A stretch of DNA of 64,000 nucleotides, taken from the IMG/VR virus record IMGVR_UViG_3300023714_000001; one strand, given 5' to 3'. This document shows, in pieces, positions 1 to 64,000 of the stretch. Below the pieces are notes generated by a model. That model did no database searches. It worked only from the letters and a program-made list of their open reading frames with translations, and was not told where the DNA came from. Source of the stretch: a virus (Duplodnaviria > Caudoviricetes). Position numbers and translations under genes: made by a program. The first letter of the stretch is position 1. Each line of letters begins with the position of its first letter.

Positions 1-44
1 TGTCGATTCCCCAAGCAATCAAATATGTTAAGAGCTCTATTGAC

Positions 45-1133
45 ATGGAAGAACTTACTGGACTGCGCGGACAATTTTGTGACATTTTTCACGAAGAACA
101 AACACCCTCTTCTTGTTGGCTACGCCCTAACGCAAACCATCGTAATTGGATTTACAAATGCAGTTCAGCGTCTGCAGAGCTTACAGTTGATTCTATTGGT
201 TTCACAATGTGTTGCTTGCACTGCACCACTATAGAAGCCCTTGAACATCTCTGCTCTAAAGCTAATATCAAGCTTGTGCACAACGAACATGGTAAAGACA
301 TTCGGGAATTTATACGAACGAATAAGTTAGCTTACAAGAACCTTAACAGGATAAAAGGTGCCCATAACTTAATCGGTAGGGTTCTTAAAGGTGCTTACGA
401 CGAATGTTGTGCTGACGTTCAATACATGGCTGAGCGCTATAACATGAATAAACATGGCGACGATATCTATGGCTCTGTTAGTTCCCGTTATTTATCCAAG
501 AGACTAGGGAATAAGAACGATCATTCGTCTTCGTGTAAGAAACTAATTTTACTGGCCAGTTTAGGTCTTGTTAAACGTTTTACGGATGAAGATCTCCCTT
601 TCTACGATACTTTGAGAAGGATGCCTTTTTATAAAAAATGTATGAGAGAACATTATGGTTGCACGATTCAGTTTTACAAATTAGCTGACCTTAGCAATAA
701 AGAAGTACGCAGGGTTATCCGAGATAGAATCAGAGCATGGGTAGACAAAGGATCGCCCATTAAGAATATCAATCGTCAGGTTATCTCTGATGTATTTGGG
801 GAAGAAATTGCTTCAGATGTCTATGCCAAGCACGATGCTTTAATGGCTAAGCGCGCATCCGTAGCAAGTAAAGTCGCAGAGGAAACTGAGGTAATCGCTA
901 TCGACAATATTGAAGAACAATGGCGCTTGGAAGAGTTTGAATGGCTTAGAAAAGAAATGCGTGAAAATGCCAGACGACCAATGTTTGATGATTGGGTATT
1001 TGTACCTGCTACTGTAGCAGCGCCTCCCAAGACAAAAGCCGTCAAAGCTCCGAAATCGCGTACAGGTGCCGCGAAGCGCACTGCCTCATATACTTATATA
1101 CCTCAGAGCTTACAAGGGTGTCAGGCAGCCTAA
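45..1133 (+). CDS. Putative replication/DNA-binding protein with degenerate primase-type (CHC2-like) Zn finger and possible winged helix
   Basis: FCDIFHEEQTPSS...IYKC resembles the CPFHxEKTPSF..YxC zinc finger of DnaG; SSRYLSKRLG...LASLGLV looks like an HTH. Confidence 0.4.
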   Translation: MEELTGLRGQFCDIFHEEQTPSSCWLRPNANHRNWIYKCSSASAELTVDSIGFTMCCLHCTTIEALEHLCSKANIKLVHNEHGKDIREFIRTNKLAYKNLNRIKGAHNLIGRVLKGAYDECCADVQYMAERYNMNKHGDDIYGSVSSRYLSKRLGNKNDHSSSCKKLILLASLGLVKRFTDEDLPFYDTLRRMPFYKKCMREHYGCTIQFYKLADLSNKEVRRVIRDRIRAWVDKGSPIKNINRQVISDVFGEEIASDVYAKHDALMAKRASVASKVAEETEVIAIDNIEEQWRLEEFEWLRKEMRENARRPMFDDWVFVPATVAAPPKTKAVKAPKSRTGAAKRTASYTYIPQSLQGCQAA

Positions 1134-1315
1134 TAGGGGCCTTAGGATTTATTTTGCACGAACGGAATATGTAAGAAGTAAAAAACGTATAAGAAGTTAA
1201 CCTTATATATGTCTGGGCCTCTTCCCTATTTATGGAATACTATAACCTAGCAACGGTAATACTTGCCTTGAAGCTATATGTAGTTCGGAAACAAAAACAA
1301 CGGAGGAATAAATAC

Positions 1316-1657
1316 ATGGATAATAATACTACAGCAGAGCAGGCGCAGGATCTTAGCGAAGTTGTTATCGTAAAGGAAGCCGGTATGGATGCGCCATATA
1401 AGATTGAAGATGCCAGTATTGAATTTGACGTAGCAATTTCTGATGCGGGCGATCTGATTTTCAAGGGCGGCCAGCTTACTACCAGCTACTTCATTCAGAA
1501 TACCGAGCTTGATCACCTTGAAACCTGGAGATACTTTATTGAGGGTGTAAAAATCAAGAACATGCATATTTCTACCAAGCTCGATAAGATTACTTACAAT
1601 TTTAGCGCGAATAGCTTTGTAGACTATACAGTTAGTGCGGAGGAAGACAATGGCTGA
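1316..1657 (+). CDS. Hypothetical phage protein
   Basis: Start moved to ATG 1316 (GGAGG at 1302); GGTAATA motif upstream at 1255. Confidence 0.6.
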   Translation: MDNNTTAEQAQDLSEVVIVKEAGMDAPYKIEDASIEFDVAISDAGDLIFKGGQLTTSYFIQNTELDHLETWRYFIEGVKIKNMHISTKLDKITYNFSANSFVDYTVSAEEDNG

Positions 1658-2381
1658 GGAAAAAGAAACAGATATAAAAGCGCCCACAGCTGCAGAAGTT
1701 GAACTTGAGGAAAATCAGCGCAACTATGACAGGATGATGGCCCGGCTCAAAACAAATGTCTGGGGACATAGCCAGAAGGGACTGCTCGCACTCAAGGCAA
1801 GTATGCAGCAGCTCTCGCTTAAGACGGGGATGTATGCCCGTATCCCAATTTATTGTAAAGGCGAAGGCTGTCCTTATAATGAATCCTGCCAGTTATATTT
1901 TGATGGGCTTGCACCGGTAAATGAGCCTTGCCCTCAGGAAGTTGCTTTGATTGGCCGCAAAGTCGCCCAGTATACTGACGAATTCGATCTGGACAAAGAT
2001 GATGCCTCCCCCACCGATAAAGCGCTTATAGAAGAAATTATCCTTATGGAAGTTTCCATGGAAAGATGTAAGGCGCTTATGTCACAGGAAGTAAATCCGA
2101 TCCAGAACGTTGCAATCGGACTTAGTGAAGAAGGCGAGCCGATTTATCAGCCGCAGGTATCCAAAGTTGTGGAAGCCTATGAACGTTTTTCCAAAAAACG
2201 TAATGCGGACTACAATCTCTTAATGGCTACTCGCAAGGACAAGAAGAAAGACATTGAAGAAGAAAAGCAGGCTGACATCTATTCGATTATTGAGGAAGCT
2301 CAGAATACTGAGGGATTCTTTGATATGGATAAGCGGCCGGATGTTCAGGATGCTGAATTTACGGAAAGCGGGGAAAAATAA
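1650..2381 (+). CDS. Putative terminase small subunit / Cys-cluster protein
   Basis: ATG 1650 after GGAGG; CKGEGCPYNESC...PCP motif; helical, acidic C-terminus; lies upstream of terL. Function inferred from position. Confidence 0.4.
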   Translation: MAEEKETDIKAPTAAEVELEENQRNYDRMMARLKTNVWGHSQKGLLALKASMQQLSLKTGMYARIPIYCKGEGCPYNESCQLYFDGLAPVNEPCPQEVALIGRKVAQYTDEFDLDKDDASPTDKALIEEIILMEVSMERCKALMSQEVNPIQNVAIGLSEEGEPIYQPQVSKVVEAYERFSKKRNADYNLLMATRKDKKKDIEEEKQADIYSIIEEAQNTEGFFDMDKRPDVQDAEFTESGEK

Positions 2382-2701
2382 TGAGTGCCAGTGCGGAAGC
2401 CATAAATAAAATTGGCACTGCTGCCAGCGGCGTTTTTAACTTCATGAAAGAACCATGGGTGAAGGGTTATAAATATGCTACTGGCGAAGGGCCAAAAACA
2501 TGGAAGGGTTTAGCTAAGGAAGCCTTTGGTGGTGCTGAAGGAGATTTAACTGCATTCAAGGTTGGCGACGAACGTTATAACGGTGCTAAGATTGCCGGCG
2601 CCTTAGGCGGGCTTGGTATCGGTTATCGTTTTGCCTCTGGCGGTGGCGCCTATAGAGATAAGAATGGCAACACAGATATCGCGGGTATACCCTTTATTTA
2701 A
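2381..2701 (+). CDS. Small Gly/Ala-rich protein, possibly virion-internal
   Basis: Overlaps the stop of the previous gene; hydrophobic Gly-rich segment. Confidence 0.55.
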   Translation: MSASAEAINKIGTAASGVFNFMKEPWVKGYKYATGEGPKTWKGLAKEAFGGAEGDLTAFKVGDERYNGAKIAGALGGLGIGYRFASGGGAYRDKNGNTDIAGIPFI

Positions 2702-2719
2702 AACTCGGAGGTTGTGTGA

Positions 2720-3091
2720 ATGGGTATTACTGGCAGTATTTTTAAGAAAGCCATGGGCGGCGCTAAAGCGTTTGATAACACCATGACCAAGGCGGCGGAC
2801 AAGGTTTTGCAGGCTCCCGGCAAAATCATCAGATATGATGAGTCTGGATTTCCTATAGGACTCAATAAAAAAGGTAAGGCTGTTCTTATTGGGGCAACAG
2901 CTGTGGGTTCGGCAGCCAGTGCATACAATGAGAATGAGCGTAAGCACTTAGGAACTATCGATAGTAGAATAGTCTCCCCTACTCCAGATTATTCTGTTTA
3001 CCGTAACGGCTCTACCCTGTCCGCTCCGGGTGGTGCAGACGGTTCCCTTGTATTTGCTTTGGATAAAACTAAGAATGGGGGCTTCTTGTAA
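2720..3091 (+). CDS. Small Gly/Ala-rich protein, possibly virion-internal
   Basis: GGAGG SD; KGKAVLIGATAVGSAA segment. Confidence 0.55.
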   Translation: MGITGSIFKKAMGGAKAFDNTMTKAADKVLQAPGKIIRYDESGFPIGLNKKGKAVLIGATAVGSAASAYNENERKHLGTIDSRIVSPTPDYSVYRNGSTLSAPGGADGSLVFALDKTKNGGFL

Positions 3092-3093
3092 TC

Positions 3094-3546
3094 ATGGGGA
3101 TTGGATCCAAGATCGTAAACAAGATGTTTAAAAACAGTAAAGGTGAATGGAGTAAAATGGCCATGGCCGGAACTGGCGCAAATTTGTATTTCGGCGCTTC
3201 AGAATATGCCGATAAACGTGCTGAGGGTGAAGGAATGATATCTGCCGGCCTTTCCGCGGCCGGAGATATTGCGCTGGGTATTCTTACTCCTATGCCGTTA
3301 TATATTGGTGCAATGATGGCCCCTGCACTTGCCGAAGGGGCGGTGGATGCATACCATGCCTTAGACCAGTACGGACGCCAGTTAAAATCACAGAGGCGAA
3401 ACCTGCCTTTTCAGAATGCTACCTTTGTAGATTCACAACAGACATATACGATGCGTCAGGCCGGCATGAACCTTGCACGGCAGGGACAAATGGCCGCGCA
3501 ACAGACTTCAATGGGTAACGAGGCATCTGCCTTTGCTCGTTATTAA
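3094..3546 (+). CDS. Small Gly/Ala/Met-rich protein, possibly virion-internal
   Basis: Tightly packed in the operon; hydrophobic middle segment. Confidence 0.55.
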   Translation: MGIGSKIVNKMFKNSKGEWSKMAMAGTGANLYFGASEYADKRAEGEGMISAGLSAAGDIALGILTPMPLYIGAMMAPALAEGAVDAYHALDQYGRQLKSQRRNLPFQNATFVDSQQTYTMRQAGMNLARQGQMAAQQTSMGNEASAFARY

Positions 3547-3566
3547 AAACTCGGAGGTGATACGAA

Positions 3567-4973
3567 TTGGCAGTTAGTTATGTTGGGGTAAATAAGGAAT
3601 TTGCAGGGGCGTGGCAAGACTCTGGTATGACCGAACTTCTTTCTGGTCAAGGAATGAGCGACAAGGAGATTAATCGGGTTATACGCAAGGCGAGCCGTAA
3701 TCATTGGGATTCGGAAGAGCAGACCGCTAAAGAGTTTGTTGGTGATGTGAAGAAACTCGTAGGTGGAGATGCGTTCTATAAAGACGATTATGGAAGCCTT
3801 TTCAGGGGTACATCACTCGAAGGTACAATTAACAGTATGCATACTCCTACCGCAGCGGAAAGATTAGATAATTATGCGCAAAACTACGATGTGAAAAACG
3901 GCATGTATACCGATGCTCAAATAAAAAGCATCAATAGGCGCATAAACAAATTGAATGGTGTTAAAAACACTGGCTCTCAATATACGGAACAAATGCAGGC
4001 AGAGTCAGAAATGAATCGAACGATACATGCCGCCGAACAAAGAAGAAATGCAAAAGAGAATTTATGGGGACAACAAGAAGCATCCGCTGAGCAATTAGCC
4101 GCAGAAGATAATTTGCGTGACTCCATAAGACATGGCGTAGACGATTCTACTGTTAGTACCCCAAAGAGACAATTGCGCAGACAAAGTGGTATGAAAGGGC
4201 GAAAACTTGACCTTGTTAATTGGGGGGAAGATGCAAAGACGCCCCAAACACCCACAGCTGTTCAAAAACAAATTGACAGTATGGTTGGGGCACCACACAG
4301 CGCAGCAAACAAGATGATTGCGGAAAAGATGGAACAGAGAGGAAAAACCTCTGTTTATAACGTGATGTCTCGTATGGATCGGCTACGCTCAAAGATCGAT
4401 CGAATCGATAACGCGGATCGAGAAACGTTACAAAGAAGTTTCTCCGAAGCTCATCTAAATGACATTTCCAAAAAAGCCAGTCACTTCACATTAAAGGAAA
4501 ATATGGCTAATAAGCTAGGGTATGTAAAAGCCGCCGCAAAAAACGTTACTGACTTCTTTATCGGAGGAAATACCGGTGGCGGACATATTCGTGCTCACAG
4601 AGAAAGTATCCAGCGTAAAATCGAGGAACGAGAAATGGATATGATGCGCGAGCAAAAGAAAGCTCCGCTTCAGAAAAGCATGGATAACCATCAGAAGCTA
4701 TTAGACAGAATTAATAATGGGGATAACGAAGCGTTACAGGCAACCCAAACTAAACGAGGAACCAGACAAATTTTAGCGCAAGACTGTATAGAAAAGCGCG
4801 CAGCGGCTAAAGCCGAACAAATGGCCAGCAAAGGCTTGGGCTGGAAAGGTAAGGCCGGTGCTGTAGCAGGTCTACTTGCTCTTGGCGGTATTATCGGTAA
4901 TCAGTTCGCGGGCGGCCATAAATCTAATGCCGAGCTCTACAACCCCAACCCGCAGCCACAATATTACAGCTAA
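3567..4973 (+). CDS. Helical protein with C-terminal hydrophobic Gly-rich segment
   Basis: TTG start after GGAGGTG; 468-aa ORF. Confidence 0.6.
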   Translation: MAVSYVGVNKEFAGAWQDSGMTELLSGQGMSDKEINRVIRKASRNHWDSEEQTAKEFVGDVKKLVGGDAFYKDDYGSLFRGTSLEGTINSMHTPTAAERLDNYAQNYDVKNGMYTDAQIKSINRRINKLNGVKNTGSQYTEQMQAESEMNRTIHAAEQRRNAKENLWGQQEASAEQLAAEDNLRDSIRHGVDDSTVSTPKRQLRRQSGMKGRKLDLVNWGEDAKTPQTPTAVQKQIDSMVGAPHSAANKMIAEKMEQRGKTSVYNVMSRMDRLRSKIDRIDNADRETLQRSFSEAHLNDISKKASHFTLKENMANKLGYVKAAAKNVTDFFIGGNTGGGHIRAHRESIQRKIEEREMDMMREQKKAPLQKSMDNHQKLLDRINNGDNEALQATQTKRGTRQILAQDCIEKRAAAKAEQMASKGLGWKGKAGAVAGLLALGGIIGNQFAGGHKSNAELYNPNPQPQYYS

Positions 4974-5049
4974 GTAAGATGTTTCACGCGTTTGCCAATG
5001 TTGCACGCTCTGGAATCCGCAGAATTATCAGCTTGATGTATTTTATGTA

Positions 5050-5079
5050 TTGCATTTTTCAAGTTTTCCATGGTAAAAT
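5050..5079 (+). promoter_or_regulatory. Sigma70/sigmaA-type promoter
   Basis: TTGCAT-18 nt-TAAAAT with extended -10 TG. Confidence 0.5.
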
Positions 5080-5101
5080 AAAAGCCATGGAGGTGAGGAT
5101 T

Positions 5102-5695
5102 GTGAACCCGCATCAACACTCACATGGCGGTGCCCGCCCCGGTGCAGGCAGGCCAAAAAAGAAAGCGCGTGACTTACAGAAAACACATAGCATCCGGGCT
5201 ACAGATAAAGACTGGAAGGAAATTCAATTGGCGGCCAGAACCATCAAGACGTGTTCTTCCATAGATAAACGCCCACGCATTTTTATGCTCACTGACGATG
5301 AACAAGATAAGGTAAACCAATTCCTTCTAAATGGACTTATCGAGGCTTGGCAAAATGCGCGTTGGGGTGAACCAGATACTACACCTCCACCCCAGCCACC
5401 TCTACTACAGGAACAAAAAGAAATAGAGATAACAAAGCCTCGCAATTTTAGCGAGGAAGAAGCAGTATCTATATTTCTTGAATACTATCGGACTAACCCT
5501 ATCGAGTCCATGTCTCTCATTCAAAGCAAACTTGAGCAAGAACAGCGAATTCGTGAAGCCAGAGAACGGCGGCAGCGGCAATCGGCAACAATGGATAAGT
5601 TCGATGAGAGAATGCAGAATGCTATGGACTCTATCGATGATATAAATGAACGCATAGCAAAGATGTTACAATTTCCTGGAGCCGGTACGAAATAA
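5102..5695 (+). CDS. Putative DNA-binding regulator (GGARPGAGRP motif plus ribbon-helix-helix-like segment)
   Basis: GTG 5102 after GGAGGTG; HGGARPGAGRPKK then KTHSIRATDKDWKEIQLAA. Confidence 0.5.
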   Translation: MNPHQHSHGGARPGAGRPKKKARDLQKTHSIRATDKDWKEIQLAARTIKTCSSIDKRPRIFMLTDDEQDKVNQFLLNGLIEAWQNARWGEPDTTPPPQPPLLQEQKEIEITKPRNFSEEEAVSIFLEYYRTNPIESMSLIQSKLEQEQRIREARERRQRQSATMDKFDERMQNAMDSIDDINERIAKMLQFPGAGTK

Positions 5696-5714
5696 TATCG
5701 TATCGGCTCTTTTT
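5680..5714 (+). terminator. Intrinsic terminator
   Basis: agccggtacga...tcgtatcggct hairpin followed by a T-run. Confidence 0.65.
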
Positions 5715-5816
5715 ATGTCTGACAATAGGGCAAATAAATACACATTGCCGGTAATACGGGGAATGAGTTCCTTAATAGCCATTCCCCTTTTCGTAGTGCT
5801 ATGGAGGAAAACTTCT

Positions 5817-6014
5817 TTGGATGAACGTAAGAAAATCAAGCTGCAACAGGCGGCAGCGATTTTAAAAAATCCGGTACTCTGGGCTAAAGCTTGTGTAAAA
5901 ACAGTGGATAATGCCACAAAACAAGTAGTACCTTGGGAAGCCAGATGGTATCAGAAAGAGATGCTTCTGGATAACTCTATAAAAAAAGTTGCTCGATGTG
6001 GGCGACGAACGGGT
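5817..6014 (+). CDS. terL: Terminase large subunit, exon 1 (66 aa)
   Basis: TTG after GGAGG; RWYQ adenine-binding Q motif; ends in CGRRTG, the first half of Walker A. Confidence 0.85.
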
Positions 6015-6176
6015 GGCACTCTGCCCGTCCCCGACAAATTGCTGGAATACCTGGCGGCACATCATAAAAAACGTCAGGGGAATCAGCAGCGAACCTTATA
6101 TTATATAAGGACGTTCAGAGACTAGACGCGGGGTCTGATTGTCTTGTAATCAGTTAAATAAAAAGGGGAATGCAGG

Positions 6177-6647
6177 ATGATTTTTGAAACTAAGCGCAAT
6201 GTAGTTAACAACGTATTTTCCGTAGAAATCTCTTTCGCCGGCTACGGCACAGATGAGATGGACGAAAAGCACGAACAGGCTCTCTTTAATGACCTGGGCA
6301 ATCCGGTTATCAATCTGGGTGCAATCGTGTTCGAAGGCCGCTTTGATGTTGATGGGGACAAGCGTGTTGTTCCCGCAGAAGGCGAAAACGGCGACGTTGT
6401 TAAGTTTATCCAGAATGTAAAACGCTATGAACTTGCTCCGGGCTTTGTTGTAAGCTTCAGTGCCGATGCCGGCGATGTTGCAAAGTCTGAGCTTGGCGAA
6501 AAACTCAACACGGCTCGTCTCGTAGCTGAAGCAAAGGCTCTGCTCTTCCAGCAGAAGGTACATGAAGCTATCAAGGCTGTCGTTGAGGAGCTGAAAGCGC
6601 AGCGCACCCGTTTTGAAACGGAGACTGTTGCCACTCTCACTGTCTAA
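6177..6647 (+). CDS. Intron-nested protein A (156 aa, no endonuclease motif)
   Basis: Own purine-rich SD; codon usage like the capsid genes; similar to 6665..7027. Confidence 0.8.
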   Translation: MIFETKRNVVNNVFSVEISFAGYGTDEMDEKHEQALFNDLGNPVINLGAIVFEGRFDVDGDKRVVPAEGENGDVVKFIQNVKRYELAPGFVVSFSADAGDVAKSELGEKLNTARLVAEAKALLFQQKVHEAIKAVVEELKAQRTRFETETVATLTV

Positions 6648-6664
6648 TAGGGGGTGCTTGCGAT

Positions 6665-7027
6665 ATGAAGCTGAAATACGATTATGTCGTGAAGAAGCGG
6701 AAGATTACCATAGAGCTCGAGACTGTGGATTTCACAAACAAGGAAATTCGTGCTCTCGAAATGCTTGGCGAACCGGTAATCAACTTTCAAAAAACATATC
6801 CGGGCGGATTTACCATTGCTTTGTCCAAGAAACTGCGCAGCGAGTTTAAGGCCCGCATTCGCATTGACGGGACAAATGATGTAGAGGCAGCCAATGAGGC
6901 TGGCCAAAAATTCCTCGCGGATATCAAGGAGCTTCTCGAGCTTGAAATGGAAAAACTGATGGACTCTTACGAAGATCAGGTTTTCCCGCCGATGCACGGC
7001 AAGCTCGACATTTCGGAATATAAATAA
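6665..7027 (+). CDS. Intron-nested protein B (120 aa, paralog of A)
   Basis: GGGGGTG SD; EIRALEMLGEPVINF matches EQALFNDLGNPVINL in A. Confidence 0.8.
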   Translation: MKLKYDYVVKKRKITIELETVDFTNKEIRALEMLGEPVINFQKTYPGGFTIALSKKLRSEFKARIRIDGTNDVEAANEAGQKFLADIKELLELEMEKLMDSYEDQVFPPMHGKLDISEYK

Positions 7028-7095
7028 TCCGTAAATATTAAATTCAAGACAATCGGAAAGGGATAGTCCTGGCCGGAGTTTTTATTTCCGGCTTG

Positions 7096-7854
7096 AAGAC
7101 CGAAACCATGTGCATAGATTCATTGCACAAGGCTTGCACTAATCGCTCGTTTGTATGCCTGTACGCAGCACCGTATGAGGTTCAGATACGAGCGATTTTT
7201 AACCGTTTGAACGAACTTATTTCTCTTTCCCCTGCTCTGCAGGCTATGGTAGTTTCCAATACAAAAACACCATTTGAAATTAAGTTCAATAACGGTTCTG
7301 CAATACGTGGCCAGACCACAGGCGCATCGTCGGGCGGCGGCGCTGTAGGGTTTCGTGGCCAGAGGGCTGACGCCCTTTACTTGGATGAATCTGACTATAT
7401 GAGCAATGCGGATTTTGACTCGATCCTGGCCATTGCGGCCGAACGAGAAGGGATACGTGTATTTCTCTCGAGTACCCCAACCGGCGCGCGTAAGCGTTTC
7501 TGGCAGGCGTGCACAGATCCAAGTATGCATTTTAAGGAATTCCACTATCCATCTACATGTAACCCTCAGTGGGGTCCAAAGATGGAAGAAGAATTCCGTT
7601 CCCAGTTATCTGAGCAAGGTTATATCCATGAAGTTATGGCTGACTTTGGTTCTCAGGAAACCGGTGTATTTGATAAAGATAAAATCGACGCGGCAATGAA
7701 GTTTATGCGGTATGCATATTCTCCTCTCACCTACTCTCAAAAAATGAAGGTAGATGAAAATGGATGGAATGTGGAAATGTATATTCCTCCTGAGAATATG
7801 ACGATAGGCGTATACAAACCAACTAAGCTGCGCACAATGGGAATTGACTGGGAT
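7096..7854 (+). CDS. terL: Terminase large subunit, exon 2 (253 aa)
   Basis: KTET completes Walker A; Walker B LYLDE; coupling motif SSTP; ends in GIDWD (first nuclease Asp). Confidence 0.9.
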
Positions 7855-8749
7855 AAGAAAATTAACATATTTTCATTGTATAGACTCTTGGCTTGGTAAT
7901 ACTGGGCCAGGAGGACTGATACAGATTGAAAAAAAATTCTCAAGGCGCAAGAAGACACACAGTAAATGCGGAATATTTTAAAAACATTACTACTCCACAA
8001 CAGGCCTACTGGCTTGGTTTCATAATGGCTGACGGATGTGTTTATCACGGGAGTGATAAGAACTCTTATAGATTACAGATAAATCTATCTGCGGTTGACG
8101 CCGAACATTTGTCAAAATTTAACAAAGCTATAGAATCAGATTATGCCATTATAAGGAAGGCTATACATAATAAGAAAACAGGAAAAGATTACGAAGTTGT
8201 ACAATTAAAAATTAACTGTACACAAATGTGTAAAGATTTAATCGCCTTAAATGTGACTCCTAAAAAGTCTTTAACATGTGAATTTCCTGACTTAGACCAG
8301 TCGTTATTGCCTCACTATTTGCGGGGGTATTTTGACGGCGACGGATGTATTACGGAAAGTAAAGGCAAATGGCATATATCTATTGTTGGTGGTGAACCTA
8401 TGCTTCGTTCACTCCAAGACTATTTGGTTGATAATGATATATCATCCGCGATATACCAAATCAATCATTCAAAAGCCGTATCACTGGAGATTAGTAATTT
8501 AAAAAGTATTTCACGCTTCTACAAATTAATATATGAAGAGGCGGATGTCCTTCTTGAGCGAAAATATGAGAAGTTTGCAGCATTTAATTTGTCCCGCCAC
8601 ACAGGAATGTGTGGGCAATAATCAGGTAAATTGCTGGAATGCGTATGCTGCGCGAGAATCAGCAGCCAAGCCCGATTTATCGGGAAGGTTCAGAGACTAG
8701 AGACCTGATATCCAGACCGGATAATAGTATAGTCCACTTATGTTAAGTG
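7855..8749 (+). ncRNA. Group I intron 2 in terL (895 nt) with LAGLIDADG ORF in the P1 loop
   Basis: Exon UGGGAU|AAG pairs with guide UUUGUCCCG (8588-8596) including U-G; P2 ccacac/gtgtgg; P3 atcaggt/acctgat; P, Q, R and S motifs at 8628-8735; terminal G at 8749; splicing restores GIDWD|KYG. Confidence 0.92.
7926..8621 (+). CDS. LAGLIDADG homing endonuclease (intron-encoded)
   Basis: AYWLGFIMADG and YLRGYFDGDG motifs; AGGAGG SD; AT-rich. Confidence 0.9.
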   Translation: MKKNSQGARRHTVNAEYFKNITTPQQAYWLGFIMADGCVYHGSDKNSYRLQINLSAVDAEHLSKFNKAIESDYAIIRKAIHNKKTGKDYEVVQLKINCTQMCKDLIALNVTPKKSLTCEFPDLDQSLLPHYLRGYFDGDGCITESKGKWHISIVGGEPMLRSLQDYLVDNDISSAIYQINHSKAVSLEISNLKSISRFYKLIYEEADVLLERKYEKFAAFNLSRHTGMCGQ

Positions 8750-9580
8750 AAATACGGCGCATCATCGTCAATCATTATTCTCGATTATGTGCCTCGCTTT
8801 GGCCGATTTATGGTAGTGAGAAGAATCGAAGTTCCAAAAGCAGAATACAGCTTCGATAAGGCTGTAAACATGATTATTGAATTAAATAGGGTTTATAACC
8901 CAGCATTTATTTATGCGGATAGAGGGTCCGGCGAATACCAGCTAGAGATGCTGCATAAATACGGGGATCAGCATCCTGAGTCTGGCCTTAAATTAAAAGT
9001 TAAGGGATTCCAGTTCTCGCAAAAGATTCCGGTTATTGATCCCGTTACACACGTTACCGATCAAAAACCAATGAAGCCATTTATGGTGAACCAGTTGAGC
9101 ATGTGTATTGAGCGCAATCAGCTTATCATGTCTCCATTTGACGAGACACTGCATAAGCAGTTGGTCGACTACGAAGTTGTTCGCGTCGGTGCTAACGGCA
9201 ATCCCGTATACACGAGTGTAAACGAACACTTTGTAGATGCTCTGGGTTTAGCGTTCTTAGCATTCGCGCTTGAAATGCCAAATGTTGCTAAGACAATTGA
9301 AGATGTGGACTTTACAGCTCACATGATTAACGGTGAGTCTCCGTTTGCCAAGAGAGACAATGCTCCGACAGGCAAGAACTGGCGGGGCGCATCTAACCCA
9401 TGGAGCAATGCAAGTCTAATGAACGGCACTGTCTCTTATAAAGACGCTCAGGATAAGAGCGATGGGGATCAGCCAAAATTCTTCCGCGCACCACTTGCTG
9501 GTACAGCTGCCAGAAGAAAGAGTAATTGGGGATCCAGAAGAAGCTCGGGTTTTGGCTTTTGTGGAAGATCAATGTTCTGA
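8750..9580 (+). CDS. terL: Terminase large subunit, exon 3 (nuclease domain; spliced product about 595 aa)
   Basis: IYADRG and EHFVDAL motifs of the RNase H-fold terminase nuclease. Confidence 0.88.
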   Translation, partial: KYGASSSIIILDYVPRFGRFMVVRRIEVPKAEYSFDKAVNMIIELNRVYNPAFIYADRGSGEYQLEMLHKYGDQHPESGLKLKVKGFQFSQKIPVIDPVTHVTDQKPMKPFMVNQLSMCIERNQLIMSPFDETLHKQLVDYEVVRVGANGNPVYTSVNEHFVDALGLAFLAFALEMPNVAKTIEDVDFTAHMINGESPFAKRDNAPTGKNWRGASNPWSNASLMNGTVSYKDAQDKSDGDQPKFFRAPLAGTAARRKSNWGSRRSSGFGFCGRSMF

Positions 9581-9650
9581 TAGATAGTCGGCGCCGGAAA
9601 AATGGACGCCGATTTTTACTAAGGTAGACATATAGTAGAAGGAAATAATA

Positions 9651-11432
9651 ATGGCAGAAGAAAGATATGACAAGCATAATGTGCTGGCCATACCAGATTT
9701 AACCCCTGAACGAAGTTACGAGTCTGAAGGGATTGTTCAATCACCAAGTTTACAAACTCCTATACAGAAGCCTGTTCGTGAGTTAAAAGTGATTGACGAT
9801 CTGGATGAACTAAGCTCACTTGCAGATTTGCTTCCCCCTGAAATTGGAGATATTGTTCGGGATATAAATAAAGTCTTATCGGAAGACTCTCAGGGGAAGT
9901 TAATACTTGAAATTGAAAAAGGTGTAATACCACCGCCAACTGTTATTGTTGAACCGCCACCTCCTCCGCCTCCGCCACCCCCTCCACCTCCGATAACTGA
10001 TGACCCATGGCCTAGCGAGCCAAAACCTCCGCTTCCACTTCCTAACCCACCAAAAGGTGGCGGCGGTGGCGGCGGTGGCGGTTCTGAAGGTGGCGGTGGG
10101 GGAACTGAAGGCTCAGGCGGTTCACGTCCAACAGGCGGCACCTGGATAGTTGAGGGGCAACACGATCCAAGCGATGGCGATTATGAAGTTGATGATATCT
10201 TTTCAGCCCCGCCGGCTTTTACCGTAGAAATAGAGCCGTCAGACTCATTAGTGGATCTTGCTCGAAAAGCCTATAGGGATGATGACCTGGACATTAAAGA
10301 CGATTATGTTGCAAAAATGACGCAAAATATTGCGCGCTTCTATCAGGTTATGTCTACTCTGGCTACAGATGGTGGTATGCCCGACTATTCGTATCTTATG
10401 CGCGAATTTGACGGCACAGCAGTATCAACGAACGATGCGAATCAAAAACATCTTATCGATTCCATTTGTAAGAACCAGATTATTTACGATCAGCGGCTCA
10501 GACAAATGAATTTAACGCATACTGCGGAAAATACACTGGTTATGACTCGCGGTTTCTCCGCAGCGGAGGCGCAGCGCGAAAGGTATTTTGGCGAGAAATT
10601 TAAGGCCAATATGAATGATACCGCCTCTACTCTTTCTAATGATATTTTAGAGAAAGAACGTCAGAACGCAAACAAGAAATACAAAGAAGCTGCCTACAAT
10701 ATGTATAAGTATCTCGACTCGGCGACAAAATATACGAATGCTTTGCTTAACATTCGCATCGACGAAGCGGCGGCAAAGGTGCAACTCTCAAATACCGGTA
10801 GCGATATTTATGCAATTACTCCTCCGCCTCCTCCGACTGCTGATAATATTGATGATGGTTTTGAGACTACTCAGAAGCAGACAGAGATTGGCGCTAAATA
10901 TGTTGAGGAAGCTCAGAAAGATTCTGTTATGGGATATCAGGCTTCTGGTGGCGGCTCGTCGTATAGCAGTAGTGGCGGAGGCGGTGCATTGCAAAGCGTC
11001 ACGGCAACGGCAGACACAAAATCTATCTTCGATGCTCTGATTCGTTTAGGTTACAATGACATAGCCGCCTGTGGAATAATGGGAAATATTCAGCAGGAGT
11101 GCAGCTTTAACGTTGAATCCGGGCGTGGAAAGAATGCTGCGGCGTGTGGATTATTTCAGTGGGGTAATGGATGTGATGGTAGTCGTTGGCAAAGATTGCT
11201 TTCAATGTATCCGGACCCAGCATGCTGGAATGCGGGTAATCAGTTATCCTATATGTATTGGGAGTGTGAGAATGGATATACTAATTGCCTGCCAGGTACG
11301 CTAAATAATTTTTCGACACCAGAGGAAGCCGCAGTTCACTTCGAGGAAAACTTTGAAGGTGCTGGCGATGCTCAAAACGAAAAACGTATGAATTACGCTA
11401 GGCAATTCTATGACCTTTATGGGAAAAAATAG
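9651..11432 (+). CDS. Virion protein with poly-Pro/poly-Gly linkers and a C-terminal phage tail lysozyme domain
   Basis: ACGIMGNIQQEC...GLFQW...AAVHFEENFE...RMNYA matches the Phage_lysozyme2-type signature. Confidence 0.75.
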   Translation: MAEERYDKHNVLAIPDLTPERSYESEGIVQSPSLQTPIQKPVRELKVIDDLDELSSLADLLPPEIGDIVRDINKVLSEDSQGKLILEIEKGVIPPPTVIVEPPPPPPPPPPPPPITDDPWPSEPKPPLPLPNPPKGGGGGGGGGSEGGGGGTEGSGGSRPTGGTWIVEGQHDPSDGDYEVDDIFSAPPAFTVEIEPSDSLVDLARKAYRDDDLDIKDDYVAKMTQNIARFYQVMSTLATDGGMPDYSYLMREFDGTAVSTNDANQKHLIDSICKNQIIYDQRLRQMNLTHTAENTLVMTRGFSAAEAQRERYFGEKFKANMNDTASTLSNDILEKERQNANKKYKEAAYNMYKYLDSATKYTNALLNIRIDEAAAKVQLSNTGSDIYAITPPPPPTADNIDDGFETTQKQTEIGAKYVEEAQKDSVMGYQASGGGSSYSSSGGGGALQSVTATADTKSIFDALIRLGYNDIAACGIMGNIQQECSFNVESGRGKNAAACGLFQWGNGCDGSRWQRLLSMYPDPACWNAGNQLSYMYWECENGYTNCLPGTLNNFSTPEEAAVHFEENFEGAGDAQNEKRMNYARQFYDLYGKK

Positions 11433-11442
11433 TGTAAAAATA

Positions 11443-11466
11443 AAAGACGCCAAACGGCGTCTTTTA
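11443..11466. terminator. Bidirectional terminator
   Basis: aaaagacgcc-aaac-ggcgtctttt between convergent genes. Confidence 0.8.
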
Positions 11467-12588
11467 TTAATATTTAAAAATCTTCTTCATTATATCTTTT
11501 GTTTTCTGTGAAATATCAGGGCTGGTATTTACAGCGTTAAAGATAATACTTTTAACTGTATTGGCTTCATTCTCTGATTCCGCGACAATTGGGAATGTAA
11601 TAAACCCATCCGGCAGTTTTTCATCAATTTCAGCACGGCCGACAATTGTTTGCATGCTCGGGGTGGTATATACAAGTTCGATATCTTCAACGGTCTTTGC
11701 CTTACCAAGCGTCTTAATATCGGCGGCAGTCAACTTATTCTTATATAAACTCTTATCGTATATATAATGTTGCAATTCATCATCTAGCAGGGAAATAGCA
11801 CAGGCAAGCTGTATTGTGATCTTTACACCGTCAACGCCATCAACATAGGGCCATAGCTCCGGGATGAGATTTCTCAATTGATAGAGTCTTTTAAGAGAAC
11901 CGCCACTCACACCCATGACCTGACCAATTTTATCCATGATTCTTACCCGGTGTTCATTCCATTTGCGGTTAGGGCGCGTATCTTTTTCCAGGCGGTTCAT
12001 ATTGATAACAGCCTGGGCTTTAACGGCGGTAGTATTTTCTCTGCGGATTACATTATCAAAAATAATGATTTTGCGAGCCTCAACATCATCCAACTCATCA
12101 AAGTCATAAACATAGCAGTTCATGGCTTCAAACCTCTTGGCCATTTCCGGGTTATTGTTGTCGGGGCTCGTGAATATTTCGTGAAGTTCCTGAAAAGCGC
12201 GATGTCTTGTGTGTCCGCCCAGAATCATATACGAACCGTTCTCTTGCTTCCATACAAGCGCAGGTGAGAGCTGACCATAGGCAACAAGATTCTTCATTAA
12301 GTCGGTAAGAATGGTTTTATCCTGATTGGGGAAGAAGTTCCATTCTTCCTTAGCCGGGATAAGTTTTGAAATAGGAACCATTTCTGTATGATACTGCGGA
12401 TAGAGCTTTTCAATTTCATGCAGCTGCTGTTCGCTCCTGTCTTTGTCTTCATTCGATATTGGAGCAACAGCCTCTTCGCCACTTGCAATCTTCATCCAGT
12501 CATAATTTGGCAGTGAGGACTCATCATCGTAAGAACCAGCCTTTGCAAAAGCCCCCATCGATACCGTCTGTTTATGCTTCTTGCTCAT
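11467..12588 (-). CDS. parB: ParB-like partition protein
   Basis: GQLSPALV...ILGGHTRHRA ParB/Srx motif; DNVIRR; directly downstream of parA. Confidence 0.8.
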   Translation of the reverse strand: MSKKHKQTVSMGAFAKAGSYDDESSLPNYDWMKIASGEEAVAPISNEDKDRSEQQLHEIEKLYPQYHTEMVPISKLIPAKEEWNFFPNQDKTILTDLMKNLVAYGQLSPALVWKQENGSYMILGGHTRHRAFQELHEIFTSPDNNNPEMAKRFEAMNCYVYDFDELDDVEARKIIIFDNVIRRENTTAVKAQAVINMNRLEKDTRPNRKWNEHRVRIMDKIGQVMGVSGGSLKRLYQLRNLIPELWPYVDGVDGVKITIQLACAISLLDDELQHYIYDKSLYKNKLTAADIKTLGKAKTVEDIELVYTTPSMQTIVGRAEIDEKLPDGFITFPIVAESENEANTVKSIIFNAVNTSPDISQKTKDIMKKIFKY

Positions 12589-13414
12589 AAAGCACCTCCG
12601 TGATTTCTTTGTAAAGCTTTTTAAAGTCTGCAGAAATCTTCTTGTTATGGAATTTTTCCGTTACAGCGCAATGATAATTAACGGATTTACGCGCATCTTC
12701 GCTTTCACGAATAGTTGTGTCGAAGAGTCTGCCTTCTGTTTTCCCGCCATTAAGCTTGGCAAGTTCTATAGGGATAATCTCTCTAGCTGAAGGAATATAC
12801 TCTTTCGTCCCGCTCGTGTTGTGTTTTACTCGATTAAAGAAATATCCTAGTAATTTAATATTGGGATTTGCACGGCGCCGGCTCTTAATTATGTTCTGAT
12901 ACACCTGCGATAATCCAGCAACACTTCTCTCATCCGGATCCATGGGCACGAGAATATAATCACAGCTTTGCATGGGGAGCAATGTGTCTAGGCCAATGGA
13001 TGGATGTGAATCCATAATAACGATATCATACTCATTCATATCTTGAATAGCCGCGACAAGTTCCGTCCATGGATTTACACCTTCGTTAAGGCGAAACTCG
13101 CGAACCTTTCCCATAAAACCCTCACCTTCTATCAGTAAGGAGCCTGGTATCATATCGATATTCTTATACTGCGTCGGCATAATAAAGGTACGTGGCGAAA
13201 CTTGAGCTCCATATATTCTCGAAATAATCCCAGCCATAATATCGTGCTGCGGATCAGCCTCGACCTTCATCGTTTGTGTAAGGTTCATCTGCGCATCTGC
13301 GTCTATTAGTAGTACCTTCTTTCCGTCATTGGAAAAAAGGTAGGCTAACGCAGCGGTGGTAGTTGTTTTACCAACGCCACCCTTGTGGTTTGCTATACAT
13401 ATGGTTTTTCCCAT
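12572..13414 (-). CDS. parA: ParA/Soj family ATPase
   Basis: NHKGGVGKTT deviant Walker A; IDADAQ; DSHP; start at ATG 13414 after GAGGAGG. Confidence 0.92.
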   Translation of the reverse strand: MGKTICIANHKGGVGKTTTTAALAYLFSNDGKKVLLIDADAQMNLTQTMKVEADPQHDIMAGIISRIYGAQVSPRTFIMPTQYKNIDMIPGSLLIEGEGFMGKVREFRLNEGVNPWTELVAAIQDMNEYDIVIMDSHPSIGLDTLLPMQSCDYILVPMDPDERSVAGLSQVYQNIIKSRRRANPNIKLLGYFFNRVKHNTSGTKEYIPSAREIIPIELAKLNGGKTEGRLFDTTIRESEDARKSVNYHCAVTEKFHNKKISADFKKLYKEITEVLYEQEA

Positions 13415-13547
13415 CAACAATAACCTCCTCATAACAAAAATCTCCATAAATAGTCTACCATAAATGCCCTTACTATTCCACTACTATCATTAATATTATT
13501 CTATTTTGTCGTTTGATAGTCCTGCATATCGCTCATAAACGACCTAG

Positions 13548-13582
13548 AAAATTTAGGGGACCAAATCGGTCCCCTAAATTTT
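13548..13582. repeat. Perfect 15-bp inverted repeat, candidate parS/operator
   Basis: aaaatttaggggacc-aaatc-ggtcccctaaatttt upstream of parA. Confidence 0.55.
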
Positions 13583-13697
13583 GTTTAGTGAATAACAAAA
13601 ACCCCGTGGTAATATGCGCTTAGATTGTAGACCGGAAAGGACGGTGTGAGGTATTTTTCAAAAACTTAGACGCCAAATTGCTAACACATTCTTCTCT

Positions 13698-15785
13698 TTG
13701 TCTGAAAGAGTTGGCGGCGTACAAAAGACTAGCACGGGCGTAATGGCAAAGAATAAGTTTGCTATTGCTTCTGCCGTTCTTGGCAGCTATATAGGATATT
13801 CCCGACGCGATGGCATATTTTTTAGATGTGAATATGACCTTGACGAAATAAAGGCTGCGGCCGAGACAGAGGGATATTTAGCTACAGCCATCCAGAAATA
13901 TAGTGAGCTTTTTATGAAAGCAGGGTATACCTTAAAAGGTACAAGTGATGCTCCGGCGGATTATCTTAGACAGCGCTTTAAGATGATGAGTTATATGGGT
14001 GAATTTGAGCCATTTCCTCTTTTAATGAGAGAAACTGCTTTTGACCTTGTTAAATTTAGTAATGCATTCTGGGTAAAGAATCGGGCAGATAAGATCCCCT
14101 TTGTTAAAGCAACGGGAATTGTGAGCTCAGAAAAATGTGTAGCGGGATATTCAAGATTGGACCCGGCACAAGTTCGCGCCCAGTTCGACAAAGACGGTAA
14201 GCTGTCGGCATACAAGCAGGTAACACCTACGGGCAGAGAAAAGGTTTTTAAAACCGAAGATGTGATTCATTTTGTTTTAAATCGCTCGGCCGAATCCGTA
14301 TGGGGAACACCACGATGGATTCCAGCATTGGAAGATATTCGTTTTCTTCGGACGATGGAAGGCAATGTTGCAACAATAGCTCATAGGTTCTCAGCGCCTA
14401 TCGTCCATGCAAAGGTTGGTCTACCTCAGGAGGGTAAGGGTGGCACCAAGAAGGAAATTGATGATACCAGAAATCTTATCGAAAATACGCCCCCTGACGG
14501 CATGATTATCACTCCGGAAAGAGTTGCTTTCTCTATAGTTGGTGCCGAAGGAAATGCTCTGGACTTAAAAGATTATCTATCTTATTTTGAGAATCGCGTG
14601 TTTACCGACCTTAATACTTCCCAGACAATGATGGGACGTGGAGGCAGCAAACAAGATGCTGACTCTATGGAAGAGCAGGTTCATAACGCTGTTAAAGATA
14701 ATCAAGCGGCGTTTGCTATTCAATTTAAGGATGCTGTAATAACTGAGCTCTTACTTGAAGGTGGCTTTAACCCCATCCTAAATGAAAGCGACGATGTTGA
14801 TCTTGTATTTAATGAGATTAATCTCGATACAAAGGTTAAGCTGGAAAACCACATCACAAATCTCTTCCATGCTAATGCAATTACTTACGAAGAAATGCGA
14901 GCTGGTATTGGTTATAAGATTGGCAACATTGATGAGGATAGAGATCACCTGTATTCAAACTTTATCGAACAGGCTAACCAGCTTGAGCAAATCGAAGTCA
15001 ACCATCAGAACGCTATCGAAATAGCAAAACTAAGCGCACAGCTTACAAGCTCTGCTGAACAAGATAGTGGCGGGGATGATGATAAATCGTCTTCCGCAAA
15101 AGCAACAAAGAAAAAGAAGAGCACCTATACAAAAAAGAATACCGGCAATGGCAAGGGGGTAAAAACTGGGAAAAGGACGGGGGCTGTAAAAGCTACCGAT
15201 TCTCCTTCCAACCAATACGGCACATACAGCGCCAAAATTAAAGAGTCTGCTATTATTAACGAGTTTTCTTCCAAACTTAATGATAGTGGCAGCAACGCTG
15301 GAGATATAAAAAACAGAATCAAGTCCTACGTAAATGATATGTCAGTAAAGGGTGCAAAAGAGGGGTATGTAAAGGCTAAGGATACATTGGATCCTGGCAA
15401 TGAACACAAAAAACCGTTACTTGCCCCGCAAAATAGTGTCTTAATAAACTATTTTAACAAGAATATTGATGAGTTTTTTAGTGATATAAATAAAAAGCTT
15501 AGTAATACGGGGGACGAATGCGGTTTTAAACGGCTGTTCGAGTCACAAAAATACAGGCTCACTATGCTTACGGATTTTGTTTATAGGAAGTCTTATTGGT
15601 ACTCTTACTTAAAAACATGTGAGAGCCACGGAGTAAATCGTGTCAAAGTACATTGCCGCGAAGAAAGCCGACATAAAGAAAAATATGACGGCAAGATTAT
15701 TAATCCGAAAAACTTCAACATAAATGATATTCCGGGATACAGCACGAATTGCAGCTGCTATTTAGAACCACTAAAAAATGAATAG
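13698..15785 (+). CDS. Portal protein (start codon uncertain)
   Basis: DLVKFSNAFW, EDVIHF, WGTP portal-like motifs; lies just before the protease and capsid genes. Confidence 0.8.
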   Translation: MSERVGGVQKTSTGVMAKNKFAIASAVLGSYIGYSRRDGIFFRCEYDLDEIKAAAETEGYLATAIQKYSELFMKAGYTLKGTSDAPADYLRQRFKMMSYMGEFEPFPLLMRETAFDLVKFSNAFWVKNRADKIPFVKATGIVSSEKCVAGYSRLDPAQVRAQFDKDGKLSAYKQVTPTGREKVFKTEDVIHFVLNRSAESVWGTPRWIPALEDIRFLRTMEGNVATIAHRFSAPIVHAKVGLPQEGKGGTKKEIDDTRNLIENTPPDGMIITPERVAFSIVGAEGNALDLKDYLSYFENRVFTDLNTSQTMMGRGGSKQDADSMEEQVHNAVKDNQAAFAIQFKDAVITELLLEGGFNPILNESDDVDLVFNEINLDTKVKLENHITNLFHANAITYEEMRAGIGYKIGNIDEDRDHLYSNFIEQANQLEQIEVNHQNAIEIAKLSAQLTSSAEQDSGGDDDKSSSAKATKKKKSTYTKKNTGNGKGVKTGKRTGAVKATDSPSNQYGTYSAKIKESAIINEFSSKLNDSGSNAGDIKNRIKSYVNDMSVKGAKEGYVKAKDTLDPGNEHKKPLLAPQNSVLINYFNKNIDEFFSDINKKLSNTGDECGFKRLFESQKYRLTMLTDFVYRKSYWYSYLKTCESHGVNRVKVHCREESRHKEKYDGKIINPKNFNINDIPGYSTNCSCYLEPLKNE

Positions 15786-15799
15786 GAAGGTTATCACAC

Positions 15800-17188
15800 A
15801 TGCCATTAGCTCTTAGAGAAGTTGAAGGGTATGATGTAACGAATCCTACAGCCCCTATCAGCTCGGAAAAACTCAAAGAATGGTTTGAGAAGTGCAAGAA
15901 CTTTAAAGAGTCCGAGCATACCGCAAAACCGGATGGTTTTTTCACGGCCTGTATTGAAGCCATTCACGGCGATACACCGACCAGAAATTACACGCGGTAT
16001 ATGACGAGCAGTTTCAAGAAGGCAATTCCAACATGGACCTCGCCTTATCCTGTCCCTAACATTATGTATCACAACGATTATAACGGTGAAGTTGTTGGGC
16101 GGATTATCGAGGCCAAACAGGGAGATTCAAAAAGACTCCCTGGAGCCCAGGCACTTATCCTCACATCTGCCATCCCGGAATGGAAAGACAAGGAAAAGGT
16201 TCAAAATGGGCTTTACAGTACGGTTTCTATTGGTGTTTCCGCAACAGATGTCCGTTGCAGTATCTGCGGCGCTCAGCTAAGTGAAGGCGATTTTTGTGAA
16301 CACCAGCGTGGGTATACTTACAAAAACGAAGAAACCGGTAAGAAAGAAACCTGCTATTGGGACGTCTATGAATGGGAAGCAAAGGAAATTTCGTTTGTCA
16401 TTGTACCGTCCGACAAATACGCAGGAATTGTATCCTACTCCTACAATTATGCATCAGATGATGAGTCTACAACGGAAACTGAAAAACCAAAAGGCACGCC
16501 TCCGGCAAGAAAATGGAGGATGTCCGGCTCAGAAGATAACGATGCTTCAAATACAAATAAAATGACTGAATCGCAGAATTCCGACAGTCTGTTACCACCA
16601 CCAACAGCTAAGCAGGAATCAGAAGGAGAGAAAACATTGAACATTCAGGAAGCAGAACAGAAAATCGCTTCTCTTGAAACGGAAGCGAAAGCCCTGAAAG
16701 GGGATGCTGTTGTTCTTCAGGAAAAAGTTGACGCTTTGAACAAGGACAAAGTTTCCCTGCAGGAATCTATCGCAGAGATGAAAACTGCCGTTGAGGAAAA
16801 AGACCTCGCATTGAATCATGAAAAACAGTTGCGCGAAGCCGCTGAAAGCAAAGTCGAAGGCCTGGAAAAAGAAGTAAAGGTTAGCCTTGCTGAATCCCTG
16901 GCTACGCTGCGCGAAAAGGCTGGTAAGCCCGCAATCGAAAAGCTTGCAGACCGCTCGATTGATTCCCTGCGCGATGCAATTACTGATATCAAGGCTGAGC
17001 TGAAAGAAGCTGCCGACAAGGCTGCTAAAGAAGCAAAAACTGCCGAAGAAGCCAAGGCTGCTGAAGAAGCAAAAAAAGCCAAGGGCTCTGTCAAAGAAAA
17101 TACGTTGAAGGAATCGGAAGAGACTCCGGGTGCAAACGTAGCTGAAGAAGCAAAGTCCCCCGCTGTTGCCGAAGACTTTGATCTTTAA
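15800..17188 (+). CDS. Prohead protease with C-terminal coiled-coil scaffold
   Basis: MYHND...VGRI, VSIG...CSICG...CEH, EISFVIVPSD; Glu/Lys/Ala-rich coiled tail. Confidence 0.8.
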   Translation: MPLALREVEGYDVTNPTAPISSEKLKEWFEKCKNFKESEHTAKPDGFFTACIEAIHGDTPTRNYTRYMTSSFKKAIPTWTSPYPVPNIMYHNDYNGEVVGRIIEAKQGDSKRLPGAQALILTSAIPEWKDKEKVQNGLYSTVSIGVSATDVRCSICGAQLSEGDFCEHQRGYTYKNEETGKKETCYWDVYEWEAKEISFVIVPSDKYAGIVSYSYNYASDDESTTETEKPKGTPPARKWRMSGSEDNDASNTNKMTESQNSDSLLPPPTAKQESEGEKTLNIQEAEQKIASLETEAKALKGDAVVLQEKVDALNKDKVSLQESIAEMKTAVEEKDLALNHEKQLREAAESKVEGLEKEVKVSLAESLATLREKAGKPAIEKLADRSIDSLRDAITDIKAELKEAADKAAKEAKTAEEAKAAEEAKKAKGSVKENTLKESEETPGANVAEEAKSPAVAEDFDL

Positions 17189-17208
17189 TCAGGGAGGACA
17201 TTTATAAA

Positions 17209-18855
17209 ATGGCTTTATATCCTACTTCTATGGAAACTCGTTATAAGCTGCAGCCGGGTGGCCGTGGCGAAGTATTTGTTGCTGATCAGCCGGGTTACCG
17301 CGATGGCGCTGCTCGCATCAACCGCACGCAGAACAACATGAGTGAAGCCCCGCACGAGGCACTCACTGGTAAATACATTCTGGATAAGCGTCTGCCGGCA
17401 CAGTTTAAGTATGGCTTTGCTGTTGGCTACAACAATATGGTTATTACAAAAGGCCGTATCGTAGCAGCAGACCCGTACATGGATCGTCAGGACTGGACCA
17501 CGGACCGTCAGTTCAATGTATTGACTCTGGCAAATGGTGGCGCACTGGTTCGCCTGCGTAAAGAAGGCGACGTATATCCGACGAAGGATACGTTGATTTC
17601 TGAAGAATCTCGCGGTGGCAAAGTTGCTGGTATTGGTTTGAACTGGATCCCGGTTGAAGGCATGGAAGAAACCTGGGGCGAAGGCGTATATCGCGCTTGT
17701 AAAACTTCCGGCTCTGCACAGCTCGAAGCTGCTAGTATGGGCATTGATGTTGAACACACCGGCAAGGTTGTTGAAAATGCGGAAAAAGCTACCGACGGCA
17801 CGGTTGTTGGTGGTAAAGTTACGGATGATGTTCGTGCTGCTAACGTTCCCCTTGGTATGCTGGGCAAGAACCAGTACACCCAGTTTAACGACGACAGCAT
17901 GGACGGCATGATTCCTGGCCCGATTCTCACGGATAAGATTGTTGAACTCCCGTACTTCCAGTTCAAGGACAAGGCAGAAAAGCAGCCTTGGGGTGCTATC
18001 TACGGTACGCTGAAAGTCGGCGACCTGGTTAAGTCTGATGAAAATGGCCGCTTGGTTGTATCTCCGCTGTCTTATGATGTTGCTCTCGATACGATGACTG
18101 CCGCAGAAATCGAACGCGAACGCCAGCAGGTTGTTGGCCAGGTTATTTCCCTGTCCCATGATATGGTTCCCGAAGGGGGCTATGAACTCGCGCAGTGGGC
18201 TCTGGCCGACCGTCTGAAATACGAAGGGTTAAACCCAGAAATCTACACGCAGAATAATAGACCGGGAGAAGATGCAGTATCTGCTTCTGTATACCAGAGT
18301 ACTGGTCGTTACCCCGGCTATCCGTATGACAAAGCGTACAGCGAGCACGATCTGCATATGTTGGGTATGGGTGGCAACCACTATGACAAGTTTATGCCGC
18401 TCGAATATCAGCTCGATAATGGTATCCCGGGCCTGACCGATGGTCACAACGCCGTTGTTCGTGATTTTGAAAACAATCACGCAGCCGTAATCTTTGCTCG
18501 TAAAGACAACACGCAGCCGTATGTTCGTTCCGTAATCAAGGTTTGCCAGAATGGTAACTTTGAGGATGGTTCCTTGAAGGTACAGCTTGGCGATGGCGAT
18601 TTCATTGATGTTAACAGCCAGACTGTTAAGGGCGAGCCGCAGAAGCTCAACGATGCCTTCGCTGTTACGTACTACAACGCCGTTCAGGGGCTTGTATGCA
18701 TCGAAGTTGTTGATGAAGCGAAAGCTGACGAGATGCTGAAGGACAAAGAACTCGTTGTTAACCTGAAATACAAGAAGCGCGGCCTGAATGGTGTTCCGAC
18801 TTTTATGGATTGGGATGGCTGTGTAGGTAGTGCTAAGATTATGCTTCAGCGCTAA
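17209..18855 (+). CDS. Head decoration/structural protein
   Basis: Between scaffold and capsid genes; high-expression codon bias; LKVGDLVKSDENGR. Confidence 0.6.
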   Translation: MALYPTSMETRYKLQPGGRGEVFVADQPGYRDGAARINRTQNNMSEAPHEALTGKYILDKRLPAQFKYGFAVGYNNMVITKGRIVAADPYMDRQDWTTDRQFNVLTLANGGALVRLRKEGDVYPTKDTLISEESRGGKVAGIGLNWIPVEGMEETWGEGVYRACKTSGSAQLEAASMGIDVEHTGKVVENAEKATDGTVVGGKVTDDVRAANVPLGMLGKNQYTQFNDDSMDGMIPGPILTDKIVELPYFQFKDKAEKQPWGAIYGTLKVGDLVKSDENGRLVVSPLSYDVALDTMTAAEIERERQQVVGQVISLSHDMVPEGGYELAQWALADRLKYEGLNPEIYTQNNRPGEDAVSASVYQSTGRYPGYPYDKAYSEHDLHMLGMGGNHYDKFMPLEYQLDNGIPGLTDGHNAVVRDFENNHAAVIFARKDNTQPYVRSVIKVCQNGNFEDGSLKVQLGDGDFIDVNSQTVKGEPQKLNDAFAVTYYNAVQGLVCIEVVDEAKADEMLKDKELVVNLKYKKRGLNGVPTFMDWDGCVGSAKIMLQR

Positions 18856-18878
18856 TAACACGGAGGTAAATAATAGTA

Positions 18879-20123
18879 ATGATTTCTCTTAACGAACGCC
18901 TCACGAAGGCTGAAAATAGAATTAAGGCTTTGAAGGAAAATGAAGCCGCAAAGAAAGCCGGCAAGCCGGCTGTTCACCAGATGAAGGGGGATGCTTCCCT
19001 GAAGGAAATGGAAGCATACAAAACCTTCCTGCAGCAGCTCAGTGGTAAGGATACGTCCAATAAAACCGCTCGTGTTACCCTGAACGAAATGCTGACATCC
19101 ACGGATATCATCGATATGATTCCGAAGGTAATTTCCGGCGAAATGATCGAAGCTGCTGAACCGCAGCTTCTGGCCGCAAATCTCTTTACAAAGATCCAGG
19201 CTCCGGGCAATGGCGTTACGATCGTTGTTCCTGTTGTTGGCGAAATCTATGTTCGTGAAGTTGCTGAAGGCGCACCGTTTGAAGAAACTGCTCCGGACAA
19301 TGCTACGCTCGAAAACAGCCGCCTGACTATCGACATCAAGAAGTACGGCTCCAAGGTCTCCATTACGGAAGAGGCTATGAGTGACTACACCTGGGATGTT
19401 CATGCTCTGACGATTCGTCAGATGGGCCGCGCATTTGCTCGCAACAAGGAAGAAAAGTGCTTCAAGGAATTCTCCAAGCATGGTCATATTGTTTTCGATA
19501 ACGCTATCCGCGATCAGCGTCCTGAAGCCGGCACGCATGGTCTGGACAAGAAGGGCAATGAAAACAATACCCTGTCTGTAGAAGACTTCCTGGAAATGAT
19601 GCTTGCTGCAATCACCAATAATCACACACCGACGGACTTCTTTGCTCATCCGTTGGTATGGACGATCTTTGCTGCTAATGGCATGGTTGGCGCTGGTATG
19701 AGCTTCGGCGCTCTTGGCGGTCAGAATGTAAACCCGAGTGGCGGTACGCAGGGTAGCCCGAACTTCTCTGGCTTGCAGAATAACATTGGCAACCAGCAGT
19801 TCATTCTTCGTCCGGAAGATGTACAGAACCGTCTGCCGATTCCTCTCACGGTTAACCTCACTCCGCAGGTTGCCTTCAATAAGGAACGCAAAGCATTTGA
19901 TTGCTACATCGTTGACCGCAACAATGTTGGTATCATTGCTCAGCGTCAGGAAATCACCATGGATAACTGGACGAATCCGGAACTCGATGTTCAGTTTATC
20001 AAGGCCAAGGAACGCTTTGGTGTTGGCATCCAGGATCATGGCCGTGGCATTATGGTTGCCCGCAACATTGCTGCCGAGAAATCCTATCCGGAAAGCCTCC
20101 CGGTTCGCGTTATTGCAGAATAA
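18879..20123 (+). CDS. Major capsid protein (HK97-like)
   Basis: IPKVIS, EVAEG, IKKYGSKVSITEEAM, KERFG motifs; followed by a strong terminator. Confidence 0.88.
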   Translation: MISLNERLTKAENRIKALKENEAAKKAGKPAVHQMKGDASLKEMEAYKTFLQQLSGKDTSNKTARVTLNEMLTSTDIIDMIPKVISGEMIEAAEPQLLAANLFTKIQAPGNGVTIVVPVVGEIYVREVAEGAPFEETAPDNATLENSRLTIDIKKYGSKVSITEEAMSDYTWDVHALTIRQMGRAFARNKEEKCFKEFSKHGHIVFDNAIRDQRPEAGTHGLDKKGNENNTLSVEDFLEMMLAAITNNHTPTDFFAHPLVWTIFAANGMVGAGMSFGALGGQNVNPSGGTQGSPNFSGLQNNIGNQQFILRPEDVQNRLPIPLTVNLTPQVAFNKERKAFDCYIVDRNNVGIIAQRQEITMDNWTNPELDVQFIKAKERFGVGIQDHGRGIMVARNIAAEKSYPESLPVRVIAE

Positions 20124-20154
20124 TATCTGCTCTAATTTCCGGGTTAATCATATC

Positions 20155-20183
20155 AAGAGGCAGTCATTTGACTGCCTCTTTTT
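20155..20183 (+). terminator. Intrinsic terminator
   Basis: aagaggcagtca-tt-tgactgcctctt followed by T-run. Confidence 0.85.
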
Positions 20184-20245
20184 AATTAAGGGAAATCCTT
20201 TGGTAATAGCGGCAAATGTAGAGACTAAAACAACCGGAGGATTTT

Positions 20246-20635
20246 ATGGGTAAAAAATATACCGAAGCGGAAATTGAAAGAATACAGAACGAGCTATCCA
20301 ATCAGGTAGAGAAAGAAAATGACTTTTTAACTGAGATTGAACAGCTCTCAGAGTCAATTGCTCACCGTCTTGTACAGGGGCGCCATACAAGGGAACGTTT
20401 CCTAGACACAGACTTTATCTTCAATCTGAGATATGACGATGTGCGAAAAATTATCTATGTAATGAGAACTGATCCTGTAAAACTGGCAATTGGTATGGGG
20501 CACTACAGGCCCGCAATTTTTGCAGAAGAATACAACGAAAACCTGACCATGGATGAAAATGTTTACATTGCTGTTAAGGCAGCGTTATGCTCCAAGGCGG
20601 GAATTATAAATGTCGACGAAGCAGGTAACGACTAA
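20246..20635 (+). CDS. Hypothetical protein
   Basis: GGAGG SD; GGTAATA upstream at 20202. Confidence 0.6.
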   Translation: MGKKYTEAEIERIQNELSNQVEKENDFLTEIEQLSESIAHRLVQGRHTRERFLDTDFIFNLRYDDVRKIIYVMRTDPVKLAIGMGHYRPAIFAEEYNENLTMDENVYIAVKAALCSKAGIINVDEAGND

Positions 20636-20653
20636 CGGAGGTTTTTATAAATT

Positions 20654-21256
20654 ATGGCAAATGTAATCGCTCGAGTAAAACTGGCTCCCGGCGAAACGGG
20701 TTTCTTTGACAGCTCGACAAACACGTATCTTAACTGGAGTCATCCGGTAGCAGATATCGAACTTGGTTCCGACCTGAAATCTTTGCGGGCTGCAGTAAAG
20801 GCCAAAAAGATTTCAGTTATCGAAGGGTCTCTTGGACAGAAGAAAACCTTTAAACAGGTTTTGATGGAAGCGAAAAGTAAGCGCACCGGACAGCCCCTCG
20901 AGGAATTAATGGGAGACACACCGTTGGCCTTTGAACCGACTGAAATTATTGGCAGCGATAATAAAACGGACGGCAAGGCTGCAGTGACAAAAACTACGCT
21001 TGATATTAAGCCGGACAAAGAACTTGTTGAACAGGCAGTAACTGAAAGCAAGGTTGCCGCCGAAACAGTAAAGAAGACTGTAAAGGCAGCAGATACAAAA
21101 GTTGAAGAAGCCTCCGCAGCTGAACCGGTAGAAGATAAGGCGAAAGAGCCTGAGGAGAAGGCTGCACCTAAGAAGAAAACCACCAGCAAGAAAAAGTCAA
21201 CCAAAAAGGTTGATGAAGAAGCTGCGGTTGAAGCTGAGGAAAAAACAGACAAGTAA
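20654..21256 (+). CDS. Hypothetical protein with Lys/Glu/Ala-rich tail
   Basis: GGAGG SD; low-complexity C-terminus. Confidence 0.6.
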   Translation: MANVIARVKLAPGETGFFDSSTNTYLNWSHPVADIELGSDLKSLRAAVKAKKISVIEGSLGQKKTFKQVLMEAKSKRTGQPLEELMGDTPLAFEPTEIIGSDNKTDGKAAVTKTTLDIKPDKELVEQAVTESKVAAETVKKTVKAADTKVEEASAAEPVEDKAKEPEEKAAPKKKTTSKKKSTKKVDEEAAVEAEEKTDK

Positions 21257-21272
21257 AGGACAGGTGTAAATC

Positions 21273-22091
21273 TTGTATCAAAAGTTTACCGTGGAGTCGG
21301 TGCGCGTATTTGAGGCCGACCACCTAATAAAAATCGGTTTTACCTTTGATGTGGATGAAGACTCTGTTACTGAAACCTCGGTTTATCTAACACTGAAAAA
21401 CGGGGATATAAACCCCATTACAATGTCTAAAGTAACCGTGGATGGCCCCACGGTTACTTTAGAATATGAGTCTCTACAGGTAAATACCGATTATGAAATT
21501 GTCGTCACTAAAGATGTCCGCTCTATTATGGAAGATGAGCTGGCTATTGAATTTAAGAAAAGGATACGTCTAAACTCTCGCGTAGATAGCATAGTTAACA
21601 TTATCGCCCCTATTGATTATGAGGAATTGGAAAAGCCACATTTTTTGTTTTCTGAAGAAAAGGGCAAAAGCGGCAAGGCGTTTAATCGCTTCAGAATTCA
21701 AGTGGCGCCAGATTATGGCTTCTTAAACGTGATCTACGATACAGTTATTGAGTCGAGGAATGAAATAACGCTTTCGGGCCTCAAGGCGAATCCACAATAT
21801 TTTGTCAGAATGCGTGTTGAAGCTAATGACAATGAATATGGCAATTGGACAAAAGGCAGAACTTTTACGTTAAAGGGCGAGCCAGAGCCAGATTACACAG
21901 TACCAACAACAAACAACCCCAAAAAGCCGGAAGATTGTGACGATGTTGTATTTGAAGATGATTTTGAGATTATTGGCTATCCGGAAAACGGTATAACGCC
22001 TGATGGTAGTTTTATCATTGAGTTTGACGGGGACATTGATACGTCGTCCATCGATATTGCAAATATCGTCCTTACAAGAAAGCAGGTGTGA
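21273..22091 (+). CDS. Ig/FN3-like beta-rich virion protein
   Basis: YFVRMRVE...YGNWT is FN3-like; FxxDID Ig-like segments at both ends. Confidence 0.55.
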   Translation: MYQKFTVESVRVFEADHLIKIGFTFDVDEDSVTETSVYLTLKNGDINPITMSKVTVDGPTVTLEYESLQVNTDYEIVVTKDVRSIMEDELAIEFKKRIRLNSRVDSIVNIIAPIDYEELEKPHFLFSEEKGKSGKAFNRFRIQVAPDYGFLNVIYDTVIESRNEITLSGLKANPQYFVRMRVEANDNEYGNWTKGRTFTLKGEPEPDYTVPTTNNPKKPEDCDDVVFEDDFEIIGYPENGITPDGSFIIEFDGDIDTSSIDIANIVLTRKQV

Positions 22092-22092
22092 T

Positions 22093-22767
22093 GTGGAGCG
22101 AGTCAATTTTTCTTATCGAGTATTTGACAACTGTCTGGAGATTATCCCGGATGGCGGCATTAAAAATAATAGCATCTATAAGCTGACATTGAAAAACATT
22201 CGATCCGCTGAAGGACATAAGGTGCTTGACAAACAGAGTCTTGAGATTACAACAGCCATGACACCAGCATATTGCAGCGTTGATGCTATTCGTACTCTCG
22301 TGGATGTATTTGATATATCCGAATCGACAATCTTATTTCAAATTCGCCAAGCCAGTAAGGAAGCTGACTTTATCTGGCGCTCTGTTTATAACAAACCAAT
22401 AACTCGCGATGCGGACGGCAACTATCCGTTTCCTGTCGAAAAATTTACAGAGGTGCGCGCAAGTCAACTCGCATTGACAAGGGCATACATTACTGGCACA
22501 TCTGAAAGCGGACTTGAGGGGACGCTGGGCAAGATCACTTTTAAGAACGGCGAAGAGCTCGGAAATATCCGAAAGTTGATAGATTCCCTAAAGGCCGAAG
22601 CTGATAAATGGCAGGATGCTATCCGGGGATATGTCTTTGACGGCAGAAATAAACCGGCATTTGCTCTGCGCGGCAATCATTCTTTGCGTGCTACGCCAGC
22701 TGCGGTTATTCTTAGGAATTACAATCGTGACGGTAACATGGGCTTGAAGGGAGGATATGTCATTTAA
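22093..22767 (+). CDS. Putative head-tail adaptor
   Basis: GTG start after AGGTG; AYCSVDAIR...IRQASKEAD pattern; position after the head genes. Confidence 0.5.
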   Translation: MERVNFSYRVFDNCLEIIPDGGIKNNSIYKLTLKNIRSAEGHKVLDKQSLEITTAMTPAYCSVDAIRTLVDVFDISESTILFQIRQASKEADFIWRSVYNKPITRDADGNYPFPVEKFTEVRASQLALTRAYITGTSESGLEGTLGKITFKNGEELGNIRKLIDSLKAEADKWQDAIRGYVFDGRNKPAFALRGNHSLRATPAAVILRNYNRDGNMGLKGGYVI

Positions 22768-23228
22768 TGTTAGATCCCAGCTTCAATAAAAAAATTCGAG
22801 CAATCATCCATAAATTGGAATACCCAATGTATGTTGTTATCCGTGATAAGTCTATGTATTGTCCGTGTCGCGATGCAAATGACACGCCAGATCCAGACTG
22901 CCCAAAATGCTTGGGGACGGGAAATAAAATAAAAATCAAAAAGATAACCGGTGTTATGGAACCGGACGAAGTATCTCTGCGTCTTGAAGGACAGCAGCAG
23001 GCAGCTCCGTCAAACTATTATTATTTTGATGCAGAAAAAGTTCCGAAAGAAACGGTGCTTGCTGGCAATATTATTGTTCGCGAAGATGAAGCAGATATCT
23101 TGCAAGGGGCAAAGAAGTTCCGTTCAGACTCTAATAAGGTCATTTATTACTACGAAGAGGCAGTCCCGATAAAATCCAACATAAAACTCTTCTTAAAGAA
23201 TTTCTACAATCTGGTGAGGGCGAAATGA
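22767..23228 (+). CDS. Putative neck/head-closure protein
   Basis: CPC...PDCPKCLGTG zinc motif; translationally coupled to the previous gene. Confidence 0.5.
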   Translation: MLDPSFNKKIRAIIHKLEYPMYVVIRDKSMYCPCRDANDTPDPDCPKCLGTGNKIKIKKITGVMEPDEVSLRLEGQQQAAPSNYYYFDAEKVPKETVLAGNIIVREDEADILQGAKKFRSDSNKVIYYYEEAVPIKSNIKLFLKNFYNLVRAK

Positions 23229-24244
23229 TTACAAGCATAAAAGAGATCGACCGGCATAAATCAGTTCTCCTTATTGGTATTGGCGCAACAAATAAATATC
23301 TGCACGACATTGTAAAGCCGGAAAGAGTATCTGAAGCTCGAGAAGTTTTTGGAGACAGTGACCTTGTAGATTCATACGAGCTTTTGGTGAGAGGCAATGA
23401 AGATAAGGACATCTTCATTATGAACATTGAGGTTATGACAGACTATCTTGATATCGCGCCGCTTGTATCTAGTTACGAGTTTTCCTATGTAGTTCCTATT
23501 GATGTCGGCATATCGAATTTTTTTTACGATCCCAACCGGGACGGTAAGAAAACTTTCTATATCCAACATTTAATGGAATCATTGCCGGAAGAAAATAAGA
23601 CGGTATTTCTGGTTACCGACACACATGCCAGTTTATATCAGGACATGGACCAATTTCTGGAAAGCATGAATTATCGCGAGCAGGAGTTTAAGAATAGCGT
23701 CCAGTTTAAGAAAACAAAAAGACACGCTTTGTTCGTGGCCAACAATCTGGACAACATTGCGTACGGCAACGTAGAGTTATGCCGCATGATCCTGCTTACC
23801 GATATAAACGAATATCCTGCAGATAGCGGCGAGCTTCACGCGATTTTTAGTCTTGACTTTAACGACAATGTAAGTAGTATGGCCTACTTCAAGACTCATG
23901 CCGACAAAACTACGTCAGTAGAAAATCTACTTAACTTTGATGATGAAGAAGAGCCAACAAAAATATTCTTTATTTATAGGATTTGTCTTTACATTGCAAA
24001 AGAGCTGGATTTTACCGATTATATCGGCTCAAAGTACATCTCTTACAAGAAGCAGCGCATTGCTGCTATAGTATCGGATTACCTTGGAAAGTTGGTCGGC
24101 TATATATTAACTGGTTATCAAATCAACGAGTGCTTTGCAAAAGAAAACCCTGAACATCCGGGTACTGTCGACATCATCTTAAAGTACTCCATTCAGCCCA
24201 TTGGGTGTGCAGAGCGCTTTATTACAAGAACATTGAGGATTTAA
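23225..24244 (+). CDS. Short tail-sheath paralog
   Basis: Both termini align by eye with the termini of the sheath gene 24947..27991. Confidence 0.55.
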   Translation: MITSIKEIDRHKSVLLIGIGATNKYLHDIVKPERVSEAREVFGDSDLVDSYELLVRGNEDKDIFIMNIEVMTDYLDIAPLVSSYEFSYVVPIDVGISNFFYDPNRDGKKTFYIQHLMESLPEENKTVFLVTDTHASLYQDMDQFLESMNYREQEFKNSVQFKKTKRHALFVANNLDNIAYGNVELCRMILLTDINEYPADSGELHAIFSLDFNDNVSSMAYFKTHADKTTSVENLLNFDDEEEPTKIFFIYRICLYIAKELDFTDYIGSKYISYKKQRIAAIVSDYLGKLVGYILTGYQINECFAKENPEHPGTVDIILKYSIQPIGCAERFITRTLRI

Positions 24245-24247
24245 AAC

Positions 24248-24925
24248 ATGATAGAAACATTCGATAGTAAGGTCCACAGTACAGATGCTTTTGAGCAAAT
24301 GCTGCAGCGACGCGAAAACAGCCGTCGCAGAAACGAAGTGCAAGGGCAACGAATCCTAAAAACAGATACCGATTATTCCAGAGCCGAAAAGGGCGCATCA
24401 ATGAACGACTTCTTTGAGTTAGTTAAGAAGATGGTTTTGCGAGGATTAAAGAAGTATAAGGTTGAGATTGTTCCTAATGACGGCCCCCGCAGAGTCCTTG
24501 ATCCGGCTGAAAAAATCGACCACCCAATCATTTATTACAAAGTTGTCTCACGAGTCCCTCGTGATAAAAACTATAAGCCGAGGTTCCGCGAAGACATTTA
24601 TGACAAAAATCCCGACGGAAGCGAACTTCGTCAGGGTGCAATATATGGGCAATTTTTTGATTGTGAAATTCAGTTTGACATTATTGCTAGTGATTACAGT
24701 ACTGCAGACACGGTAATGAATGCTTTTGAAGATGCAATGCAAAAGTATGCTGGTTTCTTTAAAAGAAACGGTGTAAGTGAAGTCTTATTTGCAAAACAGT
24801 TTACTGATGAAAACCTTGATATCTACCGGCAAAAAATGTCAGTAAGATCTTTGGTTTATGACGTAGCTATCGAGCGTATCCGGCTTGCTTACGACACAAC
24901 AATTATGGAAATCACTCAATCTTAA
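24248..24925 (+). CDS. Putative tail terminator/completion protein
   Basis: Position before the sheath gene; CEIQFDIIA...AD pattern. Confidence 0.5.
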   Translation: MIETFDSKVHSTDAFEQMLQRRENSRRRNEVQGQRILKTDTDYSRAEKGASMNDFFELVKKMVLRGLKKYKVEIVPNDGPRRVLDPAEKIDHPIIYYKVVSRVPRDKNYKPRFREDIYDKNPDGSELRQGAIYGQFFDCEIQFDIIASDYSTADTVMNAFEDAMQKYAGFFKRNGVSEVLFAKQFTDENLDIYRQKMSVRSLVYDVAIERIRLAYDTTIMEITQS

Positions 24926-24946
24926 TCTAATCATGGAGGTACTCTA

Positions 24947-27900
24947 ATGAGTGTACTTAACGAGGGGAATAATCTCCCTGGTACAATCATCGACATAGAG
25001 AGCGAAGTTAGTCAGGACTACGATCCGTCTCTCTGGGGAACCACAGAATCTGTGGTAGTGATTGGTACAGCATTTCAGGGGCCGGTAGGTGTTCCGACCC
25101 AGATCTACAATGTAGATATGGCTCGTTACTTCTTCGGTGCAACGTACGATAGTGCAACCCATCGCTCCGCATCCCTGGTCGCTAACATTCAGGCTTGCTT
25201 TGACCGCGGTTGCCGTACGATTTATGCAATGCGCGTTGGTGGTAAGGATATTTACAAAGACTTCCGTCTCTGTGAAGCTTCCGAAAAGTACCGTCTCCGT
25301 ATTGCTGGTCAAACCCCGACCAATACAACGAAACAGAGTTATCTGCGCATCAATGTAGCCTCTGGTTTCGAACAGATCACCCTGTATAAGCCGGCTTCTA
25401 AAGCAACGATTGCTGAAAGAAAACAGGCTTATGTGGATGACATGAATTCCATCCTTGTCTTCCAGATCAATTTGAATGCTGATATTGGCCTCACTCGCAA
25501 CGATAAGCTTGTTGACCTGGTGCGCCACTTTAACAGCAATGAACATAACAATGTGTTTGTTATGAGCATTATTGATGCTGATGGCAATGATGTGACAAAT
25601 GCTCCTGAAGCACAGGAGCTTCGTATTGGCTCCCTGTTCTCCGGCATCTACTTCGTAGGCCGCGACAAGAACAGTGACGCCGCTCCGGCATATTCCGTTG
25701 TAACGGCTCGCGCTATTATTAACGAGAATGATCCGAAGCCGTATAGCTCTTACGATGAAAAGTTCTATCGTGTGGTAGAATTCAACTCTGATGTATCGAG
25801 CGAATATCCGATTACCGCACGTCGTTATGACGAGCTCAAAAATCTTCTGCAGGGTGCATCTGTTGCTGCTGGCAGCGATTATAAGTTCCTCGAAACGGCT
25901 GGTATTGTGGATCGTGTTTGGCTCCAGGATGATGTCGATTACGAAGAAGCTGAACTGAGCAAGTTCGAACTTTACAAACGACTGGGTTCTGGCTTCGCAA
26001 TCACTGCTCAGGCTATCGAACGTAAGGGTCGAGATAGCAAAGGTCGCGAACGTCGTCCTCGCATTATCGAAACGCCGGCTGATGATGCAAATCATATTGT
26101 TGGTATTACCGATGGTATCTATTCCCTGCTTGAGAATACGGAAGCTCAGTGGCGCGTACTGGCTGCTGCTAACGCTGACGATAAGGCAGATGGCAAGTTA
26201 CCCAAAGCGGAAGCATTCAAAATTGCTACGCCGAATCAGGTTAAGCTCTTCGGTAATCCTGTAAGCGGCAACGGCGCTCTTATTACGGCTACGCCGAAGG
26301 TTGCTGAAGACGACTTGACCGCACCGAAGGAATATGAATTCCACTTCGTAAAAGTCGACGAGGAAGAAACCGAATACGATAACATTGAAGATGTGTACAC
26401 TGACCATGTTGCAAAAATTGTTGCTCGTGTTGATACCGGTGTAGCTGGTCTCAAGGCTATGCTGAAGGCAGATAAGTACCCCAATGGTACGCTGTTCCTT
26501 GTTTTTGAGCCGAGCAATCTGACAGAAGGTCACCTGTATCGTGTTCTTGATGATAAGATGGCGCTGCTCAACATCACGCGTCTGGAAAACGAATTGCTCA
26601 GCGTAAACCGCGAGCTTTATGTTGGCCAGATTGTGAATGGCGATCTCGTGTTCGTTCCGGCAGATGTTACCGTAACAGCTGGTGCTCCTACGACATATCT
26701 TACGAAAGAATATGTTCTGGTAGATAACGGAACTTCTCTCTTCGTTGCGAATGTAGATGAATCTACTGTTAACGCAGGTAAGGGTAAGCTTCGTCCGTTG
26801 GGCACGCTTGAAAGCATGCTTGGTGATAATGACAATAAGACTTTGGTTTATGTCGAAGACTCTTATGGTCAGAAGAACCTCATCAATATCACGACGGGCG
26901 CTGCTGATTTCATTCCTCTTGAGGAATTCATGGAACTCTTACAGGAAGATACAACCCTCAACAAACTGTTTGGCTTTGAACTGACTGAAGATGGGGCAGA
27001 CCTGATGTCTGAATACCCGGAGGACATCGAAGCAAATTATGTTTCCTCTACTGGTGGAAACCTCTATTTTGAACAGACGCTTGCTGATGGCACTGTAGCT
27101 CCTGGTGAATTCTACGGCCTTGCTGAAAACAAAGCTATTGGCTACGATTACAGCAAGTACATCCCGTTCCGCACGAACGACAACTTCGTACGTCAGCTCG
27201 CACAACATTGTGCAAAAACTTCGCTGGGAACTTCCATGACCCACGGCGTAATCGGTTACAGCCCGCTTCGCAATTATTCTCTCAAGGCTATTGCGGATCG
27301 AGTTGAAGAACTGGTTAAGGTTAACTACTCTTTGTATGCAAAGAAGTGGAATGGCCGCGAGTTCCTGAATATCGACGGCAACCCATACGAAATCGGCGGC
27401 AATGTCACTGTAACGGCTTTCCAGTATCCCGTAACGTCTTCCAAAGACGGTGTAACGACTACTGTGAACGGTGCAGCAGGTTACGCTGGTATGATTTCCG
27501 TACTGCCTGTTGATCAGAGCACGACGCTTCAGCCGACTGGCCTCAGCGTGATTGATTTCTTCTACTCCAATACGCAGTTGAAGAGACTGATTAGCGCAGG
27601 GTACATTGCGGCTCGTATGACTGAGACGAAAGGCATCTGCATCGCAGATGGCGTAACCATGGCTCCGGCCACTGAGTTTAGAAACCGCATTTCCATTGTT
27701 CGCACAATGAATGCTTGCGGCGATTCCATTCGTCAGGCTGCTGAACCCTTCATTGGTAAGAAGAACAGCCTCCAGAACCGCAGCGCTCTTAAGACGGCTG
27801 TTGACTCCGCACTCAATAGCTTGAAGGATACGTTAATCTGGGATTATAAGTTTGAGATTATCAACCTGAGCTCCTACACCAGCGATGCTGAGATCGACAT

Positions 27901-27991
27901 CACTTACGAAATCTTCCCGATGAACGAAATCAGAAGCGTAACTAACAACATTACCATTTCTCACCAATCCACTGGCGGAAATAACTCCTAA
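24947..27991 (+). CDS. Tail sheath protein (1014 aa)
   Basis: LPGTIIDIE, VIGTAFQGP, AAGYAGMIS, EPFIGKKN and C-terminal sheath motifs. Confidence 0.85.
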   Translation: MSVLNEGNNLPGTIIDIESEVSQDYDPSLWGTTESVVVIGTAFQGPVGVPTQIYNVDMARYFFGATYDSATHRSASLVANIQACFDRGCRTIYAMRVGGKDIYKDFRLCEASEKYRLRIAGQTPTNTTKQSYLRINVASGFEQITLYKPASKATIAERKQAYVDDMNSILVFQINLNADIGLTRNDKLVDLVRHFNSNEHNNVFVMSIIDADGNDVTNAPEAQELRIGSLFSGIYFVGRDKNSDAAPAYSVVTARAIINENDPKPYSSYDEKFYRVVEFNSDVSSEYPITARRYDELKNLLQGASVAAGSDYKFLETAGIVDRVWLQDDVDYEEAELSKFELYKRLGSGFAITAQAIERKGRDSKGRERRPRIIETPADDANHIVGITDGIYSLLENTEAQWRVLAAANADDKADGKLPKAEAFKIATPNQVKLFGNPVSGNGALITATPKVAEDDLTAPKEYEFHFVKVDEEETEYDNIEDVYTDHVAKIVARVDTGVAGLKAMLKADKYPNGTLFLVFEPSNLTEGHLYRVLDDKMALLNITRLENELLSVNRELYVGQIVNGDLVFVPADVTVTAGAPTTYLTKEYVLVDNGTSLFVANVDESTVNAGKGKLRPLGTLESMLGDNDNKTLVYVEDSYGQKNLINITTGAADFIPLEEFMELLQEDTTLNKLFGFELTEDGADLMSEYPEDIEANYVSSTGGNLYFEQTLADGTVAPGEFYGLAENKAIGYDYSKYIPFRTNDNFVRQLAQHCAKTSLGTSMTHGVIGYSPLRNYSLKAIADRVEELVKVNYSLYAKKWNGREFLNIDGNPYEIGGNVTVTAFQYPVTSSKDGVTTTVNGAAGYAGMISVLPVDQSTTLQPTGLSVIDFFYSNTQLKRLISAGYIAARMTETKGICIADGVTMAPATEFRNRISIVRTMNACGDSIRQAAEPFIGKKNSLQNRSALKTAVDSALNSLKDTLIWDYKFEIINLSSYTSDAEIDITYEIFPMNEIRSVTNNITISHQSTGGNNS

Positions 27992-28016
27992 TGCTGTTAG
28001 GATAAATTAGGGTAAT

Positions 28017-28047
28017 AAGGCGGGCTATCCCGCCCGCCTTAATTTTT
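28017..28047 (+). terminator. Hairpin/terminator after the sheath gene
   Basis: aaggcgggc...gcccgcctt followed by aattttt. Confidence 0.6.
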
Positions 28048-28067
28048 AATATGTGAGGTAAATGTAA

Positions 28068-28193
28068 ATGGCAAATGCAAATAGCTCCACTTACACGAAC
28101 ACCTACACCACTTTTTCAGGTTGCGATATTGTATGCTCCTTCGGTTCTCAGATTATTGGCGAACTGCAGGGCATTAGCTATAGCGTAACAAGA
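28068..28193 (+). CDS. Tail tube protein, exon 1 (missed by the ORF track; 3' boundary ambiguous over 28193-28197)
   Basis: MANANSSTYTNTYTTFSGCDIVCSFGSQIIGELQGISYSVTR(E); GAGG SD; aligns with FSGCD...GEAQTISYS in 30223..32319. Confidence 0.85.
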
Positions 28194-28201
28194 GAAACAT
28201 A

Positions 28202-28230
28202 TTGACAATATCTAGGCAAAGCAGTATCAT
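28202..28230 (+). promoter_or_regulatory. Near-consensus sigmaA promoter for the intron endonuclease
   Basis: TTGACA-17 nt-TATCAT. Confidence 0.7.
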
Positions 28231-28254
28231 AGAGCAAAAGGGATGTGATATTGC

Positions 28255-29229
28255 GTGACTAGGAAAAAATGGACAATTGAAGATATAGAATATTTAAAAG
28301 CCAACATAGGCAATGCGACATTTGAGGAATTAGCGGAACATTTCTGTGTTTCTCGAAATAGTATTGCTCACAAGGCTAGTAAGCTTGGTATTAGTAGAAA
28401 ATCGTTATCCGGGCAGCTGTGGACCGTAGAAGAAGACAACCTTCTAAGACAACACTTCATCTACGCACCCAAAAATATGCTAGTAAGACTTTTCCCAAAC
28501 AGGACATGGGTGGCAATTTTGCAGCGAGGTCTAAAAACCTTAGGCTTAACGAGAAAAAGTCAAGATAAATACTTTATAAACTACAAAGCACTGTCTAAAT
28601 GGAATGAGTTTACTGCATATCTCTTAGGTTTTACAATGGCTGATGGATATATAAAACGAAATCATGGAGCAAGGCACGAGAACTCCCTTCAATTCGAACT
28701 AGCGGTTTATGATAAAGATATACTTGAGAAAATTGCAAGAAATCTTGATTTTGAAGGCCCGATTACTGAGAGTAAAAGAGGAACTGCAAAGCTTTATATT
28801 TCCAATACAAAGGTATTGGACGATTTAATTGAAAAAGGCGTTCCTGCTACTAACAAAACAATTAACGCTAAATTTCCTCCAAATATACCGAAAGATCTAA
28901 TTAGGCATTTTATCCGAGGACTCTTTGATGGTGACGGAAGCATCTATATTGATGAACAGTCTCCGGTTTTTCAGCTCTTGGGAACAAAAGAACTCCTTTG
29001 TACGATAAAAAACATCTTGCCGCAATTCTTTTCCTCTGTAAATGTTTTGGACCGCTCCAAAAGTGGTGCAAATATATATTGTCTAAAAATAAAAGAGAAA
29101 AAGAAAACATTTCACTTGCTTAATTGGATGTATAACGACTCTACAATATATCTTCAAAGAAAATACGATAAATATTGTCAAATAATTAATTCTCCGTCAT
29201 ACGGGAAACCGTGTGAGGACAGGACGTGA
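28255..29229 (+). CDS. LAGLIDADG homing endonuclease with N-terminal Myb/HTH-like repeats
   Basis: WTIEDIEYL and WTVEEDNLL repeats; AYLLGFTMADG and FIRGLFDGDG motifs. Confidence 0.88.
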   Translation: MTRKKWTIEDIEYLKANIGNATFEELAEHFCVSRNSIAHKASKLGISRKSLSGQLWTVEEDNLLRQHFIYAPKNMLVRLFPNRTWVAILQRGLKTLGLTRKSQDKYFINYKALSKWNEFTAYLLGFTMADGYIKRNHGARHENSLQFELAVYDKDILEKIARNLDFEGPITESKRGTAKLYISNTKVLDDLIEKGVPATNKTINAKFPPNIPKDLIRHFIRGLFDGDGSIYIDEQSPVFQLLGTKELLCTIKNILPQFFSSVNVLDRSKSGANIYCLKIKEKKKTFHLLNWMYNDSTIYLQRKYDKYCQIINSPSYGKPCEDRT

Positions 29230-29573
29230 AACCCAGTAAATCCTCAAGAGCTTCGCTTCCACTGCGAGGGATAGACAGAAACCCTCGTGAAGGTAGGGAA
29301 ACCTAGAAATAATTGCGAAGATGAGTCATGCTGAAATAAAAGCCTGCGAAACAGGTGCTAAAACTCATAAACAAGGGATGTTTGGGCTCCTAACCAGAAA
29401 TGGCAAGGTCAAACGACTATGTGGCTGAGAGGCCCGTAAGGGAGGAAGTCCCCCTGAAGTGCGTCCTACCTAAGTCCCGAAAGGGATATGGTAAAGAAGT
29501 AGTCTCCTCTCCAGGATTAAAACCCTGGGCAGAATAAGATTCGGTACAGAGTAACGACCTGTGCGAAGACAAG

Positions 29574-30143
29574 GAAAAGGCTCCGGTGTACACGATGGGG
29601 TCTGCAAATCCTCGTTCTTTCTCTCGCGGAAAGAGGGGTATCGCAGGTACTCTCGTGTTCGTGGTTTTCGATCATGACGCCCTGCTTAAGGGCTTGGCTG
29701 AACACGTTGAAAGCAACAAGGTGTTCCACCGTATTGGTAAGGATATTAACTGGAAACCGATGACCATTGAAAAGTGGGACGAAGCAATGAAAGATATTGC
29801 TTCTCAGGGCGACAAAGGCACTACCACTAAGTCGGCCGGTTATCGTACCCGGGCAATTTCCCAGCAGGCAGAACCGATTATCGCGGACGAAATACCCCCA
29901 TTCGATATAACCATAAGTATGGCCAACGAATACGGGAAAGCAGCGGTCATGGTGCTGTACGGCGTAGAAATTTTGAATCAGGGCAGCCAGTTCTCTATGG
30001 ATAACATTCAGAGTCAGATGGCCTGCACGTTCGTTGCTTCTCGCCTGAAGTGTCTTGAGGCTGTCGACATGGCAACTGGTAAAACCATTCCTAATGGTAA
30101 TGCTAGTATCGACATGGACGATTACACGACAACCCAGAATTAA
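29574..30143 (+). CDS. Tail tube protein, exon 2 (spliced product about 231 aa)
   Basis: EKAPVYTMGSANPRSFSRGKRGIAGTLVF...DEIPPFDITISMANEYG. Confidence 0.85.
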   Translation, partial: EKAPVYTMGSANPRSFSRGKRGIAGTLVFVVFDHDALLKGLAEHVESNKVFHRIGKDINWKPMTIEKWDEAMKDIASQGDKGTTTKSAGYRTRAISQQAEPIIADEIPPFDITISMANEYGKAAVMVLYGVEILNQGSQFSMDNIQSQMACTFVASRLKCLEAVDMATGKTIPNGNASIDMDDYTTTQN

Positions 30144-30158
30144 ATAGCCGATAACGGT

Positions 30159-30202
30159 AATATCGGGGTAGCACTCAAAACGGGTGCTACCCCGATATTT
30201 TT
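30159..30202 (+). terminator. Long hairpin/terminator
   Basis: aatatcggggtagcac...gtgctaccccgatatt followed by T-run. Confidence 0.75.
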
Positions 30203-30222
30203 GAGTGTGAAGGTGATTTAAT

Positions 30223-32319
30223 TTGACGAAAAATGAAAAAGAGCTTTGGAATGATTACCAAAGCACAATGACAAACAATATGGCTGCGTCCAGAAGGGCA
30301 CGGTCGAAATTTATTGCAAAACACCCGGGAAAACAGCCAACGGCAGCTGACCTCATGGAATATGGTTATGATGTGAACGCAGCTGCAAATCAGCTCGCTC
30401 AAAAAAAGCAACGCCTTATCGATAATGGATTTACTATAAAAAATAATAAATGGTATGCCCCTGACGGAACAAATGTTTCCAATAAGGGGAAGTTTCAGCC
30501 ACAGGAATTATTTAGTGATCCTCCTGTGAGAGTAGATGGCAGGGGCGACACGTCGGGAAGCGGACAAAGTAATCCGTCAGCAGGCTCGTCGGGGAGCACG
30601 CCGGGCACGCAGTCGTCAAAATACCAGCAGGCGCGAGAAAAAGCACTGCAAGACATTCAGACATCGATTAATGATTACTTCACCGCATCCGAAAAAACAA
30701 AAGTCATCCCACAGATACAAAAAGCGGTAAGTGATTTAAAAAGCGTAAAAGACAGCAGTGTAAAAAAAGCCATTAGTGATTATTCCCTTAATGCGACGGA
30801 AGCGTCATCGTTACAGCAAGAAATTGACTCTCAGTTTGAATACAAAGTAACTGCTGCGTGGGAAAGGAGTTACAACAGCAAGCCTCGTGAAGCAGTTGCT
30901 GATCCGGAAAAGCATGTAAGTGATAACGAAGCTTATGATATAAGGAAAAAATATGCTGAAAACATAAAGGCCGCAAAACAGCATGTCACTAAAACCATAG
31001 AGTCTGCGCTTAACCAGTTCGAAATAAACAAGCAGCTTCCGACAGAAACGGTTTTTGACAATTACGTTAAAAACTACATTGATCAGGTTGCACACAAAAG
31101 CGAATTCTTCCCTGTTGATATGCAGGAAAAAGAAAGGGCCTGTATTAGCGACTATATCTATCAAGATGTTGGCGGCGATCTACTTAATAAATACCGCGAA
31201 CTTGCAAAAGGAGATAACCAGGTTACGGCTAAGACCCCTGGTGAAATAATAGCGAACGGTACGGGGAAAACAAATGAAGCTGTAAAACCGAAGGTTACAA
31301 GCTCGAATGTTTCTGGTTTTGCTAAAACTAACATATCGTTCTCTGGCTGTGACATGGTTATTACTGCCGAGATGGTAACAACAAAAGGTACTCCAGTATC
31401 TGTAATGGTCGGTGAGGCCCAGACCATCTCATATTCTATTTATCGTAAACTTAGCCCAATATTGAATATTGGAAATATAAACGCGAAAGATTATGTTGGC
31501 GGCCCGAGGACAATTGCCGGCAGTTTGGTTATGACTGTATTTAATCAGCATTGGGGAACGCAGCTTATCGATCAGTTTGCTAAAATTGAAGGTTATGCGT
31601 CATCCCGGAAGGTTTTAATGGATGAGCTGGCTCCGATGAATATAACCATCTCCATGGCAAATGAATATGGTATCTGCTCCAGACTCGCCATCTACAGTGT
31701 TCGCATATTCTCTGAAGGCCAGGTTATGTCAATCAATGACATATTCACCGAAAACACATTCCAGTATGTCGCTTTAAATATTGACTATCTTGCAGATGTA
31801 AATACAAAAGAAGATCTGGAGCCATTATATCGTGATGCGATTGCTGCAAGGGAAAAGATGACCGAAGAGGCTTCCAAAACCGGAATCGACAAAAGTGGTG
31901 ATAGCGGCAACACGCCGCCGAATCAAGGTGGTGGTGACAGCGTTACAAAAGACGGCAAGATAGAATTTGACCCCAATAAATCACAACAAAAAACACCGGC
32001 CCAGTCATCAACAGGACAAGATACAACAGGAACGTCACCCACAAAACCGAATGCAGGGACTTTTCCGGGGGCGAATGGAGAGTCCATTCCGTATGGGAAC
32101 AATAAACAGGAAGACTTGTTGAAAGCCGCAAAAAAATACGAACAATATATGGAAGACCTGCAAGAAAAATTAGCCAAGATACAAGATATCAAAGCGGCAA
32201 AAACAATCTATAAGGAAATTGACCGAATAAAAGGATGGTACACAAAGATTGTACGGCTAATAAGTGAACATTACGATATTCAGCCAATAGAGATTAGGAC
32301 GGATAAAGAGGAGGTATAA
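30223..32319 (+). CDS. Tube-domain protein with long N- and C-terminal extensions (tube initiator-like)
   Basis: Central FSGCD...RTIAGSLV...DELAPMNITISMANEYG is paralogous to the tail tube. Confidence 0.7.
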   Translation: MTKNEKELWNDYQSTMTNNMAASRRARSKFIAKHPGKQPTAADLMEYGYDVNAAANQLAQKKQRLIDNGFTIKNNKWYAPDGTNVSNKGKFQPQELFSDPPVRVDGRGDTSGSGQSNPSAGSSGSTPGTQSSKYQQAREKALQDIQTSINDYFTASEKTKVIPQIQKAVSDLKSVKDSSVKKAISDYSLNATEASSLQQEIDSQFEYKVTAAWERSYNSKPREAVADPEKHVSDNEAYDIRKKYAENIKAAKQHVTKTIESALNQFEINKQLPTETVFDNYVKNYIDQVAHKSEFFPVDMQEKERACISDYIYQDVGGDLLNKYRELAKGDNQVTAKTPGEIIANGTGKTNEAVKPKVTSSNVSGFAKTNISFSGCDMVITAEMVTTKGTPVSVMVGEAQTISYSIYRKLSPILNIGNINAKDYVGGPRTIAGSLVMTVFNQHWGTQLIDQFAKIEGYASSRKVLMDELAPMNITISMANEYGICSRLAIYSVRIFSEGQVMSINDIFTENTFQYVALNIDYLADVNTKEDLEPLYRDAIAAREKMTEEASKTGIDKSGDSGNTPPNQGGGDSVTKDGKIEFDPNKSQQKTPAQSSTGQDTTGTSPTKPNAGTFPGANGESIPYGNNKQEDLLKAAKKYEQYMEDLQEKLAKIQDIKAAKTIYKEIDRIKGWYTKIVRLISEHYDIQPIEIRTDKEEV

Positions 32320-32322
32320 TTT

Positions 32323-34122
32323 TTGCTTGTCAGAAACACAATTATGCCTGTAGAAATATATGGTAAGACGGTAAAAGCTATATATCTTGGAGATTATTAT
32401 GGGCATAGTAACATTGTCATTGAAGGCGTACCGAGTGAAGATATTATAATGGAAATCGAGGACGCAGCCGAAAAAACAAAAGATGATCCGGTTTTCAAAA
32501 ACCCGTGTATTGAAATCGAGGGGTTGGGACAAGGCACTTATACTATCTACACGACAACGGCTGACAAAAAAGATCGTTCGGCAGGATATACTTTTACAAT
32601 CACAGAAGACACGAAAGCGCAGAATGTTCAGCAGGCTGCAGAAATGTCAGGAGTGGCTGACGGTATTTATCTGCAAGAGACAGTAGAAGATATGTCTAAT
32701 AAGACAAATGTCGTTTTGTGGTTATGGAAAAGATACAATGAGGCGAAAAATAGTTACGATAAGGATGCTGTCGCGACAACACTGTTTACATACATTGAGC
32801 TGCTAAATAAAAGAATGCAAAAGTGCGGCTTTACATCAGAACCGTTTGTTATAGGGATGTTTAATGGCCAACTTAAAATGGATGGCGAGGCAAACCGGAT
32901 AATCAGACACAATTTGCTCAACAAAAAAACTGAGATGTTTACGCCCAAACCACTTCAAAGAGTCTTTACTGCACCAGAAGAAGATGGCGGTCTGTATCTG
33001 TATTTAGAAGTTAATGAAGACGGTATGCCAATAAATCTGGCATTGTCTTTTAAGCCGGATACAAAAACGATGGATTCCATCAAGAATAATTTGATCCAGC
33101 GAAATGAAAAATTACAAAGAGCTTTAGAAAGAACCATTGATTATCCGAGATCTTACCTTGAGTTTTCAGAAGATGAATTACAGTGGGTTTCTATAATAGA
33201 TAAACTTCGTGATGGTATTCCTGTATTTAGGGCGCCTGACCTTCAATATGAACACGGGATAATCACCATCACGCCCCACGAAGAAGATATAGGACTATTG
33301 GATTTTGTTAGCGGTAACCTATACCTTGCCATCAACGAACTAGAATATTGCTTAGAAAGTAATCGGCGCAGAATAAGTATGCAGCCTAATGAGTTCTATA
33401 TCTATAACGATAGTTTTGGTATCGGAACAGAACCGTATCTATATTGGATTGAAAACGAAGATGGAAAGGTATTGTCAGATATAAGAGTATTAAACCTGTC
33501 TGTAGACTCAGAGATGGGTGGTGTCGTGTACGATACAGATGATGCAAATTACATCAATGAAAGACTTCGGAAGTTAGAATTGTATCATTATAAAAAACAT
33601 CTTATCCCTATGGCTCAAAATAATACGACAACGCAATCTAATTTCGAAAAGATCACCGATGCTTTTTCAGTGTGCGAATCAGATGGGGAAACACAGCCGG
33701 CTGGAATAACAGACAGTATTCTCGATCGTAACCTTTTGCGGAGTAATATTCTGGATTTTGCGGAAGTCAGCAGGGCTGTAATGCGCGACAAAATCACCTA
33801 CAGCCGCTACGGTACAAATATTATAAAAGACCCGTTCTACTATCGCAGTAAACTCAATACGATCGTTCTTCCTATGGGGCAGGATGTGTTATACAAGATT
33901 GTGTCGTATGATTTTGAGAATGGACGGCAGGTTAAATACATCCCCGCGCAAAATCAAAGCACGCAAGAGTATAGGTTTAATAATGTAGAGTGGGCATATA
34001 TAACTGCATTTGACGCAAAAGACATGAGGACGTCCGGTTACATTATGCTTGACTTTAGTAAGCGAGGCGTATCTGCTAATGTGTACACTTATATGGCGGT
34101 AAATGTGGAGGTGGGTTATTAA
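32323..34122 (+). CDS. Hypothetical tail/baseplate protein
   Basis: 599-aa ORF with GAGGAGG SD, inside the tail operon. Confidence 0.55.
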   Translation: MLVRNTIMPVEIYGKTVKAIYLGDYYGHSNIVIEGVPSEDIIMEIEDAAEKTKDDPVFKNPCIEIEGLGQGTYTIYTTTADKKDRSAGYTFTITEDTKAQNVQQAAEMSGVADGIYLQETVEDMSNKTNVVLWLWKRYNEAKNSYDKDAVATTLFTYIELLNKRMQKCGFTSEPFVIGMFNGQLKMDGEANRIIRHNLLNKKTEMFTPKPLQRVFTAPEEDGGLYLYLEVNEDGMPINLALSFKPDTKTMDSIKNNLIQRNEKLQRALERTIDYPRSYLEFSEDELQWVSIIDKLRDGIPVFRAPDLQYEHGIITITPHEEDIGLLDFVSGNLYLAINELEYCLESNRRRISMQPNEFYIYNDSFGIGTEPYLYWIENEDGKVLSDIRVLNLSVDSEMGGVVYDTDDANYINERLRKLELYHYKKHLIPMAQNNTTTQSNFEKITDAFSVCESDGETQPAGITDSILDRNLLRSNILDFAEVSRAVMRDKITYSRYGTNIIKDPFYYRSKLNTIVLPMGQDVLYKIVSYDFENGRQVKYIPAQNQSTQEYRFNNVEWAYITAFDAKDMRTSGYIMLDFSKRGVSANVYTYMAVNVEVGY

Positions 34123-34733
34123 TGGCAAGCATAGTCAGTACATTTCAAAAAACAAATTCTTCAAGCCCGTACCCATCGGAAGTTATCAATAGAACCAATA
34201 TTTACAATTCTATGGGCGGCGACTTGGGATTCCGAAACGCATTTACCGTCCACAACTTAAATGGACGGAGATACTATTCATCAATCGACGCAGCGATTCT
34301 CTTTAATGGCCAGATGGTAGATGAAATCGTACAGATTCAGTGGACTATTGAAGAGCAGACAATGCCTCTGTTTGGATATAACAGTTATGTCTGGGACGAA
34401 ATCGCCAAAGGATCAAGAATTATTCGCGGGGCATTTGCAATAAACTTTGTTGTTCCGGACTACTTAAATATGATCCTGGAGAAGTCAATTAAGGACGGCA
34501 GCTTCAAAAACACAGGAAAGCAGACTGAGCCTAATAAACATTCTGCAATGTATTCTAATTCCTTTTCCATTGGCGTGGGGTATGGAAGCAAAGATGATAT
34601 TGTTGGGGAAACCCCGTGTATCATCTTAGAAAATGCAGTCATCCAGTCTTGCGGACAAGCACTGGATACACAGGGGGCAAACCTTGTAGAGATGTACCAG
34701 TTTATCGCTAGGGACAGGAGTTATTCAAGATAA
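34122..34733 (+). CDS. Third tail-tube-fold protein
   Basis: YYSSIDA...DEIVQIQWTIEEQTMPLFGY...GSRIIRGAFAI aligns loosely with the tube. Confidence 0.6.
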   Translation: MASIVSTFQKTNSSSPYPSEVINRTNIYNSMGGDLGFRNAFTVHNLNGRRYYSSIDAAILFNGQMVDEIVQIQWTIEEQTMPLFGYNSYVWDEIAKGSRIIRGAFAINFVVPDYLNMILEKSIKDGSFKNTGKQTEPNKHSAMYSNSFSIGVGYGSKDDIVGETPCIILENAVIQSCGQALDTQGANLVEMYQFIARDRSYSR

Positions 34734-34808
34734 AATGTAATAACCTTTTTCTCTTTAGTAATGTGTGCCACGTAGAGCATAACAATTAGAGAGAAAGAGG
34801 TTATTATT

Positions 34809-35957
34809 TTGCGCAAACTCGCATCTATTCAGGTTATTAAAAAAATTGAGCCAATCGAAGGTGCTGATCGCATCGAAAAAGCAACAGTTCTTGGTTGGCA
34901 CGTTGTAGTTCAAAAAGGACTTTATAAGGAAGGCGACCGCGTTGTCTATTTGGAAATCGATTCTGTTCTTCCGAAGGAACTTGCTGAACGGGCCGGATTC
35001 GCAGATAAGTATTTGAAGACACGTCGCTTTAAAGGTGTTTACTCCCAGGGCATGTGCGTCCCACTTACTGAGCTTTATCATACAAAATTTCCGTATGGCA
35101 GTGGCAGTGCGACAAACATTGTAGAGAAAGCTAAAGATGGGCGATGGGACGATATGAATGTGACCGAGTATCTCGGCATCACAAAGCACGAAGCTGATCA
35201 GCGCAACGACGATCAATGGTGGAAGAGACATCGTGCAGAAGCAAAGCCGCCCAAAAAATGGTATACAAAATTCCGTATTGGCCGTTGGTTTTGGAAAAAG
35301 TTCATCTATAAGCCGGTGTCGGGTCCGTTCCCAGCTGAGCTTGTGCCTAAGACAGACGAAACGCGCGTGCAGATTCTTGGAGATGTTCTGGAAAAATACA
35401 AAGGAATTCGTTGTCAGTATACGGAGAAACTGGATGGTTCTTCTATCACGTTTTGGAAGGACAAAAAAGATAAGCTGCATGTTTGCAGTCGAAACCGCGA
35501 ACTTTTCGACAAGACCGACTTTATGTACGCAACAATCGCAGAAAAGTATGCAGATAAATTCGGCTATGGTTTTGTATATCAGGGGGAAATTCTTGGGCCC
35601 AATATCCAGGGTAATAAGTATGGCGTAAGGGACTATCAGGTATATATTTATCAGGCATATTGCCCGGAAACGAAGGTATATCTTGCGCCAGAAGAACTAA
35701 GCGCACATCTTCAGGCTGCAGGTCTTCCGCAGGTTCCTATCCTTGGAGAGTTTGACCTTACTGACGATATTGACGCTCTCGTTGATATGTCTATTGGAAT
35801 GAGCGTCCTGGCAAGCCGAGGAAAAGATACGCAGCGCGAAGGTATCGTTATCCGCCCCTTGGAGAATATCGACGGATTGTATGATGGACGCTTTGTTGGC
35901 GGTCGCCTTTCTTTCAAGGCAATCAATCCTAAGTTTCTGGTAAAATACAATTTGTAA
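34809..35957 (+). CDS. RNA ligase (Rnl2/DRB0094-like)
   Basis: N-terminal RKLASIQ...IEGADRIE; nucleotidyltransferase motifs EKLDGSS, QGE, REGIV, FKAIN. Confidence 0.88.
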   Translation: MRKLASIQVIKKIEPIEGADRIEKATVLGWHVVVQKGLYKEGDRVVYLEIDSVLPKELAERAGFADKYLKTRRFKGVYSQGMCVPLTELYHTKFPYGSGSATNIVEKAKDGRWDDMNVTEYLGITKHEADQRNDDQWWKRHRAEAKPPKKWYTKFRIGRWFWKKFIYKPVSGPFPAELVPKTDETRVQILGDVLEKYKGIRCQYTEKLDGSSITFWKDKKDKLHVCSRNRELFDKTDFMYATIAEKYADKFGYGFVYQGEILGPNIQGNKYGVRDYQVYIYQAYCPETKVYLAPEELSAHLQAAGLPQVPILGEFDLTDDIDALVDMSIGMSVLASRGKDTQREGIVIRPLENIDGLYDGRFVGGRLSFKAINPKFLVKYNL

Positions 35958-35981
35958 GGAGAATAAAAACTTCTGCTAAAT

Positions 35982-36018
35982 AATAAAGACACCGAGCATA
36001 AAACTCGGTGTCTTTATT
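35982..36018. terminator. Bidirectional terminator
   Basis: aataaagacaccgag...ctcggtgtctttatt between convergent genes. Confidence 0.8.
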
Positions 36019-37327
36019 ATTTTAATCCGCCAGGTAAATCGCCATGCTTTTCCTGCCACTCTCTAAGAAAGTCATTATTTTCAGGTGTCTGTATTGTAGA
36101 ATCATCCACATGGTTGCGAATAGACTCTGATATTTTAAGCGGCTCAAAGATAAGGTCATAATTAGAAGCCGCATCTATAACGTCATCTCTGTATTGTGGG
36201 GCGCGAAGCACAATCCGGGTTGCCAGCGTTTTGAACGGCTCATCAGATAGATTGCTTTTAAGCATTGTTCTAAGGTATCCGCCCGAATTGATAGAATCTG
36301 GCGGGGTTCCTTTTTCTTGAAGTTTGCCTAAATTAATACAGGTCTCGAGAATGGCACGCCAGACTTTAGCCGGCTGTGACTGATACTTTGCTATTGATGT
36401 TTTACCAAACCCCAAGGACTCCATCTTCGAAGATAGGTAGTCCCAAGAAGGAACACCATATTCATCAAAAATAGCATAAACATGATGAGCTGGCAGCAAG
36501 GGCGTCGGCGCCGCATTTAATGCAACGACAAAGATGAATTCGGTAAGTCGCTGGCCGGGGACATTTGTTGTAATCTCATCTTCGTTCAAAATACGGAACT
36601 GAGATTTCGGCGAGGAGTTGATATCCTCAATAGCTTTTTGTATGACATTGCGCTTATAGTCATTAGGGCTGGCCAGCTTGAATTTTCCTGTCTTGGGATT
36701 AACAGGGGTAGGGACACGCAAACGAAGTTCTTTGTAAGATACCGTTATTCTGTATGGATACGGAGATTCGTTAATCTTTTCCTCCGCAACCCTTGCAGAG
36801 AGCCATTCATAAAATGGATAAGTGTAAGCACTGGAGCTTTGTTCATGGAATTCGTAATCCATTTGAAAAGCAGGGTTACACAACACATTCTCTATGTAAA
36901 AATCCTGATACTCTTTATTTATTGTAATGCGGACAAGTCCTTTGCTCTGATTTTGTTTAACCGAAGAAAGTATCCAGTACGTAGCTTTTTTAAACCCCTG
37001 ATTTCTTTCGGTGTTATGCTTGAAATGAACTGTAACATTGAGGGGGACTTTTGTCAGGTCGTCAAAGACCTTCTCGAAAGATTGGTAAAGAGAGTGCCAG
37101 CTTTTCACATTCTTGGCTACAGCCAGTTTGCGGAAATCTATATCAAAGGTGATGGGGACAGTTATATCTCCGCCATTTTCTACATAGTCTTGGATACCCT
37201 TACGAATAGCAACAATGAAGTCAGACTCATGTTTTGTTGTGGCGCGATTCGGGCTGCCTGCTGCAAGTTCTAGGCTAGAGAAAAGTGAAGTCTGCTCAAA
37301 ATGCTTTTCCAAAGATAACGCCTCCAA
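36017..37327 (-). CDS. Plasmid replication initiator (Rep_3/RepB-like)
   Basis: Tandem winged-helix pattern (SSAYTYPFYEWL...ELR...YKRNVIQKAIEDIN); adjacent to iterons and DnaA boxes. Confidence 0.75.
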   Translation of the reverse strand: MEALSLEKHFEQTSLFSSLELAAGSPNRATTKHESDFIVAIRKGIQDYVENGGDITVPITFDIDFRKLAVAKNVKSWHSLYQSFEKVFDDLTKVPLNVTVHFKHNTERNQGFKKATYWILSSVKQNQSKGLVRITINKEYQDFYIENVLCNPAFQMDYEFHEQSSSAYTYPFYEWLSARVAEEKINESPYPYRITVSYKELRLRVPTPVNPKTGKFKLASPNDYKRNVIQKAIEDINSSPKSQFRILNEDEITTNVPGQRLTEFIFVVALNAAPTPLLPAHHVYAIFDEYGVPSWDYLSSKMESLGFGKTSIAKYQSQPAKVWRAILETCINLGKLQEKGTPPDSINSGGYLRTMLKSNLSDEPFKTLATRIVLRAPQYRDDVIDAASNYDLIFEPLKISESIRNHVDDSTIQTPENNDFLREWQEKHGDLPGGLK

Positions 37328-37351
37328 TCAATAACTTCATTTACAAAAAAC

Positions 37352-37380
37352 ATATTAGCACGAGCAAATAATAAAATCAA
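37352..37380 (-). promoter_or_regulatory. sigmaA promoter of rep
   Basis: TTGATT-17 nt-TAATAT with extended TG on the minus strand; iteron-like site at 37389-37397 just upstream. Confidence 0.55.
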
Positions 37381-37479
37381 GAATAATTTTCGGAGGTTTT
37401 ATAAAGATAATAATAAAAGAAATAAGAAAAACATATAAGGCATGGTAATTTGCGCTAAACCCGCATGGAATAAGGGAAA

Positions 37480-37820
37480 ACCTCCGAGTTTTTTATAAAC
37501 CTCCGAGTTATAAATAGACTACCTCCGAGGAAAAAATCAACAACCTCCGAGTTTTGTATAACGACCTGCGAGTTTTTCATAGACCACTTGCGAGTTTTTC
37601 ATAAAAATATACATAACTCTGTGGATAACTATGTTGATAACTCACATAGAGTTGTGGATAAGTGTGCCGTATTGCCCATGCGTACAGGGGGTGTGGCGAT
37701 TTTAATGTAAAACTCGGAGGCTGAAGAAAAACGTTATAAATAACTCGGAGGCTGGATTATGTTATGTAAAACTCGGAGGTCGTTTTTTTGTATAACGCAT
37801 TTTATGTAAAACTCGGAAGT
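37480..37820. repeat. Iteron-type replication origin
   Basis: ACCTCCGAG at 37480, 37499, 37521, 37543 plus variants at 37564 and 37586 (about 22-bp period); DnaA boxes TGTGGATAA at 37620 and 37653 plus a 1-mismatch box at 37632; inverted copies AACTCGGAGG at 37711, 37742, 37770 and a variant at 37810. Confidence 0.85.
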
Positions 37821-37897
37821 TAGTGTTGGATTATCTTGTTAATAACAGTAATGTACGAACTAGCAAATAAGAACATATAGTTTTTGTGGAGGAAATA

Positions 37898-38347
37898 ATG
37901 AGTAAGGAAAAAGATACCAATATTGACGAGCAGGCTGAAATTGCAGCTCTTGAAGCAGAAGCACTGAAGGAAGAACAGCCGTCAGAATCTGAGCAGGTAG
38001 CAGATGAATTGCCGGTGATCCCTGGCACGACAGTAACGGCAGCTGAACTCGATAAATTTAAGCAGGAGTACAAAAAAGTGTTCCTGACGGATTATATGGG
38101 TAAGCGTTATCTGTGGCATCGTCTCAACCGTAAGAAGTTTGGCGAAATTTGCGATGCCACAGAAGATATCAAGGATGATGACGAGCTCCTGTCCGCCCGC
38201 GAAAAAGAATTCGTAAAAGCGTGCGTTCTGTATCCGGGTGCAGAAGAGGTTGCAGAAGACGTTGAGGACGAGATGATTTCTTCCCGTATCTCCAGAGAAA
38301 TCCTTTTCAAATCCGGTTTCTATCAGCCGACCACGGTAGAGCTGTAA
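37898..38347 (+). CDS. Putative tail assembly chaperone
   Basis: ATG after GGAGG; acidic N-terminus; YLWHRLNRKKF...CVLYP. Confidence 0.6.
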   Translation: MSKEKDTNIDEQAEIAALEAEALKEEQPSESEQVADELPVIPGTTVTAAELDKFKQEYKKVFLTDYMGKRYLWHRLNRKKFGEICDATEDIKDDDELLSAREKEFVKACVLYPGAEEVAEDVEDEMISSRISREILFKSGFYQPTTVEL

Positions 38348-38354
38348 TCGCGAG

Positions 38355-39338
38355 GTGATTCCCATGAAGATGAAAACGGGTGGGATGGCCAAACAGCAGC
38401 CTCACGAAGTAGACCTGAAGGAACTGTATGAGCAGTACCTTGACAAATATGGTCAAGTATTTATGCATGATTTTGGTGAGAATGGCGTTTTCATATTCAA
38501 AAGTCTTGGACGGAAAGATTTTCGGGAGTTACGCGATTCGGACGCCATCAACGATTATGCTAAAGAAGAAATTATCTGCGAGCAGTGCGTTCTTTATCCT
38601 AAAGGGTTTGACTTTGAGAATTGCGATGAAGCTGGTCTTCCCACGCAGCTTGCCAATTTAATTTTAGAAAAATCCCTGTTAAAGAGTAGCGACCAGCTTG
38701 CGAAAGCTATTCACTATTTTCGCGACAGATTGTGGGATACGACAGATGAACAGCTGACGTGTATAATTCACGAGGCGTTTCCGGAATACACAATCGAAGA
38801 GATTGCGAACTGGGATGTCATGAAAACCGCGGAATATATGACAAAAGCCGAATATATCCTGCATAAGCTTCGCGGCATCCCATTGACAGATACGCAGGGC
38901 AATGAAGTAGAGTACGTTCCGCCCAGTGTGCGTCAAGAGGTGCAGCAGCCACCGCAGAATAACATACCTACACAAACAATGGAAGAACGCTTTGCGAAAG
39001 TTGATAATGTGCCTGCACCAAAAATGGATCGCAACGAAGTGCTTAGACCCAAAAAGCAGCCACAACAACCAGCCCCGGTCCGAAACGGCAAGGATAAGCA
39101 AGCGAGACTTGCACAGCTCAGGCATTTGCAGCAGGTGGCTCCTATCGACCCGAACACAGGAATGGCTATCGACTGGGCAAATGATTCTGTTATGCAAAAT
39201 GGTTTTGATGCTCTGCGCAACCAGAGTTTTGACGATAGGCCGATCGCGGAAATCCCAATCGATGATTCGGAAGAAGGCATGAATGCAATTCCTGAAGCAC
39301 TTAGAAGTAGATTCAAAGTTATCAAACAAGAGGACTAA
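38355..39338 (+). CDS. Second chaperone-like protein (paralog of the previous gene)
   Basis: FIFKSLGRKDF...CVLYP shared with 37898..38347; start codon uncertain. Confidence 0.55.
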   Translation: MIPMKMKTGGMAKQQPHEVDLKELYEQYLDKYGQVFMHDFGENGVFIFKSLGRKDFRELRDSDAINDYAKEEIICEQCVLYPKGFDFENCDEAGLPTQLANLILEKSLLKSSDQLAKAIHYFRDRLWDTTDEQLTCIIHEAFPEYTIEEIANWDVMKTAEYMTKAEYILHKLRGIPLTDTQGNEVEYVPPSVRQEVQQPPQNNIPTQTMEERFAKVDNVPAPKMDRNEVLRPKKQPQQPAPVRNGKDKQARLAQLRHLQQVAPIDPNTGMAIDWANDSVMQNGFDALRNQSFDDRPIAEIPIDDSEEGMNAIPEALRSRFKVIKQED

Positions 39339-39341
39339 TGA

Positions 39342-42300
39342 ATGGCTGAAGACAAGCTTTATGAAGAAGCAAATGAAGACCTCAGTGATACACTCATAGA
39401 TTTTGGCACAGATATAGCCGCCGCAGGTGTAGCGGCGGTTTCTTTTTATCGTGCTGGCGGAGTGAGAACACTGTCAAAAAAACTCTCGGATTATAGCCAC
39501 TCCGGATTAAAAAGGGCTGTTGATGATTTTCGAGCGCTTGACTACGATCATATTAATTATCGGACGCTAAAAAAAACATACGAACAGATTCGTAATGGGA
39601 TGAGAAATTTTAAAGCTCAACCTCATGACAATCGCATTCGTTGGGAGGCAAGGCCAGGCACGCCCATAGAGCTGATCATGGAAGCTGCAAAGCTTCGAGA
39701 GTCATCACCTGTAATACAGGAAAATGCCAGATGGCAAAGAGAAGTTGTAAGGCGTATACAGAAAACCGCATATAAGAATCTGAGCGCTGCGCTGGGTGCT
39801 GCAAAGATAAAAAACAGGGACACGATAAAATTAGCGCAGGCTCAAATGGCAAAGCTCGTTGCCCATGTGGCCAGCGAAGCAAGAAAAGGACATGTAGACT
39901 TTGATACAGCAAGGCTTCAGAAAAACTTTAAGGTAACTGGTGCGGGCGGAGATTTTTATCAAAAAGTTATTGACACTGCAAAATCGCAGGCTGAAAAATT
40001 CTCCCTTAATGCAGCAAAACATAAAGGGAGAACTATTGAAAACCAGATAGCCGACAGGCTTGAAGCGGTAGAAACGCTTGAACGGGCAGCCGGAGGCAGA
40101 TACTCTGGAAATACCCTTCGCGATAAAGCATTTGGCGATGGGCTGGTAACAATCCGCGACACGCTCAGTCATGCAGATAGATTCAATGACACTGACGGCA
40201 CCTTATTTATAGGCAGTGACCATTCCGTAAAAGAAAGGTCTTTTCTAAAGGCGTTACAAGAACTCCATGAAAGAGTAAAAGCTAAAAACGATAAAGAAAT
40301 GCTTGAACGCTTTGAAAATATCGTTATAGACCCGCATCTACGTAAAACCGCTGATGGGGAAATATATTCTCTTGACCCATTGTATAAAGCAAGATACAAG
40401 GTTCTCAAAAGTCTGGCTTACACTATGCCGGGGAAAATTCTGAAGCTTGCAGATATGATGATGTCTGAGGCTACGCCGGCGTTTTATCAGTTCAAAAAAG
40501 GTACGCTTAATCCGGTGCTCGCGGCTTTTGAAGAAGGCAACACGACTAAGCGTATCATGAGTGACTACTTCTACATGGCCGGAAAAGTATTCCGGTATGA
40601 TGAAGAAAGCAACAAGTTGCTGGATGAATCCGTAAAAGAACTAGATGGCGGCACACTCTTTTCCACTAGATTTGCAGGCATGGCAAACCTGTATAAAGAC
40701 ATCAATGGTCTTAATGCTCAGCGCGTAAGACAAGACGGGTCAATAAGCAAGATTCTTGACCTTAATGCTGCACCGGGAATGAATCCGTGGGATTATCTGG
40801 CTGGATATTTTAGCGGAGAACGGGATAAAAAATATCTACCCAACGTCATTAAAGATATCAAGAGTGGGAATCTTTTTTCAACATCTGACGATATTGATGA
40901 TGTGTATGAAAGATTGTCCAGCTTAAACATCTTTTTAAATAAGAGCACAAGAGGCTTGACGCTGCCCATGCTCAGTGCTCTCGAAAATGTGGCGAGAGAA
41001 ACAGCTGCTCAGGACGGTAGAGACGCCCTTGAAATTATCAGCCTCCTAAGACTAAATAATGGTGAACAAATTCTTGACGGCGTAAAAGCCATGGTTGGGG
41101 CTCATGGCGGTACAGATGGCGCGTTTTTGAATAACCGTCTTAATCGTCTGGTAAGCAAATTTGCACGAAACGAATCCGCAACAAAGGGATCTGTCGAACT
41201 TTTAGAAGACATTTCTGGTGCTTGGACTGATGATATTTCCGCTGCCGGTGGCTTAGATTTTTATGGGCAGCTACAGAGAGAGCTGTCTAAAGAAGCGTTA
41301 ATGCGTATGGCAGAAAACTCTCGTGACGAGGCCGGCGGCTTATACAATGCGATAAAAGGTGTTATTGAAAAAAGCAGCATGTCTCACGCTGACGAGGAAG
41401 CCGCAAAAAGACTGGCCTATACGTCAATCTTGGATAATGAAACCATGAATGCGTTTACCGGCTTCGGGAAATATCAGCGTAGCGAGTATGATGTTGTCGA
41501 TCCGATAACCAACCAGTCCTTACTGGAGAGCCTTATCGCAAAATATACCACTGTTGCGGGCGGAAAAACTACGCGGGCAGGCGAACAAGATGCGTCCAGG
41601 GTTATCCAGGATATGGTTAATGATGGCCATGAATGGCAGATGCTGCATGCTAATGGACGCAACCATGAGAGTGATATACCCGAGCAGTACATTGAATCCG
41701 ACTATGCAATACTCCGCAAAAGCTCCGGGCCCTTGGAAATTCTAAAAGCCATAAATCAATCCATAACGGATAGTTCGTTAGATGCACTCAAAGATGAAGG
41801 AATGAACTTCATTAATCAGCTCAAGGCTGGCGGACATGATGCTGGGAATCTATCCAGAATGACGATGGTTCCGTATTTCTTCTTGCGGCGCTTAGGTGGA
41901 GATGATCTGCCTCCTTTTTTACAGTTTTCAAACGAGGCTCTTGATAGCACATGGGGGTTAACAAAAGCAATAGCTAAAAGAATCGCTCCTGTGGCTATCG
42001 GAGAAACTTATCTTGAGTGGGGCGACGATACTGTAGGTGCAGTTACCGGTGTCAGACCAAGTGCGGGATTCGTAAACACTCTGGATTACATGGATATTGG
42101 CGCGAGGACTATGCTGGATATGACCGGGATAGGTGGCTTTCTTGAAAGCGAATCTTATGTCAATCCTATCATGCAATATTGGGGTGGCCGGGATGGCTAT
42201 TATGATGCCGACGAAGAACGTGATTTTATTGCCAATGGATATGAAGCGGTAAGGCGCGGACGCTATTGGTCATTTGGTTCGGTAAATGAGTTCCGTGGTT

Positions 42301-45300
42301 CAACAGTCGAGTATTATCAGCCAACACTTACCAGACGACTTAATAGTGACTACTACAACAAATCATTGTATAGTGGTTATTGGGATAAATGGGGGCATTC
42401 TCTGTTACCTACGCCAACAGCACCATTTTCCCCGCTCGTTTATTTAATGGACCCGTACTATCTCGAGGAAGAGCATAAGGAAGATCGCCCATATACGGTT
42501 TCCGGCACAATGTTTGATAAAGAAACTCCTTGGGGTATCGTCCTTAATCCTACAATCGGTGAACTTGTAAAACCGGTTGTTAAGATGAACCAGGATAGGC
42601 TGACGGATGACGGGCAGGATGTAAAAGCCATTATCTATGGTATAAACCAGCATATCCGTGATACTGCTCAGGGTGACCACGCATACGCCATGGTATTTGA
42701 CCGCGAACAGATTACCGCCGGCGAATATACTTCATACGCATCTCCCTCACTTGGCCAGTATAATATCCGTATTGGTAAGGATCGTGGGGAGCAGATGCGT
42801 CAGGAGCAGCTTGATGCTCTTGGCGGGCCGATGGAACCAGAGCGCCGCGAAACTCTTTATGAAGGCGGCGGTTCTGGTGATGGCTCTGGTGGCGGCGGAT
42901 TTGGATTCGGCGGTTCTGGCGGCGGAGGTTCTTTTGGCGGGCAATACCCGCTTGACCTTTTGGGACAGACAAACCGAAAAATATACGTAGCTGCCGCCCG
43001 CAATGAAAACAAAGGCGGCATGATCACCACCGACTATATTCGCCATAGTAAAGTAGACGAAATCCTCGGCAACGAAGATATAGGTGACCTGATTAACGCC
43101 GGAGCTGGTGGCGATCTTGTTCACGAGACAGCTCAGTCGCTAAGATTAATTGGCGGTATCTATGGTTATGGCGCAAACAGAGCGTTTGGATTCGGCGAGC
43201 GTGATGGAAAGCAAATTGCAGATGCCGGAGACATTGACTCTTTTAGTCGTTCATTCTGGGATGAATCCGTTGGTGGTATTGGCGGCGGCGTAGCAGAAAT
43301 TGGGCGTCGTTTTATCCCGGAATACAGGCGAAACATTCGCGTCAATCCGCTCTTAAATACGATGCCAGATTGGCTTCCAGAGAAGCTAAGATTCGGGGAC
43401 CCGTATACGCAATTGCCTAAAGGAGAGGCTCGCCTTCCCGGCAAAGGGTATGAGGCGTTAAATGAATTACACCCGGACTCCTATGGAATTTATGGCAGCT
43501 ACGACCGTTATAAGATTTTGGCTGACGTCGCTCCAAATTCAACAGAGTTTAAGGTCTGGAAAAAGATTGCGAACGCTACAGTTACCGACCCCGCTCTAAA
43601 AAAGGACATGGAAAAAATCCAAGAGCGCGTGAATGAACAAAACAAACAGCACGATTTTTACGACTATCGGATTCTCGGCAAAGACGTGGATTATCAGGAT
43701 GCTATTATCCAAGAGGTCAACAAGGATGGTTCATTCCGCATTCGTGGGTCGAATAGATTATTAACTCTTGCAGGCATTGAGTTTGATAAAACGACCGCGA
43801 TGAGTGGGGCTGGTAATCAGATTATGGCCAAGTATTTACATCCCGGCCAGAGTGTAACCATCGCAACAGATTCGAATGAGTATAACAGAGACAATCCTGA
43901 CGGCACAAATAATGGGGAAGGCACTGTAAACGCAGCGGTATTTGTTGATGGTGAAAGTGTCAGTGAGCTTTTACTTAATGAACACAAGGACGTAATCAAA
44001 AAGAAAAAAGACCATCTTAATGCTGCGGACGTATATGCCCTAACAAGTACATTTGACCGCGTGCTTGGCGGTGCTGCAGAGATTGTTGCTCATGCCGACC
44101 TGCCGTTAATCCATGATCGATGGTTGCGTGTAAGAAGCCCGCTTGAATCGTATAACGCAGAACAAGTATACGGCACGCCATACCAAACATGGTCAGATGT
44201 GTGGGGAACGTATATCCAACCGGCTATGGAGAGGGCAGTGTCGGATCATTGGGGTGTAATCCGTGGTGCCGCAGAATGGTTCGCTCTAAATAACTTGCAG
44301 GCCAGAGAAGGTATTGGTAAAACAAAGAAAATGCTGCTATCTGGAGCGGCTGCGCTAATGGATAGAGGGGCATTTATTGGCAGTAGTATTGCTACGTTCT
44401 TCCGTCCTGGTGATGGCGAATTATTCCAGAAAGGCGGTAAGATAGGCTTAGGATTGTCGCTCCTTGGCAATCTGTATACCAGTGCGCAGTCAAGTCCAAC
44501 AGAAGCAGCCGCGAGCTATGCCACGGTTGGCTGGATGGCTGCAGATGTGCTGGATACAGAAAAAGAAAAATTCACCAAAGCGCTTAGCGGTTCTATAGAG
44601 AAGTTTTTCCGAAATGAAGAATCGTGGAAGTTTAGAACAAAAGGTGCGTTTATCGGCGCGGCTGCCGGCGTGGCCATGTCTGGCTTATTTGGCCCATCGC
44701 TTGAAAGTGGAGAGCGTGCCCATTGGACTCCGGACAGGATAAAACAAAAGTGGGAACTTGAAGATTACTTTGACCGCCTGACATATATAAAATATACGGG
44801 GCTCTATAACCGCGCAGCAGAACTTGCCAAGAGCGAAGAAGGCACGGATGTAAAGAAGATTTTCGATGATTATGAAGAATGGAGCGATTGGCGCCGCGAA
44901 ATTATGCAGGACTCGGACGTAAACAACACCGAGTTCACCCATCTAGCCAAGAAGAGAATCCAGCGAGCATTAGATGGTCTTCATGATGAAATCTTCGGCA
45001 GTAATGATGAGAATAACCATCGTTTTGAATATAGCAATGGCTTTTCGATAAACGATCTGCCGGGTGTCCGTAATGGTGTATTCCATTCTGAAGAAGTATC
45101 CGAGGAAGAACGGCTTTATACACTGAATGCTTTGGTAACGATGGGAGTCCGATACAATAAACCGGGCACGTCGCGCACTCAGGAAGATCGTGACATGAGC
45201 CAGCTCAGAGAATTTGAGCGCGTGTATGGGACTAAAATTCCCGACTACTATCAGGTGCATCACATTGTAGAGTTCTCAGAAAACGGTGCGGATGACCCAT

Positions 45301-46037
45301 CTAATATGATTGCTCTTAACCCGGACGATCATCAGTATATCACCGAACAGCAAAAGAAAATCTCAGAAGGCGATTTTACTGCTGCTGAAATCGGCGCAAG
45401 AACTGCAATGCGTATCGGCGAATATGGACGGGCGGCACTGCTCTACAAGAAGGCCGCGGAATCCACTATGTATGGTTTGCGGGCGGATGCTAGGTGGACA
45501 GATGTTGTAAAAGCCTTGCCGAAATACGAGCGAGATTATTTCACTGAGTTCATGCGTGAAAACGATCCTGAAAAGCGCGAGGAAATTCTGCAGACCGTAT
45601 CGCCATTTTTAAGGCGAGCATTGAAGCAGGTCTGGAAGATGGACTACGAATCTGATAAAGGACCGGACAATGAAGAATATTTTCAGAGTCATAATCTGCC
45701 AAACTTCCAGTGGGAAGGGTGGGATCCGGATTCTGACTTGAACAAGGTAAAAGCAAAGACCATCAAAAACGAAGGCATGCTTTTCTCCGATTTTGGAATA
45801 TACGAATCTACGTATCGTGACCAAGAAGTTATCAATGCGCCAAATCTATCACCTAAAGGTGGAGACGATCCGATAACGGTACAGGCAAATCTGCAGGCAA
45901 CTTTGTCTGGTTTGGGGCTTATGGGTGTCGAAGTTTCTGTCGAGCCAAAGTCCACAAAGGGTATTACCTCGGTAATTAACGTCACGAAGGTAACATCGTA
46001 TAAGCTGGGAGAAACGGTTGATAACCTATTCTCCTGA
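39342..46037 (+). CDS. Giant virion protein (tape-measure position) with degenerate SNase-like and HNH domains
   Basis: 2231 aa after the chaperones; RLLTLAGIEF...AAVFVDGESVSELL; VHHIVEFSENGADDPSNMIALNPDDH. Confidence 0.65.
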   Translation: MAEDKLYEEANEDLSDTLIDFGTDIAAAGVAAVSFYRAGGVRTLSKKLSDYSHSGLKRAVDDFRALDYDHINYRTLKKTYEQIRNGMRNFKAQPHDNRIRWEARPGTPIELIMEAAKLRESSPVIQENARWQREVVRRIQKTAYKNLSAALGAAKIKNRDTIKLAQAQMAKLVAHVASEARKGHVDFDTARLQKNFKVTGAGGDFYQKVIDTAKSQAEKFSLNAAKHKGRTIENQIADRLEAVETLERAAGGRYSGNTLRDKAFGDGLVTIRDTLSHADRFNDTDGTLFIGSDHSVKERSFLKALQELHERVKAKNDKEMLERFENIVIDPHLRKTADGEIYSLDPLYKARYKVLKSLAYTMPGKILKLADMMMSEATPAFYQFKKGTLNPVLAAFEEGNTTKRIMSDYFYMAGKVFRYDEESNKLLDESVKELDGGTLFSTRFAGMANLYKDINGLNAQRVRQDGSISKILDLNAAPGMNPWDYLAGYFSGERDKKYLPNVIKDIKSGNLFSTSDDIDDVYERLSSLNIFLNKSTRGLTLPMLSALENVARETAAQDGRDALEIISLLRLNNGEQILDGVKAMVGAHGGTDGAFLNNRLNRLVSKFARNESATKGSVELLEDISGAWTDDISAAGGLDFYGQLQRELSKEALMRMAENSRDEAGGLYNAIKGVIEKSSMSHADEEAAKRLAYTSILDNETMNAFTGFGKYQRSEYDVVDPITNQSLLESLIAKYTTVAGGKTTRAGEQDASRVIQDMVNDGHEWQMLHANGRNHESDIPEQYIESDYAILRKSSGPLEILKAINQSITDSSLDALKDEGMNFINQLKAGGHDAGNLSRMTMVPYFFLRRLGGDDLPPFLQFSNEALDSTWGLTKAIAKRIAPVAIGETYLEWGDDTVGAVTGVRPSAGFVNTLDYMDIGARTMLDMTGIGGFLESESYVNPIMQYWGGRDGYYDADEERDFIANGYEAVRRGRYWSFGSVNEFRGSTVEYYQPTLTRRLNSDYYNKSLYSGYWDKWGHSLLPTPTAPFSPLVYLMDPYYLEEEHKEDRPYTVSGTMFDKETPWGIVLNPTIGELVKPVVKMNQDRLTDDGQDVKAIIYGINQHIRDTAQGDHAYAMVFDREQITAGEYTSYASPSLGQYNIRIGKDRGEQMRQEQLDALGGPMEPERRETLYEGGGSGDGSGGGGFGFGGSGGGGSFGGQYPLDLLGQTNRKIYVAAARNENKGGMITTDYIRHSKVDEILGNEDIGDLINAGAGGDLVHETAQSLRLIGGIYGYGANRAFGFGERDGKQIADAGDIDSFSRSFWDESVGGIGGGVAEIGRRFIPEYRRNIRVNPLLNTMPDWLPEKLRFGDPYTQLPKGEARLPGKGYEALNELHPDSYGIYGSYDRYKILADVAPNSTEFKVWKKIANATVTDPALKKDMEKIQERVNEQNKQHDFYDYRILGKDVDYQDAIIQEVNKDGSFRIRGSNRLLTLAGIEFDKTTAMSGAGNQIMAKYLHPGQSVTIATDSNEYNRDNPDGTNNGEGTVNAAVFVDGESVSELLLNEHKDVIKKKKDHLNAADVYALTSTFDRVLGGAAEIVAHADLPLIHDRWLRVRSPLESYNAEQVYGTPYQTWSDVWGTYIQPAMERAVSDHWGVIRGAAEWFALNNLQAREGIGKTKKMLLSGAAALMDRGAFIGSSIATFFRPGDGELFQKGGKIGLGLSLLGNLYTSAQSSPTEAAASYATVGWMAADVLDTEKEKFTKALSGSIEKFFRNEESWKFRTKGAFIGAAAGVAMSGLFGPSLESGERAHWTPDRIKQKWELEDYFDRLTYIKYTGLYNRAAELAKSEEGTDVKKIFDDYEEWSDWRREIMQDSDVNNTEFTHLAKKRIQRALDGLHDEIFGSNDENNHRFEYSNGFSINDLPGVRNGVFHSEEVSEEERLYTLNALVTMGVRYNKPGTSRTQEDRDMSQLREFERVYGTKIPDYYQVHHIVEFSENGADDPSNMIALNPDDHQYITEQQKKISEGDFTAAEIGARTAMRIGEYGRAALLYKKAAESTMYGLRADARWTDVVKALPKYERDYFTEFMRENDPEKREEILQTVSPFLRRALKQVWKMDYESDKGPDNEEYFQSHNLPNFQWEGWDPDSDLNKVKAKTIKNEGMLFSDFGIYESTYRDQEVINAPNLSPKGGDDPITVQANLQATLSGLGLMGVEVSVEPKSTKGITSVINVTKVTSYKLGETVDNLFS

Positions 46038-46047
46038 GTAATTTTTG

Positions 46048-46076
46048 ACGACTGTAATCTTGCAGTCGTCTTTTTG
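46048..46076 (+). terminator. Intrinsic terminator
   Basis: gacgactg...cagtcgtc followed by T-run. Confidence 0.7.
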
Positions 46077-46093
46077 TTTTAGGAGAATAATTA

Positions 46094-49000
46094 ATGGCAA
46101 ATAACATTTATTCCAACCGGGCGACATCCCGACTTGCAAATAGAGAAAGACAGAATCGGGCGGCAGAAGACCGTTTAATTAAAAGAAGCAGTCAACAATA
46201 TTTAGAAGAGCTTAGGCAGTACAATGAAGACAAAAAGGCTTCAAAAAGTGTGACTGACAATTCGTTGGTGAAGCCGGTATTTCAGCACCCAATAGACTTA
46301 GAGATAGAACTTGAGATCTTAAATAACCAAGCGCTGATTCCATCCATGTCTAGAATTGCTAATTTTGACTGGGCGGGCGCAAATGCAGTTTATGGGGCGC
46401 TCCCAAAGCGCTTTAATGAGCGAGGGGAAGTAAGTACTGAAGTAGCAAATATATATGAACAAAAATTCCTGCCCGTAGTGGGAGAGCTGTTAAATAGCGT
46501 ACAATCCCCTACACAGTTAAGCACGGTGCAATCTGGTGATGAGCTATTAAAACGCACAATCATTCAGGATGCCCAGCTTAACTATGCCTTCAATTACAAT
46601 GCCCTTGTAAAAACGAATATGCAAAAACAAAAGAAAGTTGTTGAGCATATCCAGAAAACCGGGAAATTTATTGAGTATGACCTCGAGGGTATTGGAAACG
46701 ATATAACTGAATTCTCCTTTATTGAATTTGACACCAAGGCCAAGACCGGCACGCCGGTAAAGAAATGGATGACCGGCCTTACTGGTGTTAATCCGGAAAC
46801 CGCAAAAGAACTTCAGTCATTAATTGACGATTATAGACAGTTCGGTTTCAAACATGGTGACCAGAAAAATGGTGTATCTGAAGCAGATCGTTACAAACTG
46901 GAAGCCATTGCTAAACGTGGGCATAAAAAGACGGTTGTAGAAAATAAGGATGGCATTAACATCCTTAAAAGTTATGCTGTTAACGAAGACGTTTTGATTC
47001 CGCAGGTCGAAGATTTAGAGCGCGGTCTGCAAGGGCTCATTGATGACTATAATGTCATCCACAGTGCAAAACCCAAAACATATAGTTTCGACGGGAGACA
47101 GTACCAACTCTATCGCGACGACTATATGATGCTACGCATGCTTTACGACGCAAAAAAACGCAATATAGCTCTGTCAGGTCTCAACGTTTTTGGTTACGAT
47201 AACGCCCAGATAAACCGCAAATTCAACCAGGCTACTGGTGACGCATATTTGCTATGGAAGCAGATAACCGGCACGGGCGACATGAACGACGCATTCCTCA
47301 TTATGGATAAAACAATGATCCATCGTGAGAAAAACGACCCCGCAAAAATTCTGGCAAATGTTAACGGCGCTCTCGAAGATATCGCGGCGAATCCGGGGAA
47401 TACATTAAATACATCCCGGGGGCAGCAGGCAAGATACGGTAATATGATTGACCCGGCAACCGGGAAAATCATAAATGGCCCCGACCGTTACCAGCAGATG
47501 ATGCATGAGCTGTTTAATGGCGTAATCTATGCGCAGCACGCAGCTTTCTCGGATACAGCTATTCAAGGCTTCACAACTATTGATATGCTGAAGGACAGCT
47601 CTTTTACGGCTACAGTAAAAGATGAGAACGGGAAGAATATAGCAAACCCTGATTATATATTCAGCGATAGCAAAATGGAACCCGAAAGACTCGCTAAGGC
47701 CGGGGATATCTTTTATGTCCAAAAGGGTGTTATGGGGAATACCGCTGCTGGCGGCATGAGCTTCGTTGTTGATGGATTATCTGGCGATATAAGATTCGAT
47801 GGAGTAAGATTCGATGCTCAGGGGAAACTCCTGACAAAAGAGAATCTGGTAGCGCCGGCGCTAAAGAGTAATACTTATGCCATGCTTGCTGGCGTAAAAG
47901 AGATATCTGTTGACAGCGCTATCGGCAGAGAATATGGAAAAATCAAAGGCACAGCCGGGGCGGAAAATCTCGTAGCCTTGATGTTTTATCAGTATGGCGA
48001 GGCATATAAAGGAGACGCCGAAGGAAAATTAAAGGACTTAAATGTCTGGGTAGGCACAAAAACCGAAGCGGAAGAATTTCTAGGTTCTAACCCATATGTA
48101 GGTTCTGTTGTCCCCAAAAGCACTCCAAAGACACTCGAAGATTGGCGCACCATATCTTCGACAAATAGGCATACTGATACAACAGGAGTATCTTCTTCTG
48201 TAAATGAAAAATTTGGCAAGAGGCATGAAGATGGCTCTATAGCAGGCTTAAATGAGGCTGTAAAAGAATCTAACATAACAAAGCAGCGGGATTCTGCAAG
48301 TAATTGGCTCCGCAGCCTTAGTTACAAAAAAGCGAAAGCTGCGCATGAGTACATAACAAAGCTGAATAATGATCTGAGCAAAGCTATGACTTCCCGCAAT
48401 ATAACTGGTGGGATTTCCGAATTTGCAATACAGCAATTAAGTGCGTTTGCTGGCAATAGAAAAGCTCTTCTTAGCGAGTACAGCATGTTTGAGCAAAAAG
48501 AAGGTGCTGAGGTCTTAACCCAGACTATTGCGAATGCTACTTATTCTGCTGGATATCTTGATAAGGTAAAAGACATACTGAACGAGTCCTTAAAGCTGAC
48601 GGAAAAGCTGGCCGGCCCAAATGCGGATAAAGCTGTCAAAGATCAGTACTTTACGCAAATTTATGAACATGCTTTGGCGGTATTAGCGGAAGAAACAGGG
48701 GCTTATACGCCGGCACAAGCATATGGCCAGGCAGCTTCCGGTCAGCTTAGAACCGGCAAACAGGCTCGCTCAGTTTTGCTTGACATCTCCAGTATTGCTC
48801 CAACAAAATTTAATAATAGTTCAGGCCTTAACAGCCAAACTGGGATGTTTTTTGAGATTGATCCTCACGAGACAGAACCGCACTGGGTAGCTAGGCTGGC
48901 GAAAATGCTCGGAACTGAAAATAAAGCCGTAGCCGTACGCAAGCTAGGCGCTCTGATTTCCAAGCAATATGGAGAAATAAGCGGTATCAAGAATCTCTCT

Positions 49001-52000
49001 CGTGATCTTGCTAATATGCCTGCGGAGCCATCGGCGCTGATGTTGAGAGTTAATCAGGCGTTAAGAGTTATACAGAAAAAACGCCCAGAGGTTCTGAAAG
49101 TACCAGAAACAAAATACCTGGATACAGTGAATGGGCCCGCATCTATTGACGTCTTTAATAGTCTTTCCGAAAAAGAGCAGAAACCTATTAAAAAGAAGAT
49201 GTATGATACCAGCGGCATCCAAAAAGTTGCCAAGGGCAGTGCAGATATTGAAGATCTTGTAAGGAAAATTACAGAATCTATTTTTGCGCCAACAAGCCAG
49301 TTCGATATGAATGGTAACAAAGTCACTGATGCTGCACGAAGTGAATTAATCGCGCATGGATATTCCTCATGGGAAGCAGAGGAGATGATTCGTGACCGTG
49401 ACAAGCGTATAGGGGCAACAAAGAGATATCTGCGTAACGCGTTAACACCGATTCTGAGTTCAAACAATCAGGTAACGTACAGGTTCGATTCGGACAGAAT
49501 GCGGCTTGAGCTCATTGACGCAGCAAGTGGCGGCAGCACGTTTGATATCTCCAATCTGCTGCCGATGGAACACTATGATTCCAAGACTGGCCGCTTTTAT
49601 ACGCAGTTTGGCAACTCTCAGATTGCCACATTAAAAACTCTTGGGCGAAGTGTTGATGAAAATGGTGTGGCCGGAGCTTTTGAATTACGCAGTCAGATTG
49701 ATGTTGCGGCAGACCATTTAGCGCAATTTGCAAGATACGCGAACAATGCAGGACGCACAGCAAGTGAGAATATCGGTACGCTGCAGTGGGTAATGAAAAA
49801 AGCAGTCGAGCTTATTCGTCCGGACAGTGTAACAAGGTATGATCACCAGGATAAGCGTTTCGGGTTAATGCTTGACTTTATGCCGCTCGTAAAAGAGTTT
49901 GGCTACTTTAAACGTCTTGGCGCGTTTGACGAACTAAACCTTAGCGAAGGCACGCTAAAAGCTTTGAACTCGATGGCCACACGGCTTGAAAAAGAGAACG
50001 GGGAAACAGAGTTCGGGAAAATAAAAGCCCTAAAAGATGTAAAGCCGGATGAACTCGAAGCCATTTATAAAGACTTCGATACCATTTTCGGTGCCTTAGC
50101 AGAAGATAGTAAGTTTTCACAAGCTGTATTTGGCAATCTGCCACAAAACAAAAAAGAATACGCACAATCCAGATTGGCTCATATCAACAGGCATGCCGTC
50201 AAAGATCCGAGCAGGGCGCTGGCTTCATTTACAAACACGGGGTATGACGCAACGGCTTTCGCTGGCAAAGATAATCGTTCCGTAACTGTTGCTACGGCCA
50301 GAGCTCGGACGATGGATGTAGACAGCTTCTTACGTGAAGATGAGAGCCGAAAAGAGCTTGTCCGTGGCGGCAGGATTCTCCTTACCGAAGCTGAAGAAGC
50401 CGACATAACGCATGGGCGCTACGGAACCATTCGTACGAGAGCACTGAATATCGATACTTCGGTTTACGAGTCTGTGATTGCCGCCCGCCTTGAAGACGAA
50501 GCAAGTGGTAAGGTTCAAAAGGTATTATCCAGCCTTAAAGATTCGGACGAAGTAGTCCGCTTCTTAAACGAGAACGGCTCAATAGCCAATCCGCGGCTTC
50601 TGCATTTATTCCCGAAGAATATTAACCAGAAACACCTGACGGATGGCCTTATTGATATAGATGAACTCCAAGGCACTGCAACTATAGAGGCAATAGAAAA
50701 CGAGAAGAAGGTTCGTCGTGCCACAGAAGAAGTGGTAGAGCTTGTCCGGGAAGCGGATAAAGTCGCCTTCAAATATGCGGCTGATGGTCGCGGCTGGGAA
50801 TATGTCCAGCGCGGCGATATTATTGCCTGGGATAAAAGCTACGCCGGTACTCCGTCAAAAGTACGAGCAGAGCGAGAAGGATATCTTTATAAGCGCTACT
50901 TCATGGGAGGACGTGAAGTAGATGAAGCCGAAATTAATGATGTACTCAATAAGCATTTTGACAAATTCAAAGAGTATGGCAGGGGTGCATCTTCTAAAAC
51001 CAATGCTGAAATCAGGCAAATAGCGGCAGAAGTTTTATCCGGAGAAGGGTACACGCTCCGCTACATTGTTAAGTCTGGAGACGCTCTGGGATATCAGAAG
51101 CTCATAGACAATAAAGAAAAAGCCGTAAACGACTTTTTACTGGCCGGTCTCGGTGAAGCTGATGAAGACATTAAAAAGCTTTTAGTCCCCAAAGAAGACG
51201 GCGTGGCGAAAAAAGTTCTTCGTCCGTCACCAGAGGCCCTGAAGGATATCGAGCATTTTAATGCTTATCTGGAAGCGAATGGGTACCGAGCAATTGACAA
51301 AAAATCTATTGCGGATTGGGGCGAATTTAAGAAAAAGGTTATCGCCGAACAGTCGGTTAAATTTGATGCGGTAACACAATCGTTACAAGACGCTGGCTTT
51401 GTAGATAAGGACACAATCAAAAACGGCGTGAATCGCCTCGGTATTGTCAGCACGGCAATGCTTGAACAAATGAAAGGTTCACACCGGGAAAATGACCGTA
51501 TCGAATCTCGTGTTGCCGATGCAATCGACGCATATGCTAGAGCAATAGAAGCTGGCGAAAAAGCTAAGGCTGAAGCAAAAGGAGTTGAGTATGCCGGTTC
51601 TTTTGAAGCGGCATACCAAAAAGCATCCGAAGAGATCCTTGGCCAATTGCAGCAGAAAGCTGTATTTAAGGACAGAGACGGCAATAATCTTCTCGCCGAT
51701 TTGGACTTGTCAGCTGAAAGAAAATATGACGGCATTGTCCTTAGCAATGATTTGTACACCGTCGATATTAACAAGCTGGATAAAATCGTTGGCCAATATG
51801 TAAAGGAAAACCGCGTTACGGCGGATGGTGTTAGCGAAAGTGTTCGAAAAGCAATAGCTTCTTCCATCGAGTACAACGCCGGTGTAGAGATGGATAAGAA
51901 GGAATCGGCGTTCAGGGAAGGCCGCCTATCGCAAGAAGCATACGATAAAGCAAAGGACGATTTCCAGGATCAAATAAAAAAGGCTGAAAGAGTTGCCGGC

Positions 52001-55000
52001 GGTGACAAGAACGAAGTCCTTGGCTATCAAAAAGTATCAGGACTATCCGTAGCCGCAGATGCTGATGAGGTAGGCCTCAATAACGGCAGCAACAGCAAAG
52101 GCGTAAAGATGACACGCCGTCTTGCCCAGAACCTTAACCAGGAGGTTGTGGATGAGAAGGGGCTCGATTCGGTTCGCTTGGCTTATGAAAAGATGTTGCA
52201 AAATACCTCAGGGGAAGAACAGCAGCAGGAGATTCTTGACCGCTTTAACAGACGCTATAAAGACTTTGGCGTATCCGCAAAATGGAATGCGGAAGATGGC
52301 AAGCTGACGGCCACTTACAGCGAGCCGGGAAAACTACATCGCATAAATGCAGACATAATCAAGAACATGGAAGAGGAAATAATCCGTGGTCAGGGATTTG
52401 GGGCTATATGGGGTGATGGTGTTAGTACTGGCGGGGTTCGCGGTGTTATCATAGACGGGCATGTTCATGCAGATGATATGCGCGAACTTAAACAGCGTGG
52501 CATCAGTGAGAAGTCTATCAATACGATGATTAAAGCTTATGAAGAAGCCCATGGAGCTAAAATCATTGGCATGAATAACTTCCTTAGCCAGTATTCTTAT
52601 CAGTCCAGTGCCGCGGCCAATGAATTCAACGCCCAGATGGGAAAAGCCGAAACAGAAGCTGAACGCGCTGAATTAATCGAGCGGTTTACCAAAAACAATC
52701 CTGATTTTAATGTAAGAGGAATCTGGGAACTAAACACAGATAAGCAGTTCTTCCAAAATGACCCCCTGAACCCGAATAATCGTAATATGATTATTGATAT
52801 GGGCGAAGGCGCAGTTCAGCGCTACGTTGCTGTGCCAATGGAAAACCTTTCCATGATGGATGCAGCAAATGGAGAAGGAGTAATATCTGGTTCGGCTGTC
52901 CGCGACAATATTAGCAGCCTCCACCACTATTTCGAAGAGCAAAGATATCGCGGCGCTACAGTAAGCGAGTTTTATAAGAACAAGTATAATGAAGGAATTG
53001 GTGATCTTCTAAAATCGATAGTAAATCTCTCGGTTCATAAAGAAGGCGCTGCAGCTCAGGTAACAAGCGATTATATTACGGGGTCTGGCACATTCAAGGC
53101 TGATATTATCCGTATGACCGCAGATAATAATTTTGAGACTATTGTTCGTAATGAAGCGGGTGAAGTTGTAAACGGCGAAAAGAAAGCCTTTGGTTTGATG
53201 AATACAGCCAAAGTAGATGGGATGAGTCTTGCTGACCATATCAGGGCCGGGCACAATATTAACGCTACATTCCTTGGTGAAGATTTCTTTGTAAATGCCT
53301 TGCAGGATGACAGTTTGTTTGGAATTTTGGGACAACTTGGTATAAAGGATAATAAAAAAATAGTCAATGACTTCCTCGATAATATAAACGATGGCGGCGG
53401 ATTGGGCTTGCAGATGAGACAGCCTGCCGAGTATAATACGTCAGTTGGTGGTTCATACTTATTCCTTGACAGAAGCCTTTCTCGTAACCAGGCAAGGATA
53501 ACACAAAGTACACTTGCCGGCCAGAACGGCGATAAGGACGGTGACTTGGTTTATGCACTGCTTGCCCGTGCAGATGCACAAATTAAAGTTACTGGTGTAA
53601 ACGAGGACGGAGAAGAAGTTGTATTAAAATCCTTCAATGCTCGCATTAACAACCTGCAGAAAAACCTGATAGAGAATAACCTGGATGCCGGGAATCTTGG
53701 TATTAAAGACCTGGAGAATTTCTCGGACGTAAAGATAAGCGTAGGTTTTTCCGGGAAAGACCCGTTCGAGGCATACGCCCGTTCAGCGGAAGTAATTGGT
53801 ACGTCTTCACTCACAGGCGTAAAAAGAGATGTGCTAACGCTTAACGACTTAGACAAAGCTATCAGGATCCGTAACGAAAAAGCAGAGACAATGGTTGCCG
53901 GCAGGGTTTGGAATTCAAACCAGTTAAGTGTGAGTGACCGCAATAAATTCAATGAAGCTTTTGAGCAGGAAATTCAGGGCAGCAAGGAATTTAACCAAGC
54001 TATTGAGGAGTACAACAAAGAGAATGGCAAATCAATAACTGCCGAAACTCTGACAGCAGATAGTTTAGCTACAAATTCTGATGGACAGGGCATTGCAGAC
54101 AGATACTTGAAAATTCGATATGGTAAAGACACTACGTCGGATGAGTATAATGCAGAGGCCGAAATTCTGGCCAACAGAGTAAATAAGCTGAATATGGATG
54201 ATGAAATTGCAGCACATATGGGCAAAGAAAGAGCTGGTATTTTTAACATGAATACCTACCGCATGACCCAGGTTGCACATATTATCCGCGATCACGGTTT
54301 AGACAATGGTTTAACTGATGCCGACCTAAATATAATCAACCAGTTTATGGTTCATGTTAAGGAAGCTGGTCAGGCTCCTAAAAACGCGACAGCGACAGCT
54401 TCCAGCCTGGAGGGGCTCGACACGGCGCTGAAAGACTTCTGGGGTATTGGCACGGGCCGGAATGGAGTAGTCTATCAAAAACAGGCAGACCCGACAAAGT
54501 TAAACGAACTCATTGATGAGGTTTACGCTGGAGAAATTAAGGAGTTTAAAAAACTTCCGGAACGAATGAAAGATCCGGAAACTGGCACTGTGAGTGCTGA
54601 CAGGATTAAGGAAGCTTTCAGCCATCTTATGTCTGAGGGCAATTCCCTTAATGGTGAACTTTACAAAGCTTTGCGTGTCGGCTATGCGATGGATATGTCA
54701 TACACCAATATTGGCACGCCAGATGAAGGCGATATGCTCTACCGCGCTAATCAGATTAAAGATAAATGGGTAGAAGACATTGGGTTTGAAGATGCCAAGA
54801 CGCAGCACGTCGATATCATGACAACTCCGTCAAGGATCGCGGGAACCTCTGAATTTAGCGACACACCGTATACCCAGGACGAAATGATTGGAGATCTTTC
54901 GGAAGGCGAGCTGACAATGGGAGATCAGGTGCGAGGCCTGTTAAGTTCGATAAAAAAGAACTTCAAGGGGCATGGTGCGATGGCTATGCTCGGTTTTGCC

Positions 55001-55336
55001 GGAGCTACAATGGCAATCGGTATGGCGGGCGGAGCACCTACCGCACCAACACCGACCCAAGGGCAGGCACAGGGGATACAGCAAGAAAATGCGATTTATG
55101 AAATCCCCAGTACGATGAGCATGCAGGGGGTTCAGAGTGGGGCTAACCAGTCATACATTATCAACGTAAATGCATCCACAGATAAGGGGCGCGACTTTGC
55201 AACAAACGTAATAAATCAGGCGTTTGCGAATATGCCTCAAAGTGCCGGTGGAAACACCATGACCATGAATATCAAAGACTCGTCAAGTAATATCGGCTAC
55301 AGTGATATTGCTTCGTATGTCTCAGACATGTTATAG
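46094..55336 (+). CDS. Giant putative virion RNA polymerase (two-barrel type) with N-terminal DEDDh exonuclease domain
   Basis: RQP (53417) followed 36 aa later by NGDKDGD (53525); VQRGDII hybrid-motif-like segment and KLIDNKEK; YDLE, NVFGYD and HAAFSD exonuclease motifs. Confidence 0.65.
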   Translation: MANNIYSNRATSRLANRERQNRAAEDRLIKRSSQQYLEELRQYNEDKKASKSVTDNSLVKPVFQHPIDLEIELEILNNQALIPSMSRIANFDWAGANAVYGALPKRFNERGEVSTEVANIYEQKFLPVVGELLNSVQSPTQLSTVQSGDELLKRTIIQDAQLNYAFNYNALVKTNMQKQKKVVEHIQKTGKFIEYDLEGIGNDITEFSFIEFDTKAKTGTPVKKWMTGLTGVNPETAKELQSLIDDYRQFGFKHGDQKNGVSEADRYKLEAIAKRGHKKTVVENKDGINILKSYAVNEDVLIPQVEDLERGLQGLIDDYNVIHSAKPKTYSFDGRQYQLYRDDYMMLRMLYDAKKRNIALSGLNVFGYDNAQINRKFNQATGDAYLLWKQITGTGDMNDAFLIMDKTMIHREKNDPAKILANVNGALEDIAANPGNTLNTSRGQQARYGNMIDPATGKIINGPDRYQQMMHELFNGVIYAQHAAFSDTAIQGFTTIDMLKDSSFTATVKDENGKNIANPDYIFSDSKMEPERLAKAGDIFYVQKGVMGNTAAGGMSFVVDGLSGDIRFDGVRFDAQGKLLTKENLVAPALKSNTYAMLAGVKEISVDSAIGREYGKIKGTAGAENLVALMFYQYGEAYKGDAEGKLKDLNVWVGTKTEAEEFLGSNPYVGSVVPKSTPKTLEDWRTISSTNRHTDTTGVSSSVNEKFGKRHEDGSIAGLNEAVKESNITKQRDSASNWLRSLSYKKAKAAHEYITKLNNDLSKAMTSRNITGGISEFAIQQLSAFAGNRKALLSEYSMFEQKEGAEVLTQTIANATYSAGYLDKVKDILNESLKLTEKLAGPNADKAVKDQYFTQIYEHALAVLAEETGAYTPAQAYGQAASGQLRTGKQARSVLLDISSIAPTKFNNSSGLNSQTGMFFEIDPHETEPHWVARLAKMLGTENKAVAVRKLGALISKQYGEISGIKNLSRDLANMPAEPSALMLRVNQALRVIQKKRPEVLKVPETKYLDTVNGPASIDVFNSLSEKEQKPIKKKMYDTSGIQKVAKGSADIEDLVRKITESIFAPTSQFDMNGNKVTDAARSELIAHGYSSWEAEEMIRDRDKRIGATKRYLRNALTPILSSNNQVTYRFDSDRMRLELIDAASGGSTFDISNLLPMEHYDSKTGRFYTQFGNSQIATLKTLGRSVDENGVAGAFELRSQIDVAADHLAQFARYANNAGRTASENIGTLQWVMKKAVELIRPDSVTRYDHQDKRFGLMLDFMPLVKEFGYFKRLGAFDELNLSEGTLKALNSMATRLEKENGETEFGKIKALKDVKPDELEAIYKDFDTIFGALAEDSKFSQAVFGNLPQNKKEYAQSRLAHINRHAVKDPSRALASFTNTGYDATAFAGKDNRSVTVATARARTMDVDSFLREDESRKELVRGGRILLTEAEEADITHGRYGTIRTRALNIDTSVYESVIAARLEDEASGKVQKVLSSLKDSDEVVRFLNENGSIANPRLLHLFPKNINQKHLTDGLIDIDELQGTATIEAIENEKKVRRATEEVVELVREADKVAFKYAADGRGWEYVQRGDIIAWDKSYAGTPSKVRAEREGYLYKRYFMGGREVDEAEINDVLNKHFDKFKEYGRGASSKTNAEIRQIAAEVLSGEGYTLRYIVKSGDALGYQKLIDNKEKAVNDFLLAGLGEADEDIKKLLVPKEDGVAKKVLRPSPEALKDIEHFNAYLEANGYRAIDKKSIADWGEFKKKVIAEQSVKFDAVTQSLQDAGFVDKDTIKNGVNRLGIVSTAMLEQMKGSHRENDRIESRVADAIDAYARAIEAGEKAKAEAKGVEYAGSFEAAYQKASEEILGQLQQKAVFKDRDGNNLLADLDLSAERKYDGIVLSNDLYTVDINKLDKIVGQYVKENRVTADGVSESVRKAIASSIEYNAGVEMDKKESAFREGRLSQEAYDKAKDDFQDQIKKAERVAGGDKNEVLGYQKVSGLSVAADADEVGLNNGSNSKGVKMTRRLAQNLNQEVVDEKGLDSVRLAYEKMLQNTSGEEQQQEILDRFNRRYKDFGVSAKWNAEDGKLTATYSEPGKLHRINADIIKNMEEEIIRGQGFGAIWGDGVSTGGVRGVIIDGHVHADDMRELKQRGISEKSINTMIKAYEEAHGAKIIGMNNFLSQYSYQSSAAANEFNAQMGKAETEAERAELIERFTKNNPDFNVRGIWELNTDKQFFQNDPLNPNNRNMIIDMGEGAVQRYVAVPMENLSMMDAANGEGVISGSAVRDNISSLHHYFEEQRYRGATVSEFYKNKYNEGIGDLLKSIVNLSVHKEGAAAQVTSDYITGSGTFKADIIRMTADNNFETIVRNEAGEVVNGEKKAFGLMNTAKVDGMSLADHIRAGHNINATFLGEDFFVNALQDDSLFGILGQLGIKDNKKIVNDFLDNINDGGGLGLQMRQPAEYNTSVGGSYLFLDRSLSRNQARITQSTLAGQNGDKDGDLVYALLARADAQIKVTGVNEDGEEVVLKSFNARINNLQKNLIENNLDAGNLGIKDLENFSDVKISVGFSGKDPFEAYARSAEVIGTSSLTGVKRDVLTLNDLDKAIRIRNEKAETMVAGRVWNSNQLSVSDRNKFNEAFEQEIQGSKEFNQAIEEYNKENGKSITAETLTADSLATNSDGQGIADRYLKIRYGKDTTSDEYNAEAEILANRVNKLNMDDEIAAHMGKERAGIFNMNTYRMTQVAHIIRDHGLDNGLTDADLNIINQFMVHVKEAGQAPKNATATASSLEGLDTALKDFWGIGTGRNGVVYQKQADPTKLNELIDEVYAGEIKEFKKLPERMKDPETGTVSADRIKEAFSHLMSEGNSLNGELYKALRVGYAMDMSYTNIGTPDEGDMLYRANQIKDKWVEDIGFEDAKTQHVDIMTTPSRIAGTSEFSDTPYTQDEMIGDLSEGELTMGDQVRGLLSSIKKNFKGHGAMAMLGFAGATMAIGMAGGAPTAPTPTQGQAQGIQQENAIYEIPSTMSMQGVQSGANQSYIINVNASTDKGRDFATNVINQAFANMPQSAGGNTMTMNIKDSSSNIGYSDIASYVSDML

Positions 55337-55344
55337 ATTTTCAC

Positions 55345-55380
55345 AGAAGACCAAAGCAATAGTTTTTGGTCTTCTTTTTT
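55345..55380 (+). terminator. Intrinsic terminator
   Basis: agaagaccaaa...tttggtcttct followed by T-run. Confidence 0.75.
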
Positions 55381-55404
55381 GTATAAACTCGGAGGAAATA
55401 AAAA

Positions 55405-58400
55405 TTGGTAACGGATCTCAAAAACCCCGCAATCGGTTTACCAGATATGGGGGATTATTATTACGATGCTCCAGATCAGGAAGCTTATTTTGGGGAAATG
55501 GACAAGAACCTCAACTCTGTACGTCGCGACAAAGCTAACTCTGTAGAGGCGTATAGATTTTATCAGGAGGACCCTCCGCAGCCTGGAGCAGATGAAAAGG
55601 GAAAAGTCTATGTATTTGACGTTGAACTTGGCGCTAAAGGCATTGGCGACGACAGTGAAGAAGTCGCCGGCATAAAAGTGGATGACGGCGATACGCTCGC
55701 AATCCCCATTGGCAGTATTAAAGTGCCTGATGAAAAATGCGAAAAGTATCTAAGCTACATAAAAGGATACGTAAGTACCCATAACAGCAGTGGAGATGCC
55801 ACGGCAATAAATATCCGTTTTGCAGGCCTTGATACGAAAGAATTGCCCCATTACCGCAAAATAAGCATGGACGAGCTTAACAAAAAAGAGCTGTCTGAGG
55901 TAAATCTCAGCGCCGCGCTTGGGGACGATAACTACATGGTGTCAAAATACAAGAGCTGGATGCAGACACGCAAGACGCTCGATAAGGCTTATGATGGTTA
56001 TAAAACCAAGGGCACGTTTTTTGATTATGCACAGCCCAGTGATAGCGTCGTGCAGGTTGTGAAAATGGATGACGACAAGTATCATCAGTACTTTTCTGAT
56101 GGCACGAATGGCTATGTACTCGTGGCAAATGCAACAAACAATTACAGTCCGGAAACGATAGCTGACGCTGGTCTTGGCCGTGATGTTGTAGTAAACGCCT
56201 TAAACGATGCAGAGGCTATGCGTATTGTTATTGACGCTACACAGATAACTCGTGACGGCGGCAGCATAAAGACAATGTTTGATACAGAATTGTACGGCAC
56301 TGGAATCGGAAATGAGGTGAGTCGTCAGCTCGACATGATGTTTGACTCTTACACAAAACATCAGCGCCCAGGCTTTAATACGTGGGGGCAGGATGCCTAT
56401 GGCCGTTGTATTAGTGCTGTCTATGTAAAAATCAAGGGCAAGTGGATTAATCTCAACAAACTTGTTATTGCCGATACGAACATGACCGAAATTAACAAGT
56501 ACAATAATGGCGACCAATCTTCCACGGTCATTGATCTCGATAGTTACGAGTATGATAGGAAGGCATACGCGGACAGCCTGTATGCTGATACGAGCAAATT
56601 CGATGACCGCGAACAGGTTCAGAAGCAGATTTTCGGACAGACTTGGAAAGCCCTGAAGGAATGGACTGTTACAATTGGCGATGTGACTCTTTTTGTGCCG
56701 CCGACCAGTATCCGCACACTCACCCAGACAAAGGCTGAAAGAATGCCGCTTATTCGTGCAAAAGGGTCCATGGCCAAAAGCTCAACCAAAAATCAGCGCA
56801 TTATCGAAATGGATCTGTATTTCAATGAAGATCGTGGCATAAATGGTTATGAGTATAAGACCAATACCCGTCCGGATAACAAGGGTAAGGACGTGACCTA
56901 CTGGATGAATGGTTTGCGGGCGCTGTATGCTCAGTTCCGCCTTGCGCCGTTCCTGCCGATAGAAAGCCACTATATTAATACTGTTCTCGGGGTGGATGCA
57001 GTTTCTCTTGTCAATTTTTCGTGTGAGACTGTGCCTAATTTTCCGAAACTGATTAAGGCCACAATCCAGTTGTCGGAATTTGAGTATCGCATTTATATGC
57101 CGGAGATTCCTTATGATGATGGCAGCGATGACGAGACGGAAGTCCGCAACTATTTTAGTAAGCAGATAAACTATCCGTTATTCCGTTACTATTATCAGCG
57201 TTTATTGAGGAACGGTGAAGAGCTGAAGGATGTTAAGTTCCTCGATAAAAAATACATCACGAGTACCTTCGGCAATAAGACGTGTCTGGTGCCAGCTAAA
57301 TTTGTTGACCCGTACATCAGGTTCTACGTGCCAAACAAAAATCAGCTGGAAAAACTAAAGAAGGCAAAACTTGAACGAATGGCGCGTCCCAATACTGTTC
57401 GCAGCATATCAAAGACCGAACTCAACTTTGCTGATGAAATGTCAAAGGTAAAGAATGAGATAGACTATATCAACACCTCGCAGTCTCCCATTGATAAAGT
57501 CAATGATTATCTAAAAGCCCCGGATATGGATGGGTATATACTTGCCGGAATTAATGGCAAGATAATGATTGGCAAGGCGGGTGACGCTAATACGTTTGTC
57601 CCGGATCCGGAGAAAACCAAAGCATTTGAAAGTCTGATGGGGGAAGCAGCCGCTTATTATGAAAACGGCCTCACTTCTCTAAGAAGAGAAGATGGTCAGC
57701 CGCTCTGTCAAAAACAGGGAACCTTAACATTTGGTCCGTCCAATTCTGACGGCTCCATTTACGGCGCGTATTTTTCAATAAACATTGAATATCCGGATAT
57801 ATCCGAAGACTCATTGAATAACCTTAGAACGCTATCTTCTGTTTCTGGCGTAGCGTCTGCAGACGAAACTTTTGTAAACAGAAATCTTCGCCTCAGAATG
57901 TCGGTAGATCTTGGTGAAAGCAACCTTACCTATGCCACCAATATTGTAAAAGGGGCGGCACTTGGTAAAGGGGAGTCCTTGTTCTATTTTGACACCAATG
58001 CGGATTCGAGCTTCCTGAACTTTTTAACAGAAGTAAATAATAAGCAAGGCGTTGGCGGCAACGAAGATGCTAATGAAGCAAAGGCAATGGTCGACTATGT
58101 AAGTGCGGCCACACTGGAATTTGAACCGTATAATGACGATGAAGATTTCCTGGTGGAAGCTATTCATGTTAGCACCAGTAATACGTTTTCCCAGATAACT
58201 CTGCAGGAAACGTCAGGGTATGCACCGCAGTATATGGGTGGTACAGATGTTTCCCTGCAAATAAGCATGTACACGCAAAGCGAAAAAGCCGCTTCGGCCA
58301 TAAATGCCCTGCCTCACGTATCGGCAGAGTTTGCACGCAATTACAGACTGGTTTTGGCGGCATGGCCATTAAAAATCGAAACAGAATTTACTAAGCTCTT

Positions 58401-61400
58401 TGGCATCACCGATGTAATGGTAGAAGCCTGTGAAGTGGATACAGTTCCGAATTATCCTGGCCTCTATCACATCACAATGAGCCTGGTATCTGTAGACAGG
58501 TCTTTGCGCAACAGAGAATCCCTAAAACAGAAAGATATGAAAAACTTCCATAATCTGTCTGTACAGGGTGTTGCTCGTGAGCGTCGATGGTCGTATACGC
58601 AAATGGCAGAGTTCCTTTCTGAAGCAGAGCTTTATCCGGATCTTGAACTTCCGCCTCTTAAAGAACTGGCGGAAAGCGGTTTTAACTTTATTCGTTACTC
58701 GAATACAAAGAGAGTCTACCCTGACCCGGACTTCTATTTTACATATAGTTATGTCCTGATGAGCCAGCTTATCCGTGAAGCTGTACTCAATGCACTGAAC
58801 TCTGATGCGTGCCAGACTGTGGTTAGAGACACGACCGGCAAAGAAATTAGTGGCAGCCTTGCAGAACGTATAGGCTCCTGGAATCGAAATTATGAACTCT
58901 CTAAGGGGTGGGATAAAGATCTTGGCTCCGTATTTCAGAATGACGATCTTATTGCCGCCCGCATTATCACAGACTGGGAAAATGTTGCGGACGATGAACG
59001 TGACGAAACGTGGACGATTGCACCAAACGTAAAGGTGGCTATGATGGAGAAGCGCATGCTTAACCGCATTAACGATTCTTCTAAGCAAAGCTATCAGGAG
59101 AAAAATGGTGCTGATATTCATTCGTCTACAACATACGATAATGTTGATGGTTTAAAGCAGCCGGCAACTGGTCAGACCACAGAAACTGATAAGGACGGCA
59201 ATGTAACTGAGCTGAAAGACGCTCCCGATAATCAGAATAGCACAGAGTCTAAAGACACAAACGATATTGGATTATCGAAAGAGAATGACGCAAAGAACCT
59301 TGAAAAATTAAAACAGCAACAGCAGGATATTAAAGATGAAAAAGCCACGGGGAAATATTCTTCTATCATGTACAAGAAGAACGAAGATATTTCCAACCGT
59401 ATAAATGGTGTCATTAAACATTATCAAAACATTTCCATTGATGAGATGGGTGACGGTATTGGAGATATTGTTCAGCAGCTGGTTGCCGCGTTTAATACTT
59501 GTCCTAAATACAACAATTCGCATATTGAAGGCGTCCCGGGGCAAGGCAAGAGTGAGATTCCAAACGGGATGTTTGGTAAAATCCCGGCCTTCCTAGACGC
59601 CGCCGCTGACGCGATTTGCAGCAACAATGGTGTTGACTACAGCGAAGAAAGTGCAGAGCATTTTAATCATACTGCTACCACTGTTGGCGGAGCAGCTGCG
59701 ACAGGTGCCCTTGCAGGAAGCGTGGTGGCTGGACCTGTAGGCACTGTTGTTGGGGGCGCAGCTGGAGCTGCAGTCGGTGGTGCTACTGCCTTTGTTGCTG
59801 CTGCAACAGGGGTCCATGATAATAATGGTAAATCCCCCTGGAAACACAGTACAAAATATCGCGGGCGGCTTAAAATTGACGGCATAGAGCAGATGTGGGC
59901 ATTTGATGATGATGACCCACAAAAAGACTATAAGGTTGAAATGATTGCAAAGAACGCTACAGAGTTTGGTTATTTCAACTTTAAGTTCTACACGCCTGAG
60001 GAGTTAGAGGATAGATTCGGCTATTATGGTCATATCGAGCAGGACAACACTGTAGAAAACAGTGAAACCGTAGTAGAAGCCCATCCCCGCATGGGAAGAT
60101 ATTTAGCCGACCCGTATTACCGGTATGCAGATGCAAAAGTTCAGGAAGAATATGTCAGAAGATGTCTGACGGATTATGGGTTCGCTAAAAAAGCCTTCCT
60201 CAGAATCTGTATTCTGTACATGCAGGTTTTAGTAAGCTACAATGTTTTTCCTTCGTTTTCCTATGATGTTATGCGCGATGCTCTTACATACGAAGAGAAT
60301 TTACAAAAGATTGTAACCGGTATGGAAGAACTGCGTAAGAAAAAGGCGGAAGAGGAGAGAACTAAATCCGAAACCCAGAAACAGTATGGCACTTCTAAAA
60401 AATATTCTCAAAAGAAGCAGCCTGGTGAAGTTAAGGCTGATGCTGCCAATGTAGTGTCGTATGTTGGTGCTGCTATTCCTGAAGGAACTACTGGCAACAC
60501 AAAAGACGCCAAGGAAGAAGATAAGAAAAAAAGTGCCGAGGGTGAAAATAAAGAGGGCGAAAACAAAGAAGGCGCAGAAGCGAAAAAAGCGAATGACAAT
60601 CCTGGCATCCCTGATATAGCTGCAGCAACAATGGTAACCAAAGCGAATGTTTCCAAAATTGCCAGCCAGATTAATAAAAACAAAGAAGCAATGGATAATG
60701 GCAAACTGTTCCTTATGTGCGCCATGGGCGTTGTGGATGGTGATAAGAATTTCTTGCAGCTTCTCCTTAACAGAGAGTATGATGCCTTAAATGCCATCGC
60801 CGGAGCAGCATGCAGTGGCAAAGCATCCCCAAACAAAAAAGATGCTACGTACGAAACGCGCCTCCGCAGCTTTATCCGGGCTTTAGCAGGAGAAAATGTT
60901 ATCGATAACTCACTGATCGGCTCGGGTGAGACTGAGGCACCTTCAGCTGTAGTAGCTCAGAATGACTCTCGTGCTAACTGTTCTGCAGCGTCAGAAGATC
61001 CGACCATGTATATGGTACATAGCTTCTATGATATGGTTGTACATGACTGCCGTGGCAGAATGCTGCGCGCCTTTCCAACATTCTATATGTTCTTCATTGA
61101 TGAAGGACGCAAGATTGGCAAATTTAGACTTCACGATAACTTCTACAACACTAACGCGATTTCAAGCATAACGATTTCGAAATCACGCAAGAATCCTACG
61201 GATGTAGCAGAAGTTGTAATGACGAACTTCTTCAATACTTTCACCACAGAAGATGAAGATCTCAATATGAACTATTCAGCAAACTTCACTGATGTGTTCA
61301 AGTCTTTATGGCTGCCAACCCTGCAGTCTTATGCAGTGGATGAAGAAGAACGCCGTACAAATGCTCCTAAAGCTGAAAGATTCCGGTTAAGACCTGGTGC

Positions 61401-64000
61401 GAGAGTTCATATTCGCATAGGATACGGTGCTGACGCTTCCCATCTGCCAATCAGTTTTAATGGAATGATAGCCGAAGTAGATAATGGCGATACCGTAAAA
61501 CTCATTTGTCAGAGTGATGGCGGTGAGATTTGTAAGCCGATTCTTTTAGAGAAAAAAGCTTCCGAGTTGCAGGGGATTGATGGAGTCGGTTGGTCATCTG
61601 TTGCTGAAAATGGAGATACGCCCAAGAATATCATGCGCAGCCTGATGTGTTTAAAAGGCGGTCTTATCAATTCGTGGATGCATGACAAGGGAATGGATGA
61701 CGCAGCAAATCTTATCGGGACACCGATTAATCCGTTAGGGATATACCACTTTGGTAATCCGGATATGGCATACGCCGGGGACCCGGAGCCGGTGCAAAAC
61801 ATTTTTGAAATTGGCCTGAAAACGGGGTCTGATAGGTATCTGAATGTCACGGGTGATGACCATAAAGAGGGTATGCTTGAAGGTATAGCAAATACCATCA
61901 ATGGCAAAGATGAGGATATTGCAACCCATCTGCAGTTTGAGGTTTTTGGCAAAACCGTATGGGATGTAGCAAATATCTGCCGCAGTACTGACCCGGAATA
62001 CTATGCAGCTGTCCGCCCGTTCCATTTGCGTTCTACATTGTTTATTGGACGCGCCCATGACTATTATGCATATGACTATGAGCAGAAAGGCGGCTCGTGG
62101 GTTGAAAAACGCAAACCGTTCCAGCAGGCACATATTTATACGTCACTTACTGATATTATAGATAACAAGCTGGCGGTCTCCCCAAAAGACATAAAAACAT
62201 GCGCCATTGGTATGTATGAAGTAGAAGGTTTCATGAACGCCAAGGTGCAGAAGAAAACCGATCCGCAATGGGTTGATGCCGCAATATACCCGGAATTTCA
62301 GAAGACAATGTATGTAGATACAAAACTCTTTGGTGAAGGTTCAAGAAAACTGGGGATTGTTAGTGATGTTGTCGGATGGTTTAGCAATGGCATATTTAAT
62401 AGCTGGCTGGATCGTGGCTTCGACAAAGAAGGCGATGCACAAAATCATCATGCTCTTGCTGTTAAGATGACCATAAGTGCTCTTAAGGATGCAATGAAAG
62501 AAATGTACCAGGGCAATATTGTTGTTATCGGCGACCCGACAGTTCAGCCTAACGACCGCATGATTCTTAATGATACTTACAACTACATTAACGGCCAGTG
62601 TCTTGTCCGGGATGTTGTTCAGGTATTCTCTTGTGAAGGTGGGTTTAGGACGGTAATTACTCCGGACCTCATCACGTCTCAGGTTGGAGAAGCTGCTGCT
62701 GGAGAAGAGAAGATCCAGTCACAGAACTGCCTTTTAACAAACCTGTTCGTCGGGCCGATAGGCGCTTATGTCGGGGCTAAACTTATGCAAGGGTCGGCAA
62801 CAAAATTACTTGAAGGTATCAATAGTATAAAGAATAGTGAAAAGCTCGCAAAGGCCGGAAACTTTATCAGGAGCACAGGCTCTGCTATAAATGAGAGCAA
62901 AGTTGTGCAGGTAGGGAAAAATGTTCTGAGCGGATTCTCTAAGTTTGGGAATATGATCAGTAAAGCCAGCAAGGCGTTTCGTGCAGTTTCTGCCGCTGCT
63001 AGTGTTGGAGAAGCCGCGGTAGGTGCAGCAGTTTCTGATGGCGCATCGGCTGTGGCCACGGCGGCCCTCGGGTATCTTGCAGCTCCACTCGTTCCGGTAT
63101 GTGCCCTTGGGCTTGGTGCCATAGAGGATATGGTTGCAAGCAAATTCAACAGCAGAAAAACTCTTGTCATATTTCCTCTTATGAAATATAACAAAGTTTA
63201 TGTTGGCGGCATAGATGGCCATGTTGGCTCCGTATATGGCGCACCAAACTTTGGTTCAGAAGATGCGATACAATCCATATTCACCAAAATGAAAAATGCG
63301 AGCAACTACTTGTCAATATCAGGCATATTTAATTTCTTGTATGGCAAAGGCGGGATAATGGACATCCATCAGAGTTTTGGCCTGGACGAATGTCAAAAGA
63401 TTGCTAATGATGAAGGGCTCGCTCAAATGGCTTATCGTCAGATAAACAACAGCCAGATAAATAATTTCTCGAAAGCGTCTTTTAATCCACTAAAGCCTCG
63501 TATGTCTGTACGCAGCCACAATGCAATACAGAAGGCGCAGAATCTTTACGGCATAACCGGAAAAACCCCGGATGATATTAATGCCGATACAAAGATGAAA
63601 GAAATGAAGAGCGTTATTCACGACGAAACCTTGAAGCAGTATTTTACCAACGGATTCTTCCGTGTGGCCGCACACGAAAAAGGGTTTACGGCAGACATTA
63701 GCGACAAGATCAAATGTATCTGCATTAAAAATCCGGACAGCGAAGAGTACTACTATATTAATGCAATCTATGACAGTAATGGGTGCTATGATATACCGTT
63801 TGTACATAAAGAAGCGGCAGGAGTTCTGCATGATATCATCGTGAGATCTTTCATCTTTATGGCTGGTACAGAGCAGGAGCGCGACGCTTTTAAATGGTAT
63901 GAGGATAACAAAAATTCGTTCATAACACTGACTTCGGCATTAAAATGTGGCTCGACTACCAATTATGAGTCAACAGGGTTTTCGTTCGTGCTGACCGCTT
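55405..64000 (+). CDS. Giant virion protein (>2865 aa, runs off the window) with N-terminal thermonuclease and later baseplate-hub-like domain
   Basis: TTG after GGAGG; no stop in the stretches I translated and no terminated ORF in this frame in the track; KVDDGDTL, IRFAGLDTKE, DAYGRCISAVY; later RVHIRIGYG...FNGMI and GNIVVIGDPTVQPND. Confidence 0.8.
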   Translation, partial: MVTDLKNPAIGLPDMGDYYYDAPDQEAYFGEMDKNLNSVRRDKANSVEAYRFYQEDPPQPGADEKGKVYVFDVELGAKGIGDDSEEVAGIKVDDGDTLAIPIGSIKVPDEKCEKYLSYIKGYVSTHNSSGDATAINIRFAGLDTKELPHYRKISMDELNKKELSEVNLSAALGDDNYMVSKYKSWMQTRKTLDKAYDGYKTKGTFFDYAQPSDSVVQVVKMDDDKYHQYFSDGTNGYVLVANATNNYSPETIADAGLGRDVVVNALNDAEAMRIVIDATQITRDGGSIKTMFDTELYGTGIGNEVSRQLDMMFDSYTKHQRPGFNTWGQDAYGRCISAVYVKIKGKWINLNKLVIADTNMTEINKYNNGDQSSTVIDLDSYEYDRKAYADSLYADTSKFDDREQVQKQIFGQTWKALKEWTVTIGDVTLFVPPTSIRTLTQTKAERMPLIRAKGSMAKSSTKNQRIIEMDLYFNEDRGINGYEYKTNTRPDNKGKDVTYWMNGLRALYAQFRLAPFLPIESHYINTVLGVDAVSLVNFSCETVPNFPKLIKATIQLSEFEYRIYMPEIPYDDGSDDETEVRNYFSKQINYPLFRYYYQRLLRNGEELKDVKFLDKKYITSTFGNKTCLVPAKFVDPYIRFYVPNKNQLEKLKKAKLERMARPNTVRSISKTELNFADEMSKVKNEIDYINTSQSPIDKVNDYLKAPDMDGYILAGINGKIMIGKAGDANTFVPDPEKTKAFESLMGEAAAYYENGLTSLRREDGQPLCQKQGTLTFGPSNSDGSIYGAYFSINIEYPDISEDSLNNLRTLSSVSGVASADETFVNRNLRLRMSVDLGESNLTYATNIVKGAALGKGESLFYFDTNADSSFLNFLTEVNNKQGVGGNEDANEAKAMVDYVSAATLEFEPYNDDEDFLVEAIHVSTSNTFSQITLQETSGYAPQYMGGTDVSLQISMYTQSEKAASAINALPHVSAEFARNYRLVLAAWPLKIETEFTKLFGITDVMVEACEVDTVPNYPGLYHITMSLVSVDRSLRNRESLKQKDMKNFHNLSVQGVARERRWSYTQMAEFLSEAELYPDLELPPLKELAESGFNFIRYSNTKRVYPDPDFYFTYSYVLMSQLIREAVLNALNSDACQTVVRDTTGKEISGSLAERIGSWNRNYELSKGWDKDLGSVFQNDDLIAARIITDWENVADDERDETWTIAPNVKVAMMEKRMLNRINDSSKQSYQEKNGADIHSSTTYDNVDGLKQPATGQTTETDKDGNVTELKDAPDNQNSTESKDTNDIGLSKENDAKNLEKLKQQQQDIKDEKATGKYSSIMYKKNEDISNRINGVIKHYQNISIDEMGDGIGDIVQQLVAAFNTCPKYNNSHIEGVPGQGKSEIPNGMFGKIPAFLDAAADAICSNNGVDYSEESAEHFNHTATTVGGAAATGALAGSVVAGPVGTVVGGAAGAAVGGATAFVAAATGVHDNNGKSPWKHSTKYRGRLKIDGIEQMWAFDDDDPQKDYKVEMIAKNATEFGYFNFKFYTPEELEDRFGYYGHIEQDNTVENSETVVEAHPRMGRYLADPYYRYADAKVQEEYVRRCLTDYGFAKKAFLRICILYMQVLVSYNVFPSFSYDVMRDALTYEENLQKIVTGMEELRKKKAEEERTKSETQKQYGTSKKYSQKKQPGEVKADAANVVSYVGAAIPEGTTGNTKDAKEEDKKKSAEGENKEGENKEGAEAKKANDNPGIPDIAAATMVTKANVSKIASQINKNKEAMDNGKLFLMCAMGVVDGDKNFLQLLLNREYDALNAIAGAACSGKASPNKKDATYETRLRSFIRALAGENVIDNSLIGSGETEAPSAVVAQNDSRANCSAASEDPTMYMVHSFYDMVVHDCRGRMLRAFPTFYMFFIDEGRKIGKFRLHDNFYNTNAISSITISKSRKNPTDVAEVVMTNFFNTFTTEDEDLNMNYSANFTDVFKSLWLPTLQSYAVDEEERRTNAPKAERFRLRPGARVHIRIGYGADASHLPISFNGMIAEVDNGDTVKLICQSDGGEICKPILLEKKASELQGIDGVGWSSVAENGDTPKNIMRSLMCLKGGLINSWMHDKGMDDAANLIGTPINPLGIYHFGNPDMAYAGDPEPVQNIFEIGLKTGSDRYLNVTGDDHKEGMLEGIANTINGKDEDIATHLQFEVFGKTVWDVANICRSTDPEYYAAVRPFHLRSTLFIGRAHDYYAYDYEQKGGSWVEKRKPFQQAHIYTSLTDIIDNKLAVSPKDIKTCAIGMYEVEGFMNAKVQKKTDPQWVDAAIYPEFQKTMYVDTKLFGEGSRKLGIVSDVVGWFSNGIFNSWLDRGFDKEGDAQNHHALAVKMTISALKDAMKEMYQGNIVVIGDPTVQPNDRMILNDTYNYINGQCLVRDVVQVFSCEGGFRTVITPDLITSQVGEAAAGEEKIQSQNCLLTNLFVGPIGAYVGAKLMQGSATKLLEGINSIKNSEKLAKAGNFIRSTGSAINESKVVQVGKNVLSGFSKFGNMISKASKAFRAVSAAASVGEAAVGAAVSDGASAVATAALGYLAAPLVPVCALGLGAIEDMVASKFNSRKTLVIFPLMKYNKVYVGGIDGHVGSVYGAPNFGSEDAIQSIFTKMKNASNYLSISGIFNFLYGKGGIMDIHQSFGLDECQKIANDEGLAQMAYRQINNSQINNFSKASFNPLKPRMSVRSHNAIQKAQNLYGITGKTPDDINADTKMKEMKSVIHDETLKQYFTNGFFRVAAHEKGFTADISDKIKCICIKNPDSEEYYYINAIYDSNGCYDIPFVHKEAAGVLHDIIVRSFIFMAGTEQERDAFKWYEDNKNSFITLTSALKCGSTTNYESTGFSFVLTA

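Follow-up and report, generated by a model that had tools for sequence, protein, structure and literature searches.

The window analysed here is a stretch of 64,000 nucleotides from an uncultured jumbo phage, whose 211-kb genome is rich in introns and carries two of them in terL alone. In this window, terL consists of three exons on the plus strand, and the first of its introns contains two ORFs, designated A and B, in the loop closed by its P8 stem. The features of the locus are as follows.

5817-6014, plus strand: terL exon 1; likely start TTG at 5817, with GGAGGA at 5803-5808; frame open from 5715
6015-7095, plus strand: group I intron 1, 1081 nt and IA-like, separating the Gly codon from the Lys codon in the Walker A motif of terL
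6015-6133, plus strand: 5' half of the ribozyme; partial match to Rfam RF00028, 117.5 bits with our own model R1, covariation
6029-6033 with 6129-6133, plus strand: P3, read in the sequence
6040-6045 with 6083-6088, plus strand: P4; P4, P5 and P6 together span 6040-6110
6120-6124 with 7064-7068, plus strand: P7, read in the sequence; GACUA (after J6/7) with UAGUC (after J8/7)
6134-6146, plus strand: 5' strand of P8, 13 nt, complementary to 7045-7057
6177-6647, plus strand: ORF A, 156 aa, in the P8 loop, with its own purine-rich Shine-Dalgarno (SD) sequence AAGGGG
6665-7027, plus strand: ORF B, 120 aa, in the P8 loop, with its own purine-rich SD sequence AGGGGGUG
7045-7057, plus strand: 3' strand of P8, partner of 6134-6146
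7058-7095, plus strand: 3' part of the ribozyme, with J8/7, the 3' strand of P7, the P9 hairpin (7071-7093) and the terminal G (7095)
7096-7854, plus strand: terL exon 2 (KTETMC...), ATPase domain; Pfam Terminase_6N, PHROG 2
7855-8749, plus strand: group I intron 2 with a LAGLIDADG ORF (7926-8621), neighbouring context; boundaries inferred from the L022 protein
8750-9580, plus strand: terL exon 3, nuclease domain

The likely start of terL is in line with the tblastn matches of relatives, which begin near residue 31-49 of the frame that opens at 5715. Exon 1 ends at 6014 with ...GGG CGA CGA ACG GGT, which encodes GRRTG of the Walker A motif, exon 2 begins at 7096 with AAG ACC GAA (KTE...), and the two exons are continuous in the terL of intron-less relatives, such as L022. 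A terminator-like hairpin is located directly upstream of terL (5678-5710), and no sigma-70-like promoter was found on the coding strand inside intron 1. The second intron yielded an Rfam match at 8542-8755 (41.3 bits) and a match to model R1 at 8601-8712 (61.5 bits), and its ORF belongs to the Pfam family LAGLIDADG_3 (E 3e-14). Among phage isolates, the nearest TerL proteins are those of Moorella phage MTATph1 (44 %) and of Bacillus jumbo phages (31-40 %), and the phage is a distant relative of Moorella phage MTATph1 and Bacillus phage 0305phi8-36. A search of phage isolates at the DNA level yielded nothing beyond a short terL match. An assignment to the crAss-like phages, first prompted by the giant ORFs downstream, was dropped in view of the tail sheath, the myophage-type module and the 0305phi8-36-like relatives of TerL.

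A sequence-only reading of this DNA had described a complete group I core (P1 with a U-G pair, P3, P4, P7, P9 and a terminal G) that splits the Walker A motif of terL, and a 13-bp P8 stem around a loop of approximately 900 nt with two ORFs. Every one of these elements was found, including both P8 strands and both ORFs. P1 is formed by ACGGGU (6009-6014) and the guide sequence GCCCGU (6023-6028), with the U-G pair at the splice site, and P8 consists of 12 Watson-Crick pairs and one G-U pair, with a duplex energy of -21.4 kcal/mol versus -9.8 +/- 2.2 in shuffled sequences. In 19 contigs from related phages, the same intron occupies the same position, ac[ag]ggt|aa[ag]ac. The terminal G is conserved in 19/19 of these homologous introns, as is the complementarity of the P8 strands (19/19), the stem sequences themselves being unrelated. 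Compensatory changes among them were detected in P1 (G-to-A/C-to-U in L011, L037 and L067), P3, P5, P6, P7 (GACUA/UAGUC to GACUG/CAGUC in L013) and P8, and 18 of the 28 pairs obtained with RNAalifold for the 5' half, from an alignment of 11 of the 19 introns, exhibit double-sided changes.

The search with group I models that had been proposed along with that reading succeeded in part. The Rfam model Intron_gpI (RF00028) matched 6029-6133 with 32.7 bits (E 7e-6), covering model positions 49-158, from P3 to P3'. This partial match appeared in E-value mode only, and the gathering threshold (50 bits) was reached nowhere in the whole window, because the 900 nt that interrupt P8 are more than the model can span. 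A 162-nt homolog of the intron in L058, which contains no ORF, matches the whole Rfam model (48.3 bits, E 2e-11) with the terminal G at its end, and its minimum-energy fold includes P1, P3-P6, P8 and P9. The region 6015-7095 is confirmed as a conserved, IA-like group I intron, as judged from this comparison of sequences. The unreached gathering score could be taken to mean that the insert is no intron, and that terL is a split gene made as two parts or the insert is removed in some other manner. However, this is extremely improbable, given that 19 lineages have a full group I core, supported by covariation, precisely between the two codons, that the ORF-less homolog in L058 is a full-length Rfam match near the threshold, and that exon 1 runs up to the junction with no stop codon and exon 2 lacks a start as well as an SD sequence.

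Each of the two ORFs was found to possess the SD sequence of its own that had been attributed to it. The AF2 model of the ORF A product (pLDDT 90.5) combines a beta-sheet with a C-terminal helix of 28 residues and a conserved tail, and that of the ORF B product (pLDDT 87.4) has the topology beta-beta-alpha-beta-beta-beta-alpha. A and B match each other by hhalign (E 4e-4), and the B profile also detects ORF A in the phage's own genome (E 5.5e-4); on these profile matches, A and B are distant, tandem paralogs of an orphan alpha/beta family. Both are present in one copy each in the 211-kb genome. The B family comprises 80 clusters among 1.84 billion representatives, and no B homolog was found in the phage isolate collection. 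Of the 58 B-family members compared, one acidic residue only is nearly invariant, beside a Gly-x-Pro turn.

Searches of A and B against Pfam, PHROGs, NCBIfam and PADLOC gave no endonuclease or other usable family match; in the first three databases there was no match at E up to 1, with the LAGLIDADG ORF at 7926-8621 as positive control. The terminase small subunit (TerS) families of Pfam and PHROGs were likewise not matched. These results are in accord with the earlier statement that neither ORF has a LAGLIDADG, GIY-YIG or HNH motif, as the LAGLIDADG domain in the next intron was readily detected. Structure searches were performed with Foldseek against PDB (A only) and BFVD (A and B), with VIA-align wide (A and B) and against the ESM Atlas by shape (A) or by features (B). 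No fold match beyond the proteins' own family was found in PDB, BFVD or Atlas (best Z 4.6 for A and 5.2 for B), and no nuclease was among the structural neighbours (Foldseek E >= 0.03), although a missing match does not exclude a nuclease fold. The weak top neighbours of both models were ribosomal proteins, a hibernation factor and RF1 domain 3, with Z values of 4-5 that correspond to the noise level. The predicted complex of A and B received a score of 0.00, which, having no controls, gives no verdict and is neutral on binding. The possibility that the ORFs represent an unrecognised endonuclease or maturase family, raised together with the first description of the locus, is weakened by the lack of family and fold matches but retains some probability.

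A and B are under purifying selection approximately as strong as that acting on terL (dN/dS of about 0.04-0.06 versus 0.03 for terL exon 2), and both are intact in about 30 lineages, among which no decayed copies were seen. Their codon usage resembles that of highly expressed late genes (capsid and sheath genes) and is unlike that of the LAGLIDADG ORF. A has a GC3 of 0.50 and B one of 0.56, and the CAI relative to structural genes is 0.77 for A and 0.67 for B, compared with 0.87 for MCP, 0.78 for the sheath gene and 0.54 for the LAGLIDADG ORF of the next intron (GC 0.36). These values agree with the capsid-like codon usage previously ascribed to the two ORFs, as opposed to that of an AT-rich endonuclease, and suggest that A and B are probably well expressed.

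Whether homologs of A and B in related phages lie inside or outside terL, a question put by the sequence-only reading, was answered in both ways: they are located in the intron in some relatives and stand free upstream of an intron-less terL in at least five lineages. A and B directly precede an uninterrupted terL in L022, L027, L064/65 and L069, and B alone does so in L051. The same upstream gene family is found before the cassette in the intron-borne and free-standing arrangements, and a terminator-like hairpin lies between the cassette and terL in L064 and L051. No full intron copies were found beside free-standing cassettes with Rfam or model R1. In L069, the cassette is flanked by a decayed J6/7-P7-P7.1 region, an 18-bp P8 stem and a P9 hairpin, which are homologous to the sequences of its sister L067; these relics, detected by pairwise alignment only, have a z of about 6 versus shuffles. 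The cassette of L022 lies within a stem of approximately 36 bp (-33.9 versus -17.8 +/- 3.7 kcal/mol), and apart from this stem no significant intron relics were seen in L022, L064 and L051. The free-standing copy of L069, at least, descends from an intron-borne one and not the reverse. Clear relics are confined to L069, and the other free-standing copies may have arisen in either direction. Next to its free-standing genes, L069 also retains a target compatible with the intron (acaggt|aaaacg), which has been neither re-invaded nor changed.

In L058/59, which have at least four introns, the intron is present and the cassette is absent, and in L048, L102 and L045 neither the intron nor its cargo is found nearby. 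Neither A nor B was detected within 4-5 kb of terL in L048, L102, L045/46/55, L043 and L066, no homologs were found anywhere in two partial genomes (60-62 % complete), and A is absent from the L068 record, whose genome is rated 100 % complete. Other relatives contain inteins at the same Walker A site. The states observed at this one site are a 162-nt ORF-less intron, an intron with one gene, an intron with two genes, a decayed shell around free genes, and an intein. The free-standing pair in relatives, the relics of L069, the stem of L022, the ORF-less 162-nt intron and the same-site inteins are new findings of the present analysis.

The TerL tree implies at least eight changes of state for the intron at this site and, for the cassette, at least six presence changes and at least five switches between intron-borne and free-standing positions. 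The earlier view that the intron is hard to lose is half true in the face of these state changes, of the absence of both elements in L048, L102 and L045 and of the intron without cargo in L058. The A+B tree is congruent with the TerL tree, intron-borne and free-standing copies being interspersed. A transfer of complete cassettes from one phage to a distant one was rejected as the cause of this pattern, as the A+B tree contains no grouping of the intron-borne copies; exchange between close relatives is possible. A Loizos-type comparison made by eye revealed no similarity between the cassette flanks in P8 and the exon junction. A and B had also been regarded as ordinary-looking phage genes placed in an intron. 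The comparison does not bear out a capture of ordinary genes: members of the A/B family were met nowhere but inside this intron site or next to it, and the free copy of L069 is derived from an intron-borne one.

We consider it somewhat probable that the two-gene cassette in the P8 loop, where intron ORFs usually reside, serves the phage, with the intron as its carrier; the cassette is not a recognisable homing endonuclease. A and B stand free in relatives that have no ribozyme, or persist where it has decayed, so that the cargo outlives the ribozyme and has a function of its own. Much of the nested operon envisaged in the sequence-only reading is retained in this proposal, namely a conserved intron, ORFs that are not recognisable endonucleases, purifying selection, late-gene codons and persistence in the absence of the ribozyme, whereas the capture of ordinary genes is not. 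Three observations count against a cassette that serves the phage: it is not universal in the clade; its patchy presence, with at least six changes and at least five switches, is the pattern of mobile genes; and the restriction of the family to this site or its immediate vicinity is the behaviour of intron-associated genes.

These same features would be expected if A and B formed a two-subunit homing or mobility module, free-standing beside its target or residing in the target-site intron and kept by its own spread; they would then be the founders of a seventh family of homing endonucleases or mobility proteins. Inteins in relatives mark the Walker A site as a hot spot, the distribution is patchy both in presence and in position, the family is confined to the site, and endonuclease families are still being discovered, F-CphI reportedly being an example. 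Furthermore, every ORF so far characterised in a phage group I intron is a homing endonuclease (PMC3984707 and established knowledge), the alternation between free-standing and in-intron positions matches endonuclease-gene invasion or collaborative homing (PMC3984707), and P8 is a usual endonuclease slot, as in phage SPO1 (PMC3073962). Nevertheless, we regard such a module as unlikely. A and B have no nuclease motif or profile, the B family offers a single nearly invariant acidic residue among the 58 members compared, and their codons are those of late genes with high expression, the opposite of what is seen in the adjacent LAGLIDADG gene. In addition, dN/dS is close to that of terL with no decayed copies in about 30 lineages, only a single copy is present per genome despite the many introns, and the target in L069 stays uninvaded beside the free-standing genes.

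Two further roles of A and B were considered. The classic position of TerS is immediately upstream of terL, which is where the genes are located in L022, L027, L064/65, L069 and L051 (inside terL in the window), and small proteins with a long C-terminal helix, a conserved tail and strong selection would also suit TerS or another obligatory partner of TerL whose capture by the intron was incidental. However, no TerS profile matches, the N-terminal domain is beta-rich with no helix-turn-helix seen, a terminator-like hairpin separates the cassette from terL in L064 and L051, the pair is missing near terL in several members of the clade (L048, L058, L102, L045 and L066) and from the two genomes that are 60-62 % complete, and A is absent from the L068 record rated 100 % complete; such a partner is thus quite improbable. 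Even less probable, in our judgement, is a role in splicing, with A and B as RNA-binding cofactors (maturase or RNA chaperone) of the many group I introns of these phages. The present genome is rich in introns, two of them in terL, both models have small RNA-binding alpha/beta proteins as their weak top neighbours, and a location independent of the intron would still be useful if other introns needed the factor. Against this, Z values of 4-5 are noise by the tool's own calibration, relatives with several introns in terL have no cassette near that gene (L058/59, with at least four introns, and also L048 and L102), and the 162-nt ORF-less homolog folds into a full core by itself.

If the cassette does serve the phage, as we favour, the intron would be a phenotypically neutral carrier. 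Transcription would proceed from the terL promoter, the 13-bp P8 stem would join the two halves of the ribozyme across about 900 nt, and the exons would be ligated. A and B would each have a Shine-Dalgarno site to start translation, with the precursor, the excised intron or both serving as mRNA, the coding loop of the excised intron being closed by the P8 stem. The A and B proteins would serve the phage and not the intron, most likely as an abundant late accessory hetero-oligomer tied to head or packaging functions. Plain precise loss of the intron would be costly because the cargo is selected, and the several lineages that lost the ribozyme may have kept the cargo through a local rearrangement that placed exon 1 behind the cassette. 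A bolder version, which we hold to be doubtful, is that a non-nuclease, phage-beneficial cassette is expressed from the excised intron, that the P8 clamp turns this RNA into a base-paired closed-loop mRNA, that the ribozyme is addictive and that the clamp is functional by itself. In that case, abundant synthesis of A and B would be tied to terL transcription, and the clamp, kept in L022 and L069 after the ribozyme was discarded, would be a functional RNA element in its own right.

To our knowledge, an ORF in a phage group I intron is taken for a homing endonuclease almost automatically. In the present phage, an intron of an essential gene houses two genes that are conserved, apparently well expressed and not recognisable as endonucleases, and the series of states at a single site provides a rare case in which the interests of an intron's cargo and of its host may become entangled and the cargo may escape the ribozyme. 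Should A and B prove to be a nuclease or a splicing factor, they would represent a new protein family for either role. The locus also has a consequence for annotation, in that a split terL with orphan small ORFs between its pieces will be mis-called in metagenomic jumbo phages.

Several known systems invite comparison. IStrons are group I introns fused to an IS200/605 transposon, with the transposase at the 3' end of the ribozyme. They share with the present intron a group I ribozyme with a multi-gene cargo other than endonucleases, but no transposase is present here and the cargo lies in P8. In fungal mitochondria, rps3 is housed in the mL2449 group I intron of rnl. There, as here, a group I intron holds a gene whose role is cellular and not in mobility, and a host that lost the intron would lose this gene with it; however, that intron resides in an organellar rRNA gene and contains one known ribosomal protein gene, whereas the present one resides in a protein-coding phage gene and contains genes for two orphan proteins, and its cassette is found now inside the intron, now in an intergenic location.

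Endonuclease-gene invasion and collaborative homing are exemplified by F-CphI, free-standing beside psbA in a cyanophage, and by T4 mobE and I-TevIII (PMC3984707). The resemblance is that members of one family are located either free-standing beside the target gene or inside the target-site intron, and that an ORF-less form of the intron exists (L058). Unlike in collaborative homing, a free-standing gene and an ORF-less intron were not seen together here. Unlike in the invasion model, the free-standing copy of L069 is derived from an intron-borne one, which is the opposite direction, and no nuclease activity is indicated. The Jug phages, uncultured intron-rich jumbo phages of the gut, have terL and other essential genes split by group I introns and inteins, with splicing confirmed by metatranscriptomes (PMC12880540). 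Their inserts encode endonucleases or intein domains, with no conserved non-endonuclease cargo described (PMC12880540), in which they differ from the present phage; like it, they are uncultured jumbo phages in which terL is interrupted by several group I introns.

Mobile phage introns of group I with a homing endonuclease ORF in a peripheral loop are represented by the T4 td intron with I-TevI and the SPO1 DNA polymerase intron, the latter with an HNH ORF in P8 (PMC3073962). The present intron shares with them an IA-like ribozyme in a conserved codon of an essential phage gene, a P8 loop whose ORF has a ribosome-binding site of its own, a sporadic occurrence in relatives and LAGLIDADG genes in neighbouring introns. 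What distinguishes the present intron from them is that it contains two paralogous ORFs that match no nuclease family, motif or fold, and that this cargo has the codons of highly expressed genes and a dN/dS close to that of its host gene, and outlives the decay of the ribozyme.

The terL gene of the window is divided into three pieces, and the first interruption (intron 1, 6015-7095), which splits the Walker A motif between its Gly and Lys codons, is built on a conserved group I ribozyme whose P8 clamp is long. All of the elements named in the sequence-only reading (P1, P3, P4, P7, P8, P9 and the terminal G) were recovered in place.

Features of the window
5817-6014: terL exon 1, probable TTG start at 5817, ending in GRRTG
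6009-6014 with 6023-6028: P1, U-G pair at the splice site
6029-6033 with 6129-6133: P3
6040-6045 with 6083-6088: P4
6120-6124 with 7064-7068: P7
6134-6146 with 7045-7057: P8, 13 bp
6177-6647: ORF A, 156 aa, own purine-rich ribosome-binding site
6665-7027: ORF B, 120 aa, own purine-rich ribosome-binding site
7071-7093: P9
7095: terminal G of intron 1
7096-7854: terL exon 2, beginning KTETMC, matching Terminase_6N and PHROG 2
7855-8749: second intron (group I), inserted after the DWD and before the KYG codons, with a LAGLIDADG gene at 7926-8621 (GC 0.36)
8750-9580: terL exon 3, after this LAGLIDADG-bearing insert
39342-64000: three consecutive giant ORFs (2231, 3080 and >2865 aa), 3' of the tail genes

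The genes around terL include those for the portal, prohead protease, major capsid protein (MCP) and a 1014-aa tail sheath, as well as the three giant ORFs, and the isolates closest in TerL are Moorella phage MTATph1 (44%) and then Bacillus jumbo myophages including 0305phi8-36 (31-40%). Because the window is also part of a 211-kb virus record (rated 90% complete), we conclude that the phage is a myophage of the jumbo type that has not been cultured; judging from its Shine-Dalgarno usage, the host may belong to the Firmicutes. A 238-aa ORF (4979-5695) with a GGARPGAGRPKKK motif and no family match follows the conserved upstream gene on the 5' side of terL exon 1, is confined to the window and its closest relatives, and precedes a strong terminator-like hairpin (5678-5710) directly 5' of terL.

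As the sequence-only reading had proposed, group I models were searched: the Rfam model aligns with 6029-6133 (P3 to P3'; E = 7e-6), with a score below gathering because 900 nt interrupt P8. Comparative evidence outweighs this match and, at the level of sequence, identifies intron 1 as a real group I intron. Among approximately 100 related terL loci gathered from viral and metagenomic contigs (mostly partial, so that 'absent' means not within the fetched flanks), a homologous intron occupies the identical site, ac[ag]ggt|aa[ag]ac, in 19 distinct lineages. All 19 introns end in G and carry their ORFs in P8. Their P8 stems have no sequence in common, yet are complementary in every case, with duplex energies far under shuffled controls in most. 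Compensatory changes are present in P1, P3, P5, P6 and P7, and 18 of the 28 RNAalifold pairs, computed from 11 of the homologous introns, show double-sided changes. Two lineages, L058 (3891-4052) and L059 (3959-4120), contain an ORF-less 162-nt form at the same Walker A site, whose core is complete and whose P8 is a 6-bp hairpin. It scores 70 bits with R1, a model of our own, is aligned end to end by Rfam (48.3 bits), and gives P1, P3-P6, P8 and P9 in its minimum-energy fold. The Azoarcus group I intron, at 205 nt, is longer than the L058/L059 intron, which may therefore rank with the smallest group I introns in nature.

The frame of exon 1 continues 111 nt into intron 1 and stops at a UAG (6123-6125) inside the 5' strand of P7 (GACUAG); therefore, ribosomes on unspliced RNA would unwind P1 to P7. 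Close relatives L002-L006 lack the LAGLIDADG ORF of the second intron and contain a different LAGLIDADG-bearing insert ~180 nt further on. Thus, the introns of terL exons 2 and 3 come and go, and intron 1 with its cargo stays.

The P8 loop holds a conserved, selected and non-endonuclease-like pair of paralogous genes. The ORFs had been described as free of endonuclease motifs, and this was borne out: neither matched any Pfam, PHROG, NCBIfam or PADLOC family in searches that do detect the neighbouring LAGLIDADG gene. Their AlphaFold models are confident (pLDDT 90.5 for A and 87.4 for B), and structural libraries yielded no convincing neighbour (best Z 4.6 and 5.2, respectively). A and B are distant paralogs on the basis of the same order of secondary-structure elements in the two models, an hhalign match (E = 4e-4) and the B-family profile, whose single match in the phage's own genome is ORF A (E = 5.5e-4). 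Small in size, the B family comprises 80 clusters out of 1.84 billion representatives; nearly all members are stand-alone proteins of about 60-215 aa, mostly 116-140 aa. Judged by substitution rates, both genes are under strong purifying selection, with dN/dS values of 0.04-0.06 against close relatives (0.03 for terL exon 2). The guess that their composition resembles that of highly expressed late genes also held (GC3 0.50 and 0.56, and CAI 0.77 and 0.67, for A and B; CAI 0.87 for MCP and 0.78 for sheath), in contrast to the LAGLIDADG ORF (GC 0.36, CAI 0.54). From this codon usage, A and B can be read as abundant late proteins.

Every phage that carries A or B falls into a single, well-supported clade of the TerL tree (39 rows), within which the 5' end of terL takes many states. 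The nesting inside terL, which was to be checked in relatives, recurs in those with an ORF-bearing intron; in others, the genes are free-standing upstream.

States of the terL 5' end (L-numbers are related phage lineages)
Intron with A and B: window and at least 16 other lineages
Intron with one B-like ORF: L047, L068
ORF-less intron: L058, L059
A and B free-standing, directly upstream of uninterrupted terL: L022, L027, L064/65, L069
B alone, free-standing, upstream of uninterrupted terL: L051
B free-standing, with an in-frame intein at the P-loop: L050
Intein only: L043, L066
Neither intron nor cargo within 4-5 kb: L048, L102, L045/46/55

In both intron-borne and free-standing arrangements, the cassette is preceded by the same upstream gene family (window 3567-4973), and the difference is therefore strictly local. 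The arrangements are interleaved in the TerL tree, with at least five switches between intron-borne and free-standing, at least six changes in cassette presence and at least eight in intron presence. The TerL and A+B trees are in agreement; both, for instance, place intron-borne L067 and free-standing L069 together as a fully supported sister pair.

Several other features were observed at these loci. More distant relatives (L043, L050, L066, L072, L076-78, L082, L085 and L089) have in-frame insertions of 188-423 aa, bearing Hint-type motifs (..TGNHP..), at the P-loop site between terL exons 1 and 2; thus, one DNA site hosts inteins in some phages and the group I intron in others. Just upstream of terL, L048 encodes a 413-aa P-loop ATPase (2508-3749) and L013-L015 contain a Rep3-type initiator gene (2506-3894), to which L015 adds an IS605 OrfB/TnpB gene (1131-2354). 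Intron 1 and the cassette have both been lost from L048, whose Walker A region is divergent (GRRMGKSETL). The region 5' of terL is a hot spot for insertions in general. In L022, the free-standing ORF A is preceded, at a distance of ~230 nt, by a RAGATH-18 RNA motif (3475-3545; 68.9 bits, above the gathering score), which lies within a 350-nt AT-rich spacer.

The free-standing cassette of L069 is enclosed by decayed remains of the intron that its sister L067 carries (local alignment, z ~6 versus shuffles). J6/7, P7 and P7.1 sequences are recognisable upstream of A, an 18-bp P8 stem (about 3766-3783 with 4681-4698) brackets A and B, and a conserved P9 hairpin lies 3' of B. Nothing remains of P1-P6 or of the original exon 1; downstream of the relic, exon 1 is present intact and joined to exon 2. 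These relics indicate that at least one of the free-standing copies arose from a copy carried by the intron. On this sequence evidence, the cargo outlived the ribozyme in at least one lineage, and we claim this direction for L069 only. The only relic detectable in L022 is a ~36-bp stem around the cassette (3662-3699 with 4711-4749; -33.9 versus -17.8 +/- 3.7 kcal/mol). The inverted repeats of L022 and L069 look like retained P8 stems, and their persistence without the ribozyme suggests a role of their own, for example as an RNase III site, mRNA clamp or terminator. A plausible route would start with insertion of a complete exon 1 between the intron 3' end and exon 2, the donor being perhaps a spliced transcript or a related co-infecting phage that lacks the intron. 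Splicing would then no longer be needed, and the former exon 1 would decay together with the ribozyme's 5' half.

As a whole, we lean, with slightly better than even confidence, towards a self-splicing intron carrying A and B as expressed proteins that serve the phage. Intron 1 would excise itself from the terL transcript, and A and B would be translated from their own ribosome-binding sites, on either the precursor or the excised intron. Within this reading, the constant position of the genes at the terL start points to a role linked to the head or to packaging. That the region is not an intron at all is hardly credible beside the 19 homologous introns. A and B may constitute a new mobility or homing module: alternation between free-standing and intron-embedded forms, a patchy occurrence and confinement of the family to the Walker A hot spot are all behaviours of homing endonuclease genes (PMC3984707). 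Near-invariant positions across 58 B-family members are limited to one Glu and a Gly-x-Pro turn, a pattern unlike that of a metal-dependent nuclease site, and we consider such a module unlikely.

A TerS-like obligatory partner is a distinctly improbable form for the pair to take; the L068 record, rated 100% complete, contains no A homolog. A function as splicing cofactor seems very improbable.

Introns and inteins in phage terL, as well as intron-rich jumbo gut phages, are already known (PMC3984707; PMC12880540), as are ORFs in P8, e.g. in SPO1 (PMC3073962). In the literature, we found no description of a phage group I intron with a conserved non-endonuclease gene pair as cargo, or of a free-standing gene pair retaining the shell of a former intron. 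The nearest analogy is fungal mitochondrial rps3, where a group I intron harbours a gene of host type.

Follow-up and report, generated by a model that had tools for sequence, protein, structure and literature searches.

Phage introns of subgroup IA2, such as those in T4 td, nrdB and sunY and in Staphylococcus phage Twort orf142, are self-splicing, reside in essential genes and often carry homing endonucleases. [quoted passage not shown] The sea-anemone ND5-717 introns end in A. The IA2 ribozymes of group B IStrons occupy insertion sites whose last base is G (PMC4227781, Tourasse, Stabell, Kolsto 2014). U is the first intron base in these elements, with the U-G displaced by one base pair (PMC4227781). 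For BcISt1 of Bacillus cereus, RT-PCR with sequencing of spliced cDNA and intron circles proved a cut after G, and the 2014 paper gave no answer on how the 5′ site is selected (PMC4227781). C in place of U at the 5′ site is a rare exception among group I introns (PMC4227781). The C-at-5′-site and terminal-A exceptions show that U at -1 and a terminal G are not absolute, but they are single cases from unrelated lineages and not a family-wide rule.

The window, i.e., the whole stretch of 64,000 nt that we analysed, belongs to a gut phage of the Caudoviricetes with a genome of about 211 kb, and the genome record is near-complete. A tube-like gene in the window is interrupted by an insert that is, with near certainty, a group I intron of the IA2-like type. 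The group B IStrons (BcISt1, and CbISt of Clostridium botulinum and its phages) are likewise IA2, with P7.1/P7.2, an extended P9 and G as the last exon base. Unlike them, the window's intron has no IS607/TnpB module at its 3′ end and carries a LAGLIDADG gene in the P1 loop instead, and its predicted first intron base is an A paired to U, not a U paired to G. When the group B signature (G last, U first) was applied to the window, G was the favoured base at -1 and A the first intron base. An IS607-type module with an AU-rich inverted repeat was absent; just 10 nt separate the last hairpin from exon 2. We favour, at somewhat better than even confidence, a mobile IA2 group I intron in a tube-like gene that would be cut after G28194 and G29574 and whose G-C site is a trait of its subfamily.

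The interrupted gene and its predicted product

The following features define the locus:
28068–28194, + strand: exon 1 of the putative tube gene, 43 codons, the last split after its first base at the favoured junction
28194–28197, + strand: GAAA direct repeat, 5′ copy, read from the sequence
28195–29574, + strand: group I intron of 1380 nt, favoured boundaries, placed by homology and by the same-site intron of L005/L006
28255–29229, + strand: LAGLIDADG homing endonuclease gene, 324 aa, in the P1 loop, the sole ORF of the intron
29574–29577, + strand: GAAA direct repeat, 3′ copy, read from the sequence
29575–30143, + strand: exon 2 of the putative tube gene, from its ORF and protein relatives; fold matches suggest Hcp/tail tube

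The split gene lies directly downstream of the tail sheath gene (24947–27991, matching tail sheath families, PHROG 16991). The ORF starting at 28068 meets a stop at 28203 (in-frame stop codon 28203–28205). The exon 1 frame re-opens past a stop at 29535 and runs to 30143, and both exons share this one frame. Between them are the 324-aa ORF in a different frame and then about 350 nt rich in GNRA hairpins, and the whole interruption amounts to 1380 nt. Exon 1 was assigned from the ORF and from a peptide that is 100% identical in the intronless phage contig L001, and its end point was placed by homology with relatives.

The tube gene of L001 is uninterrupted and 94% identical (exon 1 part identical, exon 2 part 94%). 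More than 10 intronless homologs with 58–81% identity read SV(T/S)REKAP(V/I/L)Y gap-free across the junction, and in full-length tube relatives of about 211 aa the gap-free reading is SV(T/S)REKAP(V/I/L)YTMG. Exon 2, used as a protein query, yielded >2000 relatives, and many of the tube proteins among its matches comprise the exon-2 part only. The ligated message would encode a 231-aa protein with ...SVTREKAPV..., a product that we regard as close to certain from these alignments; the predicted exon-exon junction in cDNA is ...AGAGAAAAGG.... The product with TREKAP had been proposed in the original prediction and was borne out by the intronless homologs and the uninterrupted L001 allele.

A canonical alternative would join U28186 to the sequence after G29563. 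This restores a U at the 5′ site and a G at the 3′ site and keeps the frame, and the product would read SVEDKEKAP. We rejected it as highly improbable: the intronless homologs all read TREKAP, SREKAP or QREKAP, and the extra residue is absent from every homolog. This exon end also has no guide pairing, and the site would mismatch those of L005, L097 and L253.

The split gene product had no match in a Pfam or PDB sequence search. The predicted model of a 77%-identical intronless homolog was of low confidence (pLDDT 61), and its best structural matches were PVC, AFP and phage tube proteins and Hcp. A tail tube is thus a reasonable assignment with only moderate support.

A homologous intron, also of 1380 nt, was found at the same codon in L005/L006, where the tube gene is only 59% identical. 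L007, a relative of L005/L006, has no insert. The 3′ parts of the introns of the window and L005 align and show many compensatory differences, and the L005 intron also carries a homologous LAGLIDADG ORF. The endonuclease of the window has two LAGLIDADG motifs/domains; it matched LAGLIDADG_3 (PF14528, two stretches, E 2.9e-8) and LAGLIDADG_1 (PF00961, E 3.6e-5) in Pfam, and PHROG 4645 with E 3e-44. No endonuclease relatives were confirmed by peptide patterns in viral contigs, although L005 has a homolog. The endonuclease would presumably drive homing into intronless alleles such as that of L001.

Ribozyme fold and guide sequence

The elements of the ribozyme and its guide are:
28192–28196, + strand: P1 5′ strand, formed by three exon bases and the predicted first two intron bases, pairing with 29190–29194
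29190–29195, + strand: internal guide sequence (P1/P10 3′ strand), covarying with the exon in relatives
29197–29216, + strand: P2 hairpin with GAAA loop; 99.6% of cells paired, 7/8 pairs changed on both sides, also in the MFE fold
29222–29228, + strand: P3 5′ strand with its partner at 29460–29466; 87.5% paired, 6/7 pairs changed on both sides
29232–29386, + strand: P4-P5 domain, from the alignment of relatives, pair counting and MFE fold; P4 is 29232–36/29382–86 and P5 29240–43/29376–79, with the P5a-e extensions between
29389–29408, + strand: P6/P6a; P6 93.8% paired
29409–29419, + strand: classical R element, with the P7 5′ strand at 29415–29419 and G29415 in the guanosine-binding pair
29423–29455, + strand: P7.1 and P7.2 hairpins (29423–29434 and 29440–29455), the IA hallmark, from the MFE fold and compensatory differences to L005
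29469–29491, + strand: P8; outer pairs 100% paired
29490–29505, + strand: S element (J8/7 and P7 3′ strand, 29500–29504)
29510–29564, + strand: P9, P9.1 and P9.2 hairpins, from the MFE fold and relatives
29565–29574, + strand: 10-nt tail with the predicted terminal G29574; tails of 9–11 nt give open frames in relatives

The core comprises 385 nt from P2 to P9.2 and has P3-P8 and P4-P6 domains; P7 and P3 form a pseudoknot. P7.1/P7.2 together with the extended P9 place it in subgroup IA2. We aligned 32 distinct relatives with the variant S element by MAFFT, and the structure was written from the window sequence and then counted in the alignment. The fraction of paired cells in the 32 relatives was 70.6%, compared to 60.4% in shuffles. 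The covariation score was 0.311 versus 0.144 for shuffled alignments; none of 500 shuffles reached it, and slid controls gave ≤0.151. Helices P2, P3, P5, P5a, P5b, P6 and P8 were supported by this set. The signal for P7.1, P7.2 and P9 was weak in the 32-sequence count because MAFFT misaligns these helices. The MFE fold recovered the same helices (z = -3.2).

P7 (29415–29419/29500–29504) is invariant, and the guanosine-binding pair G29415-C29504, already named in the original prediction, was present in 32/32 relatives. That P and Q motifs were replaced held only for the letters: the two strings concerned (29232–29243 and 29376–29386) are P4 and P5 with J4/5 between, and they pair with compensatory changes. 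P4 occurs in two sequence forms, one of them textbook P/Q-like; the window's form has different letters and still pairs, and the window shares one further compensatory change in P4 with L184. A longer J8/7 was considered as the cause of the shifted cut and discarded, since a canonical-looking intron from the same genome (L394) has a J8/7 of similar length.

The guide sequence pairs with 28192–28196 by its bases 29190–29194. This pairing had been noted before, including the lack of a U-G pair; it is present and conserved in relatives. The first two bases of exon 2 pair with 29191 and 29190 (P10). In all members of the subfamily the guide has the form N1-C2-N3-N4-C5 and stands directly before P2. 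The geometry of P1, with three exon and two intron bases, recurs in 13 distinct contexts. Each of these has three matching exon bases complementary to the guide 7–12 nt upstream; these three exon-guide pairs served to locate P1 in the relatives and are no independent test of the rule. Guide and exon covary, as for L065 versus L201 and across the 13 contexts. The first intron base pairs with N1 in 12/13 contexts (U-G, U-A or A-U), and in the worked-out junctions the first exon-2 base also pairs with N1, as expected for P10. In the window's copy a predicted A-U replaces the neighbouring U-G, so that its P1 would have no wobble pair at all, which is a new point.

Since the LAGLIDADG gene occupies the P1 loop, about 1 kb separates the 5′ splice site from the guide downstream of it. 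The last 12 endonuclease codons extend across the guide sequence and P2 into the beginning of P3. L097, a relative that lacks an ORF, forms the same P1 as a small five-pair hairpin. Near the site, 6/15 bases differ between the intron-bearing allele and L001, all synonymously, versus just 2 differences in the preceding 36 bases; these synonymous differences make the exon bases able to pair with the guide. They fit co-conversion during homing or selection for P1.

An element that no longer self-splices, being decayed or protein-helped, with a tube made from split pieces or absent, is an improbable reading of this fold. In its favour are the missing Rfam match, the unusual pair at the cleavage site, a P6 that is weak in the window's copy and one A-C mismatch in P7.2. 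However, all core helices are intact, as is the guanosine site, and both are conserved with respect to a diverged copy; the endonuclease ORF is also intact, and the gene is essential in a phage with a near-complete record. Moreover, in vivo splicing is known for a related ribozyme that follows the same 5′ rule (PMC4227781). Two RNA runs (X1 and X2) from one fecal sample gave short contigs of low depth, with no joints and none of them across either junction, and were uninformative on splicing.

Choice of the splice sites

Direct reading placed the junction inside the GAAA repeat (28194–28197 and 29574–29577), as originally predicted. Five equivalent cuts result, with A28193, G28194, A28195, A28196 or A28197 as the last exon base and G29573, G29574, A29575, A29576 or A29577, respectively, as the last intron base. 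The other two statements on this repeat were likewise correct: U is the last exon base at 0/5 positions, and the intron ends in A at 3/5, the remaining 2/5 keeping a terminal G. The canonical U at the 5′ site is thus absent from all five possible last exon bases, and the relatives show a G-C pair there. Of the two possible terminal Gs, homology favours G29574, and L184 and L146 raise doubt about a terminal G. With a junction as degenerate as this one, the choice of the cut between 28194 and 28195 rests on homology. The intron is probably cut as 28195–29574 with its terminal G kept; the other four equivalent choices lie at offsets of -1 to +3. The comparisons show the product, the covarying fold, the membership in the family and the G rule of the relatives; we infer the exact cut in the window's copy, its self-splicing activity and homing.

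With the favoured cut, the repeat itself would be explained simply: a G|AA stands at either junction, and each AA pairs with one and the same UU in the guide. Other U-at-N1 members that could be read at the 5′ and the 3′ end also show G|AA twice; the members read in this way were the tube gene, two tape-measure sites and the L180 group.

Such relatives also interrupt about 10 other phage genes, where the exon ends in a G paired to a C of the guide. This rule was derived from gap-free alignment to intronless homologs (three genes) and from continuity of the reading frame. The terL introns of L098/L135 are one case: a cut after G aligns gap-free with the intronless L187, L071 and L219, and a conserved Q-A is kept solely by a cut after the C2-paired G combined with a terminal G 10–11 nt past the last hairpin. 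Taking the following U as the last exon base would delete Q-A. The rule also held for the tape measure gene of the L262 group compared to L243, L197, L198 and L161, and for L127 compared to L239 and L230. For L175, L188, L180, L207, L163, L239, L103 and L274, a cut after G gave open frames with a terminal G 9–11 nt past the last hairpin. Longer tails, of 20 nt or with one more hairpin, were needed for L254/L234 and L065, and L259 keeps its frame under either rule.

We also tried a rule by which the exon ends with the N1-paired base, a U in most relatives. For terL, L262 and L127 it keeps the frame solely with a later terminal G and a product shorter by 1–3 residues, which breaks the gap-free alignments and Q-A; in L185 and L146 no terminal G fits. 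The recognised relatives share the variant S element and the P1 design. Judged from sequence, a last exon base G paired with C2 of the guide appears to be a trait of the whole subfamily.

Applied to the window, P1 would form between exon bases 28192–28194 plus intron bases 28195–28196 and the guide at 29190–29194, with A28195, the first intron base, paired to U29191. Free guanosine would attack after G28194, the partner of C29192. The exon released in this step would then attack after G29574, 10 nt past P9.2, where the first exon-2 bases would pair with the same guide bases (P10).

The same intron and product in another register, i.e., a cut after A28193 with terminal G29573 or after A28195–A28197 with terminal A, is possible and clearly the less likely choice. 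cDNA cannot separate the five positions, and P1/P10 fit every register, given that the guide is complementary to the spliced junction over its whole length. A terminal A seems to be required in two relatives, L184 and L146. All relatives that can be resolved, on the other hand, show a C2-paired last exon base and a terminal G, the G-C pair of the guanosine site is invariant, and the tail length fits G29574.

In the tube gene of L184, the guide forms six P10 pairs with exon 2, and REKAP is obtained solely with an intron ending in A. In the tape measure gene of L146, the spacing of the homologs is matched solely with a terminal A. Because of these two copies a terminal G is not certain in the lineage; decay of the copies, errors of assembly or a genuine loosening of the terminal-G requirement could each explain them. 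We regard it as rather doubtful that the splice sites of this lineage are set by the geometry of the helices (P1/P10 register and a fixed 10–11-nt tail after P9.2) and not by two canonical nucleotide signals. The U-at-N1 branch (tube, tape measure and others) would then do without a P1 wobble, L184 and L146 would splice after a terminal A with the G-C guanosine site unchanged, and the window's copy might use A too. Under the favoured cut after G28194 and G29574, different rules for the 3′ end, as once proposed for this intron, are not indicated here, and the relatives favour terminal G29574.

Distribution and relation to group B IStrons

Scanning viral contigs with 16 nt of the R region detected >100 phage loci. 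One of them, L084, has the same R element and matched the Rfam group I family RF00028 with 67 bits. Rfam gave no group I match for the whole window at the gathering score, nor for 28000–29800 at E ≤ 10, and nine other related loci were also without a match. In light of L084 and these nine loci, the missing match reflects the reach of the model; Rfam recognises some classical phage IA2 introns of the L084 kind and not that of the window. Megablast and blastn searches with the region and the ribozyme revealed no match in cultured phages.

The same ribozyme type was found in Clostridia, directly upstream of a TnpB gene in L278 (Peptacetobacter chromosome), and inside a tail gene followed by TnpB in L392 (Clostridium botulinum plasmid pRSJ19_2). 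Both share the P4 strands, the R and S elements and the guide design with the subfamily. The window's intron is a homing-endonuclease-bearing phage member of the group B IStron ribozyme lineage; this link was made via the C. botulinum and Peptacetobacter elements with their published features. The original prediction of a divergent ribozyme with splice-site rules of its own stands insofar as a ribozyme intron resides in the tube gene and its 5′ site is without the canonical U-G. It is not an isolated case, and belongs instead as an ordinary member to a large IA2-like phage/IStron subfamily.

The cut after G is already known and published with experimental support for group B IStrons (PMC4227781). 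New are its expansion into many structural genes of phages, along with homing endonucleases, the wobble-free branch and the possible terminal-A copies. Standard tools miss this type of intron, and essential phage genes are therefore called as fragments. Placing group I junctions by the U-G rule gives the wrong protein in the G-rule subfamily, whereas the G rule allows the correct joining of tube, terminase and tape-measure genes in many gut phages. The subfamily represents a natural ribozyme lineage that cleaves beside a G-C pair, with one branch lacking any wobble pair, and it can be used for studying how the 5′ site is chosen.

Copies with an apparent terminal A

Two relatives of the tube intron appeared to end in A. 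In the tube gene of L184, the insertion point lay 2 nt upstream of the site of the window intron. Whichever of two equivalent cuts was chosen, a terminal A was required to obtain a product resembling the homologs, and the guide formed six P10 pairs with exon 2. The second case, L146, was found in a tape measure gene, where the spacing in homologs is AGK followed by four residues. The only junction fitting this spacing had a terminal A and was located 11 nt beyond the last hairpin; a junction with terminal G resulted in a product shorter by two residues.

Tandem introns and a micro-exon

At L097:11380-11440 (minus strand), where the copy of the tube intron lacks an ORF, a second intervening sequence began after ...CCGGT, 11 nt past the end of the first, which leaves a micro-exon of only 11 nt between them. 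The site of this second intervening sequence ended in U, the usual base. The tube gene of L184 also harbored an additional intron, after ...SFSRG. In L103, L127 and L098/L135, introns of the same family were arranged in tandem with roughly 40-60 nt of exon between them, and their host genes encoded tape measure, capsid-like and terminase proteins.

The endonuclease reading frame and further group I or group-I-like cores

The endonuclease ORF of the window intron extended over the guide sequence and P2 into the first part of P3 (29190-29229), which added 12 codons. The homologous ORF of L005 stopped just 5' of the guide.

No group I intron was detected in the window by Rfam at the gathering score. 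Outside the window, the genome of this phage contained a further group I intron (G000:C1, about 189200-189560, corresponding to L394:1200-1560), whose P and Q elements resembled the textbook forms. Among cultured Herelleviridae, Staphylococcus phage phiSA039 (L270:1400-1700) and Enterococcus phage phiEF17H (L271) harbored a group-I-like core with canonical P and Q. It was located in an unannotated gap directly 3' of the small gene that comes after the sheath gene, and was followed by an ORF of 309-368 aa of unknown function.

A protein with a tube-like domain downstream of the split gene

Downstream of the split tube gene, positions 30223-32319 encode a protein of 698 aa, whose tube-like domain (residues about 360-528) is a paralog of the split gene product. 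Both proteins matched PHROG 9206, which is labeled "major head protein"; this label conflicts with the matches to tube/Hcp folds.

Follow-up and report, generated by a model that had tools for sequence, protein, structure and literature searches.

A giant tail-module protein of a jumbo myophage with a predicted DEDDh exonuclease and a beta'-like RNA polymerase core

In gp96 of Thermus phage P23-45, a virion RNA polymerase is joined to the tail tape measure (PDB 8H2N; Chaban et al. 2024, PMC10770324); this protein is thought to enter the host with the DNA, ahead of a second, non-virion phage polymerase. Another precedent for a polymerase module in a giant virion protein is gp66 of phi14:2, a crAss-like phage (bioRxiv 10.1101/2020.03.07.982082). 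Within a window of 64,000 nucleotides (the whole stretch of DNA analysed), we examined P0001, a protein of 3080 aa that resembles gp96 in that a polymerase of the two-barrel type appears to lie inside a giant protein encoded in the tail, or tape-measure, slot. The two differ in design: gp96 belongs to a siphovirus and has an N-terminal polymerase with neither clamp nor exonuclease, whereas P0001 belongs to a myovirus and has the polymerase in its C-terminal third, a DEDDh exonuclease near the N-terminus, and a clamp-core-like region aligning with beta' residues from about 20 onward. No sequence similarity was detected between gp96 and P0001, and the structural match was weak (Z 6.6, rmsd 3.4 Å, 94 aligned residues). 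As for gp66, it differs in belonging to a podovirus, in lying outside the tape-measure slot, in carrying a DFDxD motif and in lacking an exonuclease.

The gene, its neighbours and its family

The source phage is a contractile-tailed jumbo myophage with a 211-kb genome, kin of Bacillus phage 0305phi8-36 and Acinetobacter phage ME3. As judged from synteny with 0305phi8-36 gp143-147, the P0001 gene occupies the slot that was assigned as tape measure in 0305phi8-36 (Hardies 2007, PMC2147016), with the tail tube and chaperone genes ahead of it and the baseplate hub gene behind. It is flanked by two more giant genes.

39342..46037, + strand: giant gene upstream of P0001, encoding 2231 aa; homologous to virion protein gp145 of 0305phi8-36 and to ME3 gp035
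46094..55336, + strand: giant protein P0001 with exonuclease and RNA polymerase regions, 3080 aa; open reading frame throughout
55405..64000 (within the window), + strand: giant gene downstream of P0001, running to 2918 aa in the full genome; homologue of 0305phi8-36 baseplate hub gp147 and ME3 gp037

An HNH nuclease motif is present in the upstream protein (aa 1968-1999), and the trio of gp145-like, P0001 and hub genes is conserved also in a relative of 26% identity. The 3080-aa reading frame proved to be real, and the seven motifs named in a sequence-only reading of this DNA were each found once and exactly in place: YDLE (aa 195, nt 46676), NVFGYD (364, 47183), HAAFSD (482, 47537), YVQRGDIIAW (1570, 50801), QKLIDNKEKA (1668, 51095), MRQP (2441, 53414) and NGDKDGD (2478, 53525). 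The same reading took the phage for a temperate phage-plasmid, a view that was not supported: Pfam gave only a ParB_N match below the curated cut-off, no tyrosine integrase (Pfam Phage_integrase) was found, and two reports describe the relative 0305phi8-36 as a lytic phage (PMC3357382, PMC2222632).

Full-length homologues were found at 28-93% identity, and a search among 1.84 billion proteins gave 21 representatives of the P0001 family. Conservation of the exonuclease was judged from 17 full-length relatives of only 16-40% overall identity, and that of the polymerase core from 21 sequences. The fusion is constant throughout the family, both catalytic sets being intact in 17 of 17 full-length relatives; a search for shorter, split relatives found none. 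P0001 gave no sequence match in Pfam, PHROG or PDB, and no tape-measure family match in Pfam or PHROGs. The Pfam Rpb1/Rpb2 models matched neither P0001 nor 16 relatives, PF00562 was absent from the whole phage genome in the Pfam search, and no publication describing the family was found in the literature.

The same slot, between the gp145-like and hub genes, is taken by gp034 (2434 aa) of the cultured Bacillus phage KLEB27-3, by ME3 gp036 (1603 aa) and by 0305phi8-36 gp146 (2537 aa). These slot proteins showed no BLAST similarity among one another, and none of the three is annotated as a polymerase. KLEB27-3 gp034, annotated only as 'structural protein', is a distant homologue with the same layout of exonuclease and polymerase: it carries Exo I and II together with NRYP..ADYDGD, and was matched collinearly by the P0001 family HMM. 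ME3 gp036 carries REP..DHDQD. For 0305phi8-36 gp146, which is labelled 'hypothetical tape measure', neither detectable homology to P0001 nor any DxDxD was found, so a polymerase is not a constant occupant of the slot.

The exonuclease and the beta'-like core

Structure models were obtained for residues 1-760 and 1851-2850 of P0001 (1760 residues). The following features fall in the first model.

46643..47653, + strand: DEDDh 3'-5' exonuclease domain, about aa 184-520 (AF2 model, fold match, invariant pentad)
46679-46687, + strand: Exo I, D196/E198
47183-47200, + strand: Exo II, N364..D369
47537-47554, + strand: Exo III, H482..D487
47612..48193, + strand: beta-rich domain after the exonuclease, aa 507-700 (model secondary structure)

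The exonuclease stretch was modelled at AF2 pLDDT 80-96. Foldseek alone was weak for this model, but in the VIA-wide search, which is independent of Foldseek, DEDD nucleases made up all 50 of the top 50 chains, the best match being Pol III epsilon (1j53_A; Z 12.9, rmsd 2.5 Å, 161 of 174 residues). The exonuclease domain filled the fold-search list of the whole 1-760 model. D196 and E198 (Exo I D-x-E), D369 (Exo II) and H482 and D487 (Exo III H-x4-D) were invariant in the 17 sequences. No more than seven columns are invariant over residues 1-760, and the pentad supplies five of them, which goes beyond coincidence. All three motifs, attributed to one exonuclease from the sequence, lie within a single RNase H-like fold in the model. 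The modelled structure thus shows residues of about 184-520 as a catalytically complete DEDDh 3'-5' exonuclease. The fold and the five catalytic residues are common to the DnaQ/epsilon type (Pol III epsilon, RNase T, ExoI/ExoX, TREX1, 3'hExo), from which P0001 differs in that some 90 inserted residues separate Exo I from Exo II and in that the domain is embedded in a 3080-aa phage structural-module protein.

The second model covers the polymerase region.

52631..53824, + strand: beta'/Rpb1-like clamp core and catalytic double-psi barrel, aa 2180-2577 (structure matches, motif order)
53039-53113, + strand: HKEG..DYITGSGTFKADII motif
53414-53425, + strand: MRQP motif
53525-53545, + strand: NGDKDGD motif
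54140..54292, + strand: candidate bridge helix of 51 residues, aa 2683-2733, with conserved AG..NM.TYR (model DSSP, invariant columns)

Among four structure libraries this model matched only largest RNA polymerase subunits. Foldseek against PDB gave 255 matches at E<=1e-3, of which the top 50 were all beta' (best E 6.5e-7). In the VIA-wide search, largest subunits from bacteria, archaea, eukaryotes, poxvirus, ASFV, PhiKZ, AR9 and QDE-1 took 13 of the 13 top ranks (Z 8.2-10.4, 139-268 aligned), and 570 chains reached Z of at least 8. All ESM Atlas neighbours were Rpb1-family clusters. BFVD returned the ME3 1603-aa slot protein (by its matching length, the model is probably the second half of gp036), giant crAss-like proteins (E between 1.8e-4 and 4.6e-3) and a piece of phi14:2 gp66 (E 4.2e-3). 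Since the alignments cover no more than part of the 1000-residue model, the TM-scores are low (0.13-0.30).

The three motifs follow one another as they do in E. coli beta', in the order K-x-G..DY..SG, (N/M)R-x-P and N-x-D-x-DGD, and the spacing from R2442 to D2480 is 38 residues, compared with 35 between R425 and D460 of beta'. R2442, P2444, D2480, D2482, G2483 and D2484 were invariant in 21 of 21 sequences of the core alignment. The NGDKDGD segment, likened from sequence to the beta' catalytic loop, lies in the region that aligns with the beta'/Rpb1 catalytic barrel and clamp core in all four libraries. The model thus shows residues of about 2180-2800 as a diverged beta'/Rpb1 core of the cellular type, with an RxP...DxDGD barrel. 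Invariance of RxP and DxDGD in 21 sequences over a long divergence argues, at the level of sequence, for an active module rather than a relic. The ESM Atlas alignments extend past the catalytic barrel to model residues 942-966, and the candidate bridge helix is followed by a candidate trigger loop, H2754..QAPKN; both assignments are inferred.

The best structural matches were the largest subunits of multisubunit enzymes (beta', Rpo1, Rpb1/A190, and those of jumbo phages PhiKZ and AR9; Z 10.1-10.8, 183-276 residues), covering the clamp core and the catalytic barrel. P0001 differs from these in being a single giant chain, fused to an exonuclease and a putative C-terminal anchor, in which a beta counterpart was not recognised. 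Matches to the crAss gp66/YonO/QDE-1 clade were weaker, and on the models the P0001 polymerase seems nearer in structure to cellular beta' than to either YonO or gp66; between QDE-1 (Z 8.8, rmsd 3.4 Å, 139 aligned) and Pol I A190 (Z 10.4, 265 aligned) the difference is within the noise of the 1000-residue model.

The region upstream of the core

About 1400 conserved residues, roughly the size of a beta subunit, precede the beta'-like part.

48374..51643, + strand: conserved middle part, aa 761-1850 (conservation profile, alignment blocks)
50801-50830, + strand: YVQRGDIIAW, in the middle part
51095-51124, + strand: QKLIDNKEKA, in the middle part
52058..52120, + strand: second candidate beta-like active-site motif DADE..NSKGVKMTRR, aa 1989-2009 (conservation)

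Two beta-like motifs had been placed in a barrel at about residues 1570 and 1668. Both are present and show partial conservation (in a six-sequence alignment K1669 is invariant, and E1675 and K1676 are nearly so in 21 sequences), but their placing in a barrel found no support: hhalign of the family against beta and beta' profiles was insignificant, and the motif at 1989-2009 is a second candidate. There R2009 is invariant, D1989 is kept in 15 of 17 sequences, and a phage Rpb2_6+Rpb1_2 fusion cluster of the ESM Atlas aligns with the model from its residue 139 (aa 1989) on. The modelled part 1851-2180 consists mainly of helices, confidence being low at 1977-1998, and no beta/Rpb2 chain was among the top VIA-wide matches of the 1851-2850 model. 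The middle part, aa 761-1850, is possibly a beta-like N-terminal half, and P0001 is likely a single-chain two-barrel RNA polymerase.

Virion delivery and proposed role

Both gp145 and gp146 of 0305phi8-36 were detected in virions by mass spectrometry in published work. From synteny with these virion proteins alone we infer that P0001 may be delivered with the virion; packaging itself, proposed already from the sequence, was not supported, and the virion-detected gp146 is the slot protein without detectable homology to P0001. A true tape-measure role is doubtful: the 1760 modelled residues include folded, globular enzyme domains, which differ from a helical tape measure and would fit poorly in the lumen of the tail tube. 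Since a polymerase core and an exonuclease are encoded where the relatives have their presumed tape-measure gene, the phage probably brings a transcription enzyme of its own into the host cell. The C-terminus is the best conserved part.

54944..55333, + strand: C-terminal 130 aa, about 70% identity across the family against about 30% elsewhere
54968-55036, + strand: Gly/Ala-rich hydrophobic segment, aa 2959-2981, within the C-terminal 130 aa

These 130 residues are probably a structural or membrane anchor. For comparison, the slot proteins of 0305phi8-36 and its relatives align with each other over the last 60 residues only (Hardies 2007, PMC2147016). We consider it reasonably probable that P0001 is a tail-made multidomain exonuclease-RNA polymerase which would be held in the virion, ejected with the DNA, and used for transcription of the first phage genes.

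Synteny as the basis for packaging, the globular domains and the lack of homology to gp146 would agree with an intracellular polymerase-nuclease that lies by chance in the late/tail operon and acts late, unpackaged. We regard this as unlikely: the place between two virion-protein homologues is strictly conserved, down to relatives of 26% identity, the extreme conservation and hydrophobic segment of the C-terminus fit what a structural interface would show, KLEB27-3 gp034 carries a structural annotation, and a separate, split polymerase candidate (KYP..GSDRDGD, locus L002 of the phage genome) is already available for intracellular use. We also regard it as unlikely that P0001 is only the beta'-like half, either an ejection or tape-measure-like protein needing a beta-like partner encoded elsewhere or an inactive structural relic. 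Jumbo-phage polymerases are indeed often split over several genes (PMC7824862), and structure and profile searches gave no beta-like barrel; against this stand the invariant R-x-P and DxDGD, the conserved upstream residues of about beta-subunit size, the conserved R2009 and D1989 motif, the alignment of the fusion cluster from model residue 139, and the failure to find split relatives.

The presence of two intact active sites in every member could also suggest that both act on the same 3' end, either in a transcriptase that proofreads or in an enzyme that makes DNA and edits it with the nuclease, like archaeal PolD, in which a two-barrel core is paired with a proofreading nuclease (PMC7708050, PMC6355029). 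This is very improbable, as some 1700 residues separate the two domains, transcription enzymes make up the structural neighbours with no PolD chain in the top lists, and the gene is among tail genes, not replication genes. In addition, the PolD nuclease belongs to a different fold family. A proofreading role for the P0001 exonuclease is pure conjecture; our best guess is that, instead of proofreading, it would trim the 3' ends of DNA or RNA at the incoming genome, or attack host nucleic acid.

Under the favoured reading of an ejected exonuclease-polymerase, P0001 would be made together with the tail proteins, and its hydrophobic, highly conserved C-terminus would serve as an anchor in the hub or tail, or else in the membrane. 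With aa 761-2180 supplying the beta-like half, the polymerase entering with the DNA could transcribe the first phage genes independently of the host enzyme, and the second, split polymerase may take over afterwards. Candidate targets are box-plus-hairpin elements in a block of minus-strand genes, where the box AAACAAGACAA with its hairpin occurs 7 times against 0.15 expected.

The giant gene and its family

The window was found to correspond to bases 67911-131910 of a 211,158-bp IMG/VR record, which CheckV estimated to be 90% complete. The ORF claimed at 46094-55336 on the plus strand was open throughout and encoded 3080 residues, and each of the seven motifs named in the sequence-only reading occurred once, exactly where that reading had placed it. 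The gene for this giant protein is the middle one of three consecutive giant genes, and its three products are not paralogous to one another. The features of this locus are as follows.

39342-46037 (+): upstream giant gene, 2231 aa; homologue of the 0305phi8-36 virion protein gp145 and of ME3 gp035
46094-55336 (+): gene for the 3080-aa giant protein
54944-55333 (+): C-terminal 130 residues of the giant protein, with a Gly/Ala-rich hydrophobic segment at aa 2959-2981
from 55405: downstream giant gene, 2918 aa in the full genome; homologue of the 0305phi8-36 baseplate hub gp147 and of ME3 gp037

No match to the whole giant protein was found in Pfam or PHROGs, in the PDB by its sequence or by the family profile, by megablast against phages and plasmids, or by tblastn with three slices of the protein against 50,697 GenBank phage records. 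Pfam search with 17 family members and with the proteins in the same slot (the gene position between the gp145-like and hub genes) of phages KLEB27-3, ME3 and 0305phi8-36 gave nothing relevant, and PF00562 was absent from the phage genome. Five near-full-length relatives were detected among 5.8 billion clustered proteins, 21 family representatives, almost all of 2660-3456 aa, among 1.84 billion proteins, and three related loci in IMG/VR. Identity to distant members was about 30% along the whole protein, except for the last 130 residues, where it was about 70%; this conserved hydrophobic C-terminus might anchor the protein to the hub or to a membrane. Likewise, alignment of the slot proteins of 0305phi8-36 relatives was limited to the last 60 residues. 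The 3456-aa homologue P0005 carried helix-hairpin-helix repeats (PF00633, E 4.7e-8) as a DNA-binding insertion, which the giant protein of the window lacks. An identical 3080-aa protein was also present on contigs of 272,602 and 326,679 bp, both longer than the 211-kb record, and thus the true genome may exceed the record or these contigs may be concatemers.

Exonuclease and polymerase modules

Only seven columns were invariant within residues 1-760 in an alignment of 17 sequences with identity down to 16%, and five of these (D196, E198, D369, H482 and D487) constitute the DEDDh pentad. The AlphaFold2 model of this region (mean pLDDT 76, pTM 0.72) reached pLDDT 80-96 over residues 170-540. Foldseek search of the PDB with this model gave weak matches only, and the fold was decided by VIA-wide alignment, in which the best match among 48,161 PDB representatives was the Pol III epsilon proofreading subunit (1j53_A; Z 12.9, rmsd 2.5 A, 161 of 174 residues). 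The best 50 chains listed were all DEDD nucleases, including 3'hExo, ExoI, ExoX, TREX1, RNase T, Cap18 and polymerase editing domains. These structural neighbours, together with the invariant pentad, confirm the proposed DEDDh exonuclease at the level of both fold and active site.

For residues 1851-2850, ten invariant columns were identified in an alignment of 21 sequences, eight being R2442, P2444, Y2447, S2450, D2480, D2482, G2483 and D2484, and the other two K2316 and K2335. The predicted structure of this region (pLDDT 76.4, pTM 0.55) was then searched in four libraries. Foldseek against the PDB gave 255 matches at E<=1e-3, of which the top 50 were all bacterial beta' (best 6.5e-7). By VIA-align, which does not rely on Foldseek, the best 13 chains among the PDB representatives were all largest subunits of RNA polymerase (Z 8.2-10.4), from Pol I, II, III and IV, Sulfolobus (Rpo1), vaccinia, ASFV, M. 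tuberculosis (beta'), plastid PEP, the PhiKZ and AR9 non-virion enzymes, and QDE-1; these alignments covered 139-268 residues over model positions 330-727, corresponding to residues 2180-2577 of the giant protein. When the matches from Foldseek were realigned, 570 chains reached Z>=8. Among the matches in BFVD were pieces of phage giant proteins (one from ME3, others crAss-like, and gp66 of phi14:2) as well as polymerase subunits of jumbo phages and giant viruses, and in the ESM Atlas Rpb1 Pfam domains were present in every cluster neighbouring the model. Collinearity with E. coli beta' was observed between HKEG...DYITGSGTFKADII and GKQG...DYSGRSVITV, between MRQP and NRAP, and between NGDKDGD and NADFDGD. 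As the structural alignments begin at about residue 20 of Rpb1/beta', the module includes a clamp-core-like part and the catalytic barrel. The model also has a helix of 51 residues (2683-2733), bearing a conserved TYR motif, which is a plausible bridge helix.

The TM-scores were low (0.13-0.30), because the alignments cover just 200-370 of the model's 1000 residues, and the polymerase assignment therefore rests on the unanimity of the structural matches and on the invariant catalytic residues. With the region matching the beta'/Rpb1 core in four libraries, the earlier reading of MRQP and NGDKDGD as mirroring the beta' catalytic loop was upheld. A chance occurrence of the motif was ruled out, since its residues are invariant across the family. 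A single-subunit polymerase of the T7/N4 type was also ruled out, as the structural matches were all two-barrel enzymes.

A second, beta-like barrel had been proposed near aa 1570 and 1668, positions that fall between the two modelled regions (1-760 and 1851-2850). Within the stretch proposed, K1669 was invariant in a six-sequence alignment, and E1675 and K1676 were nearly invariant among 21 sequences. Another candidate motif, DADE..NSKGVKMTRR at aa 1989-2009, resembles GDK..GNKGV of beta; R2009 was invariant and D1989 was present in 15 of 17 sequences. A phage cluster of Rpb2_6+Rpb1_2 fusions aligned with the 1851-2850 model from this motif onward, and the model around aa 1989-2009 was mostly helical, with low confidence at 1977-1998. 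When family slices 900-1500, 1450-2200 and 2150-2850 were compared by hhalign with beta and beta' profiles, made from 80 gammaproteobacterial loci and of low diversity (Neff about 2), all results were insignificant (best P 0.033), even for the structurally recognised beta' part, indicating that this comparison was underpowered. With residues 1450-2200 or fragment P0015 as the query, the ESM Atlas feature search gave no usable match; for residues 1500-2180, no relatives that were shorter or split turned up, and a profile search with A2 added one protein only. The conserved residues upstream of the beta'-like part number about 1400, close to the length of a beta subunit. We regard it as fairly probable that the giant protein is a complete single-chain two-barrel enzyme.

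The slot in related phages

By its portal protein the phage grouped with 0305phi8-36 (39% identity) and related jumbo phages of Bacillus, as well as with Moorella phage MTATph1 and Acinetobacter phage ME3 (30%). Genes for the portal, protease, capsid, sheath and tube paralogues follow one another in the window as they do in 0305phi8-36. The trio of giant genes was kept in a relative at only 26% identity. In 0305phi8-36 the slot is occupied by gp146 (7624-15237 of its locus L004), a 'hypothetical tape measure protein' detected in the virion by mass spectrometry. It was named chiefly from tail length, and its relatives align over the last 60 residues only (Hardies 2007, PMC2147016). No significant similarity between gp146 and the giant protein was found by BLASTP, and gp146 contains no DxDxD at all. 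In contrast, the slot protein gp034 of the cultured Bacillus phage KLEB27-3 (2434 aa; 5004-12308 of L090; annotated 'structural protein') carries Exo I, Exo II and NRYP...ADYDGD, and was matched collinearly in both modules by the family HMM. ME3 gp036 (1603 aa; 3173-7984 of L005) carries REP...DHDQD. An 802-residue BFVD model, labelled 'piece 2' of an uncharacterised protein from ME3, matched the 1851-2850 polymerase model; as 1603 is twice 802, this piece probably represents the second half of gp036. With polymerase-bearing proteins in KLEB27-3 and ME3 and a protein devoid of DxDxD in 0305phi8-36, the slot protein appears to turn over or to lose the enzyme. From the synteny of the locus it is reasonable to infer that the giant protein is probably delivered in the virion.

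Residues 1968-1999 of the upstream giant protein form an HNH endonuclease motif (PF01844, E 1.1e-5), and with the exonuclease of the 3080-aa protein, two adjoining giant tail-module proteins thus have nuclease domains. An RNA ligase gene (34809-35957, plus strand; phrog_968, E 8e-57) was also located within the tail module; the giant genes lie on one side of it, and on the other lies 34122-34733, a putative tail chaperone gene as judged from position only.

Significance and a candidate second polymerase

The sequence-only reading was largely right as to folds and architecture, the DEDDh fold and the beta'/Rpb1-like core, but its frame of a temperate phage-plasmid found little support. A search of the genome for tyrosine integrase (Pfam Phage_integrase) found none, and a single ParB_N match stayed below the curated cut-off:

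12184-12324 (-): ParB_N-like match within ORF 11467-12588, 18.7 bits against a cut-off of 26.3 bits

Phage-carried RNA polymerases allow the viral programme to start independently of the host. To our knowledge, they have been shown experimentally in a few lineages only, N4, PhiKZ/AR9, crAss-like phi14:2 and Thermus P23-45. If the present reading is true, the virion-polymerase strategy reaches jumbo myophages of the 0305phi8-36/ME3 type, in the tape-measure slot, with a polymerase diverged so far that sequence searches of Pfam, PHROGs and the PDB all miss it. The giant protein also makes it questionable whether this slot should be called 'tape measure'. Within the literature searched, no virion polymerase was found that is constantly fused to an intact 3'-5' exonuclease, the P23-45 and crAss papers did not mention the 0305phi8-36/ME3-like lineage or an exonuclease fusion, and the jumbo-phage reviews listed only the YonO-like gene of 0305phi8-36, the slot protein being absent (PMC7824862). 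The distant counterparts in the cultured phages Bacillus KLEB27-3 and Acinetobacter ME3 are open to testing now.

That the exonuclease and polymerase are coupled on one nucleic-acid 3' end, as an editing or trimming two-barrel polymerase or as an injected end-resecting machine, is in our judgement quite improbable. In such a case, the protein could be a two-barrel polymerase with its own dedicated nuclease for editing or trimming, acting as a transcriptase that proofreads or, like PolD, as an enzyme of DNA synthesis; alternatively, once injected, it could resect the end of the incoming genome and so expose a single-stranded, hairpin-bearing template for its own polymerase to read.

A second polymerase candidate, split over two genes, was found outside the window at genome 57960-63273 (1961-7274, minus strand, of L002, a stretch of the same genome). 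It consists of a 1116-aa protein with KYP...GSDRDGD, then one of 686 aa that has HhH-like repeats and DGEG..QIQLRPHTVKA. BLASTP indicated no significant similarity between the giant protein and this candidate. In addition, an 11-nt box, AAACAAGACAA, with a hairpin after it (6-bp GC stem, GAA or GGA loop), was found in seven exact copies, against an expectation of 0.15 copies from shuffled sequences for both strands together:

genome 13602, 49253, 50939, 52812, 53188, 53846 and 54498 (+): box-hairpin copies, all in a minus-strand gene block outside the window

These elements are candidate promoters for a phage polymerase. By analogy, the two polymerase candidates and the box elements would fit the scheme of P23-45, in which the virion polymerase acts first and the non-virion polymerase next (PMC10770324).
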